A stretch of DNA of 64,000 nucleotides, taken from the NCBI GenBank assembly GCA_965368975.1, contig CBDUPA010000018.1, positions 1 to 64,000 on the forward strand, in the 5' to 3' direction. The position numbers were made by a program, and so were the translations under genes. Of the stretch, positions 1 through 64,000 are shown in pieces. The notes under the pieces were generated by a model. It had not been told where the DNA came from and ran no database searches. It saw nothing but the letters and a program-made list of their open reading frames with translations. Numbering within the stretch: position 1 is the stretch's first letter; each line of letters starts with the position of its first letter. This DNA comes from an uncultured bacterium. Lineage in GTDB: Bacteria; Acidobacteriota; Thermoanaerobaculia; Multivoradales; JAHZIX01.

Positions 1-2
1 AT

Positions 3-614
3 TCACCGGTCGGTTTCAATCGGAACAAGTGGTCGGATTCCGCCGGTGCAGGCACTCTGCCCTCCGATTCGGTCATCTTTGAGACGGGCGTCATGTTTTC
101 ACGTCCAACTCGCGAGATTCGCTTGTGCACTCGCCGCATGGATGTCCAGCACATCCCTGGATATCTCGAGGATATCGGCTGGCCTGGTCACCAAGCAGAG
201 CTTCGCAAACTCCTGACTGAGCTGACTCCCCTGGTCGACACCATCAACTTGGACGTTTCGCTGGAGGACACCATCGTCCCAACCCTCGGACTGGAGTGTT
301 TCATCAACGGCAGCCAGGACAAGCTACGCAGATACCTGAAGTACTTGGTGGACATCGAGGCAGCACTCCCCGAGAAGAGCAACGCCATCTTCCAGTGGTT
401 GGGCTTCTGTTCCGAGGAATCGGCCCCACAGCTTTGGCCAAGACATCTGCTGAAGGCTTCACAGGCGGCCGGCCCCCAGCTTCGCAGCACGTTTGTGAGA
501 ACTTTCAATCACGCCAAGATCGTCTACCAGCCGGGCTCGCGAGTCCATGCCAAGGTCTATCTGGGTGCACGACACTTGTGGCTGCGGCCTGGCCAACACG
601 AGACTTCCCCATGA
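3..614 (+). CDS. 5'-truncated hypothetical protein translationally coupled to lanM (possible RiPP tailoring enzyme, weakly prenyltransferase-like)
   Basis: Frame of ORF 93..614 stays open to the window edge. Its TGA (612-614) overlaps the lanM ATG (611-613). C-terminal motifs LGLECF and NHAKIVYQPG..HAKVYL. Confidence 0.6.
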   Translation, partial: SPVGFNRNKWSDSAGAGTLPSDSVIFETGVMFSRPTREIRLCTRRMDVQHIPGYLEDIGWPGHQAELRKLLTELTPLVDTINLDVSLEDTIVPTLGLECFINGSQDKLRRYLKYLVDIEAALPEKSNAIFQWLGFCSEESAPQLWPRHLLKASQAAGPQLRSTFVRTFNHAKIVYQPGSRVHAKVYLGARHLWLRPGQHETSP

Positions 615-3600
615 CCAAGCCCTCCGCCTACAGAGCACTGTCCTTGCGTGAGCGACTGCAGTGTCCTCAGTCCTCGCTGCCCATCCACCGCGCAAAAGGC
701 GAGGAAAGGTTGCTGAGATGGAACCAGCAGGCCCCCTTCTCTGAGGAAGACTTCTTTGCCCGCCGGCTGGCTGTAGACGGGCTGAACCGAGAGCAGCTAC
801 GGGACCTCCTGGGTCAGAGAGTCCCACCAGGCCTAGCGCTGACCGCGGACACAGCCTGGGTGCAGACACTCGCGGATTGCTTCTGGTCTGTACGGGAAGA
901 TCAGCCCCGCTTGGCACCGCCGTCTTCCTGGTCCGTGCTGCCCGCCTACCCTTTCTGGAGCTTCGTTGAACCGATCTTCCGTCAGAGTCTCTACGCTCTG
1001 GCACGCCAAGTCGAAGCCCTGCTCTCGAGCGATCCGGCCGGTCCCATCCGGTCCGAATCTCTGCTAGAACTCCTCAAAACCTGCCTACCACATGCCCTTT
1101 TGGACTGGCCACTACGTACGTTGGTTCTGGAATTGAACATCGCTCGCCTAAGAGGACACCTGAAGGGCAACGACAGTCGCCAAAGGTTTCAAGAGTTCAT
1201 CAACGGCCTCCAAGAACCCGCAGAAGCCCTGCGACTCCTCTCAGAGTATCCAGTGCTGGCAGCACAGTTGATCCAGCATGCGGATATGTGGCGCCAAACC
1301 ACTCTCGAAGTCTTGCAGCGCTTGCATCTTGATTGGACCGCGATCGTCGAGACCTTTGCTCTAGGTACCGAGGAAGAACTCGCCGGCATCCAGATCAGCG
1401 CCGGGGATCAGCATCGGGCAGGACGCTCCGTCGCGATCTTGCGCTTCCGCTCTGGCCTGCGACTCGTCTACAAGCCGCGGAACCTGGCGCTCGACATCGC
1501 GTTTCAAGACCTTTTGCACACCGTTGAGTCTTGGGGATTCAGGCCCGGCTTCCGGACCCTCCAGGTTCTCAACAGGGAAACCCACGGCTGGGCCGAACAT
1601 GTAGAGACCAAGCCCTGTGACTGCTTGCCTGAAGTGGCCCGCTTCTATCAACGACAAGGGGGCTACCTAGCTCTTCTCTATGCTCTGCGGGCTACAGATA
1701 TCCACTACGACAACGTCCTGGCGTGCGGTGAGCATCCGGTCATCATCGACCTCGAAACTCTTCTACAACCAGGCTCGATCATCGACGACCCTTTGGCTGA
1801 CGACCCGCTGCACGATTCGATCTTACAGGTCGGCCTGCTGCCCCTGCGCAGTTGGGAGAATGAAGCCTCCGCGGGCCTTGATGTCAGCAGTCTCGGCGGA
1901 CCGGGTGGGCAGATGCCACCCAGGCCAGAGATGTTTTGGGCAAAGCAGGGTACCGATGAGATGCACCTTACAAGGCGCATGCGACAGATTGAACCCGTGA
2001 CACGGCATCACCCCCAACTGGATGGACACTTTCCACCAGCCACGGAGTACGTGGAAGAAATCACTGCTGGCTTCAGCAGGATGTACAACATCCTGCTCGC
2101 TCGCCGAGAGGAACTGCTCAGCTCCCAGGGACCGCTCGACGGTTTTCTCGACACGGAAGTGCGAGTCATACTTCGCCCTACGTCAGTGTACAGCCTCATG
2201 CTGCGTGAGAGTTTCCATCCGGATTTCCTCCGCGATGCTCTCGATCGCGACCGCTTCTTCGACAAGCTGTGGAAGCAGGTTCCAAAGCGCCCATGTCTCG
2301 CACGTGTGATTGCTGCCGAACAGCGAGCTCTGTGGCAACGAGACATTCCCCTGTTCAGTGCCCATCCACGTAATCGCCACCTCGCCCTACCGTCTTGCCA
2401 GCAGCTGGACAACTTCTTCACTCAGTCCGCCGAAGAGCTCGTCCGAGATCGCTTGCAGAATCTGGGCACTCGCGACCACGAACAGCAACTCTGGTTCATC
2501 CGTGCTTCGATCTCGATTCTGAGCACGAGCAATCCCGAACGGGACGCAGCGCACCAGATCGCTTCTCCGCCAGACTCCTTACCCGCTATCTCAGGAGAAC
2601 AACTCATAGCACTGGCCATGGAGATCGCAGACGCTCTTTGCCAACGAACGCTCGAGCAAGGCGACGAAGTACGCTGGCTTGGCCTACTACCCACCCGACA
2701 AGGTGCCTTCAAGATTGCCACCCTGGGACCAGATCTCTACAGCGGCCAAGCCGGAATCACATTTTTCCTTGCTTACCTCGGGCACCTCTGCGATGCCCCG
2801 AAGTACACCGAAGCTGCTCGGCGCTCGTGTGCCACTCTCCTTGCAGACCTCCCCGGAGCTCCCGTGGTCAGTGAGAGTCCAGGGGCTTTTACCGGCCTCT
2901 CCGGTATCCTCTACCTCCTCTATCATCTCTCCACCTTGTGGCAGGAGCCCGTCCTCCTAGACCGAGCCCTTGAACTCTCGAGCCAGCTTGTTCCTCGCGT
3001 CAAGTATGACCAAGCCCTGGATCTCGTCAACGGCTGCGCTGGCTGTATAGCTGCTCTTGCCGACTTGGCTCGATCGCGGCCGGACGAATCCTTGTTAGGG
3101 CTGCTCACGGATTGCGGCGAACACCTACTCGGCCAGGCTGTCGAACAGGCCCAGGGCCTGGGCTGGATCACAAGCGGCGAGACCTCTGTGCCGATGACCG
3201 GTTTCTCCCATGGCACGGCTGGCATTGCTACCGCGCTGCTGGAACTGTCGAACTTGACCGGTCGCATGGACTTCAAGAAGGCGGCGCTAGAAAGCCTGCG
3301 ATATGAGCGCTCCTTGTTCTCAGAGACGCACGGTAACTGGCCCGACTTGCGCCAGGAGGAGGACCGCTTCGACGCGGTCAATTGGTGCCATGGTGCACCG
3401 GGGATCGCGCTCTCTCGTGCTCTCCTACTGCGCCATTGTGAAAGCTCCGAAGCACAGGACGAGCTTCGCGTCGCTGTGCGCACGACACTCGAACGCGGCT
3501 TTGGTCGCAACCACTCCTTGTGTCACGGTGATCTCGGCAATCTAGATTGCCTCCTCTCTGCCGACCTCGCCCTACCTGAACTCGACCTGGCCCCACAGAT

Positions 3601-3796
3601 CCGGCAACTGCGCTCCACCCTGGCGAGCAGGATCCAACGCGAAGGCTGGCGCTGTGGTCTACCGATGGAAGTCGAAACCCCGGGCCTGATGGTCGGACTC
3701 GCTGGGATCGGTTATGGCCTGCTGCGCTTGGCAGTTCCCGACCGTAGTCCTTCCGTCTTGGCCTTGGCCCCTCCTGTGGCTACGGTCTCGTCCTAG
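611..3796 (+). CDS. lanM: Class II lanthipeptide synthetase LanM
   Basis: Dehydratase motifs GDQH..GRSV, LVYKPR, TDIHYDN, IDLETL, RVILRPT, DIPLF. LanC cyclase motifs DLYSGxAG, GFSHGTAG, WCHGAPG, LCHGDLG, GLMVGLAGIGYGLL. Start placed at ATG 611 (ATGA overlap) rather than 296. Confidence 0.95.
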   Translation: MTKPSAYRALSLRERLQCPQSSLPIHRAKGEERLLRWNQQAPFSEEDFFARRLAVDGLNREQLRDLLGQRVPPGLALTADTAWVQTLADCFWSVREDQPRLAPPSSWSVLPAYPFWSFVEPIFRQSLYALARQVEALLSSDPAGPIRSESLLELLKTCLPHALLDWPLRTLVLELNIARLRGHLKGNDSRQRFQEFINGLQEPAEALRLLSEYPVLAAQLIQHADMWRQTTLEVLQRLHLDWTAIVETFALGTEEELAGIQISAGDQHRAGRSVAILRFRSGLRLVYKPRNLALDIAFQDLLHTVESWGFRPGFRTLQVLNRETHGWAEHVETKPCDCLPEVARFYQRQGGYLALLYALRATDIHYDNVLACGEHPVIIDLETLLQPGSIIDDPLADDPLHDSILQVGLLPLRSWENEASAGLDVSSLGGPGGQMPPRPEMFWAKQGTDEMHLTRRMRQIEPVTRHHPQLDGHFPPATEYVEEITAGFSRMYNILLARREELLSSQGPLDGFLDTEVRVILRPTSVYSLMLRESFHPDFLRDALDRDRFFDKLWKQVPKRPCLARVIAAEQRALWQRDIPLFSAHPRNRHLALPSCQQLDNFFTQSAEELVRDRLQNLGTRDHEQQLWFIRASISILSTSNPERDAAHQIASPPDSLPAISGEQLIALAMEIADALCQRTLEQGDEVRWLGLLPTRQGAFKIATLGPDLYSGQAGITFFLAYLGHLCDAPKYTEAARRSCATLLADLPGAPVVSESPGAFTGLSGILYLLYHLSTLWQEPVLLDRALELSSQLVPRVKYDQALDLVNGCAGCIAALADLARSRPDESLLGLLTDCGEHLLGQAVEQAQGLGWITSGETSVPMTGFSHGTAGIATALLELSNLTGRMDFKKAALESLRYERSLFSETHGNWPDLRQEEDRFDAVNWCHGAPGIALSRALLLRHCESSEAQDELRVAVRTTLERGFGRNHSLCHGDLGNLDCLLSADLALPELDLAPQIRQLRSTLASRIQREGWRCGLPMEVETPGLMVGLAGIGYGLLRLAVPDRSPSVLALAPPVATVSS

Positions 3797-3841
3797 AATC
3801 CAAGGAACCCCGAATGCCCCGGGACTTAGGGGGAACCGACA

Positions 3842-4531
3842 TCACGGCCCCTCTTTCCCCAGGGTCTTGAAATGCTGACGCAGATACCCCTCAAGCACCT
3901 GAGTACGCAGATCAACGCGGAACAGGGCGGCCAGTTCCGACTGTTCCAAGAGCGACTCTTCGGCGCAATGCAGCATCAGAAAATCTACGATGTCCGAGTA
4001 GAAGACCTGAACTCCTCCGTGCAGGCAACACAGCGGTTCTTGATCCCGGACCATGGCGCGCACACGCTGTAAGAGTTCATCCAATCGCTCCCAATCGTCT
4101 TGATTACGAGCGATTCTGGCGTGATGGAGACAGAATTCGTGGCACTGATGAGCCAGCGGTAGGAGAACCCGATCAGCAGAGATCGCTGCCACGACAGCTT
4201 CGGAAGTCTGCTTCAGGATCTGCTCGGCCTGCTCGAAATCCTGCACCACGTAGTAGTAGTAGCTCGCAGTACCAAAGTACCACCGGTCCATGACGCAGCG
4301 TATCGAAGTCGGCGCCTCAGTGCGTGCCTCTTGCCAGACGACTCGAAGCTCTTGCAACATCGCCAGACCAACTTCGAGTTGACGCCTGCGCAGGGCCGTC
4401 AGCACCTCGGCAGCGACAGCTTCCAGATCCGTATACGCTCGATAGGTTCGAATCCAACGAAGACCATCTTCTCCGGCACAACGGATCAACTCTAGCCAGT
4501 GACCTTGGTGTGCTTTGGCGGGCATATCCAC
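3842..4531 (-). CDS. Hypothetical helical protein, convergent with lanM
   Basis: 229-aa ORF with protein-like composition fills the gap between lanM and mgtE. No recognised motif. Confidence 0.6.
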   Translation of the reverse strand: MDMPAKAHQGHWLELIRCAGEDGLRWIRTYRAYTDLEAVAAEVLTALRRRQLEVGLAMLQELRVVWQEARTEAPTSIRCVMDRWYFGTASYYYYVVQDFEQAEQILKQTSEAVVAAISADRVLLPLAHQCHEFCLHHARIARNQDDWERLDELLQRVRAMVRDQEPLCCLHGGVQVFYSDIVDFLMLHCAEESLLEQSELAALFRVDLRTQVLEGYLRQHFKTLGKEGP

Positions 4532-4631
4532 GTATCCTCAGCCGCTCGATTTCTCTCGGACCTACACAGGGTCCAGGTTTCCCACTCACCTCGACCCTCA
4601 GTCCGAAAGCCACCACCCAACCGCGCTCAAT

Positions 4632-6071
4632 TCACTGCACGAGCTGCTGCATCAGGGCCGCGGCGAAGCCAAAGTAGATCAAGATCCCCATGACGTCACT
4701 GAAGGTGGTCACCAGCGGACCCGCGGCAACAGCGGGATCGAAACCGAAGCGCTCCGCCGCCACCGGAATCACAGCCCCGATCGCCGACGCCACCAGAATC
4801 GCCAGCGCCAGCGAGACCCCGACCACGAGCGCGTAGAAGACGTTCTGCTCCAGCACCTGCGCTGCCACCGCAACCACCAGGCCACTGGCGAGCCCGAGCA
4901 GGGCGCCAACTTTGATCTGCTGTCCAAGGAACCGGCGAATGCGACCATCGCCGAAGGCCAATCGGCCGGTGGCGAGCCCACGCACGGTGATGGTGGACGT
5001 CTGCGAGCCACTATTGCCGCCCATACCCATGATCGCGGGCACGAAGGTCAAGAGGAAGAGAGCTTCCTTGAAGGTGACCTGAAAACGCTCGAGCAAGATG
5101 CCAGTGAACACCAGGCCGACCAGGTTGATCAATAGCCAGGGCAAGCGGATACTGGCGACGCGCAGAGCCTTTTCCTGGTGCACGAGCTCGTCGTCCGAGG
5201 TGCCGACCATCTTGTAGAAGTCTTCGGTCGCCTCTTCTTTGAAGATATCGACGATGTCGTCGACGGTAATGATGCCGACCAGACGGTCGCCTTCGTCAGT
5301 GACGGGCACCGCGAGCAGATCGTAGCGAGCGGCGAGTTGGGCGACTTCTTCCTGATCGGTGCTGGTGAAGACGCGGATGACGTCGCGCTGCATGATGTCG
5401 CCGAGAAGCGTGTCAGGCTGCGTGAGCAACAGCTGGCGTAGCGACGTGACGCCGGCCAGGCGTTGCTGTTCGTCGACGACATAGAGATAGAAGATCATCT
5501 CGACATCCTGCTGCTCGCGCAAAGCAGCAATCGCCTGCTGGACCGTCGTGTCCTCGGACAGGGAGAAGAACTCGGTGTCCATGATGCGGCCGGCGCTGTC
5601 TTCATCGTAGGCCAGCAGGTGCTCGCGCACGTCCTGCAGATCGTGACGCTCGACCAGCTCGAGCACGGGTTCGCGCAGTTCGGTGGGCAAGCTCTCGACC
5701 AGGAAAACGGCGTCGTCGACAGCGACCTGTTCGAGAATGCCAGCGATCTTCTCCGGGGTCAGGCGTTCGAGCAAGGAGACGCGGGTGGCCGGTTCGAGTT
5801 CGGTGAGGACGTCACCGACGGCGTCCGGGAAGTCCTGGCGCAGGATACGGAAGACGCTCAGCTGTTCGGCTGGCGTCAAGACGCGCATCAGGAGCGCTAA
5901 ATCGCCAGGACGAACCTTGTGCAGCAGGTTGGAGATGCGTCCACGGGCGCCGCGGCGAACCAGGCGGCGCAGGGTATCAGCATAGCGATCGGGATGCGGC
6001 AGGCCGCGCTCGCCGGAGAGGGTCGTAGTCCTCGGTCCGGACGGCGGCTGGGGTGGGCGGGGCGCGGCCAT
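4632..6071 (-). CDS. mgtE: Magnesium transporter MgtE
   Basis: N-domain, CBS pair (SAGRIM, YLYVVD, GIITVDDI), TM region with RLPWL, MGGNSGSQ, DPAVAAGPLVTT..DV. Confidence 0.95.
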   Translation of the reverse strand: MAAPRPPQPPSGPRTTTLSGERGLPHPDRYADTLRRLVRRGARGRISNLLHKVRPGDLALLMRVLTPAEQLSVFRILRQDFPDAVGDVLTELEPATRVSLLERLTPEKIAGILEQVAVDDAVFLVESLPTELREPVLELVERHDLQDVREHLLAYDEDSAGRIMDTEFFSLSEDTTVQQAIAALREQQDVEMIFYLYVVDEQQRLAGVTSLRQLLLTQPDTLLGDIMQRDVIRVFTSTDQEEVAQLAARYDLLAVPVTDEGDRLVGIITVDDIVDIFKEEATEDFYKMVGTSDDELVHQEKALRVASIRLPWLLINLVGLVFTGILLERFQVTFKEALFLLTFVPAIMGMGGNSGSQTSTITVRGLATGRLAFGDGRIRRFLGQQIKVGALLGLASGLVVAVAAQVLEQNVFYALVVGVSLALAILVASAIGAVIPVAAERFGFDPAVAAGPLVTTFSDVMGILIYFGFAAALMQQLVQ

Positions 6072-6119
6072 GGCGCGGATCGTAGCACAGGGATCCGCGA
6101 GTTTTCGGGTCTTTGCCGG

Positions 6120-7013
6120 CTAGCTGAGATTGCCGTACAGATCGCGATCGAGGTCCGCCACCAGACGCTGGTTCTCGCGCCAGTCGGGTTCCAGACGCAC
6201 GCGTAGATCGAGGTAGACGCGGCGCCCCAGGAAGCTCTCGAGATCCTTGCGCGCAGCGGTGCCGATGGCCTTGATACGTGCCCCCTGACGACCAATCAGA
6301 ATCTTCTTCTGGCCGCCACGCTCGACCAGGATGCTGGCGTAGAGCCGCACCAGGTTTCCTTCTTCTTCCCAGCGCTCCAGCTTGACGGCGGTGGTGAAGG
6401 GCAGCTCGTTGCGCGTCTGCTCGAGCACCTTCTCCCGAATACGCTCGACGACCAGGAAACGCTCGGGATGGACGGTGAGCAGTTCCGGGTCATAGAGCGG
6501 TTCGCCCTCGGGCAACAGCCGCTTGAGGACGTCGAGCAGCACGTCGCATCCGTCTCCGGTGAGAGCACTCACCGGCACGACATCAGCGAACTCGCAGACG
6601 CTGACGTATTGCTCGATGCGCGGCAGTAGCTTGGGTTTGGCGACCTGGTCGACCTTGTTGAGCACCAACACGCGGGGACCCTCGATCTGGGCGACCATGT
6701 CGAGCAGGAAGCGATCGCCCTTGCCGAAGGGAGTGCTGGTATCGACCAGCAGGCAGACGATATCGGCTTCCCGCAAGGCTTCGCCGGCGTCCTGCATCAT
6801 GCGCCGGTTCAGATGGTGTAACGGACGGTGGATGCCCGGGGTGTCGTGGAAGACGATCTGCGCGTCGTCGTCACTGCGAATGCCGATCAGCCGGTGGCGG
6901 GTCGTCTGGGGTTTGTCGGAGACGATGGCGATCTTCTCTTCCAGGAAGCGATTCATCAGCGTCGACTTACCGGCGTTGGGTCGACCGACCAGGCACACGG
7001 TGCCAGCGCGCAT
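6120..7013 (-). CDS. era: GTPase Era
   Basis: GRPNAGKSTL, KPQTTR, DTPG, NKVD and KH-domain ILIGRQG. ATG at 7013 (MRAGTV). Confidence 0.96.
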   Translation of the reverse strand: MRAGTVCLVGRPNAGKSTLMNRFLEEKIAIVSDKPQTTRHRLIGIRSDDDAQIVFHDTPGIHRPLHHLNRRMMQDAGEALREADIVCLLVDTSTPFGKGDRFLLDMVAQIEGPRVLVLNKVDQVAKPKLLPRIEQYVSVCEFADVVPVSALTGDGCDVLLDVLKRLLPEGEPLYDPELLTVHPERFLVVERIREKVLEQTRNELPFTTAVKLERWEEEGNLVRLYASILVERGGQKKILIGRQGARIKAIGTAARKDLESFLGRRVYLDLRVRLEPDWRENQRLVADLDRDLYGNLS

Positions 7014-7087
7014 CCCACTTCCCTGGCCGTCCGGCCTCGACGTTGACTTCGCGCCCTCACCGGCATCGTCGCGCACGGGGTCTCCGC

Positions 7088-8401
7088 TCACGAAATCACC
7101 TCGGTGATCTCGGTACTCTCCGTCTCGGGCGGATGCAGCGGCTCGACGTGCACAGAGACGATGCGCCGGCCTTCGACCTCGCGCACGGTGAAGCGCAGAC
7201 CGTGAGCCTCGCAACTCTCATCGACCTCGGGTACATGCCCGAGGCTGCCAAAGATCAGGCCACCGATGGTCTCGTAGGGAACTTCCGCGTCCAGGCTCAT
7301 CTCGAATACCTCATCCAGTTCTTCGATCGCCGACCGGCCGTCGAACAGCCAGGCACCGTTGTCAAGAGGTTGCGCCTCGGGAGGTGGTTCATCTGTCTCG
7401 TCGACAATCTCGCCGACGATCTCTTCCAACAAGTCTTCCAGCGTCACCAGGCCAGTGGTACCACCGTATTCGTCAACCACCACCGCCATCTGCTGGTGCC
7501 GCGTCTGCAGGCCACGCAGCACCTCACCGAGCTGTGTGCTGTCGGGCACGAACCACGCCTCGCTGCGGATCAGCTCCCGCGGGCTGCCGTGTGGCGGTTC
7601 AGAGCGCAGCGCGCGCAGCACTTCGCGCAGATGAACGATTCCAATGATCTGGTCGACGGAGTCCTCATACAGCGGCAGGCGTGAGTGGTTGGAACCGATG
7701 AACACGTCGGCCAGTTCCTGCAGCGACGAATCAGCCCTACCGCACACCATGTCGATGCGCGGTGTCATGACGCTGCGCACGCGCGTGTCGCCGAAGTCGA
7801 GGACACCGCGCATCATCTCTTCTTCTTTGGGCTCGAGGATGCCCTCGTTCTTGCCGACGGCGAGGAAGGCGTCGATCTCTTCGTCGGAGGCGTCGTCACC
7901 GTTCTCGGGACGCTCGTAGGCGATGTCCGGCATCACCCAGGCGAGAGCCACGAGGAGTGGCAGCAGCAGCAGGTGCATGCCCCGGAGCGGAACGGTGAGC
8001 GCGCGCAGGGCACGTTCGGGGTCCGTGCCCACGAGCCAGCGACTCAGCCATTCGACCAGCGCCAGCAACAGCACCGCCAGCAGCAGCCCAGCAACGGCAG
8101 CGCTCCGGTGCGCCCCTGGCAAGGACACGGCCAGCGGTGTGGCGGTGAACAGCAGATAGCCAGCGACGGCGGCGTTGATCGGCAACAGGCGCGCCAGAAC
8201 ACTGAGCACGAAGCGGTAGAGCTCGAAGCGAGCCGACGCGTTGTAGAGCTCGCGCATCGCCCCGCCGGCCTCTTCCGCCCAATGGTGCACGCGGATCGCA
8301 CCGCTGCGCTCGAGCAGCGCCGACATGACGCTGAACAGGATCAACAGCGGCAGCGGCAGCACAACGATCAGCCAAAGGTGGGCAGGCAGCATCAGGTCCA
8401 C
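7088..8401 (-). CDS. HlyC/CorC (CNNM) family CBS-domain transporter
   Basis: N-terminal TM region, VMTPR, HSRLP, VVDEYGGTTGLVTLEDLLEEIVGEI, CorC C-terminal ETIGG. Confidence 0.92.
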   Translation of the reverse strand: MDLMLPAHLWLIVVLPLPLLILFSVMSALLERSGAIRVHHWAEEAGGAMRELYNASARFELYRFVLSVLARLLPINAAVAGYLLFTATPLAVSLPGAHRSAAVAGLLLAVLLLALVEWLSRWLVGTDPERALRALTVPLRGMHLLLLPLLVALAWVMPDIAYERPENGDDASDEEIDAFLAVGKNEGILEPKEEEMMRGVLDFGDTRVRSVMTPRIDMVCGRADSSLQELADVFIGSNHSRLPLYEDSVDQIIGIVHLREVLRALRSEPPHGSPRELIRSEAWFVPDSTQLGEVLRGLQTRHQQMAVVVDEYGGTTGLVTLEDLLEEIVGEIVDETDEPPPEAQPLDNGAWLFDGRSAIEELDEVFEMSLDAEVPYETIGGLIFGSLGHVPEVDESCEAHGLRFTVREVEGRRIVSVHVEPLHPPETESTEITEVIS

Positions 8402-8414
8402 GGCGGTCGCTCCC

Positions 8415-8993
8415 TCACGCCGGTTCTCGCTCGGCGTCGAGCCAGCGGCGGCGCAGCCGCTGCTCCAGCCGCACCATCGTGCCGTCGTCGCTCTCGTGGT
8501 CGTAGCCCAGGCAATGCAACACGCCGTGGAGGGTCAGCAGGCGCAACTCGCGCTCGACCGAGTGGTCCGCGGTGGCGGCTTGGCGCCGTGCCGTGGGCAT
8601 GGCGACCACGACGTCGCCCAGGTGCGGCTCGCTCGCGGGCGCGTTGGGATCAGCTTGGACCACTGCCGACAGATCCGAGGGGGCGCACAGGTCGCCGGGG
8701 AACGACAGGACGTCAGTGCTCTTGTCCTTGCCGCGATAGCGGTAGTTGAGGGCGCGCATTTCACGATCGCTGGTGAAGCGCAGCGTGAAGCTGGCAGCTT
8801 CCGGAGCGATCTCGCCCAGCAGGGCGGACAACCACGGACGGAGCTGGCGCACCCGGACTTCGGGAGCGCGGGCGGCATTCTGGACGGCGATCTCGAGGAC
8901 TGCGGAGGACGCAGGCGGGGACGCGGAGTCGCCCGGTGTGGGGGCACCCGCTTGAGGAAGGTCGTCGCTACTAGGAGGAGGTTCGGAGTTCAA
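8415..8993 (-). CDS. ybeY: rRNA maturation endoribonuclease YbeY
   Basis: LNYRYRGKDKSTDVLSF, LGDVVV, HGVLHCLGYDH. Start uncertain (TTG 8993 chosen). Confidence 0.92.
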   Translation of the reverse strand: MNSEPPPSSDDLPQAGAPTPGDSASPPASSAVLEIAVQNAARAPEVRVRQLRPWLSALLGEIAPEAASFTLRFTSDREMRALNYRYRGKDKSTDVLSFPGDLCAPSDLSAVVQADPNAPASEPHLGDVVVAMPTARRQAATADHSVERELRLLTLHGVLHCLGYDHESDDGTMVRLEQRLRRRWLDAEREPA

Positions 8994-9020
8994 AGCTTTC
9001 TTGGTTCGGTTGAACGTCGT

Positions 9021-9119
9021 CCGCCGCATCCGCGGTGGGATCGCTGTGTTACTTCTCCGCCGCATCTGCAGCGGGGACACTGTGTTGCTTCTCCACCGCA
9101 TCCGCGGCGGGATCGTGGG
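9021..9119. repeat. Imperfect 36-bp tandem repeat (about 2.7 copies) spanning the HD-protein stop codon
   Basis: ccgccgcatccgcggtgggatcgctgtgttacttct / ccgccgcatctgcagcggggacactgtgttgcttct / ccaccgcatccgcggcgggatcg... Confidence 0.8.
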
Positions 9120-11469
9120 CATTGAAATCGAAGCCCGGATACTCGATACGCCGATGATAGATGGTTTCTAGCACCCTTTGGAAGGCATCGGCCACTTTCC
9201 GCAGATCTGCGAGGGTAATTTCGCATTCGTCTAATTGCCCTTCTCGCAGGCAATCATCGACGATCTTACGCACCAAGGTACGGATCTTCGGTGCCGAAGG
9301 TTCCTGCAAGGTACGGCTGGCGGCCTCGACGCCGTCGGCCAGCATCAGTACCGCCATCACGCGGTCGCGAGGTTTCGGGCCTGGATACCGAAAGTCGTCT
9401 TCGGGCACCGTCTCGCCGCCCCGTGCCGCCTCCATGGCGCGGCCGTAGAAGAAGTGGATCAGGCGCGTGCCGTGATGCTGGGTGATGGCGTCGCACACCG
9501 GCTGCGGCAGGTTGTGTTCGCGCGCCAAGGCCAGGCCTTCCTTGACGTGGTTGATCAGGATCAACGCGCTCATCGACGGCAGCAGCTTGTCGTGCCGGTT
9601 GCGACCGGCACGCTGGTTCTCGACGAAGTACTCGGGTCGAAAGATCTTGCCGATGTCGTGATAGAGCGCGCCGGTGTAGGCGAGCACGGAATCCGCGCGG
9701 ATCGCGTCGCAGCCCTCCTTTGCCAGGTTGGCGACCATCAGGGAATGCTGGAAGGTACCCGGGGCCTCGAAAGCAAGCCGGCGCAGCAACGGCAGATTGG
9801 TGTTGGCCAGCTCGACGAGTTTGATGTCCGTCGTGATGCCGAAGCTGGTCTCGAGCACCGGCACCGCGAAGCTGACCACGGCCGCCACCAGCAGGCCACC
9901 AAGCAAGGCACATAGCAAGTCGAACCCGAGCCGCACCGGATCCGCGTCGAGACCGGCACGCACCGACGTCAGGATCAACACCAAGACCAGGTTGCACAGC
10001 CCCACCACGCCACCAACGCGGACCAGCACCATGCGCTGCTTGAAGTCCTGCTTGTCGAGGTGGAAGATTGCGGCCAGGGAGCCAGCCATGGCGTAGACCA
10101 TCCACCACTGGGCGTCGGCCTCCACCAGAAGGGCACCCAGCAGGCTGTAGAGCAACGACAGGAGCAGCGCCGCTGGCCGGCCGAGCAGCAACACCGCGAG
10201 CACCGCCAGGGCGGCGAAGGGCACGGCGTAGGTGTAGCTGGCTACCGAGTCGAAGGGCGCGGCCTCGACCGCCTGGCCCAGTGCCGTCGCCACGAGCAGC
10301 GACACGCGCGTACCCAACACGCCGAGCAACAGGAAGATCAGCGCTTGACCGAAGATACGCTCGCGGCTTTGGTCGGCCACCCGCTCACGTCGCAAGCCGA
10401 GCCACAGCACCAGCGCCGCCAGCAACAGACCCAACCCGGTACCGAGAGCGCGCAGCAGTCGGTCTGCGGGACGTGCGTCCGGGGTCAACTGGCTCAGCAG
10501 CAGTACCGCATGGGTGTCGATGCGGTCCCCCTTGCGCACCAGGATCTGACCGCGGCGAGCACTGACCATGACCGGCTGTACGCCCGCCATCGCCTTTTCC
10601 TGGCGCGCGCGGGTCAGCTCGGCATCGTGGCGCAAATTGGCCGAGAGATTGCCCCGTAGAAGGTCCGTCAGGGCGGTGCGCTGGCGACGCGTGAACTGAC
10701 TCCAGCGCCGCGCCTCTTGCGCCAGCAGCTCCTCGAGGTCCTCGGGACCGAGGTGGTCGAAAACATCGAGGTGGAGGACTTCCTCGCCGGTCACCAGGTC
10801 TCGGCGGGTGACACCGTCGCGACGCTGTTGTAGCAGCCGAGCTTTGTCGTCGACGACACCGCGCGCCAGGACTGTCGCGGCCAGTTCGCGCAGTCGCTGC
10901 TCCAGCAGGTCAGCGAACTGCCAATCGCGCAGCACAACCGCCGCCTCGGGCATCACTTCCAGGTGCGTGGCGGCACTCAGCCGGGTCGCCAGCTCGACCG
11001 CGTCGCCCTCCGGCGGCGCCTCGCCACCTGCTTGCAGCCTGCGCCCTTCGACGAACAGTGCTTCGAGGCGGGTATCGAGGGCTCCGGCGGCCGCGCTGTC
11101 GTAATCCCATACCTGCAGCACGCCGTCGCGTACCTGTTGGCGCCGCGCTTCTGTAGCAGCGAAATCCTCGGCCCGCAGGTCGACCGGCACCAGGTAGTCG
11201 CGCTCGGCCACGGCACCGATTTCGAGCTCGCTCGGGTCGAAGCTCAGGTGCGTGCGCGGTAGCAGCGCCCAGGTCCCGAGCACTAGCCACAAGGTCAGCC
11301 ATAGCCAGGGTCGTTCGAGCGCCCCCATCCACACCGAATGCAAACGCTCGCGCAGCCGACCCAGACGGCTGGCGACCACCGCAGAGCGCCGGGAACGTCG
11401 CGACGAGCCGCCGCGGGCGCCGTTGGTCCCTACAGAGCGTCTCGAGGCTTCCCGGCCCTGGCGCGTCAA
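9049..11469 (-). CDS. 7TM-HD (HDIG) phosphohydrolase, PgpH/YqfF-like
   Basis: Extracellular domain, multiple TM segments, then APGTFQHS, YHDIGK, HHGT, FRYPGPKP, ADGVEAASR. Typical phoH-ybeY context. Confidence 0.9.
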   Translation of the reverse strand: MTRQGREASRRSVGTNGARGGSSRRSRRSAVVASRLGRLRERLHSVWMGALERPWLWLTLWLVLGTWALLPRTHLSFDPSELEIGAVAERDYLVPVDLRAEDFAATEARRQQVRDGVLQVWDYDSAAAGALDTRLEALFVEGRRLQAGGEAPPEGDAVELATRLSAATHLEVMPEAAVVLRDWQFADLLEQRLRELAATVLARGVVDDKARLLQQRRDGVTRRDLVTGEEVLHLDVFDHLGPEDLEELLAQEARRWSQFTRRQRTALTDLLRGNLSANLRHDAELTRARQEKAMAGVQPVMVSARRGQILVRKGDRIDTHAVLLLSQLTPDARPADRLLRALGTGLGLLLAALVLWLGLRRERVADQSRERIFGQALIFLLLGVLGTRVSLLVATALGQAVEAAPFDSVASYTYAVPFAALAVLAVLLLGRPAALLLSLLYSLLGALLVEADAQWWMVYAMAGSLAAIFHLDKQDFKQRMVLVRVGGVVGLCNLVLVLILTSVRAGLDADPVRLGFDLLCALLGGLLVAAVVSFAVPVLETSFGITTDIKLVELANTNLPLLRRLAFEAPGTFQHSLMVANLAKEGCDAIRADSVLAYTGALYHDIGKIFRPEYFVENQRAGRNRHDKLLPSMSALILINHVKEGLALAREHNLPQPVCDAITQHHGTRLIHFFYGRAMEAARGGETVPEDDFRYPGPKPRDRVMAVLMLADGVEAASRTLQEPSAPKIRTLVRKIVDDCLREGQLDECEITLADLRKVADAFQRVLETIYHRRIEYPGFDFNAHDPAADAVEKQHSVPAADAAEK

Positions 11470-12449
11470 GATCGCTCGGGCTCCCGGCCGCTCCGAGGCT
11501 CATGACGCTGCTGGTCGAAGCGGTCGTAGGCGTGGATCACCTTCTGCACCAGCGGGTGGCGGACCACGTCGCGCTGGTTGAAGTGCAGGAAGGCGATGCC
11601 CTCGACACCGGCCAGAACGTGCTGGGCTTCTCGCAGTCCGGAAACTCTGCCCGGCGGCAGGTCGACCTGCGTGACGTCACCGTTGATCACCGCCTTGGAG
11701 CCAAAGCCGATGCGCGTCAGACACATTTTCATCTGCTCGCTGGTGGTGTTCTGTGCTTCGTCGAGGATGACGAAGCTGTCGTTGAGAGTGCGACCACGCA
11801 TGAACGCGATGGGCGCGATCTCGATCACCTGGCGCTCGATCAGCTTGGTGACCTTCTCGTAGCCCATGATGTCGTAGAGGGCGTCATAGAGCGGGCGTAG
11901 GTAGGGATTGATCTTCTCCACCATGTCACCGGGTAGGAAACCCAGTTTCTCCCCCGCCTCGACCGCCGGACGGGCCAGCACAATGCGACGTACCCGCTTC
12001 TCCTGCAGCGCCGCCGCGGCCACCGCGACCGCCAAGTAGGTCTTGCCGGTACCAGCGGGGCCGATGGACATCACGATGTCGTGCTCCAGCATGGCCCGCA
12101 CATAGAGCTGCTGGCGCAGCGAGCGCGGCCGGATCAGGCGGTGGACGGTGGCCAGCACCCCCTCGGGCTGGAAAAAGTCGACGAGCGAAACACTCGGGTC
12201 CTCTTCCACTACCCGGATGGCGGTACGCACGTCATTGGTGCGCAGGCGGTAGCCCTTTTCCACCAGCGTCGACAGGCCGGTCAGCAAATGCTCGACAGAG
12301 CTCGTGGGCTGTGCGTCGCCGACTATCTGCACGTCTTGACCGCGTGCGTTGAGAGTAACGCCGAAGGTCTTCTCAATGGCGCGCAGATGCTCGTCCTGAG
12401 TGCCGAAAATCGGACCCGTGGCGCCCTCCGTCAGGGTGACTTGACTCAT
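11466..12449 (-). CDS. phoH: PhoH-like ATPase
   Basis: [54 protein letters not shown]. Confidence 0.95.
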
Positions 12450-12476
12450 GTGCAGGTACTCATCCAGCTCACGCCG

Positions 12477-13346
12477 TTACTTCTTGTCGCTGTAGTCATA
12501 GAAACCACGGCCGCTCTTGCGACCCAAGCGGCCGGCGGTGACCATCTGCTTGAGCAGCGGCGGTGGCGCAAAGCGCTTCTCGCGGAACTCGTCGAACATG
12601 ATCTCGGCGATGTAGTAGGTGGTATCCAGGCCGACAAAGTCGAGCAAGGTGAATGGCCCCATCGGGTAGCCGAGGCCCAACTTGAGAGCCTCGTCGATAT
12701 CCTCGACGGTGCCCAGACCCTCTTCCAGCGTGCGGATGGCATCCAGCAGGTACGGGATCAGCAGGCGATTGACCACGAAACCGGAAGTGTCCGGACACAC
12801 GACGGGACGCTTGCCGAGACCTTCGATGAACTCGACAGCGCTGGCCAGGGCCTCGTCGTCGGTGAGCAGGGTCTTGACCACCTCGACCAGCTTCATCACC
12901 GGCACCGGGTTGAAGTAGTGCAGACCAACGAAGCGCTCCGGCCGCTGCGTGCTCACGGCCAGCTGGGTGATGGTCAGCGACGAGGTATTGCTGGCGAACA
13001 GCGCCTTGGGCTGCACGACGGCGTCGAGCGACGCGAACGTCTTGCGCTTCTCTTCCAAATTCTCGACGATCGCTTCGATCACCAGGTCGCAATCGGCCAG
13101 GGTATCCATCTCGATGGTGCCCGACAGACGAGCCAGCGTTTCCGAGCGCGCCTCGTCGCTCAGCTTCCCTTTGCTCACGGCCTTGTCGAGCGAGCGGTGG
13201 ATGCGGGCCATGCCGGCGTCCAACGCCTGCTCGCTGACCTCGCGCACTACCGTATCGAAGCCGGACTTGGCGGTGACTTCTGCGATCCCGGAGCCCATCA
13301 GGCCACAACCGAGAACTCCAACCTTGCGAATCTTCATGACAGACAC
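12477..13346 (-). CDS. hbd: 3-hydroxybutyryl-CoA dehydrogenase
   Basis: GCGLMGSGIA, EAIVE, SNTSSL, GLHYFNPVPVM, GFVVNRLL, PMGPF, GRKSGRGFYDY. Confidence 0.93.
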   Translation of the reverse strand: MSVMKIRKVGVLGCGLMGSGIAEVTAKSGFDTVVREVSEQALDAGMARIHRSLDKAVSKGKLSDEARSETLARLSGTIEMDTLADCDLVIEAIVENLEEKRKTFASLDAVVQPKALFASNTSSLTITQLAVSTQRPERFVGLHYFNPVPVMKLVEVVKTLLTDDEALASAVEFIEGLGKRPVVCPDTSGFVVNRLLIPYLLDAIRTLEEGLGTVEDIDEALKLGLGYPMGPFTLLDFVGLDTTYYIAEIMFDEFREKRFAPPPLLKQMVTAGRLGRKSGRGFYDYSDKK

Positions 13347-13433
13347 ATCTCCTTCATGAGCCCGGAACGGGCCGAACTCGGGTTTCCTCTGGCGTGGAGC
13401 TGATGCCCATGATCGGGCAAAGTCGCTCGAGCG

Positions 13434-15143
13434 TCAATCCTGGTTCGAAATCTGTAACCGACCGAAGGCCGCGGGCAACTGGTCGAGCAGGTCGCCGGCT
13501 GCCAGGCTGATCTCCCCGACGGCTTCGGCCGCCAGGTCACCGGCCAGGCCGTGGAGGCAGACTGCCAACTGTGTGGCGACCAGCAGCTCGTAGCCCTGGG
13601 CGAGCAGACCCGCCAAGAGGCCGGTGAGTACGTCGCCGGTGCCACCGGTGGCCATGCCTGGATTGCCCGTCAAGTTGACGTACAGCTCTCCTTCCGGCGT
13701 GGCAATCAAGCTGCGGTGCCCCTTCAGGACGACCACGCAACCGCTGGCGACGGCGGCCTGCAGCACGGCCTGCCGGCGATCGGCGAGCACGTCGGCAGCA
13801 CGCAGAGTCCCCTCCGGACCACTCAGCAGACGCGCTAGCTCACCAGCATGCGGCGTCAACACCGTCGCGCCGCCCCTCGCTTGCAGTTCGCTCAGCCGGC
13901 CGGCGAAAGCCGTGAGGCCGTCGGCGTCGAGGACCAACGGCAGTTCGCCTTCCGTCGCTGGCGCCAGTACCAGGCGACGGATCGCCGCCGCCGTAGTCTC
14001 GGTCGTGCCGAGGCCGGGACCGACCGCGAGCGCTAGCCGGCTTCCCTGAGCCTGTTTCCCCTGCAGGAAACCGAGCACATCGTCGACCGCAGCGTCGTTC
14101 AAGACACCGTTCTCGTGCGCCAGCGGCAATGTCATCGACTCCAAGCTCGCCCCATCGACGACCGGCCACAGCGGCTGTGGCACCGCCGCGGTCACCAGGC
14201 CGGCACCGCCGCGCACGGCAGCGCGTGCTGCCAATGTCGCGGCTCCGGCGGTACCCGGTGCGCCGGCAACCAACACCGCGTGCCCGAAATCCCCTTTGTG
14301 CCCTCGTGCCGACCGCGGCAGCAAGTACGCACCGAGATCTGCCGGCAGCAGCAGATACAGATCCCCTTCGGCCTCGTCCAGCAAGTAGGCGGGGATACCC
14401 AGGTCGGCGATCACCAACTCCCCCACCGCCTCGCTCGCCGGCGGGAAGACGTGGGCGATCTTGGGCGTCGCAAAGGTGACGGTGACATCCGCCCGCACAT
14501 GCGAGCCGAGCGGGTCCGGGTCGCTGCCGTGGAAGCCACTCGGCAAATCGACAGCGAGCACGGGCCGGCGCCGCATCGAGAGGCCTTCTGCCAGGGCAGC
14601 GAACAGCCCGGACAGGGGCCGCGACAAGCCGGTGCCAAAGAGGGCATCCACCCACAAGCCGCAGTCATGAGCCTGCTCGAGAGCCGCCGGGACCTCCTCT
14701 TGACACGTCAGGTGCCGCGCTTCGAGTCCCATGTTGCAGCAAATGTCCTGCTGCGTGCCGGCATCTCCGCCGGCGCGCCACTCACGGTCCTCAGCGTCAC
14801 GGTCCTTGGCGTCACCGTCCTTGGCGTCACCGTCCTTGGCGTCACCGTCCTTGGCGTCACTGTCCTTGGCGTCACTGTCCTTGGCGTCGGGTGCCGAGTG
14901 CACCAACCACAGTTGCACCTCGTAGCCGCGCACCGCCAGGTGGCGGCCGAGCGCCAGCCCGTCACCACCGTTGTTGCCCGGTCCGCAAAAGATCGCGACG
15001 CTGTCGACCTGCGGCCAGCGCTGGCCGACCTCATCCGCCAGGCCGATGGCCGCGTTCTCCATCAGCACCATGCCGGGGATGCCCAGTTCCTGCATCGCCC
15101 GCTGGTCGACGCCCGCCATCGCTTCCGCACTCAGAACCTTCAA
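13434..15143 (-). CDS. nnr: Bifunctional NAD(P)H-hydrate epimerase/dehydratase (YjeF/Nnr)
   Basis: LMENAA, CGPGNNGGDG, DALFGTG, VDLPSG, HKGDFG, GPGLG, LDADG, LTPHAGE, MATGGTGDVLTG. TTG start at 15143 overlaps the upstream TGA. Confidence 0.93.
   Translation of the reverse strand: MKVLSAEAMAGVDQRAMQELGIPGMVLMENAAIGLADEVGQRWPQVDSVAIFCGPGNNGGDGLALGRHLAVRGYEVQLWLVHSAPDAKDSDAKDSDAKDGDAKDGDAKDGDAKDRDAEDREWRAGGDAGTQQDICCNMGLEARHLTCQEEVPAALEQAHDCGLWVDALFGTGLSRPLSGLFAALAEGLSMRRRPVLAVDLPSGFHGSDPDPLGSHVRADVTVTFATPKIAHVFPPASEAVGELVIADLGIPAYLLDEAEGDLYLLLPADLGAYLLPRSARGHKGDFGHAVLVAGAPGTAGAATLAARAAVRGGAGLVTAAVPQPLWPVVDGASLESMTLPLAHENGVLNDAAVDDVLGFLQGKQAQGSRLALAVGPGLGTTETTAAAIRRLVLAPATEGELPLVLDADGLTAFAGRLSELQARGGATVLTPHAGELARLLSGPEGTLRAADVLADRRQAVLQAAVASGCVVVLKGHRSLIATPEGELYVNLTGNPGMATGGTGDVLTGLLAGLLAQGYELLVATQLAVCLHGLAGDLAAEAVGEISLAAGDLLDQLPAAFGRLQISNQD
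14781..14888. repeat. In-frame 15-bp tandem repeat (7 copies, AKD[S/G/R]D) inside nnr
   Basis: Six gtcac[c/t/g]gtccttggc units plus one more degenerate unit at 14781. Confidence 0.9.
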
Positions 15144-16015
15144 TGCGTCACTCCTTCGACCTCGCCAGCGAGCAGCTCGGCGACCTCCGGTGAGTGGGCG
15201 ATCTCCGTCGTGACGCCGAGCTCGGACCGCGACTCCAACTCTGGTCGAGGCTTGTCCTGGTCCGCCTTTGCACCGGCCTCTTGGCGGCGGCTCTCTGTCA
15301 AACCCACCGAGATCATCTGCCAGCCGGCCAGCAGACGATAGGTGCGCGGGCACAGCGTCGGCTCCATCTCCAGCTCCGCCGCCAGGCGCCGCAGATCGTC
15401 CGGTCGGTCGACGTCGTAACTGCGCGGCAAGAGCGCCGGCCGGTAACCCAACTCGCGGCAACGCTCGACGGTTATGTCGAAGACCCGGGATGTACTCCAC
15501 GGGATGTCCTCGAACAGCCGGCGATCTAACGTATCGGCACGCACGCCGATCAAATAGTAGCCGCCATCATCCGCGGGACCGAGTACCACCGGCGCTCCGC
15601 CCGCGAGCAAATCGAAGGCTCGACGGAGGTGCTCGACGTCCAGCGTCGGGTGGTCACTGCCGAGCGCCACCAAGAACTCGGCTCGATCGGAGGCGTCGAC
15701 GAAGGCATGGCACAAGCGCGCACCGAGATGACTGCCGCGTTGGCGCAGCGCCGGAAGTCCTTTGAGGTCGAGGTCGGCGATGCTACTCGGCGGCGCCTCC
15801 TGGAGACCCGCATTGGCACCGAGATCCCAGGCCAGGCACAGCTGGAACAGCTCGGGGTGCAGGCGCTCGACCAAGTCCGCAACGAACGCGGCGTGCAGGC
15901 GCGCAGCCTGCTCAGAGGTCAAAGGACCATCGCCATCGGCGACCAGACGCGTCTTGACGCGGCCGGGTCGAGCTGGCTTGGTGAACAGCAGAAGCGTGGA
16001 AGACTGGAGGTTCAT
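15140..16015 (-). CDS. DUF2064/TIGR04282-type glycosyltransferase-like protein
   Basis: FTKP..PGRVKTRL, Q.G..LGARL, GSDHP, VVLGPADDGGYYLIG, IPWST, DVD..DDL. Confidence 0.85.
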   Translation of the reverse strand: MNLQSSTLLLFTKPARPGRVKTRLVADGDGPLTSEQAARLHAAFVADLVERLHPELFQLCLAWDLGANAGLQEAPPSSIADLDLKGLPALRQRGSHLGARLCHAFVDASDRAEFLVALGSDHPTLDVEHLRRAFDLLAGGAPVVLGPADDGGYYLIGVRADTLDRRLFEDIPWSTSRVFDITVERCRELGYRPALLPRSYDVDRPDDLRRLAAELEMEPTLCPRTYRLLAGWQMISVGLTESRRQEAGAKADQDKPRPELESRSELGVTTEIAHSPEVAELLAGEVEGVTH

Positions 16016-16397
16016 GGTTGGGGCGTTCCGCAGGGGACTCCTATTCTACATGCACTGGGCGGGGGCCGGAGTACCTTGATGCAACGCAAGCCCTTCGAAA
16101 GCGCGAAGGCTGCGCGCCCGCGGTTCTCTGACGATACGCCATCGTCCACACTTCTTGCGCTACAATGACCGCTACGAACCGACCCGCGGCACGGATCCTC
16201 GCGATTTCCGGCGCTCGAAGCTGTTTCGTGAGCCTGTACGGAGGGTTTGGGTCACTATTGTGAGTTCGCAGAAGTCCGCGTCACAAGACTACGGTTTCGA
16301 AGGGCTCTCGCTTCGCAGGGAAGGGCCCAGAAGCTGGGCTAGGCCCACAGAATCTCATTGGGGCAGCGCCCACAAGAAGTGGGCAAGGAGACGAGTG

Positions 16398-16589
16398 ATG
16401 ACCAAGTGGGAATACAAGATCATCAACATTCGGAGCGAGAACTACCGGCTCGACCCGAACGCCGCACCACAGCTCACGGACCTGGGAATGCAGGGCTGGG
16501 AGCTGGTCGGATTGACTTCGGTGAACTTCAAGACCGGTGCGACGGACAACATCGCGATGGTCTTCAAGCGCCCCGTCGTCGAAGACTGA
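16398..16589 (+). CDS. DUF4177-like small protein
   Basis: MTKWEYK...LG.QGWELV...FKRP. AAGGAG RBS upstream. Confidence 0.85.
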   Translation: MTKWEYKIINIRSENYRLDPNAAPQLTDLGMQGWELVGLTSVNFKTGATDNIAMVFKRPVVED

Positions 16590-16663
16590 GGTCCCCTAGA
16601 CTGGGTCCCCTGGAGGACTGGGTGCCAAGAAACTCGGGCACCCAGAACAAGTCACAGAGTGAC

Positions 16664-16861
16664 CTAGCTCGAGCGGACACGGTTCGCCAGCGCAAAGCCG
16701 GTCGCGGCACCGAGCAGCGCCAGGACGACCCAACCCGCGCGCGGAGCCCAGCCAACTTGACGCTGCACGACTCCCCGTACCTCTTCGAGGCTCGATTCGA
16801 CCTGCGTACGTAACTCGGCGAGCCGTGCCTGCTGCTGAGCCTGACGTTGGTCTATTTTCAT
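16664..16861 (-). CDS. Small membrane-anchored protein (DUF3618-like)
   Basis: MKIDQRQAQQ... coiled helix plus a C-terminal TM segment. ATGA overlap with the upstream gene and GAGGAG RBS. Confidence 0.6.
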   Translation of the reverse strand: MKIDQRQAQQQARLAELRTQVESSLEEVRGVVQRQVGWAPRAGWVVLALLGAATGFALANRVRSS

Positions 16862-17337
16862 GTCTCCTCCTCGGTCAAGCGCGGCTGGCCCTGATGGGAC
16901 TCCTCGGTCGCGGCCGGTCTTGCCTGGCCGCGGGATGAACGGGAACCACCCTGCCCCTCGAACTGGTGACGCCACCAGGCCAGGTGACTGTCGACATGAC
17001 GCTGGAGTGTCTCTCCCGGGCGTTCGAGACGCGCCAGGATGCGCGAGGACCACCACCACAGAACCCCCATCTTCACGACCAGGAGTCCCGCCACGATAGC
17101 CCCCGCTGCCCACAGCGGCAGGTCGAACCCGGCCGCCAGCCCGTGGATCAGCGTGAATGTGGCTACGGCCAGGAAGACCGCGCCGACCGCCAGCACCACG
17201 GCGCGCAGTGCCCAAGCCTTGACGGTCTGGTTGGCGATCTGCCCGAGATCCTCGAACAAGGCGTCAACTTCCGCCTGGAGCAACTCGACCAGACTGTGGC
17301 CGAGGGTCTCGAACTTACGTCGCCAGGCCACGATCAA
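16858..17337 (-). CDS. YqjE/holin-like (superfamily III) membrane protein
   Basis: L.QAEV..L N-terminal helix followed by two TM segments. Paired with the small protein downstream. Confidence 0.6.
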   Translation of the reverse strand: MIVAWRRKFETLGHSLVELLQAEVDALFEDLGQIANQTVKAWALRAVVLAVGAVFLAVATFTLIHGLAAGFDLPLWAAGAIVAGLLVVKMGVLWWWSSRILARLERPGETLQRHVDSHLAWWRHQFEGQGGSRSSRGQARPAATEESHQGQPRLTEEET

Positions 17338-19046
17338 CCCCCGACCCTAGCCGAGCGTGAGACGAAGGAAACACCTTGGTTGGACCCGAACTCGTCGCGC
17401 AAGCCGACCGCGACTCGCTGGTTCCCGGCCCGCATGATCAGCTCCATCGTGTAAGCGTACTGCTGCTGCTTGGCGCGCTCCACTTCCGCACTCGGGATGT
17501 CGATCGGTACCCGGATCTCCTGCACCTCGGACATGCCGCCCTCATTGTCCATGGCCGCGACGTAGAGCCGCAGGCGTGCCACGTACTGCTCCCCGCGCGG
17601 CACCAGGATGACCTTGTCGAGCGGGAACTTGACCACGACCGGCACCTGGTAGTAACGATCCTGGGCTCGCGGCGTACCGCGGCCGAAGCTCACCGAAACG
17701 TCCAGCGGATTGCTCTCGAAGGCGAAGTTGAGCGACGCCCGCGTGCCATCGAACATACGCGTGGTAATCGTCTTGTCGCGGTAGTTCTCCCGGTGTCGCA
17801 CGTCGACGCCCCGCTCGCGATCCTTCAGCTTGACCTCGATCTCATACATGCGGCCATCGCCACTGTGCGCCGGGCTGTAGCCGAGCGAGTAGTAGTTGCG
17901 GAAGTCGCTCTGCACGACCTCCTGCAACGCCGGCAGTACGCGGTTGCGGTTGACGATCGCACGACCGCCCGTAGCGTCGGCCATGAAGTGCAGCGTGTTC
18001 TGCAGATTGTGCGTGCTGATCGTGTCGATGAACGCCCCGCGGTTGGGACCGCCGCGCTCGGAAGCAGCAATCTGACTATCCGTCCGCAAACCGCCAGCAT
18101 CGATCGTGTAGAAGGTGACACCGTTGGCATTGGCCACGCCGGTCAATTCTCGGAAGCGCCGTGAGTGGTCGTAGCTGAAGGCCTCGGTGAGCGCACCCGA
18201 GCGCGAGAAGCGATTCTCGACATAGTGGAACAGCTCCTCCGCCGGCACCATGGGGATGCCGTCGCTGACGTAAAGGATCGCCTTACGACCCGGCATCCCG
18301 GCCAGCGACTCCACCATCTCCTTGAGCGACTTGATGGTGAAGCTGAGATCGTTGGCGACCGACTCGGCGTAGGAGCGCACGCGGCCCAGAGCTTCCCACG
18401 CATCCTGAGCGTCGTCGATATCGTCCATCACCTGACGGCGCTCGGAGTCGGTGTGCACGGCGAAGGCACTGACCCGCTCCAACTCGCTGAGCGCGGCATT
18501 GACCACGCGCGGGTCACTGGTGAACCCCTGGCGCACCTTCAGCGAGCGGTCGTAGGAAACCAGCATCACGCGATCTTCGCGCTGCACGTTGCGCTGCAGG
18601 AACTGGCGCAGCTCCCGGATCACGCGGTTGCGGTTGAACGGTCGGATATTGAAGTTGTCAACGTAGACGATCAGCCGTAGCCGCTGCTCTTCCGGCACTT
18701 CGATCGGTTGTAGATGCGCCGGCAGCTGCGGCCCTTCGTCGGAGCCGACCTCCGCGCCTGTCTCGTCCTTCACCCGGCCGTTCTCGACCGCGAAGAAATT
18801 CGACACCTTCATCGGCTGGTCGTTCTCGAAGATCTCGAAGTCCTCAGGACCGAGACCGAGAATTGGCTTGCCGTCGCGATCGGTGACATACACCTCGACG
18901 TTGACGACGTTGACGTTGACTTGTTCGATGTAGATCTCGTCGGCGATCTCGTCTTGTGCCGTTCCTGGCGCATCCTGAGCCGGTAGTACCAGCGGCAGCG
19001 CAAGCAGGAAGGCCCCGAAGAGAGAAATCAGGGAGAATCGTGTCAT
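17334..19046 (-). CDS. Acidobacterial VWFA-related secreted protein (paralog 1)
   Basis: Signal peptide, VNVEVYVTD..G.P..GL..EDF, PGRKAILYVSDG, VTFYTID, TGG, YYSLGY. Confidence 0.88.
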   Translation of the reverse strand: MTRFSLISLFGAFLLALPLVLPAQDAPGTAQDEIADEIYIEQVNVNVVNVEVYVTDRDGKPILGLGPEDFEIFENDQPMKVSNFFAVENGRVKDETGAEVGSDEGPQLPAHLQPIEVPEEQRLRLIVYVDNFNIRPFNRNRVIRELRQFLQRNVQREDRVMLVSYDRSLKVRQGFTSDPRVVNAALSELERVSAFAVHTDSERRQVMDDIDDAQDAWEALGRVRSYAESVANDLSFTIKSLKEMVESLAGMPGRKAILYVSDGIPMVPAEELFHYVENRFSRSGALTEAFSYDHSRRFRELTGVANANGVTFYTIDAGGLRTDSQIAASERGGPNRGAFIDTISTHNLQNTLHFMADATGGRAIVNRNRVLPALQEVVQSDFRNYYSLGYSPAHSGDGRMYEIEVKLKDRERGVDVRHRENYRDKTITTRMFDGTRASLNFAFESNPLDVSVSFGRGTPRAQDRYYQVPVVVKFPLDKVILVPRGEQYVARLRLYVAAMDNEGGMSEVQEIRVPIDIPSAEVERAKQQQYAYTMELIMRAGNQRVAVGLRDEFGSNQGVSFVSRSARVGG

Positions 19047-19200
19047 GGCAGGGTTCCCGTGTAGGTATGTTCAGACCCGCGGTCGGTTCAGGATGCGCCC
19101 GCGAGGGTGTGGTTGGCTGTGCAGCTCGTAGCAGCAACAAGCTGGGCGAGTTCGCGAAACAGCCCAGCCGATCCAGGCCACTAGCTTAGCAGAAGCAGGA

Positions 19201-19229
19201 CAAGCCGGCCCGAGAACCGGGCCGGCTTG
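19201..19229 (-). terminator. GC-rich hairpin between VWFA genes
   Basis: 12-bp stem caagccggcccg / cgggccggcttg with a 5-nt loop. Weak U-tract. Confidence 0.45.
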
Positions 19230-19255
19230 CGAGGGAGGTTCACCGTTGCCTTCGC

Positions 19256-21160
19256 CTACGATGCAGGCCCGATACTCAGCGGCAGACTGACGACCGAACC
19301 GCCGGTCGTGTCCCCCTGTGAAATGCCGACCGCTACCCGCTGCTCACCGGCCAGCAGGCGCATCGGCAGCTGGGCGCCGTAGAACTGACCGCGCGCGGCT
19401 TCCAGCTGCGCGCTCGGGATGCGAATCGCCATCGGCATCGAGCGCACCGGCGTCAGCTGTCCCTCCGGTGTTTGCGTCACGACCGACAGTTGCAGCTCCG
19501 CTACGTGTTGCCCTTCGGCCGGCGCCAGTTCCAGGCTGTCGATCGGGATGCGCAGGAGCAGCGTCACCAGGAACTGTCCCTCTGCTTCCGGCACCGGCTC
19601 CGACGAGGCGATCTCGAGTTCGAGGCCGTGACGGTTCCCCCCGCTCCCCAGCAACAGCGCGCTGAGCAGGGCGTCCTGCATCGGCTCGCGGTTCACCGGC
19701 CGCGCGACGTACCCCTCGCGGTAGCGCAGCTCGACGCCGCGCCGACGCTGCTCGAGTTCAACTTCGATTTCACGGTACTCCCCCTCCTCCTCCTGCGCTG
19801 GCTTGGCGGAGTAGCCCAGGGAGTAGTAGGCGTCGAAGTCCCGCTGCACCTTGCCCAAGAGGCCTTCGATGTCCGTGCCGCTGGCCAGAGCCACGCCACC
19901 CGTCGCATCGGCCAGAAAGCGCAGGCTCTCGCGCATGTTGCTCTGGTCGGCCGCCAGAAAGCCGGCAGTCGACTGCATGTGGAAGGCGGCACCGCCTCCA
20001 TCATCGGCTCCGAGCACGGCGCCAGCGCCAGCGTCGGCGTTGATCGGATAGAAGGTGACGCGGTTGGCATTGGCTACAGCGGTCAGCTGCTGAAAATGCG
20101 GCACGGTGCTGTAGCCAGCGATCTCCCCCTGAAGACGGCCGATATCGCGCAGTCGATCGTCGGTGATGCCACCCAGGGACGACTCCTGGGGCGCACCGCT
20201 GCCTGTGTCTTCACCGCCGCGGCCGAAACCACCGCCGGCCGAGTCAGCGTTGTCTCTCGGTCGTCGCGCCCCGAAGGCACCGGCATCGCGGAAGGCACTC
20301 TGCATGGCGGTGACCAGATCCTCTCCAGGATGCAGCGGCAGACCATCGCTGACGTAGATCAGGGCCTTGCGCCCCGGCAAGCCGGCCATGGCATGCACGA
20401 AGGACGTCATGGCGTTGGTCGCCTCGACGACATCGCGGTACGCCGACTCAGCGTACATCGGCACCTGGAAGATCATGCTGTCAGCTTCGATGCGGGCCAT
20501 CTCCTCGCCACGCGAATTGGACCCCTCGGCCAGCAGGCGGAAAATGCTGTCGATGCTGGCCATGTATCCTTGGCGCTCGAGAGCTCGGGACAGCGTCGCC
20601 GTGGGCTGGTTCGCCAACGCCGTCATGGCCTGCTGAATCTCCTGCTGGTCACTGGTGAAGCCTTGGATCAGGTTCACCGAACCGTTGAAGTCGACGAACA
20701 TCACCCGCAGATCCTGACGGTCTTGGTCTTCCAAGAAACCTTGCAGACGCTGCAGCACACGGTTGCGATTCGGGATCTCGATGTTGGTGTTGTCGACCAT
20801 CACGATCAGGTGTAGTGGGTCCGTCGGCGCCTGCGACGCGGCGGCCGCGCTCCCCTCCTGACCAGCCTCAGGTGTGGCCGCTGCACCGGCTGCCGCTGGG
20901 CGACGATCGATCGCGTTGAAATACTCGACGCGCACCTTGCGGCCGTCCTCCTCGATCACGAAATCGTCGGCGGTCAGCCCTGTTACCGGGTTGCCATCAC
21001 GATCCGTGACATAGACATCCACGGTCACGACGTTGACATCCACGGCTTCGCCGAAGCGACTATCGCCACGCTGCGCGCGCGAGGGCGCGGCGGCGAGGAC
21101 GGAAAAGACGAGAATCAGGACAGCCGCAAGGGCCAGGCGTCGAAGGCATCGGATCTGCAT
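19256..21160 (-). CDS. Acidobacterial VWFA-related secreted protein (paralog 2)
   Basis: Same motif set (VTVDVYVTD, PGRKALIYVSDG, ATGG, YYSLGY). Signal peptide from ATG 21160. Confidence 0.88.
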   Translation of the reverse strand: MQIRCLRRLALAAVLILVFSVLAAAPSRAQRGDSRFGEAVDVNVVTVDVYVTDRDGNPVTGLTADDFVIEEDGRKVRVEYFNAIDRRPAAAGAAATPEAGQEGSAAAASQAPTDPLHLIVMVDNTNIEIPNRNRVLQRLQGFLEDQDRQDLRVMFVDFNGSVNLIQGFTSDQQEIQQAMTALANQPTATLSRALERQGYMASIDSIFRLLAEGSNSRGEEMARIEADSMIFQVPMYAESAYRDVVEATNAMTSFVHAMAGLPGRKALIYVSDGLPLHPGEDLVTAMQSAFRDAGAFGARRPRDNADSAGGGFGRGGEDTGSGAPQESSLGGITDDRLRDIGRLQGEIAGYSTVPHFQQLTAVANANRVTFYPINADAGAGAVLGADDGGGAAFHMQSTAGFLAADQSNMRESLRFLADATGGVALASGTDIEGLLGKVQRDFDAYYSLGYSAKPAQEEEGEYREIEVELEQRRRGVELRYREGYVARPVNREPMQDALLSALLLGSGGNRHGLELEIASSEPVPEAEGQFLVTLLLRIPIDSLELAPAEGQHVAELQLSVVTQTPEGQLTPVRSMPMAIRIPSAQLEAARGQFYGAQLPMRLLAGEQRVAVGISQGDTTGGSVVSLPLSIGPAS

Positions 21161-21237
21161 ATGTTGTTTCCCTCTCGAGTACCCGGATCGCGGCAACTCT
21201 GTTTCGCAGCGCGCAGCGATCCGCAAGTCAGGGTGAT

Positions 21238-23070
21238 TCAGGGTGCGCCGGCGCCGCTATCCGTAGCGTCTGCCGGAACAGTCGCCGCGGCGCTGGCATC
21301 GAAACTCGTGGTGACGTACGAAGCTATAGCAGCGATGGTGTCGAGGACACCGACCGCCAGTCGTTGCTCACCGCCGCGCACGTCCAGCTGTACCGTGAAA
21401 CCGAAGTCCTGCGTGGCAGCGAGACGCACCTTGTCCGGTGGAATGCTCACGGGCACATCCATCTCATGCATCGACGACAAGCGCCCACCTACCTGCTCGC
21501 CGAGCACCAGGAAAACCTTCAGGCGCGCCTGGTGCGTCCCTTCGTGCGGGATCAGTGCCAGCTGTGAGATCGGGATACGAACCAGTACCGGCACGCGGTA
21601 GGTGTCGCGACTTTGGCGCGTCCCCGCGTCGACTTCGACGCGGATCCCCATCGGGTTGGACTCCTGTCCTAGAAACAGCGCCGACAGCGTGTGGGCTCCG
21701 GCCAGCTCGGAGCGCGACTTCTTGCGGTAACCAGTGCGGTGACGCACTTCGACGCCGCGCCGGTTGCCGCGGCTGCCTTCACGCAGGCGCACTTCGATTT
21801 TGCGGTCCGGATCGGCGCCCTCGCCAGCCCCCCCTTCACCGGCGAGATATCCCAGCGAGTAGTAGCTGTCGAAGTCCGACGCGACGCGCTCGATGGCACG
21901 GTTGAAGCGGTTCAGGTTGAGTAGTGGCTGGCCTCCGGTTTCGATCGCTAGCGTGCGCAGACCGGCGTTACCATTCTCGCGCCGGATCGCTTCTTCGAAC
22001 GAACTCCACACCGGCTGAGAGCGGAAGACGTTACCCCCCGTGCGTTCGGCGCTGATGTTGTCGAAACGCTCGTAGCCGCCGGCATTGAGGGTGTAGAAGG
22101 TCACGCGGTGGGCGTTGGCATTCGCGGTCAGCTCACGGTAGAAGCGGTGCAAGTCGAGCACCGAGGCTTCGACCTCGGGACGACTCATCGAGCAGTCGTC
22201 GGAAGAACCCGAGAACCGGTTCCACCAGGCATAGTACAGTTCCTCGGCCGGCCGCTGCTGCAAGCCACTGCTCAGATGCAGCACCGCTTTGCGGCCTGGA
22301 ATCCCTTCCAGACTAGTCACGAACTGCGACATCGCATCCATCGACGCCTGCGTCTCAGAGTAGATTTGCTGCGCTAGGGCACGCACGCCTGAACCGAGCA
22401 GACAAGGGTCGCCGCTGAGGGTGTCACCAATGATCTGGCGCAGCAAGATGTCGTATTCGCGCTGCAGGGTGGCGCGGCGGCTGATCCCGAGTTCCAACCC
22501 CTCCAGAGCGTCGAACAGAACCTCGCCATCCCCGGTCAACGGGGTATGGACCTCGATGGTCCGGTCGAAGCTGACCAGCATCGCCCGGTCCCCTGTTGCC
22601 AAACGCTCGCTCAGAAACTCGCGCAGTTCCTTGAACGCCTTGTTACGGTGCTTGGGCAGCAAGTTGAAATCGTCGACGTAGAGGATCAAGCTCAGCTGCT
22701 GCTCCGGCGCCGGGGACGATGCTGATGTGGCAGCCTCCTCGACGGGGGTTTCCTCGGCGGCAGCCACAGGATCCAGCACGGGCTTGCCCGCTTCGACGAC
22801 GTAGAAATTGGTCACCTCGACCGGCTCGCCATCTTCGAACACTTCGAAGTCGTCGATGGTCAGGCCGGTCACCGGCTCGTCGTCGTCGGTGACGTAGACC
22901 TCTAGATTCACCAGGTTGACGTCGACAACATCGACGAACAAGTCGGTGGCTGGTTCCTCTTGTGCGACCAGCGGCGGGGCACTGAGCAGCAGGCAGCAGA
23001 ACCAGGCGAGCAGGAGCAGAGGTGTCGCGGGGTTCCGTCGCAGGGAGCCCCCCTCGATGTCAGCGCACAT
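21238..23070 (-). CDS. Acidobacterial VWFA-related secreted protein (paralog 3)
   Basis: VNLEVYVTD, PGRKAVLHLSSG, ETGG, YYSLGY. Start approximate. Confidence 0.86.
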   Translation of the reverse strand: MCADIEGGSLRRNPATPLLLLAWFCCLLLSAPPLVAQEEPATDLFVDVVDVNLVNLEVYVTDDDEPVTGLTIDDFEVFEDGEPVEVTNFYVVEAGKPVLDPVAAAEETPVEEAATSASSPAPEQQLSLILYVDDFNLLPKHRNKAFKELREFLSERLATGDRAMLVSFDRTIEVHTPLTGDGEVLFDALEGLELGISRRATLQREYDILLRQIIGDTLSGDPCLLGSGVRALAQQIYSETQASMDAMSQFVTSLEGIPGRKAVLHLSSGLQQRPAEELYYAWWNRFSGSSDDCSMSRPEVEASVLDLHRFYRELTANANAHRVTFYTLNAGGYERFDNISAERTGGNVFRSQPVWSSFEEAIRRENGNAGLRTLAIETGGQPLLNLNRFNRAIERVASDFDSYYSLGYLAGEGGAGEGADPDRKIEVRLREGSRGNRRGVEVRHRTGYRKKSRSELAGAHTLSALFLGQESNPMGIRVEVDAGTRQSRDTYRVPVLVRIPISQLALIPHEGTHQARLKVFLVLGEQVGGRLSSMHEMDVPVSIPPDKVRLAATQDFGFTVQLDVRGGEQRLAVGVLDTIAAIASYVTTSFDASAAATVPADATDSGAGAP

Positions 23071-24898
23071 CGACGCTGCCTCCCGAAGAATCTGTACTGA
23101 CGCCACTAGCAACACGAGTCTCAGCGCTGGTACTGGCTTCCCCGCTACGGAAGGTATGGTTGACGTAGGAGGCCGTCGCCGCGATGGCGTCGAGCACGCC
23201 GACCGCCAAGGACTGCTCACCAGCGCGCACGTCGACCTGCGCGGTGAAGCCAAAATCCTGCGTCGCGGCGGCACGCACTTTTTCCGGCGGGATGCGCACC
23301 GGGACGTCCATCTCGTGCATCGCCGAAACGCGGCCGCCACCAGGGCCGTCCGCAACCACGAAGAAGACCTTCAGGCGCGCCTGGTGCGTTCCTTCGTGCG
23401 GGATCAATGCCAGCTGGGCGATCGGAATGCGCACCAGCACCGGCACGCGGTAGACATCTCTATCTTGCAGCGTGCCCTCGCCGATCTCGACTCGGATGCC
23501 CATCGGGTTGGACTCCTGCCCCAGGTAGAGCGCCGACAACGTCTGGGCCGCCGCCAGCTGGACCCGAGACTTCTTACGGTAGCCGGTACGGTGCCGCACC
23601 TCGACGCCGCGACGTCGCTCACCGCTGGGTCCCACCTTCAGGCGAACCTCGATCGTGCGGTCGGCGTCCTCCCCTTCACCGGCCAGGTAACCCAGGGAGT
23701 AGTAGCTATCGAAATCCGACGCGACCTGCTGGATCGCGCGGGTGAAGCGGTTCAGGTTGAGCAGCGGCTGACCACCGGTCTCGATCGCCAAGGTGCGCAA
23801 GCCGGCGTTGTTGTTCTCACGCCGGATGGCTTCCTCGAAGGAACTCCACACCGGCTGCGAGCGCAACACGTCGCCGCGCGTCGAGTCGGCACCGATGCTC
23901 TGGAAGCGCTCATAGCCGCCAGCGTTGAGCGTGTAGAAGGTCACCCGGTGGGCATTGGCATGCGCCGCCAGCTCGCGATAAAAGCGCTGCAGGTCGAAGG
24001 ACTGCGCCTCGAACTGTGGCTGGCTCATGCCGCAGTCGTCGGCATTACCGGAAAACTGGTTCCACCAGGCATAGTACAGCTCTTCGGCCGGTCGCTGCTG
24101 GAGCCCGCTGCTCAGGTGCAGCAAGGCCTTGCGCCCTGGGATGCCTTCGAGACCAGTGACGAAACGGGACATAGCCTGCATCGACAAGCGCGTCTCTTCG
24201 TACACCTGCTGCGCCAGCGCGCGCACTCCTCCACTCAGCGAGCAGGCCTCGATACCGAAGTCGAGAGCCCCGTCTGCGTTGATGATCTGCCGGATCAAGC
24301 GCGTGTACTCGCGCTGCAGCACGTCGCGGCGGCTGGTCCGGCGCTGCAGGCTCTTGAGCGCGGTGAAGAGGACATCAGGGTCGCTGGAGAGCGCCGTGTG
24401 TACCTCGATGCTCCGGTCGTAGCTGACCAGCATTGCCCTGTCGCCAAGATCGAGCCGCTGCAACAGGAAGTCGTGCAGCTCGTCGAACGCCTTGTTGCGG
24501 TGTCGCGGTAGCAGGTTGAAGTCGTCGACGTAGACGATCAGGCTCAGTTGCTGGTCAGGGTTGACCGCGGCGGGCTCGGACTGCAACTCCGGTACCGATG
24601 CCGCCTCGGGCTCGTCCCCCAAGAGCACTGGCTTGCCGGCTTCGACACCGTAGAAGTTGGTCAGCGTCACCGGCTCACCATCTTCGAGCACCTCGAAGTC
24701 GTCGATCGTCAGGCCGCTCACAGGCTCGCCATCGTCGGTGACGTAGACTTCCAGGTTGACCAGGTTGACGTCGATGACGTCGACGAACAGATCACTGCCC
24801 TCGTCCGCAGCCGCCTGAGCTTGCGCCACCGATCCCGCGACCGCCAGCAGCCAGCAGGCCACCACAAAACAGACAGACTTCGACCACGGCTTGCGCAT
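23060..24898 (-). CDS. Acidobacterial VWFA-related secreted protein (paralog 4, close duplicate of paralog 3)
   Basis: Long stretches identical to paralog 3 (QQRPAEELYYAWWN, QPVWSSFEEAIRREN, ALIPHEGTHQARLKVF). Signal peptide MRKPWSK... Confidence 0.88.
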   Translation of the reverse strand: MRKPWSKSVCFVVACWLLAVAGSVAQAQAAADEGSDLFVDVIDVNLVNLEVYVTDDGEPVSGLTIDDFEVLEDGEPVTLTNFYGVEAGKPVLLGDEPEAASVPELQSEPAAVNPDQQLSLIVYVDDFNLLPRHRNKAFDELHDFLLQRLDLGDRAMLVSYDRSIEVHTALSSDPDVLFTALKSLQRRTSRRDVLQREYTRLIRQIINADGALDFGIEACSLSGGVRALAQQVYEETRLSMQAMSRFVTGLEGIPGRKALLHLSSGLQQRPAEELYYAWWNQFSGNADDCGMSQPQFEAQSFDLQRFYRELAAHANAHRVTFYTLNAGGYERFQSIGADSTRGDVLRSQPVWSSFEEAIRRENNNAGLRTLAIETGGQPLLNLNRFTRAIQQVASDFDSYYSLGYLAGEGEDADRTIEVRLKVGPSGERRRGVEVRHRTGYRKKSRVQLAAAQTLSALYLGQESNPMGIRVEIGEGTLQDRDVYRVPVLVRIPIAQLALIPHEGTHQARLKVFFVVADGPGGGRVSAMHEMDVPVRIPPEKVRAAATQDFGFTAQVDVRAGEQSLAVGVLDAIAATASYVNHTFRSGEASTSAETRVASGVSTDSSGGSVDVR

Positions 24899-25069
24899 GG
24901 CAGCTCCTTCTTGGGTGATTCCACCGCACGAGGTAATAAAGATCTTCGTCAGCATGGGCAGGTCTTTAGAAGCAAGGAACGCGCCACAGGGGAGCACTAT
25001 TCCCCAGACCACGAGGACGGGCCTCGGGCCGGCAAGGAAGAGGGAAACTGTCCGCCAAAGAGGACAGTC

Positions 25070-25900
25070 TCAGTCGGCCCGTGAGAACAACCCGTAGAGG
25101 TGATCGACCGGCCCGTGGCCACTGCCCAGCGGGTAGGCATGCCGCAGCGCACCTTGGAGATACTCAATGGCGCCCGCAACCGCTCCGGCCAACGCCTCGC
25201 CGCGGCCGAGCCGCGCTGCGATGGCGGACGACAGCGTGCAGCCGGTACCGTGCGTCGAGGAGGTCTCCACGCGCGCATGCTCGAACCGGTGCACAGTGTC
25301 CCCGTCGTGCAGCCAGTCCACCAGCACATCGCCGTCACCGTGACCGCCCTTGAGCAGAACTGCCGGTGCCAGGTCGCGCAGTTCTTCCAGCACGTCGAGG
25401 CGCTGCGCCTCGGACGTCAGATCATCTTCGGGGCGACGCAGCAGGCGGGCAGCCTCGGGGAGATTCGGCGTGATCACCGTTGCCAGCGGTAGCAGCTCGC
25501 GCTGCAGCGTCTCGACGGCGTCGTCGCGCAGCAGGGCGGCACCGCTCTTGGACACCATGACCGGATCGAGCACGATCGGGATGCGCTCTGGCAAGGCGTG
25601 CCGCTGTAGGCCAGCGACCACCGCGTGGATGATCGGCACGCTCGACAGCATGCCGATCTTGACCGCATCCGCGCCAATGTCCTCGAACACCGCTTCGATC
25701 TGCGCTTCCACTACGTCCGCCGGCACGTCGTGCACCGCCGTCACGGTCAGCGTATTCTGCGCCGTGATCGCCGTCACCACACTCATGCCATAGCCGCCGT
25801 GGGCGGCAAAGGTCTTGAGATCGGCCTGCAGACCTGCACCGCCGCCGGAGTCCGAGCCGGCAATGGTCAGCAGTCGTGGTGGCGAGGCGGCGGTCGTCAA
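25070..25900 (-). CDS. thiD: Hydroxymethylpyrimidine/phosphomethylpyrimidine kinase
   Basis: TIAGSDSGGGAGLQADLKT, TAQNT, KIGML, DPVM, TPNLPEA, KGGH, THGTGCTLS. Confidence 0.96.
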   Translation of the reverse strand: MTTAASPPRLLTIAGSDSGGGAGLQADLKTFAAHGGYGMSVVTAITAQNTLTVTAVHDVPADVVEAQIEAVFEDIGADAVKIGMLSSVPIIHAVVAGLQRHALPERIPIVLDPVMVSKSGAALLRDDAVETLQRELLPLATVITPNLPEAARLLRRPEDDLTSEAQRLDVLEELRDLAPAVLLKGGHGDGDVLVDWLHDGDTVHRFEHARVETSSTHGTGCTLSSAIAARLGRGEALAGAVAGAIEYLQGALRHAYPLGSGHGPVDHLYGLFSRAD

Positions 25901-26751
25901 CGATTCCCCTTGCGCCCGCTGCTCCTGCGCAGACGATCCGACGCCTGGGGCGGCTCAGCGTCGCGGTTCGGACGCCGCCACAAGAAAATCACCAACACCA
26001 GCACCAGCACGCCGACGCTGATGCCCTGGGCCAGCGTGAAACCGCCAAACATCCGGTCATCCTTGGCGCGCAGGAACTCCACCAGGAAGCGCTCGATGGC
26101 GAGCAGGCTGAGCACCGCTGTCGCCACCACGCCCGGCCCGGGCTGGCGCCGCAGCAGCCATAGGCCGAGGCCCCAGATGAGCAACGCCGCCAGTGTCTCG
26201 TACGCCTGCGTCGGATGCACCGCCAGCACCTGGGAATCCGGAATGCCCGACGCCACGTCGACGCCGAACAGGTCGCGCAGGTTGCCGGCGGTCGACGGTG
26301 GGATGCCGCGCTCGAAGGCGACGCCCCAGGGCAGATCCGTCGGCCGGCCGTAGTCGTCGCCGACCAACAGGCAACCGACCCGACCCACCGCGTAGCCGAT
26401 GGCCAGTGCCGGGGCGGCGGCGTCCAGAGTACGCCACGGGGGTAGGCGGCGCTGGAAAACGACCCACAGGATCAGCGCCGACGCCAGCAGGAAGCCGCCG
26501 TACCAAACCAGGCCGGAGCGCGAGAAGAGGGAACTCCACTCGCCGATCAGAGCCGCGTAGTAGATCTTGGCACCGAGAATGCCACCGAAACCCGCCGCCA
26601 CGACGATCGTGCTGGCGTCGTCGTCGGTACCCACGTCCAGGCGACGCATGCCGGAACGCAGTTGAAAGAAGGCGGCCACGAAAGCCAGGACCATGGTCAC
26701 CCCGAAGGGGCTGACCGCGAAGGAACCAATCCGAAATAGCTCAGGCAACAT
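25897..26751 (-). CDS. lgt: Prolipoprotein diacylglyceryl transferase
   Basis: GLVWYGG, GRVGCLL.GD.YG.PT.LPWG, HPTQ.YE, RFLVEF.R. Confidence 0.9.
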   Translation of the reverse strand: MLPELFRIGSFAVSPFGVTMVLAFVAAFFQLRSGMRRLDVGTDDDASTIVVAAGFGGILGAKIYYAALIGEWSSLFSRSGLVWYGGFLLASALILWVVFQRRLPPWRTLDAAAPALAIGYAVGRVGCLLVGDDYGRPTDLPWGVAFERGIPPSTAGNLRDLFGVDVASGIPDSQVLAVHPTQAYETLAALLIWGLGLWLLRRQPGPGVVATAVLSLLAIERFLVEFLRAKDDRMFGGFTLAQGISVGVLVLVLVIFLWRRPNRDAEPPQASDRLRRSSGRKGNR

Positions 26752-26830
26752 GGCGCGTACTCTATATTGCTTAGGCTGGCTCCGCCAGCGATGGAGGGCT
26801 AGCGCCGGCTGCGCCAGCGGCGGGATTGGA

Positions 26831-27955
26831 TCAGGCCAGTTCGGCGAGGGCCGTCGCGACCTCTTCCAGCTCCGCCGGGGTGATACCAGCGAACAACGGC
26901 AAGTTGAGCACGCCGCCGCACAGCCGCTCGGCCCGCTCACCACCCAGGCGTCCTTCGAGGTGCGCCGCTGCCGCAGGCTGCGACGACATGGCCCCTGGGT
27001 AGACGACGCCGAAGCCGATACCGCGCTGGCGCAGTCCCTCTTCGATCCGCGCCCGTGCCGCGGGATCGAAGCGCAGTACGTTCAGGTAGCCATTCTCCTT
27101 GCACCCTGGCGGCGGTGCAGCGATCTCGAAGCCTAGCGCCTCGGTGAGGCCGCGCGCCGGCAATTCTCGCTGGTACCACGCTGCCGCCTGTCGCCGCGAT
27201 GTCAGGCGCTGCTCGATGTAGTCGAGGCTCAGAGTCAAGTACGCCGCGTCGAGCCCAGACATGCGGCTGTTCCAGCCCACCAGGCCATATGCGTAGTGGT
27301 CCGTGCGGCCATGGTTGCCCAGTCGCCGCACCGTCGTCGCTAGCTCGGCCGAGCTACAGAGAACCGCCCCGGCGTCACCGCAGGCACCCAGCACCTTGGC
27401 CGGATAGAACGACAGTGTCGCCAGCTGCGCCTCTCGCCACACCGATGCACCGTTCCAGGTCACTCCGTAGACCTGAGCGCCATCCTCGATCAGCGTGATG
27501 TCGCGCTCGGCGCACAGCTGCCGGAAGGCGTCGAGGCGGCCCGACACCCAGCCATACAGATGTACCAGAATCGCCGCCTTCGGCCGGTACTGCTCCACTG
27601 CCTGGGCAAACAGCTCGAAGTCCATCTGCAGATCCTGCTCGTCGATGTCCACCGTAACGACTCGTGCGCCGCAGTTGACTACCGCCTCGAACGTCGCCCA
27701 GAAGGTCGCGTCGGGGATCACCACCACGTCCCCCGGCCCCACACCGGCCGCACGCAGCGCCAGCTGCAAAGCGTCCGTGCCATTGGCACAACCCACCACA
27801 TGCATGCCGCTCTCTTGCCCCAGACGCGCCTCCAGCTCGGCCACCCGTGGACCGCCGACGAATTGTGTGTTGACGGTGACATCGCGACAGGTCTCGACCC
27901 AGCGGTCGAGGAAGCCGTCTTCGAAGCGTTGCAGATCGATGAAGGGAACGGGCAT
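26831..27955 (-). CDS. DegT/DnrJ/EryC1/StrS family PLP aminotransferase
   Basis: NGTDAL, VHLYG, IEDGAQ, SFYPAKVLGACGDAG, GWNSRM. Confidence 0.93.
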   Translation of the reverse strand: MPVPFIDLQRFEDGFLDRWVETCRDVTVNTQFVGGPRVAELEARLGQESGMHVVGCANGTDALQLALRAAGVGPGDVVVIPDATFWATFEAVVNCGARVVTVDIDEQDLQMDFELFAQAVEQYRPKAAILVHLYGWVSGRLDAFRQLCAERDITLIEDGAQVYGVTWNGASVWREAQLATLSFYPAKVLGACGDAGAVLCSSAELATTVRRLGNHGRTDHYAYGLVGWNSRMSGLDAAYLTLSLDYIEQRLTSRRQAAAWYQRELPARGLTEALGFEIAAPPPGCKENGYLNVLRFDPAARARIEEGLRQRGIGFGVVYPGAMSSQPAAAAHLEGRLGGERAERLCGGVLNLPLFAGITPAELEEVATALAELA

Positions 27956-28066
27956 GGTACCTCCGTGGGAACTAAGGGCAGGCTCGGCGACGGTTCTCGA
28001 CCATCGAGCTGCGATTCTAGCCCGCCTATCGGCCAGATGCCGCTTTGGCTATAGGATTAGAGACCA

Positions 28067-29383
28067 ATGCCCCTTCTCGAACAGCTTCGCCACACTCTTC
28101 ACTACCTGAGGCGTCGGCCCATGCACCGACACATGGTGCGCGAGCTGCGACGAGCACTGGGCCTGATCGTGGACATGGAAGCACTGGCCAGCAACATCCA
28201 TGCGCGCTTGCACGAGATGTTCGACCCGGACACGGTTCTGCTGCTCCACCTCGACCAGACTTCCGGACGCTACTTGCCCACGTACAACGGTAGATCGGCA
28301 ACCGACCCTGTACCGCAGGTACCTGCCGACGGGCACCTCAGCCGCTGGCTTCGGGTCAACGAGAGCTGCCTACTGCTGCCGCGAGACCGGGCCGTCTACG
28401 ACTACTTGCGACCCGCCGAGCAGCAGGTCCTCGACCGCTTCGGCATCCGCCTGTTGGCACCGCTGCTGGCCGCGAACCATCTCAGCGGCATGATCCTGCT
28501 GGGCTGGACGCGGCCGCGCTATCTCAACAGTCGCGATGCCGAGTTGCTGCAAGAGGTCGCTGAACCAGCCAGTCTGGCCCTCGAGAATGCGCTCCTCTAC
28601 CACGAGCAGCGCGAGCGGCTGGACCGCCTACACAAAGCCGAGCGACTGGCCGCGATCGGACAACTGGCAGCCGGAGTTGCGCACGAAGTTCGCAACCCGC
28701 TAGCCGCGATCCGCTCGACCATGCAGTACTTGGCACAGCGCCCCTCCGTATCTCGAAGGGCTCAGAGCTCCGAGGCGAGAGATGGAACCCCCGAGGAAGA
28801 GTGGCGCACCCTGGTCGGTGACTTGATCACCGAAGTGGACCGCATCGATGCCACGGTCAACGATCTGCTCGGCCTGGCACGCAGCGGCGACCTGCGTACA
28901 CAGCGGATCGATCCTCTGCTGCCACTGCAACAGGCGGTGCGCCTCCTCGCCGCCAAGGCGCGCAAGCAGAAAGTGCAGCTGGAGTCCAGTTTCGAACTCG
29001 GGTGCTTCGAGATCGAGGGCGACGGAGATCGCCTCAAGCAAGTCTTCCTCAATCTGTTGATCAATGCGCTCCAGGCAACCCCCGCTGGCGGCCGCATCCG
29101 TAGCTCCGCAGGAGCTTGGTCCACGACCACCAGCAGGGGGGCACGGCCGTGGGTCGAGATCTCGATCACTGACACCGGCAGCGGCATTTCTCAGGACCAG
29201 TTGGCACGAATCTTCGACCCGTTCTTCACCACCAAACGAGACGGCACCGGCCTGGGTCTGGCCGTCTGCCAGAGCATCGTCGAACGTCACGGCGGGCGCC
29301 TGCGCTTGCAGAGCCGCCCCAGGCAAGGCACCATTGCCCTGGTACGCCTACCGTGGGCAGCGACCGCCGCCGGAGAAACCTGA
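28067..29383 (+). CDS. Cytoplasmic GAF-like sensor histidine kinase
   Basis: ERLAAIGQLAAGVAHEVRNPL (H-box), QVFLNLLINA, DTGSGI, FDPFFTTK, GTGLGL. No TM segment. Confidence 0.92.
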   Translation: MPLLEQLRHTLHYLRRRPMHRHMVRELRRALGLIVDMEALASNIHARLHEMFDPDTVLLLHLDQTSGRYLPTYNGRSATDPVPQVPADGHLSRWLRVNESCLLLPRDRAVYDYLRPAEQQVLDRFGIRLLAPLLAANHLSGMILLGWTRPRYLNSRDAELLQEVAEPASLALENALLYHEQRERLDRLHKAERLAAIGQLAAGVAHEVRNPLAAIRSTMQYLAQRPSVSRRAQSSEARDGTPEEEWRTLVGDLITEVDRIDATVNDLLGLARSGDLRTQRIDPLLPLQQAVRLLAAKARKQKVQLESSFELGCFEIEGDGDRLKQVFLNLLINALQATPAGGRIRSSAGAWSTTTSRGARPWVEISITDTGSGISQDQLARIFDPFFTTKRDGTGLGLAVCQSIVERHGGRLRLQSRPRQGTIALVRLPWAATAAGET

Positions 29384-29385
29384 GT

Positions 29386-30783
29386 ATGGCCCGAATCCTG
29401 ATCACAGACGACGAGCGTCCGATCCGCCGAATCCTGAAGCTCCTTCTCAGCGAGCAGGGCCATAGCGTCGAGGAAGCCGAGAGCGGCGAGGCTTGCCTGG
29501 AGCTGACCCAGGAATTCCAACCCGATCTCGTCTTGCTCGACCTGCAGCTTCCGGGTATCGACGGCCTCGAAACGCTACAAGAACTGCGGGCAACGGATCC
29601 CGACATCGATATCCTGATGATCACTGCCTTTGGCAGCATCGCCTCCGCGGTCGAGGCCATGCGCCGCGGCGCTCGAGACTACCTCACCAAACCCTTCGAC
29701 AACGACGAGTTGTTGATGGTGGTCGAACGCACTCTCGAGGTGCGCGAGCTCAGCTCCGAAGTGGCACGGCTACGCGGCGACCTGGAATCGCGCTACGGGT
29801 TCAGCGAGATCATCGGTATCAGCCCCGCGTTGCAGGATGTCTTCCGCACCATGAGCAAGGTCGCCCGCGTCGACGCGACGGTCCTGGTAACCGGTGAGTC
29901 CGGAACCGGCAAGGAACTGGTGGCGCGGGCCATCCATCGCAAGAGTGGCCGCAGCCGCGGCCCATTCGTCGCCGTCAACTGTAGCGCCATCCCCCAGACC
30001 CTGGTCGAGAGCGAGTTCTTCGGACACGAACGCGGTGCCTTCACGGATGCACGCACGAGCAAGCCCGGCCGCTTCGAGCAGGCCGAAGGGGGCACCATCT
30101 TCCTCGACGAGATCGGCGACCTCGCCCTTGATGCCCAGGCCAAACTGCTGCGTGCCTTGCAAGAGCGCCAGATTCAGCGTGTCGGCGGACAGCAAACCCG
30201 TAGCATCGATGTCCGCGTGATCGCCGCAACCCATAGAAAGTTGGAGCAATCCGTGCGTCAGGGGCGTTTCCGAGAGGATCTGTTCTGGCGTCTCAACGTG
30301 GTGCAGGTGGTCCTGCCGGCCCTGCGTGAACGACGCCAGGACTTGCCGCTACTGATCGATCATTTCGTCGACCGCTTCAATCGCGAACTCGGCCTGTCGG
30401 TGACCGGCATCCAACCCGCTGCACGCCGCCTGCTGGTCGACTACGACTGGCCAGGCAATGTCCGAGAACTGGAGAACACTCTGTGCAGAGCCATGGTTCT
30501 GTGCGACGGCGAGACTCTCACTACTTCGGATTTTCCAGGTCGGGTGCGCGGCGAGCAGGAGGGTGTGTCGCCACCGGCTTCGGATCTCGAACAACTACCG
30601 CTCGCTGAAGCGGTCCAGCAGGCCACTGAGCGGTTGGAGAAAATGATGATCCTGGGCCGCCTCGCCGAACACCAGGGGAACCGCCGCAACACCGCGGCCA
30701 GTCTGGGAATCAGCCGCAAGACACTGTTCAACAAGATGCGTCAGTACGAGCTGGGCGACGACGACATCGAGCCCGCCGAGTGA
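29386..30783 (+). CDS. Sigma-54-dependent response regulator (NtrC family)
   Basis: Receiver domain, GESGTGKELVA, ESEFFGHERGAFTDA, FLDEIG, FREDL..RL, WPGNVRELEN, C-terminal HTH. Confidence 0.96.
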   Translation: MARILITDDERPIRRILKLLLSEQGHSVEEAESGEACLELTQEFQPDLVLLDLQLPGIDGLETLQELRATDPDIDILMITAFGSIASAVEAMRRGARDYLTKPFDNDELLMVVERTLEVRELSSEVARLRGDLESRYGFSEIIGISPALQDVFRTMSKVARVDATVLVTGESGTGKELVARAIHRKSGRSRGPFVAVNCSAIPQTLVESEFFGHERGAFTDARTSKPGRFEQAEGGTIFLDEIGDLALDAQAKLLRALQERQIQRVGGQQTRSIDVRVIAATHRKLEQSVRQGRFREDLFWRLNVVQVVLPALRERRQDLPLLIDHFVDRFNRELGLSVTGIQPAARRLLVDYDWPGNVRELENTLCRAMVLCDGETLTTSDFPGRVRGEQEGVSPPASDLEQLPLAEAVQQATERLEKMMILGRLAEHQGNRRNTAASLGISRKTLFNKMRQYELGDDDIEPAE

Positions 30784-30785
30784 GC

Positions 30786-31502
30786 CTAGAACAGCTCCTG
30801 CGTACTACCGCGCATGTATTCGAGATACAACACCTCGAGGTCGCGGTAGCGCAGTTCCTCGCGCGAACAGCTCAAAACCTTGCGCCCCTCGTTGAGAATT
30901 TCGGCTCGATCGGCCAGCTGTCGAGCCCGGAACAGGTCGTGGGTACAAAGCAAGATTGCCTTGCCAGCGTCGCGCAGACGACTCAGCGTATTGGCAATGT
31001 CGATGGCGGTTTTGGGGTCCAGGTCCGCCATTGGCTCGTCCAGGAGCAGGACCGGCGTCTGCTTGCTCATTACCACGGCCAGCCCCACCTTGCGCCGCAG
31101 GTTGGTCGGTAGCTCGCGTAGCCGGCGATCAAAGCTGCGCTCCGGGAGGCCGACTTCGCGCAGGATGCGCTCTGCATCTCTGGCATGCTGTCCGCCGAGC
31201 GCGGCGAAGAACTCCACGTTACGGCGCACGCTCAGCTCACCGTAGAACTCTGGTGAGTCGGCAAGATACGCTGCATGTCGCCGCACCTCCATGGGCTTCT
31301 CCGAGGCATCGAATCCACAGATCAAAGCCTTTCCGGCCGTCGGCCTCTGCAACCCCAGGAGCAGGTGTAGCGTCGTGGTCTTGCCGGAGCCATCTGCTCC
31401 CAACAAGCAGTGGATCTGCCCGGGCTCGATGCGCAGGTTGAGCGCATCCAGGGCCAAGGTGCCATCGCCATAGCGCTTACTCAAGTGCACCGCCTCGATC
31501 AT
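30786..31502 (-). CDS. ABC transporter ATP-binding subunit
   Basis: Walker A GADGSGKTT, Walker B LLLDEP, H-loop THD. Signature motif degenerate. Confidence 0.9.
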   Translation of the reverse strand: MIEAVHLSKRYGDGTLALDALNLRIEPGQIHCLLGADGSGKTTTLHLLLGLQRPTAGKALICGFDASEKPMEVRRHAAYLADSPEFYGELSVRRNVEFFAALGGQHARDAERILREVGLPERSFDRRLRELPTNLRRKVGLAVVMSKQTPVLLLDEPMADLDPKTAIDIANTLSRLRDAGKAILLCTHDLFRARQLADRAEILNEGRKVLSCSREELRYRDLEVLYLEYMRGSTQELF

Positions 31503-32995
31503 CGCAACTCCTCCTGGCGCGCGAAGCAAATCAACGTCGCAGCCACCACCACCAGCGTCTCGAGCACCAGCAGCAACAATCCGGGCACCGCGCTGCGCAA
31601 GGAGCTCCAAGCCGATACTGGCGGCATCCGAAAGACCGGACGGGACTCCAAGTCCACTGGCCGCTGCGATAGGTATTGCGGGAAGAACAGCAAGTGTGGG
31701 CTGTCCGGATCGCGCTGATCCTGCACTCTCATCCACCGTGCCAATGCCCTTCGGTAGTCCTGGACAGCGCGCAGGAAGCAGCGCTGGCGCTCGACTCCCG
31801 CACCGGTCAGCCGTTCGCCAACCATGCGTACCAATGCGGTCGGCGCCACGGCTGCCAGTTGGGCAGCGAGCTCTGCTTGTTGTAGGCGCTGCTCGTAAAC
31901 CCGCAGCCTCAGCTGCCGCTGTGACGCCGCGCGCCGATTGTGGACCGCGGCGGCAGCACGCTCGAGCTTGTAGTCGTCGAAGCGGCCGACCTCGCGACCT
32001 CTCCAGCCGCCGGGGTCCTCCTGCGTCTCCACCTGCTGTCGAATCCCTGCCAGCGCGTTGCTCAACTCGGTTTCGACCATCACTGGTGCTTGGCGCAGCG
32101 CGATCAGTGTAGCCGTGGCGGGTATACCTTGCACAGCCACCAGCCAGATCAGCGCCAGCACCGCCAGGCTGTGACTACCTTCGCGGCTCAGAGCTGACAC
32201 CAAGAGAGCCGCCCAGGTGGCGAGTGCCATGAGCCAGAAGCCCAAGAACATGAGGATCGCCAAGCGCCACAGATCCGCTGGCTGTGGCCACCAGCCAACC
32301 ACCAGCGCCAGCCCGAGACCGAGCATTGCACCGACAGAGAGACCACTACCGAGGACAGACCACAGAGCCAGGAAACGTCCGCCGAGTAGCGACCAGATCG
32401 ACAACGGGTACGAGCGCAGCAAGCGCAGACGCCCGCGCTGTTTCGGGTCGCACAGCGACTCATAGCTGAGCAGGAAGGCCACCAGCACTCCCACGGTCTG
32501 GAAGACATACATCCAGTCGAGGCTGATTCCAGCCGGTTGTGGCGGCTCTTCGACCCGTGCCGGGAGCTGCTCCAGGCTCGGACGTAACCAGGCGCTCAAG
32601 GCCAGCCAGGCAACGTTGGCCTCGTCAGCCACCCCCTCGTCGAGCGCGAAGGCCAGTTGCCAGGAAGGCTTGATCGCCGGGTGGAGCAAGCCGGCCGCGT
32701 CAGCGACGGTCGAACGAGAGAGCTGTTCTCGATAGGCTGTGTCGACCGCCGCCACCCCCTGCTCTTCGAGTTGTGCCTGGCGTGCACCGAGCCAAGACGT
32801 CGTGGTCATGGAGAGCACCAAGAACAATCCCAACACCGGAGTGCGCCGGTCGCGCCAGACATCCGAGAACTCCCGCCGGGCCAACACCAAGAAGATGCCA
32901 AACCTCGATTCCTCGACCAGCCTGGCACCTCCAGCCGGGCGAGCGACGCCGGCTGAACTGGCTTTCACGACTGGCTCGAGCTGGGCCTCGGACAT
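31499..32995 (-). CDS. ABC-2 type permease with large extracellular loops (DUF3526-like)
   Basis: ARREF N-terminus, LSYESL...G.LRLL.SYP, multiple TM segments. Coupled overlaps on both sides. Confidence 0.8.
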   Translation of the reverse strand: MSEAQLEPVVKASSAGVARPAGGARLVEESRFGIFLVLARREFSDVWRDRRTPVLGLFLVLSMTTTSWLGARQAQLEEQGVAAVDTAYREQLSRSTVADAAGLLHPAIKPSWQLAFALDEGVADEANVAWLALSAWLRPSLEQLPARVEEPPQPAGISLDWMYVFQTVGVLVAFLLSYESLCDPKQRGRLRLLRSYPLSIWSLLGGRFLALWSVLGSGLSVGAMLGLGLALVVGWWPQPADLWRLAILMFLGFWLMALATWAALLVSALSREGSHSLAVLALIWLVAVQGIPATATLIALRQAPVMVETELSNALAGIRQQVETQEDPGGWRGREVGRFDDYKLERAAAAVHNRRAASQRQLRLRVYEQRLQQAELAAQLAAVAPTALVRMVGERLTGAGVERQRCFLRAVQDYRRALARWMRVQDQRDPDSPHLLFFPQYLSQRPVDLESRPVFRMPPVSAWSSLRSAVPGLLLLVLETLVVVAATLICFARQEELR

Positions 32996-34596
32996 CACGG
33001 CTCCCGGGACAGTGGCGAGTTCACCAGAGAACGGCGGGCCGAAGCAGCCAGCAAGGCATGCAGGACCAGGAACCAAGCCAGCCAGGCCCCGGCCGCGGAC
33101 ACAGACTGGCTCAGCGACCATGCGGGGCGCTGAAAGCTCGGAAGATCTGCCACGTCCGGCCGCCGATGTCTGGTGGTTTCAAAGGCACGCTGTACAGCCA
33201 GTAGGCGCTGTCGAACTTCCGGCTCGCCGAGCCGATGAGTCAGCAAGTCGTAGTTGCTCTCATCGATCTCTTCTGGCTGCGTCCCGATGAGTGTCGGCCA
33301 GGGAGCCTCGGCCTGCAGGTCGTCCGTGAACCATCGCTTCGAATCAAACGCACCCTTCGAGTTCAAATGGGCGATCAAGGCTTCGCGGTAGTCGCGACAG
33401 GCCGCCAGAAACTCGTCCTGAGCCTGGTCGCCGGTACCGGCGAAGGTCTCGGATAGGTGGCCCGTCAGTGCTGCTGGCGACAGCAGCCACAGGCCTGTCC
33501 GCCACAATCGAGGGCCCCATGGGCCGTTGGGTTGCAACTGGCCCTCTCCAGCCATCCGGCCGGCATACGACAGCCCAATCCGGATCTCCTGTTGGTAGTA
33601 CTCGCGTAGGGCTTCGTAGTACTCGTGGCTCCCGGCACGGTACAGCACGCCGCGGTAGGGCCTCGTCTCCAGCAACGCGGCACTGAAACCCAACGGCCGC
33701 CGCAACAGCTCCTGCCGGCTCCAGACAGTCCGTAGTCGCAGGTCTCGCTCTGCCAACAGGGCTTGTTGCCTCGTGGCCTGACCGACACTCCACTGCCAGA
33801 TCCACTGGCGATCAGCGCTGGCGGCGATCGGCGGCAAGACCAACACCGCGGCGCACCAAAGCAGCGCTCCGAGCACCAACGCCGAAGATGGACGCTGCAA
33901 GCGGGTAGACAAGGCCAAACCAAGCCACAGCATGAGCGATAGGTAGACCAGATAGAGCCCGAACATCGCCGCCAAGCGCTGTAGCAACTCGCTGTCGGGA
34001 ACGACACCGGCACGCAGATAGAGCACGGACAGAGATGTTCCGGCACAGACCGACAAGGTGACGCTCAGGCAGACGCCGGCTGCCAGGTACTTACTCACCA
34101 GCAGGGTTCCAGGGCGAACCGGATTCGCCAGTACCATCGCCAGGGTCCCATCCTTGCGCTCACCGCTGACCGCGTCGAAGGTCATCAGCAGCGCCAGCAG
34201 GCCGAGAACCCCGATCACCACCGCCCCGAGATCGAAACCTTCGGACGCTGCTACCAGGGGATTGCCACGTTCGCCACCCACCGCTCGCCAGGGCACCTCG
34301 AAGAGGTGCACCTTGACCTCGTCTCCACGCCGGGCATCGATACCCCGATCCAGGACACTCAACGCTGCCGGCGGCCGCAACAGCGTCGGCTGGAGAAACG
34401 AATACACCGGCACTGCGGCGACTTCCTCTACCGCCCGCTGCTGCCGTTCGGCAAAGGACCGCTGGCGGCGCAGGTAGTCGTCAGACGCGATCAGTGTCGC
34501 CGAGATAACCAGTGAGACGGCCAGCAAGGAGCCCGCCAGGAAACGAAAGCTCGTCCCCTGCAGCCTGAGCTCTTTGATGATCACCGCTTTCAGCAC
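32995..34596 (-). CDS. ABC-2 type permease, second subunit
   Basis: IIKEL, FDAVSGERKDGTL..VLANP, SKYLA, TM helices. GTG start at 34596. Confidence 0.82.
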   Translation of the reverse strand: MLKAVIIKELRLQGTSFRFLAGSLLAVSLVISATLIASDDYLRRQRSFAERQQRAVEEVAAVPVYSFLQPTLLRPPAALSVLDRGIDARRGDEVKVHLFEVPWRAVGGERGNPLVAASEGFDLGAVVIGVLGLLALLMTFDAVSGERKDGTLAMVLANPVRPGTLLVSKYLAAGVCLSVTLSVCAGTSLSVLYLRAGVVPDSELLQRLAAMFGLYLVYLSLMLWLGLALSTRLQRPSSALVLGALLWCAAVLVLPPIAASADRQWIWQWSVGQATRQQALLAERDLRLRTVWSRQELLRRPLGFSAALLETRPYRGVLYRAGSHEYYEALREYYQQEIRIGLSYAGRMAGEGQLQPNGPWGPRLWRTGLWLLSPAALTGHLSETFAGTGDQAQDEFLAACRDYREALIAHLNSKGAFDSKRWFTDDLQAEAPWPTLIGTQPEEIDESNYDLLTHRLGEPEVRQRLLAVQRAFETTRHRRPDVADLPSFQRPAWSLSQSVSAAGAWLAWFLVLHALLAASARRSLVNSPLSREP

Positions 34597-34664
34597 GGAT
34601 TCTTCTCCTTGACCTTGCACCTGACGTGCGCCTGAAGTGGCCTCGCCATCCTCCCCTGGAATAA

Positions 34665-34680
34665 AGCACGTAGCGTGCCA
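34665..34680 (-). promoter_or_regulatory. Sigma-54 (-24/-12) promoter for the ABC operon
   Basis: Minus strand TGGCACGCTACGTGCT = GG-N10-GC. Confidence 0.75.
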
Positions 34681-34730
34681 CCTCTCGAGCAACCGTTGCG
34701 CAATCCTGGGACACGGGCCCTCCGAGGGAT

Positions 34731-34768
34731 GGGTAATCGCTTACTCGCCTCAGGGTAAGTACTTGCCC
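34731..34768. promoter_or_regulatory. Tandem palindromic activator sites (putative UAS of the NtrC-family regulator)
   Basis: GGGTAAtcgcTTACTC (34731-46) and GGGTAAgtacTTGCCC (34753-68), 22 bp apart, between divergent sigma-54 promoters. Confidence 0.7.
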
Positions 34769-34820
34769 CTGCCAGTGCCGGCAAACCTCCACCCCTTCCG
34801 ACAACGGCCTTCCAACAACC

Positions 34821-34836
34821 TGGCCCGAAGATTGCT
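34821..34836 (+). promoter_or_regulatory. Sigma-54 promoter for the radical SAM gene
   Basis: TGGCCCGAAGATTGCT = GG-N10-GC with TTGC at -12. Confidence 0.75.
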
Positions 34837-34912
34837 TCCCTACCTACGGACAATCCTATGACTTGTGAGTTCGCCACCAGGCGCCATTCCATCGACTGCA
34901 CGGAGGAATCTC

Positions 34913-36400
34913 ATGCTTCGGACCAGCAGCTATACGATCTTTGTCGACCTTCCCGAGCAACAAGACAAGCTCCTCGTTCAGGGTTACACCGGCGCTTACG
35001 ACCGGGTCTCGGCGCCGGTCGCCGACTACCTGCGTCGTCACAAGCCGCGCCCCACCAAGCCACTCTACGGCGAATGGACCGGTGAGACCGCAGATCGACC
35101 CGATTCCGAACGGCTACCGGAAGAACTTCTAGAGCAACTGCGCAGCAGAGGATATCTAACTGAGCTCGATCCTGACCAGGAGCAGCAGGTCTTCAGTGAT
35201 CTCGCCCGGCGCTTGCACGAGCGCGCTATCCGGCAGCCACCGAGCTACATCTTCATTCCGAGCTATGACTGCAATTTGCGCTGCGGTTACTGCTTCCAGG
35301 ACGCGATGCGCACGGACTGTAGCTTCAAGCACCTGCTGAGCACCATGAAACCGGCGATGGTCGACCGGATCTTCGACCGGCTCCCCGAGCTGGAAGCACG
35401 ACAGGGTTTCGAGGCAGGCCCCGGACACAGGCGCAGCATCGGCTTGTTCGGCGGCGAGCCCTTGCTGGCGCGCCACCGTGCGATCGTCGAACACATCCTG
35501 CAGCGCGGGCACGACTTGGGCGATGCCGACTACTGGGCCGTCACCAACGCCACCGAACTCGAAGCGTATGTAGACTTGCTGGGTCCGCTGGGGATCGCGC
35601 GGCTGCAGATCACACTGGACGGTCCGCCCGAACTTCACGACACCCGACGTGTCGACGCCCAGGGCGGCGGCACCTTCGAGCGCATCGCGCGCAACATCGA
35701 CCTCGCCTTGGAGCGAGACACCCAGGTCAGTGTGCGAGTCAACGTGGATCGAGACAACCTCCACGAACTCCGCGAACTAGCCGCCGAACTGCACCGTCGC
35801 GAGTGGTCGCTGAAGCCAAACTTCTCCGCTTACGTGGCACCGATCCGGCCGCAGGCCGGGACGCCGAAGGGCACGACCCTCGACACCTGGCAGCTCGACC
35901 GCGCCCTGTCCGAGCTACACGCCGAGGATCCGGCGACCCAGGTGTTGGAGCGGCCGGACGATGGGATGCGTTCGCGTATGCACAAGCTCTTCGCCGGGCA
36001 CCAGCCGATGCCTCAGTTGCGACCGAGCTTCTGCGGTGCCCACGACCAGATGTTCATCTTCGATGCCTTCGGTGACATCTACGCCTGCTGGGAGCGCACT
36101 GGCGACTCTCGTGTACGTATCGGACACGTTCCGGCCGAGGGTGACATCGAGATCAACCTACCGGTGCACCGAGAGTGGCGCAGCCGCAACGTCGCCAGCA
36201 ACTCCGTCTGTGGCAAGTGCCGCTTCGCTCTTCACTGCGGAGGTGGCTGCGCGATTCTGGCGCTCGAGCAGCGCGGCAAGTTCCACAGCAACTACTGCGA
36301 CGGTTTCGCGGCACGCTTCCGCACCTCGGTTGCCGAAGCCTACGCACAGTTCGCAGCGGGCACCGAAATCGAGAGCACACAGCGCGTGTGCACGCTTTGA
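34913..36400 (+). CDS. Radical SAM/SPASM peptide maturase with N-terminal RRE-like domain
   Basis: CNLRCGYC, FGGEPLL, TN, QITLDG. SPASM FCGA...GDIYAC...CGKC..ALHCGGGC...YC. GGAGG RBS before ATG 34913. Confidence 0.92.
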   Translation: MLRTSSYTIFVDLPEQQDKLLVQGYTGAYDRVSAPVADYLRRHKPRPTKPLYGEWTGETADRPDSERLPEELLEQLRSRGYLTELDPDQEQQVFSDLARRLHERAIRQPPSYIFIPSYDCNLRCGYCFQDAMRTDCSFKHLLSTMKPAMVDRIFDRLPELEARQGFEAGPGHRRSIGLFGGEPLLARHRAIVEHILQRGHDLGDADYWAVTNATELEAYVDLLGPLGIARLQITLDGPPELHDTRRVDAQGGGTFERIARNIDLALERDTQVSVRVNVDRDNLHELRELAAELHRREWSLKPNFSAYVAPIRPQAGTPKGTTLDTWQLDRALSELHAEDPATQVLERPDDGMRSRMHKLFAGHQPMPQLRPSFCGAHDQMFIFDAFGDIYACWERTGDSRVRIGHVPAEGDIEINLPVHREWRSRNVASNSVCGKCRFALHCGGGCAILALEQRGKFHSNYCDGFAARFRTSVAEAYAQFAAGTEIESTQRVCTL

Positions 36401-36506
36401 CAGCCGGCTCGACCGGCGCTTCGGCCCTCCGGACGTTCTGATAACCGAGGGCCTTCTACCTCGAGTCAATGCCAGCCTACTGGTAATCGAATGCAGGAGA
36501 AGCATC

Positions 36507-36701
36507 ATGAAAAAGAGACTGAGCAGCACCCCCTCCCCCTACCAACTGACCAGCTTCAACTCGGTCAACGCGCCAGCCGCTGATTCGGGCGACCTCGAAG
36601 CCTGGATGGAGGCGCAACTGGAGAGTGTCTTCGGTTTTGGTCCCGGCTCTCAACAGCGTCCGAGTTGCAACACCTTCACCTGCGTCGGCTATATGCCGTG
36701 A
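36507..36701 (+). CDS. Putative rSAM-modified RiPP precursor (64 aa, C-terminal SCNTFTCVGYMP)
   Basis: AGGAGA RBS. Lies directly after the rSAM gene, has a Cys-containing C-terminal core, and is followed by a strong hairpin. Confidence 0.75.
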   Translation: MKKRLSSTPSPYQLTSFNSVNAPAADSGDLEAWMEAQLESVFGFGPGSQQRPSCNTFTCVGYMP

Positions 36702-36757
36702 CGTCACCGGCTGCTCAACACATCTACGAGTAGCTCTCGCTCCTCGCGCTCTTTACT

Positions 36758-36794
36758 AGAGAGGCCGCTCGCGCTGCTAGCGAGCGGCCTCTCT
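36758..36794. terminator. Hairpin between convergent genes
   Basis: 15-bp stem agagaggccgctcgc / gcgagcggcctctct with a 7-nt loop. Confidence 0.7.
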
Positions 36795-36813
36795 CTCGTC
36801 TTGCGCGGCCTGT

Positions 36814-39273
36814 CTACAGCGAGCGTAGAACGATCATGGGATCGACGCGCAGAGCTCGGCGTGCAGGCAACCAGCTGGCCAGCAGAGCAACAACACCGAG
36901 CACGAGCAGTGAGACCAGCAGCGCCAGTGGCTCGAAGGCACCGACGCCGAAGAGCACGCGGCTGAGCAGTATCCCGACGCCGACCGCCCCGACCACGCCC
37001 AGCCCGGCACCGATCGAAGCCAGACGCACCCCCTGCCAGACCAGCAAGCGCACCACGTCCTGGACTCGGGCTCCCAGAGCCAGGCGGATACCAACCTCGC
37101 GCAGCCGCTGATGAACGCGGAAGGCAAGCAAGCCATACAACCCCACGGCCGCTAGCAGCGTCGCCAAACCTCCGAACGCGCTGAGCGCGATGGCACCGGC
37201 GCGGGCGGGCAGCAGAGTTGCGAGCAGGCTTGTTTCGAGCGGTTGTGCATCGAAGGGTACGAGCGCGGCATCGAGCTCCTGCACAGCCCGGCGAATCAAG
37301 GGGCTGAGATCGGCAGGACTGCCACCTGATGCCACGGTGTTGGCGGACCGCACCATGGCGGTCATGACCGGCGTGTAGCGCTGGCACAGCGGGAGGAAGA
37401 GATACGGTCGATGCTCCTCGTCCAGGCGCACATAGCGACTGTCTCGTGCAACACCGACCACTTCGAACGTCTCACCATCGCTCACCAAGCGTCTACCGAC
37501 CGCCGCACCGGACGGCCACAATCGGCGCGCTAGTGCCTGGTTGACGATAGCGACACGCGGCCCGTCCGCCCGGTCCGCAGCAGAGAACGCACGGCCGTTG
37601 ACCAGCGGCAGGTCCAATGTCTCGAAGAACCGGCCGGAGACAATGTTGTAGTCCACCATCAGGCCCCTCTCCCCCGCGCCAGCGTTGTCCTCGGCTCGGA
37701 CCTCGAGCTGCCGCCCGAAAGGATCGAGGGGGAGCGTCGTCGCCAGAGCGGCGGCAGCGATTCGGGGTTCGGTTTCCAGGGCATCAACAAGTCGGCGGAA
37801 CATCTCCTGCCCGTGCTGGGTACCGTAACCCTGCGTACTCAGATCGAGCGAGGCAACGGAAACCGCCCCCGGATCGAACCCCAGGTCGGCCTCGTTGGCC
37901 TGCTGCAAGCTACGCAGGAAGAGACCCGCCGCTGTCAGCAACACCAACGAGGCTCCGATCTGCAGCACAACAAGGCTGCTCAGCAATCGGGAACGACCGG
38001 TACCCTGCGCACCTTCCGGCTCCTTGATGGCTCGCACGAGCTGCGGCCGAGTCGCCTGCAGGGCAGGAACGAGGCCAAAGATCAAGCTGGTTCCGAGGGC
38101 CAACAGGGCGGCAAAGGCCAGAACCCGGGGTTCGAGGCGTAGGTCGAGCGACACCGGTAGGCCCGTGGCAGCACCGACGGCTTCGACCGCATGCTGCAGA
38201 TTCAGGGCAATCCAGACACCCACGACCGCTGCCAAGGCGGCCAGGACGAAGCTCTCGCTCCACAGCATTCGGATCAGACGCCAGCGGCCAGCTCCCAGGG
38301 CCAGGCGCACACCGATTTCCTGTTGACGTTGCAGGGCCCGAGCGATCAGCAGCGCCGCGACGTTGGCACAGGCGATCAACAACACGAGTCCGACCAACAC
38401 CTGTAGTGCACCGACGAACCAACCGGCGGTGCTGCGATACAGCGGATGCAGTCCACCCTCCCTCGCGGATAGCACTGAGATCGAAGTACCGCGGTTCGAC
38501 TGCGGAAAGAGTTCGGCCAAGCGTTGCGCCTGCCCATTGAGAGCTGCCTCGGCCTGCGCCGGCGTCGCACCGTCACGCAGTCGTCCGAGGACAAGCAGAG
38601 ATCGGCTGTCGCGGGCTTCGAGCAACCGCGACCCGGGTTGCAGTTGCCGCACGCTGGCAATCGGCATCCAGAGCTCGGGCGCATAGCCCGTGGTCGTCCC
38701 CGTGAACTCTGGCGGCATCACACCGACCACCACGACCGGCCTCCCGTTGAGCTGCAGTTTCTGCCCCAACACGCTCTGGCTACCGCCCAGCTGATCCTGC
38801 CAGAACTCGTGACTGATCACCGTCACTGCGGCCTCTGCTTCCCGTGCCTCGATGTCGAGCACACGGCCCAGTGCCGGTCCAGCTCCCAGTACCTGGAAGT
38901 AGTCCGGCGACACCAGCGAAGCGTAGATGCGCACGTCGCGCTCATCGCCTGCCAGGCCGAGGGGCACGATCTGCTCAGCGACCAACCCCTGCAGCACACC
39001 TCCCTCGGCACAACCCTCGCGCCGGAGATCTTCGAAGTCCGGGTAAGAGAGGGTGCCCCACTGCAAGCCATCGGCGTAGCTGGTGTAGACGCGCACCAGC
39101 CGTTCGGGCTGCTGCACCGGCAGTTGGCGGAAGAAAAGAGCCTCAGCCAGGCTGTAGACGGCGGTATTGACGCCGATGCCCAAACCCAGGCACAGGATCG
39201 CAGCTGTAGCGAAGCCTGGCCGGCGATGCATTTGACGCAGGGCTAGTTTGAGGTCGTTGAGGAGGTCTCGCAT
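36814..39273 (-). CDS. ADOP-family (duplicated MacB/FtsX-like) ABC permease
   Basis: DLKLALRQM.RRPGF...LGLGIGVNTA, LLIACANVA, EIGVRLALGAGR, second half REVGIRLALGA, PARRALRVDPM. Confidence 0.92.
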   Translation of the reverse strand: MRDLLNDLKLALRQMHRRPGFATAAILCLGLGIGVNTAVYSLAEALFFRQLPVQQPERLVRVYTSYADGLQWGTLSYPDFEDLRREGCAEGGVLQGLVAEQIVPLGLAGDERDVRIYASLVSPDYFQVLGAGPALGRVLDIEAREAEAAVTVISHEFWQDQLGGSQSVLGQKLQLNGRPVVVVGVMPPEFTGTTTGYAPELWMPIASVRQLQPGSRLLEARDSRSLLVLGRLRDGATPAQAEAALNGQAQRLAELFPQSNRGTSISVLSAREGGLHPLYRSTAGWFVGALQVLVGLVLLIACANVAALLIARALQRQQEIGVRLALGAGRWRLIRMLWSESFVLAALAAVVGVWIALNLQHAVEAVGAATGLPVSLDLRLEPRVLAFAALLALGTSLIFGLVPALQATRPQLVRAIKEPEGAQGTGRSRLLSSLVVLQIGASLVLLTAAGLFLRSLQQANEADLGFDPGAVSVASLDLSTQGYGTQHGQEMFRRLVDALETEPRIAAAALATTLPLDPFGRQLEVRAEDNAGAGERGLMVDYNIVSGRFFETLDLPLVNGRAFSAADRADGPRVAIVNQALARRLWPSGAAVGRRLVSDGETFEVVGVARDSRYVRLDEEHRPYLFLPLCQRYTPVMTAMVRSANTVASGGSPADLSPLIRRAVQELDAALVPFDAQPLETSLLATLLPARAGAIALSAFGGLATLLAAVGLYGLLAFRVHQRLREVGIRLALGARVQDVVRLLVWQGVRLASIGAGLGVVGAVGVGILLSRVLFGVGAFEPLALLVSLLVLGVVALLASWLPARRALRVDPMIVLRSL

Positions 39274-39349
39274 GCTAATCGTCCTTGTCTCGGTTGCTGG
39301 ATTCAAGCGGTGCGCAGCGCAGCGTACCCACCAGGTCGGACGATTCCAG

Positions 39350-39365
39350 TGCAAGAGTCGGTCCA
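39350..39365 (-). promoter_or_regulatory. Sigma-54 promoter for the ADOP permease
   Basis: Minus strand TGGACCGACTCTTGCA = GG-N10-GC. Confidence 0.6.
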
Positions 39366-39428
39366 GGTCGCCGGACGCCTCCGGGAGCAGAATTCCGGCG
39401 GATGACGATCGCATTCGGCCCGTCGATC

Positions 39429-39467
39429 GGGTCAAGCGTTACCCATTCACCGGGTAGGCCTCTACCC
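39429..39467. promoter_or_regulatory. Second tandem pair of palindromic activator sites
   Basis: GGGTCAagcgTTACCC (39429-44) and GGGTAGgcctCTACCC (39452-67). Same motif and similar spacing as at 34731. Confidence 0.7.
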
Positions 39468-39580
39468 GAAACTCAGGGCGAGCTGCCGGCTCGACGCTGA
39501 ACCGCGACACCGGTCTTCCTGCCTTAAGAACACTGTCAGAACGAGGCTATCGAAGCAGCGAGACAAGGCGATGCGGAAGT

Positions 39581-39596
39581 TGGCACACCGGTTGCA
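39581..39596 (+). promoter_or_regulatory. Sigma-54 promoter for the precursor/lipidation operon
   Basis: TGGCACACCGGTTGCA, near-consensus TGGCAC-N5-TTGCA. Confidence 0.88.
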
Positions 39597-39677
39597 GTAA
39601 GCGCAAGTATCGCGAGTCAAGGGCCCTGAAAGACGCGATAGAAGCACATCAAACCATCACGAACGAGGAGCAACAAA

Positions 39678-39911
39678 GTGGAAAAGCACGAGAACTTCGA
39701 AGAGATGAGCATCGTCGAGCTGGAAGACCGCCTGGAGCTGGGAAGCCGCTGCCTGTGTCGCAACGGCGACGGTGGCGACGGTGGTTCCGGTGATGGCAGT
39801 GACGGTGGCGACGGCGGCTCCGGCACTGGCGAGGTTCCGATCACCGTCGATGTGACTCCTTCGCTCCCGGGTGGCGAGGAACTCATCCCTGACGAGCTCA
39901 CCCCTCGCTGA
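39678..39911 (+). CDS. Putative RiPP precursor (77 aa): acidic leader IVELEDRLELG, core SRCLCRN, Gly/Asp-rich tail
   Basis: GAGGAG RBS and GTG start. First gene behind the sigma-54 promoter, followed by a hairpin and RRE-bearing enzymes. Confidence 0.8.
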   Translation: MEKHENFEEMSIVELEDRLELGSRCLCRNGDGGDGGSGDGSDGGDGGSGTGEVPITVDVTPSLPGGEELIPDELTPR

Positions 39912-39936
39912 GCGGGATAGCGCGTTAGCGCCAAAC

Positions 39937-39972
39937 GCGGGCGGCAGTGAGGTTCAAGCAACTGCCGCCCGC
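39937..39972 (+). terminator. Intra-operon hairpin after the precursor gene
   Basis: 12-bp stem gcgggcggcagt / actgccgcccgc, no U-tract. Confidence 0.6.
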
Positions 39973-40066
39973 TGGCCCATTCAGGGCCTCCTGCAGGGCA
40001 CATCAAACCCTTGCACGTCAAACCTTTGCAGACGAAACCGAGATCAACGCCCAAGGACGAAACGCT

Positions 40067-41395
40067 ATGGAAGCCGCATCCGTCACCGCTCCGTTGAGCC
40101 TCAAGCCCGGTGTTCGAACCTGGCCGCTCGACGTCAGTACCGGACAAAATCGCTACTTGGTCGAGACCGGGGAGCAGCGGCGCTTCGAGATCTCCTCAGG
40201 ATTGTACCAGATCATCGACCTGCTACGGCGGGACGGACAGGACGCCGAGACAGTGGCGTCCGAACTGCGTCAACGTGGTGTCTCCGGTGCTTCGAGTGCG
40301 AAGGTGCTGGAAGTGGCACGCTGCCAGCTCATCCCGCGCGGCATCCTCGAGCCCCTTCCCGGTGAAGAGACGGTCTCGGTAGCCGCTCCGGCGCCGCGGG
40401 CCAGCTATCTGCGCGTGCAGGTACCGTTGGTTTCTGCCGAGCGTCTGGCTCCGCTCACTTCGATGCTTTCGGTCTTGTTCCGACCTGCGCTGCTGGTCAC
40501 GTTGTTGCTGCTCAGCATCCTGGCGCATGCCTACTTCTACCTTGAGATCTTCCCAGCCTTCGACTGGTCCGCCACGACGCTGACCAGCGGCCAGTATCTG
40601 TGGGTTCTGCTGGCCCTCAACCTGACGATCTTCTTCCACGAACTCGGCCACGCCAGTGCCTGCCGGCACTTTGGTTGCGAGCACGGCAAGATCGGCTGGG
40701 GTATCTACATCTTCATGCCGGTGCTGTACACCGACGTTTCCGCAATCTGGCGTCTCAACCGCTACCAGCGCGCCCTGGTCGACTCCGCCGGCATGTACTT
40801 CGAGCTGATCGCCGCAATCGGCTTGATCGCTCTGCTCGCCGCGACCGGCAACCCGCTCTTCGTCCACATCTTCCTGTTTCTCGATCTGAGCATCTTCACA
40901 TCGCTGAATCCGATCCTGCGCCGCGATGGCTACTGGTTGCTGGCCGATCTTTCGGGACAACCGCACTTGCGCGCGGCGTCCCTGGAAGCCATGCGCGCGT
41001 TTACCGCCTTGCTCAAGGGCCAGCGAGCCGAGACGCCTCTGCTCAGCACCCTACCGCGCTGGCTGCGCCGCACGATGTATCTCTACTCCGCCTCGGCCGT
41101 CGCTTTCTCAGCCTACTTCCTGAAGTGGATGGTCGAGTTGGTGTTGGTCGATATCGGTCCTGCGCTGCCGGCTCAGGCTGCCGCCATCCTGGAAGCCGTG
41201 GGCACCCAGCCGGTCGCCTGGCTGGCCGCTGGCGACGCCCTGCTCCGGCTCGCCTTCAACCTCGTCTTCGGTGTCCTCATCCTGTCCGCCGCCTGGAGCT
41301 TCTTGCTCGGCTTCGGACGCTGGCTACGTGGCCTGCTCTCGCCGAGCCCACCGCCCACCGCTTCGTCGACGTCCTATCAGGGAGCCCTGCCATGA
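40067..41395 (+). CDS. M50-like intramembrane zinc metalloprotease with N-terminal RRE-like domain
   Basis: FFHELGH (HExxH) in a TM segment, YTDVS.IWRL, AGM.FE, LNP...DGYWLL. ATG at 40067. Confidence 0.85.
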   Translation: MEAASVTAPLSLKPGVRTWPLDVSTGQNRYLVETGEQRRFEISSGLYQIIDLLRRDGQDAETVASELRQRGVSGASSAKVLEVARCQLIPRGILEPLPGEETVSVAAPAPRASYLRVQVPLVSAERLAPLTSMLSVLFRPALLVTLLLLSILAHAYFYLEIFPAFDWSATTLTSGQYLWVLLALNLTIFFHELGHASACRHFGCEHGKIGWGIYIFMPVLYTDVSAIWRLNRYQRALVDSAGMYFELIAAIGLIALLAATGNPLFVHIFLFLDLSIFTSLNPILRRDGYWLLADLSGQPHLRAASLEAMRAFTALLKGQRAETPLLSTLPRWLRRTMYLYSASAVAFSAYFLKWMVELVLVDIGPALPAQAAAILEAVGTQPVAWLAAGDALLRLAFNLVFGVLILSAAWSFLLGFGRWLRGLLSPSPPPTASSTSYQGALP

Positions 41396-42645
41396 ACGCT
41401 CAGCCAACCCGAGCCCCCCGCTACGTACGCTCCCGGCATCTGCAGGTCGAGCATCAGCATGGAGATCAGCGCGTCTTGGTGCACGGTCTGCTGGGTCACC
41501 GGCTGCGCGTCAACTCGGCGACCCAGCGCTTCCTGGACGCCTTCGCGCAGCCGCGGCACCTGGAAGAGCTACTGCCCTCCGGTGCCGGTGCCCCGGAAGC
41601 CGTGCAGCGGTCCTTTGAACAGCTTTGCCGGGCCGGCTTCCTGGTCGACGAAACGCACCGCGAGACCTTGAGCGACAAGCAACTGCAACGGGTCACGCCT
41701 GGATTCTTCAATTGCCCCAGCCTGCCGCTGAGCCGTGCTACGGAGACAGATGCCGCGTTGCTCGGAGTGCCCTTCGACTACGGCAACCACAAAGAGCCCG
41801 GGGCTCGCTACGGCGCGGCTGCCCTGCGACGCTGGAGCTGCGACGGCTTGCACTACCTGCTCGACCCCCAAACGCAGCGGCCCCAGGGCTGGTACGACAA
41901 CGAATTCGATCGGCCACTGCTCGGCGGCGTCCGCCTGGGCGATCTCGGCAACCTGTTCGCGACACCGAACGAAGCACCCGAGCAAGTCTTCCACAAGCTC
42001 ACCGACTTGGTTCGCCAGCTGCTGAGCGACAACGTACTGCCCGTGGTGATCGGCGGTGATCATTCGATCACCTATGCCTGCGTACGCGCCTACGAGAAGC
42101 CGATCGCCGTGCTGCAGATCGACGCCCACTCCGACCTCGCTCCGTACCACGGCGGTGTCGCCAATCACCACGGGAATGTCATGTCCCGCATCCTGGCGCT
42201 GGACACCGTGTGCGGCCTGCACCAGGTCGGCCTGCGCGGAGTCACCAACGTAGCTCAGCTGTCACCGGGCAGGCGCGGTGTCGAGACTACTTTGTCGCCT
42301 CGCCAGGTGCGCCGGATCGGTCTGCAGGGTCTGCTAGAACGACTACCGGCTGACCTCGATTACTACGTCTCGCTCGACATTGACGCGATCGATCCGATCC
42401 ACGCTCCGGCTACGAGTACCCCGGTCCCAGGAGGATTCGACCCCATCGAGCTCAAGGAAATGCTCTGGGGCATCGCGCGTGAGCGCCGCTGTGTCGGTTT
42501 CGACCTGGTCGAGATCAACCCGCGCCGAGACGTCAACGACCTGACGCTGGCAGTGGCACAGGAGCTACTCCTTGCCTTCCTCGGCGGTCACTTCGACGAT
42601 CAGCAGCCGATCCCGGCGACGACCAGCAGCGAGAGCGTGTCATGA
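41392..42645 (+). CDS. Arginase/agmatinase-family ureohydrolase with N-terminal RRE-like domain (putative peptide arginase)
   Basis: GVPFD, GAR.G, DLGN, GGDHS, DAHSD, SLDIDAIDP, PGG, DLVEINP. ATGA overlaps at both ends. Confidence 0.88.
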   Translation: MNAQPTRAPRYVRSRHLQVEHQHGDQRVLVHGLLGHRLRVNSATQRFLDAFAQPRHLEELLPSGAGAPEAVQRSFEQLCRAGFLVDETHRETLSDKQLQRVTPGFFNCPSLPLSRATETDAALLGVPFDYGNHKEPGARYGAAALRRWSCDGLHYLLDPQTQRPQGWYDNEFDRPLLGGVRLGDLGNLFATPNEAPEQVFHKLTDLVRQLLSDNVLPVVIGGDHSITYACVRAYEKPIAVLQIDAHSDLAPYHGGVANHHGNVMSRILALDTVCGLHQVGLRGVTNVAQLSPGRRGVETTLSPRQVRRIGLQGLLERLPADLDYYVSLDIDAIDPIHAPATSTPVPGGFDPIELKEMLWGIARERRCVGFDLVEINPRRDVNDLTLAVAQELLLAFLGGHFDDQQPIPATTSSESVS

Positions 42646-43925
42646 CTCTCACCCGCCTGCTGCCGCTCGCCACCGCCACCGGTCGCAGTTTGATCGGGCT
42701 CGCCGTGCGTCGACAGTTGATCGCGTATGCGGCTCAGTTGCGAGGTTCGCATACCTTCGCACTCCTCAATCTCTTTCTGGCACTGCCCGAGCAGCGCGCC
42801 GGAAACCCCTGGCCCAAGGATCTGAGCCGGCTGGCCTGGCAGGTCTTGGCCTACCGCTCCCTCAACGACCTCGACTTCACGGCGCTGCGCTGGCAGCGCT
42901 TCGAAGTCGAAGGCCGTCGCTACCTGGAGTGGGCACAGCACCGAAGACGCGGCGTCATCCTGTGCAGCCAGCACCTTGGCGCCTATCGTCGTCTCACCTG
43001 GGAGCTGCTGCAACAAGGCGAGCGATTGCATGTGCTGGTCGATGCGCGTGTGGCGGCGGGATTCCGCCGCCAGCTGGCAGCGCAACTCGAGCGTCAGAAA
43101 GTACCACCGAGCCAGCGGGAAGAGCTGCTCAGCCGGCTGACCGTGCTCGACGCTGAAGCTCCCGGAAGCACGCGCCCCATCCTAGATGCCCTGCGCGCCG
43201 GCGGCCTCCTGCTCGTCTACCTCGACGGCAACACTGGCGCCACCGGCCCTGGCGCCAACGAGACACCCGTACGCAACGAACTCGCGCACACCAACAATGT
43301 CGAGGTCGACTTCTTCGGCCGCAGCATCACGGTGCGACGAGGCGTCTGCCAGCTTGCCCATGCTACTGGTGCGGCGCTGGTACCGCTGTTCGCTCAGTGG
43401 CGCGGCGGTACCAATCCAAGGCCGGCGATGGAATTCCATCCCCCCCTGCTCGTTCCCGAGGGGATGGACCGCGAAACCTTCTGCCGTCGCGGCATGCAGC
43501 ATCTCTTCCGGCTGTCGGAGGACCAGATACGCCGCCGACCTGCACAGTTCGAGCAGTGGCTCCACGCGCACCGCTGGTGGCTGAGGACCGCCTCTGCTGA
43601 TAGGGCCTCTGCTGATAGGGCCACCGCTGGAGGTCCCAGGTACCTCGCGCCGGATCATCCCTCCGAGAGGGCGGCGCTGCATCGCTTCCGCCTCGATCCC
43701 CGGCACGCCCTGCTCTTGAAGCTCGGCCGAGAGACCCTGCTGCTCGACGGCTACCGAGGCCACCTGGTTCGCGGCGGACAGTTGCTGTCTGCCACCGCCC
43801 GGGCACTGCGGCGGGCGCTGTCACCGCAAGAGCTGGTCCAGCGACTGTCCACGTATCCAGCTCCCCGCGTCCTGCAGACCTTCCAAGACCTGCAGCACCG
43901 GGGCCTCCTGCAATACGCCACCTAG
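42642..43925 (+). CDS. LpxL/LPLAT-type acyltransferase 1 with C-terminal RRE-like domain
   Basis: GVILCSQHLG, LVYLDGN, VDFFG, LA..TGAALVP, IRRRPAQF..W. Confidence 0.78.
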   Translation: MTLTRLLPLATATGRSLIGLAVRRQLIAYAAQLRGSHTFALLNLFLALPEQRAGNPWPKDLSRLAWQVLAYRSLNDLDFTALRWQRFEVEGRRYLEWAQHRRRGVILCSQHLGAYRRLTWELLQQGERLHVLVDARVAAGFRRQLAAQLERQKVPPSQREELLSRLTVLDAEAPGSTRPILDALRAGGLLLVYLDGNTGATGPGANETPVRNELAHTNNVEVDFFGRSITVRRGVCQLAHATGAALVPLFAQWRGGTNPRPAMEFHPPLLVPEGMDRETFCRRGMQHLFRLSEDQIRRRPAQFEQWLHAHRWWLRTASADRASADRATAGGPRYLAPDHPSERAALHRFRLDPRHALLLKLGRETLLLDGYRGHLVRGGQLLSATARALRRALSPQELVQRLSTYPAPRVLQTFQDLQHRGLLQYAT

Positions 43926-43934
43926 GGAGTGATC

Positions 43935-44690
43935 ATGGAAGCCTCGACCCACATGTTCATCGCCGTCTTCGCCGGCTATACCGCCAGCCTCGGCCTCTGG
44001 TTCGCCCTCACGCGGCGCTTTCAGCAGCAATTGTGGGTTCCCACCGGAGACCTCACCTTCGAGCGCCCCGGTCGCGAGTTGGCCTGGGCCATGTTGACGG
44101 CCGTCGGTATCTTTGTCGTCAGCACCCTGTACAGCCTGGGACATCTGTTCTCGTTGCCGTCCTCGGGCTGGACGCGCAAGCTGGCCTTTCTCGGCCTGCT
44201 GATGCTGGTGTGGTCGCCCCTGGCGCTCCATCTATGGCTTCGCCACCAGACGCTGGAGACATGCTTGGCATCCCTCAGTGGCTGGCCCAAACGACTCGCT
44301 TGGGGTTTCGCCGGCTCCCTCGTAGCGATGCTGACCTTCCATCTGATCCGAGGCAACGATCCACGCCAGGCTTTCGTCGCGCTGTGGAGCTGGCAACCCA
44401 TCGACATGGTCCAGAGCCTGATCCAGTTCGCTGGCTTCGGCTTCCTGCTGACTCGCCTGATTGGCGTCCTCGGCCGGCGCGGCGGCATCCTCACCTGCGG
44501 CCTTCTCTACGGCCTGGTGAAGTACCCCTATTACCTGAACCAGCTGCACATGAGCTGGGCTGAGGCGACCGCGCTGATCGCCTTCAGCTCCTTCGTGGCC
44601 TGCACTGCCATCTACCTCGCCTACGACCGTCGGGATGTCGTGGTGCCAGCCATCGTCCACGTCTTCATGGACATGTCCCAAGTCGCCTAA
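43935..44690 (+). CDS. Polytopic membrane protein, degenerate CPBP (CAAX/Abi)-like
   Basis: About 7-8 TM segments and C-terminal AIVHVFMD. Lacks the EExxxR motif. Confidence 0.6.
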   Translation: MEASTHMFIAVFAGYTASLGLWFALTRRFQQQLWVPTGDLTFERPGRELAWAMLTAVGIFVVSTLYSLGHLFSLPSSGWTRKLAFLGLLMLVWSPLALHLWLRHQTLETCLASLSGWPKRLAWGFAGSLVAMLTFHLIRGNDPRQAFVALWSWQPIDMVQSLIQFAGFGFLLTRLIGVLGRRGGILTCGLLYGLVKYPYYLNQLHMSWAEATALIAFSSFVACTAIYLAYDRRDVVVPAIVHVFMDMSQVA

Positions 44691-44708
44691 CCCACCGGAG
44701 GTAGCCTC

Positions 44709-45968
44709 ATGATCGTACTCACCTCGACCCCGCGCCCCGACCGAACTCCGGCCCGTCTGCTCCGCCGCATGCCCAAGCTGCTGCAGCGCGTCGGCCAGGC
44801 GCCTGAGAAGCGCACTTTCCTGCGTATGTTGGGCAACACGTACTACTCCAACTACATCAACCTCTCGCTGGTCTTCCGTCAGCGCTGGAGTGATCGCCGG
44901 ATTCGCCGGGTTGCCCGTCAGGCGGTCGAGGTCTACGTCAAGAACGGTATCGAATACTTGACTCCGGGTCAGTGGCGTGGCTTCACGATTCACGGACAGC
45001 AGCACCTGGACGCCGCCCTGAACTGCGGCAAGGGCCTGGTCGTCGCTTGCCAGCACCTGGGACCGCAGCGCTTCTCGTTGCTGACCCTGGCACAGCACGT
45101 GCCAGCGGTCCACGCCGCAGTCACCGAGGTGTTCGTCGAGAGATTGCGCGACTGGTTGGCTCGAGTCGAAACCGATGCCAACGACGGGCCGGCAGCGGAG
45201 CTGGCACAGCGCGTCCATACGCTGGCCGTCGAGGAACCGACCTGCGCGCTCAAGATGGTGCGTGCGCTGCGCCGTGGCGAAGCCGTGATGTTCGACGTCG
45301 ACGGCAACATCGGCGTCGGCGGCGAGGGCCGCACGCGCGAGGCGGCCATGCCACTGACCTTCCTCGGTCGCGAGGTCCAGGTACGGACAGGCGTGGCCTA
45401 CCTATCGCACCGCACGGGCGCCCCCATCCTCCCGGTGCTCACGGTTTGGGGGCCTGACGGACAACCCCACCTCGAGTTCCAACCACCCATGTCTGCCGAG
45501 ACGGAAGAGAGCCGCGACGCCTACTGCCGGCGCGTGATGCCTCGGATCTACGGCCTGCTGGAAGCCACGCTGCTGCAACAGCCCGAGCAGTGGGAGATGT
45601 GGCCGCAGTTGTTCAAGTGGATCCGTCCGCCCGCACCGCTCACGGGTGAAGAAGCCCAAGAAACCCTCGGTCGTCTCAGCGGCGAACTGCACCAGCAGCT
45701 TCAGCAAGCGCCCCAGACCTGGCTGCAGGTGCATCCGCACGATGCCTTCACGCTCCGTATCCGCGACCGCCGCCTGCTCATCGATCGACGCAACTTCCGC
45801 TTCTTCCTGTCCAATGAGACTGGCGAGAGGCTGGTCCGTTTCCTCCACAAGGGCATCCCACTGCAGGGCCTGCTCCAGCGTATGGGCAAGGCTTCGTCGC
45901 CGGAGACTACCCTGCACGAACTCGCCCGCTTGCACATGCTCGACCTGCTCGAAGCTCGAGTCGCCTGA
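44709..45968 (+). CDS. LpxL/LPLAT-type acyltransferase 2 with C-terminal RRE-like domain
   Basis: G..HLDAAL..GKGLVVACQHLG, DVDGN, LTFLG, LSHRTGAPILP, QPEQWEMW. GGAGG RBS. Confidence 0.8.
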   Translation: MIVLTSTPRPDRTPARLLRRMPKLLQRVGQAPEKRTFLRMLGNTYYSNYINLSLVFRQRWSDRRIRRVARQAVEVYVKNGIEYLTPGQWRGFTIHGQQHLDAALNCGKGLVVACQHLGPQRFSLLTLAQHVPAVHAAVTEVFVERLRDWLARVETDANDGPAAELAQRVHTLAVEEPTCALKMVRALRRGEAVMFDVDGNIGVGGEGRTREAAMPLTFLGREVQVRTGVAYLSHRTGAPILPVLTVWGPDGQPHLEFQPPMSAETEESRDAYCRRVMPRIYGLLEATLLQQPEQWEMWPQLFKWIRPPAPLTGEEAQETLGRLSGELHQQLQQAPQTWLQVHPHDAFTLRIRDRRLLIDRRNFRFFLSNETGERLVRFLHKGIPLQGLLQRMGKASSPETTLHELARLHMLDLLEARVA

Positions 45969-45996
45969 ACCCAGCCATCTGTTCCAGGAGAGCACC

Positions 45997-49809
<3,813 letters not shown>

Positions 49810-49893
49810 CGCCGACCTGCGCCACTCGCTAGCGGCTCTGGAACTCGCTTCCGCAAACTGCTCTATCGGAAATGAGGAGGAGAGGGGAAAGGT

Positions 49894-49970
49894 TGGTAGC
49901 CCCAACGGGATTCGAACCCGTGTCGCCAGCTTGAAAGGCTGGTGTCCTGACCTGGCTAGACGATGGGGCC
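49894..49970 (-). tRNA. tRNA-Glu(TTC)
   Basis: Minus strand GGCCCCATCGTCTAGCCAGGTCAGGACACCAGCCTTTCAAGCTGGCGACACGGGTTCGAATCCCGTTGGGGCTACCA: anticodon TTC, T-loop GTTCGAATC, encoded CCA. Confidence 0.95.
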
Positions 49971-50047
49971 TCTGTGGTCTCTAGAGAGCGAGGGCCGCTC
50001 TTCGGAAGGCGAAGACTACCACAAGTCCGGCGTTCGATTGCAACCCC

Positions 50048-51784
50048 TCAACTCAACTCTCCCCGCTTCAAACGGTCGAAGTAGCGATGGTACGCCTTCA
50101 TCGCCTGACGTCCGAAAAGCACCATGATCGGGATGTTGGCGAACAGCATGAACCCGGTGCCGAGGGTCGAGATGGCGTCGAGCTGAACCTCGGTGCGGAT
50201 CAGCGGTGAGGCAGCGACCAGAATCGCCAGGCAGAAAATCAGACGGTACGGCAGAACACCGCGTTCGCCGAACAGGAAGACGATACCCTGCTCACCGTAG
50301 TAGCTCCAGGAGATCATCGTCGACAGGGCAAACAGCCAGGCGGCTATCGGCACCAACCAGAAACCGAGACCTGGGAAGACGGCGTCGTAGGCCTTGGCGG
50401 TGAGCGTCGCGCCCTTGTACTCGGTGTAGAGGCCGCCATCGAGCAGGCGTGGGCGGCTCGTGCTGGCCAGCGGATCCCAGCGTACCTGCACTTCGCTCTC
50501 CCCTGCTCCCACAGGACCGGCTTCCCCTTGACTGGCTTCCCCTTGACTGGCTTCCCCGTGGCTGGCCTCGACGTGGCCGTACAGACGGTGGCGATCACTA
50601 CCACGCTGGGCGTCGACATCCGCCTGCACCACCGCGAAGAGCACGTCTCCTTCAGCCCAATCACTGCCGTCGCGGTGCGGGGGCAGGGCCGTGGTCTCGG
50701 GGACCCACTGCCCCGCCTCGACCTCGACCAAAGCCGGCACCCTGTCGACCGCGTAGGCGGCGTCCGGCGCACGGTTCCAGACACCGCTGAGCAGAATCAC
50801 CAGGGCGGTGAGAGTGCACACGCAGAGGGTGTCGATGAAGGGTTCCAGCCCCGCCACGACACCCTCGCTCACTGGCTCGTCCGTCTTGACGGCGGCGTGG
50901 GCGATCGGTGCCGAGCCCTGGCCAGCCTCGCTGGAGAACAGCGCGCGCTGCATGCCGCGCAGGAACGCCCAACCGACAGCACCGCCAAGGAAGGCTCCTT
51001 GCGCCTCGGCTGGGTTGAAGGCCGAGTCGAAGATGAGGCGAAAGACGTCCGGCACGTCTTGCCAGCGCACCGCGACCACCGCCAGGCCAGCCAGCAGGTA
51101 GATGCCGCACATGAAGGGAACCAGCCGACCAGCAACGGCCCCGATGCGTTGGATACCGCCGACCACCACCAGGCTGACCAGAGCCGTCAAGACAATACCG
51201 GTGATCAAGATCGGTACGCCGAAGTACTCGCGCGTGATGTCCGCGACGTTCCAAGCCTGGAACATGTTGCCACCGGTGAACGTGGAGGTCAGCAAGGTGA
51301 CACAGAAGACACCGCCCAGGAACTTGCCGAGCGGCGCCAGGCGCGGGCTCAGCTTGGCCAGACCACGGCTGACCACCCACATCGCGCCACCGTGCGGGTT
51401 GTCCGGGTCGTCCAGGTTGCGGTAGAGCATGGTCTGGGTGACCTCGGTCATCTTCAGCGCCATGCCGAAGACACCGGTCACCCACATCCAGAACACCGCC
51501 CCGGGCCCACCCAGCGACACCGCGATCGCAACGCCCGCGATATTGCCCAGGCCAACGGTGGCGGAGAGCGCGGCGGACAGTGCCTGAAAGTGGTTGATGG
51601 CCCCCGGATCACCCGCGTGGTCGAACTGGCCACGGAGCACCGCCACGCCGTGCGTCAGTGCCCGGTACTGGCCGAACCCGCTCCAGATGGTGAACAGCAC
51701 ACCCACCCCGAGTAGGGTGAAGAGCACGGCATCGTGCCAGAGGATACTGCTGATCGCGTTGACCACCGACATGACGACGTCCAT
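50048..51784 (-). CDS. Alanine/glycine:cation symporter (AGCS family)
   Basis: ATVGLGNIAGVA, GGPGAVFWMW, FSSEAG.GSAPIAH, FIDTL.VC..TAL, SWSYYG. Confidence 0.93.
   Translation of the reverse strand: MDVVMSVVNAISSILWHDAVLFTLLGVGVLFTIWSGFGQYRALTHGVAVLRGQFDHAGDPGAINHFQALSAALSATVGLGNIAGVAIAVSLGGPGAVFWMWVTGVFGMALKMTEVTQTMLYRNLDDPDNPHGGAMWVVSRGLAKLSPRLAPLGKFLGGVFCVTLLTSTFTGGNMFQAWNVADITREYFGVPILITGIVLTALVSLVVVGGIQRIGAVAGRLVPFMCGIYLLAGLAVVAVRWQDVPDVFRLIFDSAFNPAEAQGAFLGGAVGWAFLRGMQRALFSSEAGQGSAPIAHAAVKTDEPVSEGVVAGLEPFIDTLCVCTLTALVILLSGVWNRAPDAAYAVDRVPALVEVEAGQWVPETTALPPHRDGSDWAEGDVLFAVVQADVDAQRGSDRHRLYGHVEASHGEASQGEASQGEAGPVGAGESEVQVRWDPLASTSRPRLLDGGLYTEYKGATLTAKAYDAVFPGLGFWLVPIAAWLFALSTMISWSYYGEQGIVFLFGERGVLPYRLIFCLAILVAASPLIRTEVQLDAISTLGTGFMLFANIPIMVLFGRQAMKAYHRYFDRLKRGELS
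50519..50563. repeat. In-frame 15-bp tandem repeat (3 copies, SQGEA) in the AGCS loop
   Basis: ggcttccccttgact x2 plus ggcttccccgtggct. Confidence 0.8.
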
Positions 51785-53731
51785 CTAGACCTCCGCGGTG
51801 TTCTCGTCCTCGGTGACACTCTCCTCCACCGGTGGGTCCACCGTCTGCAGCGCCCGTTCCAGCGCGGCGACCGCTTCTTTACGCATCAGCAGAGTCAGGC
51901 GATCGAGGCGGCCGAGGCGATCGAGCAACGGGCCGAAGTGTGGCTCAGAGTCCGCCCAGCCGACCAGCGAACAGTACTTCTCCGATTCGCTGCTCAGCAG
52001 GTCGCGCACCAGCGCCTTGCGGTCGTCTCCCGGGGGCAGATCGAGCGTCTTGAACAACGCCTTTCCCTCGGCGAGCGCGACGTTCCAGGTGGTGAGCGCC
52101 AGTGCATCGTTGCTCAGCAGGTCGATGTAGGCCTGGCGCACGCTGCCGAACTCGTCGGATACCTGCCGCAGCACCACTACCGGGTGCTCAACCTCGAACT
52201 CGTCGCGCACCAGCTCGGCAATCAGCAGGTTCAGTTCGTCGTTGGGGGTCGCCGCCAGCACGCGGCAATCGCGCTCGACGCCCGCTTTGTCATAGGTCGA
52301 GACGTCGCGCGCGTCGCCCGAGACGGTGAGGATGTTCTGCTCGCGCAGCGGTGCCAGCTTCTGGCTTGACGAGTCGACCACCACGACCGTCCAGCCGCGG
52401 CGGCGGAAGCACTGCGCCAGCTCCGTCGAGATCTCGTTGGCACCGACCAGCACTAGGCGTCGACGCGATGGATCGCCGTAGTAGCCGAGCCAGCGCGGCA
52501 ACCAACTCGCCATGATGGTCGCCCAGGTACAGGTCGCCAGGATCACCAAGTAGACCAAGCCTTCCAGGCGCGCGGCATCTTCGGCATGGCCGGTAGCGCG
52601 CAGCGCGATCGCCGACAGCGACGCAACCGCCGCGGCGACGATACCGCGTGGTGCAGTGAGCGCCAACAACAGGCGTTCGCGAATGTCGAGCACACTCGGC
52701 GGTATCGACACGAATACCGACAATGGTCGCACCAAGAGGATCAAGCCGACGACCACCAAGCCGCCGCGCCAACCCAGACTGGCCATCGCCGACAGGTCGA
52801 GCTGCCCCGAGAGCAGCACGAAAAGCACGGAGATGAAGAGCACCGTCAACTGGCCCTTGAAGGCCTTGAGCGGCGACAAATCCGGGATCTGTGCTCCACC
52901 CACAATGATACCCATGACCACCGACGCCAGGATGCCCGACTGTTTGGACAGGTGCTCAGAGAGGAAGAAGCAGCCGAAGAGAATGGCCAGGGTCACCAGG
53001 CTGCGCAGCTCCTGCGGCACAAAGCGGCGGCGCAGCGCCATCACAGCCAGAACCGCACCGAAACCACCGACTACGGTCCCGTAGATGCCGAGGCTGAACA
53101 CCTGCTGCAGCATGGCTTGGAAGCCGAGGTCCGACCGCTCGATCCATTGCAGAACCAGGTAGGCGAGCAGCGCGCCGATCGGGTCGATCATCAACCCTTC
53201 TGACGCCAGCAGGGTGCGTGCCTTGCGAGGGGCCACCATGTGGCGCAGCAAGGGCGTGATGACCGTCGGCCCCGTGACCGTCACAATGGCACCGAAAAGA
53301 GCCGCCGTCGGCCACGACATGTCGATCAGGAAGTGCGCCAGCACCGCGGCACCAGCGCCGGTGACGGCGGCACCCACAGTCAACAAGTTGCGCAACGAGC
53401 TGCCTACCTGGCGTACCTGTACGAGATCCAGCGACAGTGACCCCTCGAACAGGATCAGGGCTACACCCAGATGCAGAATCACCTCCAGCGCATGGCCGAG
53501 ACTTCGCGGATCGAAGAAGCCGAGGCCAAACGGGCCGGCGGCCATGCCGAGCAACAGCAGCGGCAAAATGGCTGGCAGCTTGAAGCGGTGCGCGATCACC
53601 TGGGCAAAAATGCCCAGCACCACGGCGGCAACCACCGCGGCGAGCATGTCCTCCACCACGGCCACTTCCCCCTGTGTACTCTGGAGAAGGAAAGCTGACA
53701 GGGAGTCAAACCAGGAAAGATTCGGGGTCAT
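51785..53731 (-). CDS. CPA1 cation:proton antiporter with C-terminal TrkA-N/RCK domain
   Basis: ILFEG, VTGPTVI, EG...DPIGA, APRGIVAAAV, then G.N...GDA...A.T..DE.N. Start approximate. Confidence 0.88.
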   Translation of the reverse strand: MTPNLSWFDSLSAFLLQSTQGEVAVVEDMLAAVVAAVVLGIFAQVIAHRFKLPAILPLLLLGMAAGPFGLGFFDPRSLGHALEVILHLGVALILFEGSLSLDLVQVRQVGSSLRNLLTVGAAVTGAGAAVLAHFLIDMSWPTAALFGAIVTVTGPTVITPLLRHMVAPRKARTLLASEGLMIDPIGALLAYLVLQWIERSDLGFQAMLQQVFSLGIYGTVVGGFGAVLAVMALRRRFVPQELRSLVTLAILFGCFFLSEHLSKQSGILASVVMGIIVGGAQIPDLSPLKAFKGQLTVLFISVLFVLLSGQLDLSAMASLGWRGGLVVVGLILLVRPLSVFVSIPPSVLDIRERLLLALTAPRGIVAAAVASLSAIALRATGHAEDAARLEGLVYLVILATCTWATIMASWLPRWLGYYGDPSRRRLVLVGANEISTELAQCFRRRGWTVVVVDSSSQKLAPLREQNILTVSGDARDVSTYDKAGVERDCRVLAATPNDELNLLIAELVRDEFEVEHPVVVLRQVSDEFGSVRQAYIDLLSNDALALTTWNVALAEGKALFKTLDLPPGDDRKALVRDLLSSESEKYCSLVGWADSEPHFGPLLDRLGRLDRLTLLMRKEAVAALERALQTVDPPVEESVTEDENTAEV

Positions 53732-53996
53732 GAAGTCGGGTCTCGCTAATGAGTCAGGCGGGAGGGTTGCGGACAGCACGAATGCCGGGGGGCGAGTATG
53801 CCACAAGTCGAACGCCCAGCACTGGCCCTGGAGGCCACAGCCCCACTGCTGGCAGCCGACGTTTCCGCAACTCTTTGTCCCGTACAACGTAGTTCGATAC
53901 ACATCCAGATCATCAGGGCAGCTCTGTCCCAAGATCACTTGATGTCTCCGGGTCCACTGTACTCAACACCCGTAACTGTCGAAGAGGAGATTCACC

Positions 53997-54140
53997 ATGA
54001 AGAAGCAGACTCAGCGCAAGAACCTCAAGCTCCGCAAGGACACGCTACACCAACTGGTGGAAGACAAGCTGGAGCAGGCCCAGGGCGGCTACTACGGTGG
54101 GACAGATGACGTCATCTGCCATTCGCGTACCACCAACTGA
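53997..54140 (+). CDS. Orphan double-glycine-leader peptide precursor (47 aa), not in the ORF track
   Basis: GAGGAG RBS. MKKQTQRKNLKLRKDTLHQLVEDKLEQAQGG-YYGGTDDVICHSRTTN. Hairpin actgaggcc/ggcctcagt at 54165-54198 follows. Confidence 0.75.
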   Translation: MKKQTQRKNLKLRKDTLHQLVEDKLEQAQGGYYGGTDDVICHSRTTN

Positions 54141-54230
54141 CTCGACGATCCGCTAGGTCAGTCCACTGAGGCCAACGAAGCGATGTAGCGGCCTCAGTCG
54201 AGTCCTCGCAGCACAGCGGCGAGACGTGCA

Positions 54231-54398
54231 ATGCGCAACCTTGTCCATGGCCCCACCTTTCTGCTCAGTATGGCCCTCTGCCTGGCTGTCGCTGGCCTGG
54301 TTCACTGGGCTTCAGGGCTCTCTTTCCTGGTTGCCATGGGTCTCGTCCTCGCCGCCGTGCTGCTCAATGGCGCTGTCATTGCCTGGTTCGAAGACTAG
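54231..54398 (+). CDS. Small hydrophobic membrane protein (55 aa), not in the ORF track
   Basis: MRNLVHGPTFLLSMALCLAVAGLVHWASGLSFLVAMGLVLAAVLLNGAVIAWFED; two TM-like helices. Confidence 0.5.
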   Translation: MRNLVHGPTFLLSMALCLAVAGLVHWASGLSFLVAMGLVLAAVLLNGAVIAWFED

Positions 54399-54428
54399 GA
54401 AGCCTCAAACCTCCGCTAGACTTGAGCC

Positions 54429-55250
54429 ATGCCCAAACTCAACGTCAATGGCGCCGAAGTTCACTACCAGGAACACGGGGCAGGTGAGCAGACGATCGTC
54501 TTCGCCCACGGCCTGCTCTTCGATGGCCGCTTGTTCGCGCCGCAGGTCGAGGCCTTGCAGGACCGGTACCGATGCATCACCTTCGACTTCCGTGGCCAGG
54601 GGCAGAGCGAGGTCACGCCCGACGGCTACGACATGGATACCCTGGCCGAGGACGCCGCGGCGTTGATCGAAGCGCTCGACTGCGGCCCGTGCCACTTCGC
54701 GGGCCTGTCGATGGGCGGCTTCATCGCTCTTCGCTTGGCGATCCACCGACCCGAGCTGCTGCGCTCGATCATGCTCCTGGACACTTCGGCCGATCCCGAA
54801 CCGGCCGACAACGTACCGCGCTATCGCCGGCTCAACTTCGTCGCCCGCTGGTTCGGCCTGCGCCTGGTTGCCGGCAAGGTGATGCCGATTCTCTTCAGCC
54901 AGAGCTTCCTGAACGACCCGCAGCGCCGCGACGAACAAGCCGAATACCGCCGACGCGTGATCGGCAATCATCGCCTCGGCATCAGTCGCGCGGTGCGCGG
55001 AGTCATCGAACGCCAAGGCGTCGCCGACGAGTTGCACCAGATCACGGTTCCAACCCTGATCCTGGTCGGCGAAGAGGACGTGGCGACGGTGCCCGCCAAG
55101 TCCGAGCGCCTGCACAGCTTGATCGCCGGCTCGCAGCTGGTCACGATCCCGGCTGCCGGCCACTCGTCGACCCTCGAGCAGCCGGCACGCGTCAATGCTG
55201 AATTAGAGAAATTCTTGCAAGACATGGCGGCGCAATCTCCGGCATGTTGA
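54429..55250 (+). CDS. Alpha/beta-fold hydrolase (enol-lactonase-like)
   Basis: FAHG, DFRGQGQS, GLSMGG nucleophile elbow, GEED, AGHSS.LEQP. Confidence 0.9.
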   Translation: MPKLNVNGAEVHYQEHGAGEQTIVFAHGLLFDGRLFAPQVEALQDRYRCITFDFRGQGQSEVTPDGYDMDTLAEDAAALIEALDCGPCHFAGLSMGGFIALRLAIHRPELLRSIMLLDTSADPEPADNVPRYRRLNFVARWFGLRLVAGKVMPILFSQSFLNDPQRRDEQAEYRRRVIGNHRLGISRAVRGVIERQGVADELHQITVPTLILVGEEDVATVPAKSERLHSLIAGSQLVTIPAAGHSSTLEQPARVNAELEKFLQDMAAQSPAC

Positions 55251-55500
55251 CTAGAGAAAATTCAAACCACTCCACCTTGACAGCTGACAACGCACTGAGC
55301 TAGAACCAGTAGTATTCTCATCTATAGCGGCACCGGTCATTCCGGGCCTGCTCTCACCTCATCTTCTGTCGGGTCCTTCCTTTCAGGCTGTAGGCAGATC
55401 GTCCTTGCAAGCAGGGACAACGGTCTGGGCCACGCCTCGTCTACGAACGCCCGGGCGCTCCGAGCGTCTTCCGATAACCACCACCCAAGGAGGTAGGAGT

Positions 55501-55683
55501 ATGAAGAAGAGAATCCTCAGCCGATTGCTGGCCAAGGAACTGAGCACCGAAGAGTTGGGCATCCCGGCGGGCGGCACCGTTGTCGTCGCTCGGGCTGCCG
55601 CCGATGCCGATGGCGACGAGCCCAAGGGCCCGCCGGTCAGCACCCTGCTGGCAACCCTGCCGGACTACTCTGAGGACACCTGA
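55501..55683 (+). CDS. Graspetide precursor A (60 aa)
   Basis: AGGAG RBS. MKKRILSRLLAKELSTEELGIPAGG...STLLATLPDYSEDT. Paralog of 57062. Confidence 0.85.
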   Translation: MKKRILSRLLAKELSTEELGIPAGGTVVVARAAADADGDEPKGPPVSTLLATLPDYSEDT

Positions 55684-55826
55684 TCCCCGGCCAGGGCTCA
55701 CCGCATCGTTCCGGCGACCGAACTGCTCGACCGCAGTACGAATATCGGTCCGGGCGGTGAGCCCCTCTGACTCCCCTCTGACGAAGCTCGAACTTCACAT
55801 CCCGACTCCGGAGCTCGCAATCCACG

Positions 55827-57005
55827 ATGCCGCGCAAACGAATTCTGATCGTCTCTGAAGCGACCGACCTGCACGCCAATGCCATCGCCTACGCCCTGCG
55901 CAAGAAAGGGCACTTGTGCGAGTGCTTGTACACTCCCGATTTTCCGACTCTTCTCGGTGTTTCCATGAGGGTTGAACAGGAAGATTCCGCAGGCCGGTTT
56001 CATCTGCGCGGCCCAGGGCTCGAGAACGTCGACCAGAGTCAGCCGTTCGACACCGTCTGGCTCCGGCGGCCAGGCGCGCCTGTCATGCCGGACGACATGC
56101 ATCCAGGTGACCTGCAGATCGCGAGCCGGCAGTCCGAGCTGTTCCTGCTGGCGATCGCACCGTTCGTCGACCGGGATCCAAAGACCTTCTGGGTCAACCC
56201 GTATACCAGTGACCGCATCGCCGAACACAAGCCCTGTCAGTTGCGGACGGCCGCCGACTCGGGGCTGAAAATTCCCACCACGCTCTTCAGCAACGATCCG
56301 GTCGAGATCCGAGCCTTCTTCCGCGAGCACGGCGGCACGGTGGCGCACAAGCTCCTGCGCCCTGCCTCGTGGAGCGTTCAAGACGGCGACAAAGAACGCG
56401 TCTATGCGGCCTATACCGTACCTGTTGACGAAGACGACCTGCCCGAGGATGACGTCCTACGGCTCTGCCCGGGAATCTTCCAGCCGTACGTGGAGAAGGA
56501 CTTCGAAGTGCGCGCAGCCTGCCTCGGCGAGCATGTCGTCGCCGTGCGCATCAACTCGCAGACCGACGAACGAGCCGCCACCGACTGGCGAGCTGGTCAG
56601 ATCTACGTGGACATGGAGCCCTACGAGTTACCCGCCGACATCGCCGACGGTTGTCGACGTTTCCTCAAGACGATGAAACTCAACCATGCCTCGTTCGACT
56701 TCGTGGTCACACCGGAGGGGGAACACGTGTTCCTCGAGATCAACCCGCAGGGCCAGTTTCTGTTTCTCGAGACCCGTGCAGACCTGCCCCTCCTCGATAT
56801 GTTCTCCGAGTACCTGATCGCCGGCCGTCACGATTTCCAATGGCGGGAAGACCACGAAGTCATCCGCTTCTCCGAATTCGAGAAGACCTGGGACAGCACC
56901 TGGGCGGAGGTCACCGCCAAGCACAAGCGCCTGCGACGAGCCCTCGGAGCTCCTGAGAATTCGCGGGTCTCGGATGCTGAAGACGGTGGCTCGAATCCAA
57001 GCTGA
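55827..57005 (+). CDS. ATP-grasp peptide maturase (MvdC/MvdD-RimK-like, graspetide ligase)
   Basis: D.HA, VWLRR, W.NP, K..QL..A...GLKIP.TL.SND, PGIFQ.YVEK.FEVR, DWR, FLEINPQGQFLFLE. Confidence 0.92.
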   Translation: MPRKRILIVSEATDLHANAIAYALRKKGHLCECLYTPDFPTLLGVSMRVEQEDSAGRFHLRGPGLENVDQSQPFDTVWLRRPGAPVMPDDMHPGDLQIASRQSELFLLAIAPFVDRDPKTFWVNPYTSDRIAEHKPCQLRTAADSGLKIPTTLFSNDPVEIRAFFREHGGTVAHKLLRPASWSVQDGDKERVYAAYTVPVDEDDLPEDDVLRLCPGIFQPYVEKDFEVRAACLGEHVVAVRINSQTDERAATDWRAGQIYVDMEPYELPADIADGCRRFLKTMKLNHASFDFVVTPEGEHVFLEINPQGQFLFLETRADLPLLDMFSEYLIAGRHDFQWREDHEVIRFSEFEKTWDSTWAEVTAKHKRLRRALGAPENSRVSDAEDGGSNPS

Positions 57006-57061
57006 AGTTCATTCGGAGCGTCCGAATGATGGAAAGGCAACCCTTTTGAGGAGGAATTCAC

Positions 57062-57250
57062 ATGAAGAAGCGCATTCTCGGCCGCATGCTCGCCAGAGAG
57101 CTGTCGTTGGAAGAACTGGGCATCCCCGCGGGCGGTACGATCATCGCCGCCAGGTCGCTCGACGCCGATGCTGGCGGTGACGACGGAGACCAGGGCCCAC
57201 CGATCAGCACCCTGGCGCTGACGCTGCCGGACTACACGGAAGACGCCTGA
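57062..57250 (+). CDS. Graspetide precursor B (62 aa)
   Basis: GAGGAGGA RBS. MKKRILGRMLARELSLEELGIPAGG...STLALTLPDYTEDA. Confidence 0.85.
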   Translation: MKKRILGRMLARELSLEELGIPAGGTIIAARSLDADAGGDDGDQGPPISTLALTLPDYTEDA

Positions 57251-57258
57251 CGTCTTCC

Positions 57259-57295
57259 AGCCCACCGCTCTGTCCCCGAGGCCGGGCGGTGGGCT
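57259..57295 (+). terminator. Hairpin ending the graspetide locus
   Basis: agcccaccgctc / gggcggtgggct followed by a pyrimidine run. Confidence 0.6.
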
Positions 57296-57391
57296 CCCTT
57301 CCTATCTCAGAAGCACCACAAGATGCCATAGACAGGGTCTGGACCGGGCACGCACGCTTTCTCGCGTTGTTCGCAGAGGGAGTGACTTGTC

Positions 57392-59437
57392 ATGAGTTCA
57401 GCAAGAGACTCGAAGCAGTATAGCAACTACCAGGAGTTGATCCTCCGCCTTGAGCCGGATGGAAGGGGCGGTTTTTGCGCACACGCGCAGTTGCCGGAGA
57501 ATGGCGGCTCAGCGTCGTTCGAGCCACCGTTCCGCCCCAGCGAGTTGGTCGAATTCAATCGCGGCATCAGACGCTCTGCGTCGGCAGCGGAACAGGGGAC
57601 GTACTCTCGCCCTCTGCTACCAGCCCGCGAACTCGGAGAACAGCTGTTCCGCAGCCTCTTCCATGGCCAAATCAAGCGCAGTTTCGATCGCCTCCTCGGA
57701 AGTCTAGAGCAGGGCGGCCGGGATCGACTACGCCTGCGCCTACTCTTCGATCCAAGTCAGCCGGGAATCGCCGAGCACGCGTCCTTGCCCTGGGAACTGC
57801 TCTACGACAGCAACTCGGGCGGCTTCCTGGGGCAGCGGTTGGACTTTTCGGTAGTGCGCCGCCTGGGAACCCCCGTGCGCTGCAGCCAATCTACCCGCAC
57901 CGGCCGATTGCGGGTACTGGTCGCCAAAGCTCAGACCTCGCACCATCTCGACCTGAAGTCCGAGGAACTCAAGATCCGCCAGGCTTGGGAGCAACATGGC
58001 CGGGTCAGCGTGGATGTCTTCCGCGCCACCGACCGCGACTCTCTGCGCGATAAGCTCCGTTCACGCAACTATCACGTAGTGCACTTCATGGGGCATGGCG
58101 ACTACGATCCGAGCACCGGCCGTGGGCACTTGCTCCTCGAAGGCAAGGGCAGTGAGCCGGAATCACTGACAGCCAAAGTACTGGCGAACGATCTCAGTGA
58201 TCTCCCCACACGCTTGGTGGTGCTCAACACCTGCCTCAGTGGTTATCACTCTTGCCGGCAAGACCATGATCCCTACAACGGCATCGCAACCGCCCTGGTG
58301 CAGCACGGCGTGCCAGCAGTGGTCGCCATGCAGTTCCGAATCACCGATGCAGCCGCTATCGCTTTCAGCGGAGCTTTCTACCGAGCTCTGGCACGCAGCG
58401 AACCGATCGATGCCGCGATGGTGGAAGGCCGCAAGGCGATCTACAGCCGCGACGAGACGTCCGTGGAATGGGCGATCCCGGCACTCTTCCTAAGTGTCGA
58501 CGACGGGCACCTCTTCGACCTGAAAAGCAACCCTTACCGCACGGCCTCACTACCGCCGCCGCCCGTTCTTCCCGCCAAAGTAAGTCGCTCTCCGCGCCAC
58601 GGCCTGGCACTCGGCGCTATGGCCGCTTCCCTGCTCGCCTTGATTGGCGCGGGAATCTCGCAGTGGGACCGCGCCGAGCGACAGCACTTCGCCTCTCCGT
58701 CAGCGGTCTCGATGCAACTAGAATCAACTCTCTTCTCCGCCGCCGACAACCCGCCACAGTGCCCATCTCCGCCGGACCTCGATATGGCTTTCGTCTTCAT
58801 TCCACCCGGCAGTGCCAGCATCGGCAGCACCTCGCCGGAAGATCATCACCCCTTGGAACCGACCCACTTCCAACTCCGGAAAGGACTGTGCGTAGGCAAG
58901 ACCGAAGTCACCGAGACGCAGTGGAATCGCCTCGGGGAGCCGCACACGGGAGACTTCCACGAGGGTGATTACCCAATCACGGGTATCTCGCGAGAAGAAG
59001 TATCCGGGTTCCTACGCCGCGCCAACCACAACGACCTGCACGAGCAGAGGGTCCGCTTGCCGACCGATGAGGAGTGGGAGTACATCCTGCGCGCGAACAC
59101 AGCCACCCCCTACTTCTTCGGCAGCGACCCAGCTCTACTACCCAAGTATGGTAACTGTAAGGCTCCGGGCTACGAGAACGAAGATGGCTTCGACCGACCG
59201 GCTCCAGTGGGTGAATTCCAGCCCAACCCTTTCGGCATCTATGGTCTGGTCGGCAATGTCTTCGAATGGGTTACATCTGACGCTCCTGATGTCGAACCGG
59301 GACAGGCCGTGCGACGCGGCGGCAGCTACCAGAGCACGAAGATGTGCCGCTCAGCGTCTCGCAGCATTGTCAGCGCCTCCTGGAAACACCACGACAGTGG
59401 ATTCCGCCTAGTGCGAGATCCGGTCGCTGTACCTTGA
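57392..59437 (+). CDS. CHAT-domain protein with TM segment and C-terminal FGE/SUMF1-like domain
   Basis: LPWELL, VVHFMGHG, LVVLNTC, VPAVVAMQF.I.D.AA..F...FY; hydrophobic segment; TEVT..QW, RLPT.EEWEY, PNPFG.Y...GNV.EW, RGGS, GFRL. Confidence 0.88.
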   Translation: MSSARDSKQYSNYQELILRLEPDGRGGFCAHAQLPENGGSASFEPPFRPSELVEFNRGIRRSASAAEQGTYSRPLLPARELGEQLFRSLFHGQIKRSFDRLLGSLEQGGRDRLRLRLLFDPSQPGIAEHASLPWELLYDSNSGGFLGQRLDFSVVRRLGTPVRCSQSTRTGRLRVLVAKAQTSHHLDLKSEELKIRQAWEQHGRVSVDVFRATDRDSLRDKLRSRNYHVVHFMGHGDYDPSTGRGHLLLEGKGSEPESLTAKVLANDLSDLPTRLVVLNTCLSGYHSCRQDHDPYNGIATALVQHGVPAVVAMQFRITDAAAIAFSGAFYRALARSEPIDAAMVEGRKAIYSRDETSVEWAIPALFLSVDDGHLFDLKSNPYRTASLPPPPVLPAKVSRSPRHGLALGAMAASLLALIGAGISQWDRAERQHFASPSAVSMQLESTLFSAADNPPQCPSPPDLDMAFVFIPPGSASIGSTSPEDHHPLEPTHFQLRKGLCVGKTEVTETQWNRLGEPHTGDFHEGDYPITGISREEVSGFLRRANHNDLHEQRVRLPTDEEWEYILRANTATPYFFGSDPALLPKYGNCKAPGYENEDGFDRPAPVGEFQPNPFGIYGLVGNVFEWVTSDAPDVEPGQAVRRGGSYQSTKMCRSASRSIVSASWKHHDSGFRLVRDPVAVP

Positions 59438-59454
59438 AGTCTGCTCCGGGTGCA

Positions 59455-59560
59455 CCGGCCTAGAACGACCTTCTGTGCTTGCGCAGCGGAGCCGATGCAG
59501 ACGAACAGAAAGAGAGCCACCACGGCAGACGAAACTAGATAGCGGCGTATGAGACCTCCT
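59455..59560 (-). pseudogene. Possible 5' remnant of a secreted-protein gene (RBS, ATA in place of ATG, signal peptide)
   Basis: AGGAGG-tctc-ATA-RRYLVSSAVVALFLFVCIGSAAQA-QKVVLG, then the frame runs into the antisense of the CHAT gene. Confidence 0.45.
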
Positions 59561-59639
59561 CAATGGGCACTAGACGCACGAACAACGCCGGAAGACTGGA
59601 TGCCCCCCGGCGCTGAGTGCACATCGAGTTCGTGCCCGC

Positions 59640-62600
59640 CTACCTCGCCGTTGGCTGCAGGCGGCGACGCCGTCGCAGCGATCGCAACGCCGCAGTGGCG
59701 AGGAGCAGAACCAGCAGAATCAGCCCCCACTCGCCGAGCGTCGGGATCTCCAGCACGCTGCCGGTGATCTGCACGATCGTCGGGTCCTCATTGTCCCCCG
59801 GGTCGCCGTTGCCATCCGGGTCGGACGAACCGCCGTCCTGGCTCGTGTCGGTAACCGGGGAGCCCGCCGGGCTGGTGCCGGTACCGATGCTGGAGCACTC
59901 GTAGGTATCCGTGACACCACCGGTGTTGACGCGCACCTCCAGCTCGACCGTACCGCTCTCTCCCACACCCAGGTTGTTGCCAGCAAACAGCAGGTCGATC
60001 ACGGTGTCACCGTCGAAACCGGTGTTCACCACGAAGTCGCTACTGGTCAGGCTGAGCAGCTGGAAGAAAGCGGCGCGCTGGAAGGCGGTAGCCAGGTCAG
60101 CGTTGGCGTTGACGTTGCTCAACGGCACGTTGCCCAGGTTCTCCAGGCGCACCGCGAAGGTGACGACCGCGGCACCACCGCCCTCGTCGACGAAGGTGAT
60201 GACCTCCTTGGCCACACCCAGCTTCGGATCTTCGACGCCGACGGCCACCACGTAGTCTTCGACTTCACCGTCCGCGGCCTGGCCGGTCGGTGTCAAGCCG
60301 CCAGCGGAGCTGATGCGAATGCGCGCACAGCTGCTACCGTCTGGACTGCCGACGGGGACCGGGAAGGTGACGGCCGAGGTCGAGTTGGCAGCCATCGCCA
60401 GGTCCGCCACGACCTGCTCACCAGGATCGTTCCAGGAGCCGTTGAGGTTGAAGTCGACCCAGGCACTGACGACACCACCGGTGGCGCCGGTGCGCAGTTC
60501 GATGTCCGCGTCGGCCCCTGGGATCAGCGCGCCGAAGAAGCTGACGCCGTCCTCGTCGTCGCTGCCGTCCTGGTCGTCGCCCAGGTGGTTGGCGCTCTGC
60601 AGACCCTCCAGCTCGCTGTCGACCAGACTACCCAGGGTCGGGTTGCCGGTCGGTAGCACGAAGTGGCGGGCACCATCCTGCGCCAGGGTGGTCGGGTACG
60701 CTGGGTCCGGTGCATCGCCGAAGTCGCGGCCGAGCTGGACGTTGACTACATAGTCTTCGACTTCACCATCTGCCGCCGGTCCACCACTGCCGGCGACGCC
60801 GGTGGTACTGAGGCGGAAGCGGGCGTAAGTGTCGCCACCCACGGTGTCGCAGGGAACGGTGAAGCTCACCGTCTGGCTACCGGCACTGACCGCGAAGCCG
60901 GTCAGGATGCGATCCGTCGCAGCACTGAAGTCACCATCGGCGCCAAAGTCGATCCAGGCGTCGAGCAGACCCGTGGCCGAGGCGACGACGGTCAGGTCGG
61001 CGCTCTCGCAGGCGATGATGTCTGTGGCAAAGGTAACGCCGTCCTCGTCGTCGTTGCCGCTGCAGGTACCGAGACTCGCGTCGGCCGCGCCCAGGTCGTC
61101 GCCGTCGGCATCGACGCTGTTCTGGCCATCGCCTTCGGCGTCCACACAGGCACCCAAGAAGAGGCCGCTGGCGGGATCGAGGGCATGAACGGCACCGCCG
61201 CTGGCAGTGGTCGTGGCGTAGCTATCCGGCAGGTCACCGTAGTCGAAGGCTTCGAGGGTAGCCGGGTGGTCCTCCACTTCGCCGTCCATCGACGGACCGG
61301 TGAAGCTCAAGCCACCGGTCGAGCTGAGACGCCAGCGCGAGGCCGTGGTGCGTGGCTCGAGACCGCACGGCACGCTGAAGCTCAGCGTCTGCGTACCAGC
61401 GGCCACCGCCTGGAAGGTGAACACCTGCTCGTCCGCATCGGCGAAGTCGCCGTCGCCGTTGAAGTCGATCCAGGCGTCGAGCACACCGGGGAGCGAAGCC
61501 GTGACTTCCACGTCGGCGCTCTGGCAGACCAGGATCCCACCAGGGAAACTGACGCCGTCTTCGTCGTCACCGCCACTGCAGCTGCCGGTAACCGTGGTGC
61601 CGGACGTCAAGTCGTCGCCGTCGAGACCGGCACTCGGTGCACCGTCGACCTCGGTATCGACGCAGCTGCCGAGGTAGAAGCCGGCCGCTGGGTCGATGCC
61701 GTGGGTCGGACCGTTGGCCGAGGCCAGGGTGCCGTAGGACGCCGGGGCGTCGCCGAAGTCGACGGCCTTGAGCTGCAGCGGATGATCTTCCACTTCACCG
61801 TCCATGGTGAAGCCACCGATACCGAGTCCGCCGGTGGAGCTGAAGCGCCAGCGACTGTAGGACGCACCCGGCACCGCGTTGCACGGCACCGCGACGCTCA
61901 GGTTGTTGGCGCCGGCACCGAGCACGCGGTTCAGGAACACCTGCTCACCCAGGTCGCCGAAGTCGCCGTCTCGGTTGAAGTCGATCCAGGCATCGAGGCG
62001 GCCGCCGCTGCCGGCGGTGACCTGGACGCTGGCCACCTGGCAGGCGATCACCATCGAGGTGAAGACAACGCCGTCTTCGTCGTCGCCGCCCGTGCAAGTA
62101 CCGGCGGTACCGCTACCCGCGTTGGCGTCGTCGCCGCTGGCGTCGAACGGTGCCTGGGCATCGGTCTCGGTGTCGGCACAGGTGCCCAGGTAGAGGTTGG
62201 ACGTCGGATCGACGCCGTGACGCGGCCCGCCGCTCGCCTCGGTAGTGGTGTAGCTGTCGGGTGCGTCGCCGTAATCGTTGCCCTTGATCACCAGCGCGTA
62301 GTCCTCGACTTCACCGTCGGCAGCGGCACCGCCGAAGCTGGTGCCGACGCCAGCTGTGCTGACGCGGAAACGCGCGTAGGTAATGCCAACGGTGGCGTCG
62401 GCCGGTACCACCAGGTTGAGCACGTTAGCACCCGGTAGCAGTGCCTGGTCGTTGGCGATCTGCTCACCGATGCCGGTGAACTGGCCGTCGCCGTTCCAGT
62501 CGATCCAGGCGCTGAGCAGGCTGGGCAGCGACGCGGTGACGGTGAGCTGGGCCGCTTCGCGCACCACGAACATGGTGTCGAAGCGCACGCCGTCTTCGTC

Positions 62601-63998
62601 GTCGGCGCACGAGGCGGTACTACCGGCGGTGAAGGTGAGGTCATCGCCGAGACCGTTCAGGGACGCGGCCGGTGCGTCGGCTTCACCGTCGACGCAGGCA
62701 CCGAGGATCGGCGTGACACCGGGATCGAAAGGATGCGACGGACCACCAGAGGCGGCGAGCGTCGTGTAGCTGTCCGGCGCGTCGCCGTAGTCGATGCCAA
62801 CCACCCGCACCAGGTGGTCTTCGACCTCGCCGTCGGGTGCTGGCCCGGTGGGAGGTAGCCCCGCGGCGGTCGAGCAGCGGAAGCGGGCGTAGGTCCAGCC
62901 GGACGGGGCACCGACCGGCACCGCGGGCGACAGCACGGTGCTGCCGCCGGAAGCAATCACGACATCGGCCGCGATCTGTTCGCTCCCCTCGAAGACACCG
63001 CTCTGGTTCCAGTCGACCCAGGCGTTGAGCGTGCAGGGGACGGCGCCCGCGGTACTGTTGGCGCGCACGGTGAAGTTGGCCACGCTTCCAGCGCTGAAGG
63101 GACTGGTGAAGGTGACGCCGTCTTCGTCGTCACCACCCGGCACGCAACTGGGGCTACCGACCGTGGCCCCGATAGGAGCGCCGAGGTCGTCGGCGTCGGC
63201 AAAGATGTTCTGCGCCGATCCAGTGTCGGCGTCGACACAATCACCGAGCAGCGGATTGGACGCGATCAGCTCATGGTACGGGCCACCGTCGAGGGCAGTG
63301 GTGGCGTAGTTCCCCGGCCCGGTCCCAGTACCAGCATCCGGAGCATCGCCGTAGTCGAAGGTCGCGGCGGAGCCGTTGCGGAAGCCGAAGTCGACGCTCA
63401 AGTTGGTGTCGTTGTCGCCGTCGCCATCGTTGGTCGGTTCGCCGCCGTTGCTCAGGGTCACCGGCACGTTGTAGAGCACGGCACCGGTCAGGTCGGCGTT
63501 GTCGTCGTTGTCGACATCGTCGTCGGGATCGGGCGCCGGGCTGTTACCGGTGGCCGTCGACTTGCCTTCGAGCGGTCCACCAGACAGGAAGTTGAGGGCC
63601 GCGACCTCGACTACATAGTCGCCCGCCGGCAGATTGGCGAAGGCGTAGCGTCCGTCGTTGCCGGCCTGGGTGAAGGTCAGCGTCGAACCGAAATACTCGC
63701 CGGGCTGCGGCAGACCGTCGCTATTGTCGTCGCGGTAGAGGTTGAGCCGCACGCCGTTGACGCCACTCTCCCCCGCCCCGGGGTCGAAGACGCCGTTGTC
63801 GTCGCTGGCGTCGGCCACCAGGTCGCCATTGTCGTCGCACCACACGAGGTTGCCGAGCGCCAGGGAGCCACTGGGGCGGATCAGACCGGCGTCCAGGGTC
63901 AGGTTGGCGTCACCGGCCACCAGCACCACGACAGCACTGGAGCCCCCATTGATACCGCCGCCCGTGTCGGCGTCCGAGTCGACGCTATCGTCACCACC
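59640..63998 (-). CDS. Large surface protein, 5'-truncated: SdrD B-like domain, six GEVED repeats, IPTL-CTERM sorting signal
   Basis: Frame open to the window edge. LGN.VW.D.N.D, six DGEVED[H/Y] motifs with D[Y/F]GD.P and AW[I/V]D[F/W]; C-terminal IPTLGEWGLILLVLLL...RRRRR. Confidence 0.9.
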   Translation of the reverse strand, partial: GGDDSVDSDADTGGGINGGSSAVVVLVAGDANLTLDAGLIRPSGSLALGNLVWCDDNGDLVADASDDNGVFDPGAGESGVNGVRLNLYRDDNSDGLPQPGEYFGSTLTFTQAGNDGRYAFANLPAGDYVVEVAALNFLSGGPLEGKSTATGNSPAPDPDDDVDNDDNADLTGAVLYNVPVTLSNGGEPTNDGDGDNDTNLSVDFGFRNGSAATFDYGDAPDAGTGTGPGNYATTALDGGPYHELIASNPLLGDCVDADTGSAQNIFADADDLGAPIGATVGSPSCVPGGDDEDGVTFTSPFSAGSVANFTVRANSTAGAVPCTLNAWVDWNQSGVFEGSEQIAADVVIASGGSTVLSPAVPVGAPSGWTYARFRCSTAAGLPPTGPAPDGEVEDHLVRVVGIDYGDAPDSYTTLAASGGPSHPFDPGVTPILGACVDGEADAPAASLNGLGDDLTFTAGSTASCADDEDGVRFDTMFVVREAAQLTVTASLPSLLSAWIDWNGDGQFTGIGEQIANDQALLPGANVLNLVVPADATVGITYARFRVSTAGVGTSFGGAAADGEVEDYALVIKGNDYGDAPDSYTTTEASGGPRHGVDPTSNLYLGTCADTETDAQAPFDASGDDANAGSGTAGTCTGGDDEDGVVFTSMVIACQVASVQVTAGSGGRLDAWIDFNRDGDFGDLGEQVFLNRVLGAGANNLSVAVPCNAVPGASYSRWRFSSTGGLGIGGFTMDGEVEDHPLQLKAVDFGDAPASYGTLASANGPTHGIDPAAGFYLGSCVDTEVDGAPSAGLDGDDLTSGTTVTGSCSGGDDEDGVSFPGGILVCQSADVEVTASLPGVLDAWIDFNGDGDFADADEQVFTFQAVAAGTQTLSFSVPCGLEPRTTASRWRLSSTGGLSFTGPSMDGEVEDHPATLEAFDYGDLPDSYATTTASGGAVHALDPASGLFLGACVDAEGDGQNSVDADGDDLGAADASLGTCSGNDDEDGVTFATDIIACESADLTVVASATGLLDAWIDFGADGDFSAATDRILTGFAVSAGSQTVSFTVPCDTVGGDTYARFRLSTTGVAGSGGPAADGEVEDYVVNVQLGRDFGDAPDPAYPTTLAQDGARHFVLPTGNPTLGSLVDSELEGLQSANHLGDDQDGSDDEDGVSFFGALIPGADADIELRTGATGGVVSAWVDFNLNGSWNDPGEQVVADLAMAANSTSAVTFPVPVGSPDGSSCARIRISSAGGLTPTGQAADGEVEDYVVAVGVEDPKLGVAKEVITFVDEGGGAAVVTFAVRLENLGNVPLSNVNANADLATAFQRAAFFQLLSLTSSDFVVNTGFDGDTVIDLLFAGNNLGVGESGTVELEVRVNTGGVTDTYECSSIGTGTSPAGSPVTDTSQDGGSSDPDGNGDPGDNEDPTIVQITGSVLEIPTLGEWGLILLVLLLATAALRSLRRRRRLQPTAR

Positions 63999-64000
63999 GG

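Follow-up and report, generated by a model that had tools for sequence, protein, structure and literature searches.

The window (the whole analysed stretch of 64,000 nucleotides) carries on its forward strand, at 34913..36400, the gene of a predicted radical SAM/SPASM peptide maturase of 495 aa, followed on the same strand by that of a putative precursor peptide of 64 aa (36507..36701). The ATG of the enzyme gene at 34913 sits 6 nt past a GGAGGA sequence and is preferred over a GTG at 34865, because the relatives of the enzyme begin with the same first residues. The peptide ends in RPSCNTFTCVGYMP (i.e., CNTFTCVGYMP), a core that can be divided as CNTF-T-CVGY-MP, with Cys54, Phe57, Cys59, and Tyr62 and a cysteine spacing of five. 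Its leader contains the S-[LF]-N and the acidic/hydrophobic E..LE motifs of its family. A first-pass annotation had described a downstream 64-aa peptide with two Cys-x-x-aromatic units, and the open reading frame is borne out by this C-terminal motif, by the AGGAGA sequence preceding it, and by a GC3 value (0.72) near that of the neighbouring genes (0.74-0.78). The strong hairpin noted after the peptide proved to have a perfect 15-bp stem and a 7-nt loop (36758..36794). The 111 nt around it fold with -54.8 kcal/mol (z = -5.16, equalled by none of 200 shuffles). Lying where the precursor and permease genes converge, it is probably a two-way terminator; it has no T run, and an intrinsic terminator scan of positions 34000-42000, which gave 5 terminator-like sites versus 4.4 expected, placed none of them at the hairpin.

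Genes for transport and proteolysis surround the pair. The reverse strand encodes an ADOP-family duplicated FtsX/MacB-type permease (36814..39435; NCBIfam TIGR03434, 760.8 bits, cutoff 622.3), a probable exporter, and a gene of the same type adjoins the enzyme gene in seven related loci (L001, L002, L009, L010, L012, L016, and L022). It is followed on the forward strand by an open reading frame for a 77-aa peptide (39678..39911), a putative gene with no family match and no proven tie to the radical SAM enzyme, and by a HExxH intramembrane metalloprotease (39947..41395), a probable leader peptidase. The latter matches the NCBIfam models daptide_HExxH (113.9 bits) and YydH/LiaK (53.8 bits), both under cutoff, and its homologues adjoin the enzyme gene in L001, L002, L009, L010, L011, L017, L019, and L022. 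On the other side of the enzyme gene, three reverse-strand genes encode an ABC transporter ATPase (30786..31736; Pfam ABC_tran, NCBIfam drrA-like with 141.6 bits, under cutoff), the ABC domain of which starts near residue 79 of the listed reading frame, an ABC-2 type permease with DUF3526 (31499..33121; Pfam ABC2_membrane_2 and DUF3526), and a second ABC-2 type permease (32995..34692; Pfam ABC2_membrane_2, 60.2 bits). Comparison with L001 and L003 puts the likely true start of the last gene near 34596. The ATPase is conserved in L001, and the paralogous permease pair is kept in L001, L003, L004, and L012, where local HMM matches to the second permease range from E 1e-189 to 1e-295.

Regulation of the locus might depend on sigma-54. 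Two forward-strand genes encode a sensor histidine kinase with GAF-HisKA-HATPase architecture (28067..29383; Pfam HATPase_c, HisKA, and GAF; NCBIfam AtoS/ZraS-like, under cutoff) and its probable partner, an NtrC-type sigma-54-dependent response regulator (29353..30783; Pfam Sigma54_activat, 242 bits, Response_reg, and HTH_8), whose true start is likely a Met near 29386. The regulator gene occupies the same place in L001, L003, L004, and L012. The promoter pattern TGGCACN5TTGCW has five matches with at most one mismatch in the 64 kb. Two of these, with one mismatch each, are divergent: one at 34665..34680 on the reverse strand faces the ABC operon, and one at 34821..34836 on the forward strand lies 92 nt upstream of the enzyme ATG. 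A third, at 39581..39596 on the forward strand, is the only perfect match in the window and lies 97 nt upstream of the gene of the 77-aa peptide. In L003, L004, and L012 an equivalent match precedes the enzyme gene by 65-78 nt; none was found there in L001. A sigma-70 promoter scan of positions 34000-42000 gave no promoters, and a search for regulator-binding repeats between the divergent promoters gave only a 16-nt near-palindrome (34753-34768) of uncertain meaning.

The enzyme combines the CxxxCxxC cluster motif (C120/C124/C127) with a Radical_SAM domain (Pfam PF04055, 55.2 bits, cutoff 29.5), the two features that define the radical SAM superfamily. It likewise has those that define SPASM proteins, the TIGR04085 domain (48.1 bits, cutoff 27) and, towards the C-terminus, a motif of seven cysteines (CX9-15GX4C ... 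CX2CX5CX3C ... C). Across 42 sequences these seven cysteines (C374-x17-C392, C433-x2-C436-x5-C442-x3-C446, and C462) do not vary, and an extra conserved cysteine, C493, is present. The full SPASM cysteine set named in the first-pass annotation could in this way be located residue by residue. The RRE-like N-terminus claimed there, which would span residues ~1-105, is supported at model level by an AlphaFold2 model of the enzyme (pLDDT 84.1, pTM 0.85), in which the N-terminal domain consists of strands 8-12, 19-23, and 29-32 and helices 34-42, 70-79, and 87-105; no Pfam PqqD/RRE HMM matched the enzyme at E <= 0.01. An RRE is a winged helix made up of three strands and three helices, to which the bound leader contributes a further strand. 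On the grounds of its motifs and domain scores and of comparison with relatives, the gene is assigned to a radical SAM/SPASM RiPP maturase.

The assignment of the small open reading frame as the substrate peptide of the enzyme, already made in the first-pass annotation, is strengthened by the conserved pairing of the two genes. Flanking DNA is kept in 17 of the 18 close relatives (loci with an enzyme at least 46% identical), and all 17 contain a small open reading frame with a family-type leader near the enzyme gene. Absence of a similar peptide next to orthologous enzymes had been named as an observation that would speak against the pair, and the relatives do have the peptide. At least one C-x-x-[FYH] unit occurs in 16 of the 17 peptides; the exception, L010, has only an atypical CCTH. 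In a tally of the 11 peptides adjoining the closest enzymes, 29 of 31 cysteines are followed by Phe or Tyr at position +3. The pattern C..[FYW].C..[FYW] is found 79 times in the 14.25 million six-frame codons of the organism's own genome (~0.7 per 64 kb); the window contains a single copy, as does each of four related genome loci (4/4), and every one of these copies lies on the strand of the enzyme, at the C-terminus of a small open reading frame. The own genome contains exactly two copies of the enzyme, the second of which adjoins a peptide with four CxxF units, and the leader HMM gave exactly two significant matches among its 119,434 six-frame open reading frames, one per enzyme copy (E 1e-6 and 9e-14 for these true precursors). 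Read at the level of sequence, 36507-36701 encodes the cognate precursor of the enzyme.

Enzyme and peptide both belong to a large family that lacks a curated model and has its centre in the Acidobacteriota. The precursor family had not been recognised in the first-pass annotation, in keeping with the lack of any NCBIfam or Pfam match for the peptide and of any match at curated cutoffs among its relatives (0/147). A word-based homologue search with the peptide returned only itself and an ESM Atlas search gave no usable match; a later profile search of public data, with a profile built from 16 precursors, revealed 257 peptide clusters (representatives) at E <= 1e-3. Homologues of the enzyme number over 1000 at E <= 1e-30. 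The best curated NCBIfam model for the enzyme scores 123.6 bits against a cutoff of 600, far under every curated family cutoff, and no curated model of the enzyme subfamily was found. Sources of the family are mostly little-studied or uncultured Acidobacteriota, including soil Acidobacteriota. Literature searches, conducted mostly at listing level, found no published description of the enzyme subfamily or of a CxxF/CxxY radical SAM substrate. Two long proteins, P0122 (2231 aa, 24 stretches) and P0127 (1200 aa), match via core-like repeats and were set aside as unrelated.

Conservation within the cores centres on a single position. Among the 545 core cysteines of the family, strong constraint is observed at position +3 only (1.32 bits of information versus at most 0.43 anywhere else). 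The residue at +3 (n = 536) is Phe in 218 cases, Tyr in 75, Asn in 63, Leu in 45, and Asp in 22; aromatic Phe and Tyr together make up 293/536. At least one unit is present in 134 of the 147 listed peptides (<= 110 aa), and Asn or Asp is found at +3 in 15 of the 147. Of the CxxFxCxxY motif first proposed, the C-x-x-aromatic units have proved real, while the fixed arrangement has not: the unit is repeated from one to five times across the family, and +3 may also be Asn, Asp, or Leu. In L014 the peptide has a single cysteine in a single CGIY unit.

Models of the enzyme-precursor complex suggest how the two partners might meet. The complex scored 0.88/0.87/0.88 (best of 3 controls, 0.00), although such a model may pass by likeness alone, because leader-bound complexes of CteB (5wgg) and SuiB (5v1t) are already solved. 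Among 157 solved complexes 116 reach the mark used for this score, and among 215 mismatched pairs 2 do so. At least 63% of contacts recur between the runs, and the pLDDT of the partner is 64. Leader residues 13-18, the conserved S-[LF]-N stretch, pair with enzyme residues 27-33, the third strand of the RRE-like domain, and the core Cys54 and Cys59 are among the confident contacts, with C374, W393, and C493 of the enzyme. The models support binding of the leader by the RRE-like domain, with both core cysteines reaching the SPASM cluster site. As a point against thioether formation, C493, which is invariant, might be the last ligand of the first auxiliary cluster, which would then have no open site for a substrate thiolate.

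The best explanation of the locus, with a probability of about 0.55, is a cognate RiPP maturase and precursor that would form one thioether between Cys(i) and residue (i+3) per unit, hence two small rings in this peptide. After docking of the leader on the RRE-like domain, the core would lie at the SPASM cluster site, where a 5'-deoxyadenosyl radical might take a hydrogen from the +3 residue of each unit (Phe57 and Tyr62), either at its alpha-carbon or at its benzylic beta-carbon. Capture of this radical by the cysteine sulfur, presumably bound at the first auxiliary cluster, would close two thioether rings of four residues each (Cys54-Phe57 and Cys59-Tyr62) and change the mass by -4 Da. Removal of the leader might then fall to the HExxH intramembrane protease (39947-41395), the ADOP permease and the ABC components could serve product export or immunity, and the neighbouring histidine kinase with its sigma-54 regulator would activate the divergent operons. 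A thioether to the alpha-carbon would resemble sactipeptides and one to a beta- or gamma-carbon ranthipeptides, known acceptor residues of which include Asn and Asp. The top NCBIfam matches of the enzyme include the thioether formers PapB (101.5 bits) and QhpD (69.5 bits), and the names of CefB (123.6 bits) and TIGR04463 (102.1 bits) refer to Cys-rich targets. With its single cysteine, L014 rules out a disulfide as the general product.

The earlier inference of either Cys-based cross-links or Phe/Tyr cyclophanes can be narrowed: a Cys-to-(i+3) thioether is favoured over a cyclophane because +3 can be Asn, Asp, or Leu in relatives. A cyclophane or aryl cross-link, in which the ring of Phe57 or Tyr62 would be joined to carbon or sulfur of the cysteine three residues earlier, seems distinctly unlikely. 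Carbon-carbon links are the products of SuiB, DarE, and the triceptide enzymes, and this chemistry would suit the dominance of aromatics at +3 (F 218 and Y 75 of 536) as well as the presence of the cyclophane formers DynA (78.9 bits), YhhB (52.9 bits), and FxsB (38.7 bits) among the NCBIfam matches and of SuiB among the fold matches. However, Asn, Asp, and Leu offer no ring in homologous precursors, thioether formers outscore cyclophane formers in both sequence and fold matches, and the residue two after each aromatic is unconserved (C, T, C, and V in the own-genome paralogue), unlike in the aromatic-X-X unit of triceptides. The aromatic preference at +3 (293/536) could itself signal ring chemistry and in that respect counts against a thioether; Leu, with 45 cases at this position, is to our knowledge not a classical thioether acceptor.

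A link of the enzyme with the 39678 peptide and with the lipidation operon was proposed as well, and it is weakly supported. The enzyme might act also, or instead, on the 77-aa peptide, giving a two-component product or one lipidated via the arginase-like, LpxL-like, and FAAL-ACAD-ACP genes, a reading compatible with thioether formation and not exclusive of it, which we regard as rather improbable. Sigma-54-type matches lie upstream of both operons, the one before 39678 being perfect; the family-typical HExxH protease is the next gene after the 77-aa peptide, in a same-strand row with the lipidation genes; and the SIVELEDRLEL stretch of the peptide resembles the E-LE-RLE leader motif of the family. 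On the other hand, the leader HMM has no match to the peptide up to E 33 and the whole-peptide HMM gives E 5.9, so that its membership in the family is unsupported, and its CLC lacks a C-x-x-aromatic unit. A search for lipidation genes at the relatives gave none: no arginase-like or LpxL-like gene was found at any related locus, and no orthologue of the arginase-like protein was found in 400 other genomes of the phylum. At E <= 1e-50 this protein matched in one of 401 genomes, its own.

A mass-neutral or non-Cys change, e.g., epimerisation as by YydG/EpeE, with the cysteines forming disulfides or metal ligands, is very unlikely: YydG/EpeE clusters also have a HExxH membrane protease and an adjoining ABC transporter, and here the protease (39947-41395) matches the YydH/LiaK epipeptide model (53.8 bits) and is adjoined by an ABC transporter, but no epimerase family is among the best 25 NCBIfam matches of the enzyme, the tight coupling of Cys and +3 and the single-Cys relative are hard to reconcile with disulfides, and the complex model places the two cysteines, not other residues, at the cluster site.

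Radical SAM/SPASM maturases are a main source of new peptide cross-links, and here a simple repeated unit in a well-delimited family predicts the ring pattern. The two-unit core of 11 residues is about the smallest substrate for establishing the chemistry, and the residues that occur naturally at +3 (F, Y, H, N, D, and L) provide a ready substrate-scope series. A more far-reaching proposal, tentative and on the whole doubtful, makes the pair the first example of a new RiPP class with at least 257 precursor clusters. Each four-residue C-x-x-aromatic unit (with Phe, Tyr, or His as the aromatic) would be closed by a Cys thioether to the benzylic beta-carbon, and the bicyclic core would here be tailored into a lipidated peptide by the sigma-54-controlled operon (an arginase-like enzyme, two LpxL-like acyltransferases, and FAAL-ACAD-ACP). 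If the link does go to the benzylic carbon, it would be a new type of thioether; literature searches found no published RiPP with a linkage of this kind. Should the neighbouring operon modify the peptide, the result would be a new lipidated RiPP.

Among known systems, the CteB/SCIFF ranthipeptides (thermocellin; PDB ID: 5wgg and 5why) are the nearest with a solved structure: the thioether synthase CteB is the best solved match of the enzyme, both in a sequence-profile comparison (E 9.6e-23) and in a fold comparison (E 2.8e-17), which speaks for a thioether. They share with the window pair a full SPASM domain and a Cys-rich C-terminal core, and their N-terminal RRE has a predicted counterpart in the RRE-like domain of the window enzyme, on which the leader docks in the complex model. 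The enzyme scores 56.6 bits against 425 with the SCIFF maturase model TIGR03974 and the peptide has no SCIFF match, which places the pair outside that family; it also differs in its C-x-x-aromatic unit and in its companions, a HExxH membrane protease and an ADOP permease. Of the six active-site positions defined on CteB in PMC10288494, only two are identical by our reading of the alignment (F128 and F179), whereas V210, T234, W393, and E394 differ, a point against the thioether reading. PMC13692751 concerns an archaeal protein-thioether system unrelated to the window pair.

CefB, the 'Cys-every-fifth' maturase (NF038107), provides the best curated model (123.6 bits against 600) and recalls the core in its spacing of five; membership is precluded by the score, as for TIGR04463 (102.1 bits against 525), and the precursors of the window and its relatives match no curated precursor model. 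Literature searches found no paper on CefB chemistry. Freyrasin, the product of PapB, is a ranthipeptide with repeated C-X3-D units, and the window core resembles it in repeating a short Cys unit, each presumably forming its own small ring. PapB (NF047865) is the third-best NCBIfam match (101.5 bits against 340), and the window core falls outside its family, which is marked by C-X3-D/E units in the precursor: the core has no Asp or Glu, the spacing is i+3 rather than i+4, and the acceptor is mainly Phe or Tyr rather than Asp.

The triceptide enzymes YhhB and FxsB are likewise SPASM maturases acting on repeated short units with an aromatic residue. Triceptides are recognised by an aromatic-X-X unit whose third residue is conserved and by an enzyme of the YhhB, FxsB, or XyeB family; the window enzyme scores only 52.9 bits against 445 for YhhB and 38.7 against 370 for FxsB, and the conserved partner of the aromatic is the cysteine three before it, not the residue two after it. 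The epipeptide (YydF/YydG/YydH) and daptide systems share the HExxH protease near the precursor (113.9 bits against 300 for the daptide model and 53.8 against 225 for YydH/LiaK). No daptide tailoring genes were seen at the window locus, and the modifying enzyme there, in contrast to both systems, belongs to the SPASM maturases and has its closest matches among thioether formers.

The enzyme, a radical SAM/SPASM maturase, is encoded at 34913-36400 of the forward strand, in a window whose G+C content is 59-68%. Its ATG lies 6 nt downstream of GGAGGA and opens an ORF of 495 aa; this start is preferred over a GTG at 34865 because relatives share the same N-terminal residues (MLRTSSYTI...). The protein passes the cutoffs of Pfam Radical_SAM and the NCBIfam SPASM domain, and contains the radical SAM motif C120-x3-C124-x2-C127 together with a complete SPASM set (C374-x17-C392, C433-x2-C436-x5-C442-x3-C446, and C462). 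In the C-terminal tail, which is modelled with low confidence, an extra cysteine, C493 (36389-36391), stands three residues before the end; like the cluster-motif and SPASM cysteines, it is shared by all 42 aligned family members, and it may act as an eighth cluster ligand or as a redox or hydrogen-donor residue. In the AlphaFold2 model (pLDDT 84.1), three strands and three helices form an RRE-like N-terminal domain. After a gap of 106 nt, an ORF at 36507-36701 (forward strand), preceded by AGGAGA, encodes the 64-aa precursor ending in ...QQRPSCNTFTCVGYMP; its third-position G+C (0.72) is similar to that of the adjacent genes. A hairpin with a perfect 15-bp stem and a 7-nt loop (36758-36794, z = -5.16) separates it from a convergent permease gene. 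The first-pass annotation thus described these features correctly.

The enzyme and the 64-aa peptide very probably constitute a cognate pair. The pattern C..[FYW].C..[FYW] was searched in six-frame translations of the window and four related genome loci (enzyme 59-60% identical; all Acidobacteriota or Thermoanaerobaculia MAGs, one genome per species). It occurs exactly once per source, always on the enzyme's strand and C-terminal in a small ORF (CGQFSCTGY, CNQFSCTMY, CTEFTCNVY twice, and CNTFTCVGY in the window), and the five peptides have a common leader; the background in the window's own genome is 79 matches in 14.25 million codons, or ~0.7 per 64 kb. The enzyme has a match at E <= 1e-40 in 3 of 401 genomes of the phylum, and a metagenome scan yielded 79 more loci, in 11 of which it is 48-59% identical. 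Loci with an enzyme at least 46% identical (the window, L001-L004, L009, L010, L012-L020, L022, and L023; n = 18) were taken for a pairing count, from which L015, having no flanking DNA, was dropped (n = 17). The first-pass annotation would have abandoned the pairing had orthologues lacked a similar neighbouring peptide; a small ORF with the family leader is present in all 17 loci, and 16 of them carry one to four C-x-x-[F/Y/H] units. Some detections are weak or irregular: the precursor of L018 gives a weak HMM match (E = 1) and has mostly C-x-x-x-aromatic spacing, that of L020 was detected by the pattern and not by the HMM, the leader and core of L019 lie in different frames, and the L010 precursor has five Cys with an atypical CCTH as its sole unit.

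Among 119,434 six-frame ORFs of the window's own genome, an HMM of the leader alone retrieved only two precursors (E 9e-14 and 1e-6), the next-best match being at E = 1.3. The genome correspondingly encodes two copies of the enzyme. The second system is compact and lies on contig 4 at 317620-323110 (5621-11108 of locus L009, minus strand), where an enzyme 51% identical to the first is followed by a precursor with the C-terminus CGVFTCSSFATCADFGCTTFEVG, containing four CxxF units; an HExxH protease and an ADOP-type permease come next, and neither a sigma-54 regulator nor ABC-2 genes turned up in the 20 kb covered at this locus.

Structural modelling also supports binding of the precursor by the enzyme. 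With alignments of 42 enzyme and 16 precursor sequences, three runs gave scores of 0.88, 0.87, and 0.88, against 0.00 for the best of three controls; of 157 solved complexes, 116 attain the mark used for this score, as do 2 of 215 mismatched pairs, and since leader-bound structures of CteB and SuiB exist, the pass may reflect likeness to those. The runs share at least 63% of contacts, with a partner pLDDT of 64. Contact confidence is highest where leader residues 13-18 (QLTSFN, the conserved S-[LF]-N stretch) meet the third RRE strand, at enzyme residues 27-33. From the core, only C54 and C59 enter the confident interface; on the enzyme side it takes in W393 and C493 as well as C374, the first of the SPASM cysteines.

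Of 8000 scored candidates, 1034 are enzyme homologues at E <= 1e-30; identities in the top 120 are 54-62%, and their source names go no further than 'radical SAM protein', 'SPASM domain-containing protein', or 'uncharacterized protein'. A profile built from 16 precursors and searched against 1.84 billion representatives matched 257 proteins at E <= 1e-3, 29 of them at E <= 1e-10. Among the 149 matches listed (the window's own peptide excluded), 147 are peptides no longer than 110 aa, with no C..[FYWH] unit in 13, one in 31, two in 60, three in 17, four in 25, and five in 1; 34 of the 147 are two-Cys peptides resembling that of the window. None of these 147 reaches an NCBIfam cutoff, and the window peptide and its relatives have no NCBIfam match even at E = 10, in agreement with the first-pass annotation, which did not recognize the precursor family. 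P0122, a protein of 2231 aa with 24 repeats each containing CNYFLCSSYC, matches the profile at E 1.8e-47, probably through repeats that mimic the core motif in an unrelated protein.

Asn and Asp are the acceptors of known ranthipeptides. Relative to the core background, the information content around the 545 core Cys is 1.32 bits at position +3 and at most 0.43 bits at every other position; the +3 residues (n = 536) include F (218), Y (75), N (63), L (45), and D (22). In one precursor subfamily CGTN or CGTD repeats replace CxxF, in another the units are CPxL and Pro-rich tails come after them (P0164, P0212, and P0199 are among the members of such groups), and the +3 residue therefore defines subfamilies. 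We consider it somewhat better than an even chance (about 0.55) that each unit forms one thioether ring between Cys(i) and residue i+3, because no neighbour of each Cys other than +3 is under strong constraint, because +3 is Asn or Asp in part of the family, and because the nearest characterized enzymes are thioether formers. One ring per unit is suggested by the occurrence of the unit alone (L014, one CGIY) or repeated up to five times. The window peptide would then contain two rings, Cys54-Phe57 and Cys59-Tyr62, of 12 members by atom count if closed through the alpha-carbon (a sactionine) or 13 through the beta-carbon. A ring of 13 members would be as large as the one commonly closed by lanthionine between i and i+3. 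Abstraction of hydrogen from a benzylic-type beta-carbon would be consistent with the favouring of Phe, Tyr, and His, but closure through the alpha-carbon is just as possible. Aromatic cross-linking by the enzyme, at a position so often Phe or Tyr and elsewhere in the family Asn, Asp, or Leu, appears improbable.

The conserved neighbourhood comprises a histidine kinase with a sigma-54-dependent response regulator, an ABC ATPase with two ABC-2 permeases divergent from the enzyme gene, and an ADOP permease with an HExxH intramembrane protease, the last being near the enzyme gene in nine loci (the window, L001, L002, L009, L010, L011, L017, L019, and L022). At L010 (11640-13772, relative G124), a 710-aa ORF of unassigned family lies between the two precursor genes and the protease. 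At L003 (8061-13213), the system lies directly ahead of three tandem genes for ~50-aa peptides whose cores are rich in Ser and Cys; then come genes for a class III/IV lanthionine synthetase, which passes the NF038151 cutoff with 622 bits, and for an ABC exporter. With at most one mismatch, the sigma-54-type promoter TGGCACN5TTGCW has five matches in the 64 kb, three of them within this cluster: 34665-34680 (minus strand, ahead of the ABC operon), 34821-34836 (plus strand, 92 nt upstream of the enzyme gene), and 39581-39596 (plus strand, the only perfect match, ahead of the 77-aa peptide gene). Loci L003, L004, and L012 have an equivalent match ahead of the enzyme gene; L001 has none. The 16-nt near-palindrome GGGTAAGTACTTGCCC (34753-34768), midway between the divergent sigma-54-type promoters, may be a binding site of the response regulator.

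The Gly/Asp-rich 77-aa peptide is followed by the HExxH protease gene, which heads a same-strand row encoding an arginase/agmatinase-like protein with an additional ~110-aa N-terminal stretch, two LpxL-like acyltransferases, a 253-aa protein of unknown function, and an FAAL-ACAD-ACP fusion; 39581-49809 looks like a peptide-lipidation operon. The shared regulator type and the family-typical protease speak for both parts being one gene cluster. Action of the enzyme on the 77-aa peptide, although compatible with thioether formation on the precursor, is nevertheless doubtful: the leader HMM does not match this peptide, which also lacks a C-x-x-aromatic unit, arginase-like and LpxL-like genes are absent from the flanking DNA examined at every related locus, and a search of 400 other genomes of the phylum at E <= 1e-50 revealed no orthologue of the arginase-like gene. 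Least likely is a change without Cys involvement, such as epimerization.

Radical SAM/SPASM maturases with an RRE and a Cys-containing precursor are already well known as a kind. This enzyme subfamily, the precursor family, the four-residue unit, and the gene set are absent from NCBIfam release 20 and Pfam as searched, and no description of them was found in the literature searched. Apart from the SPASM domain model, all 54 NCBIfam matches of the enzyme fall under their curated cutoffs, e.g., CefB ('Cys-every-fifth', 123.6 bits, cutoff 600), TIGR04463 (102.1, cutoff 525), PapB (101.5, cutoff 340), Geopeptide maturase (90.2, cutoff 400), DynA (78.9, cutoff 450), and QhpD (69.5, cutoff 453). The best match among solved structures is the SCIFF thioether synthase CteB (profile E 9.6e-23, fold E 2.8e-17), followed by AnSME, TigE, SuiB, and ChlB. 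At the six active-site positions defined on CteB in section 7 of PMC10288494, the profile alignment places F128, F179, V210, T234, W393, and E394 of the enzyme, whereas CteB has F, F, T, S, H, and Q; with CteB as the sole reference, two of the six are identical (F128 and F179) and one or two more are similar.
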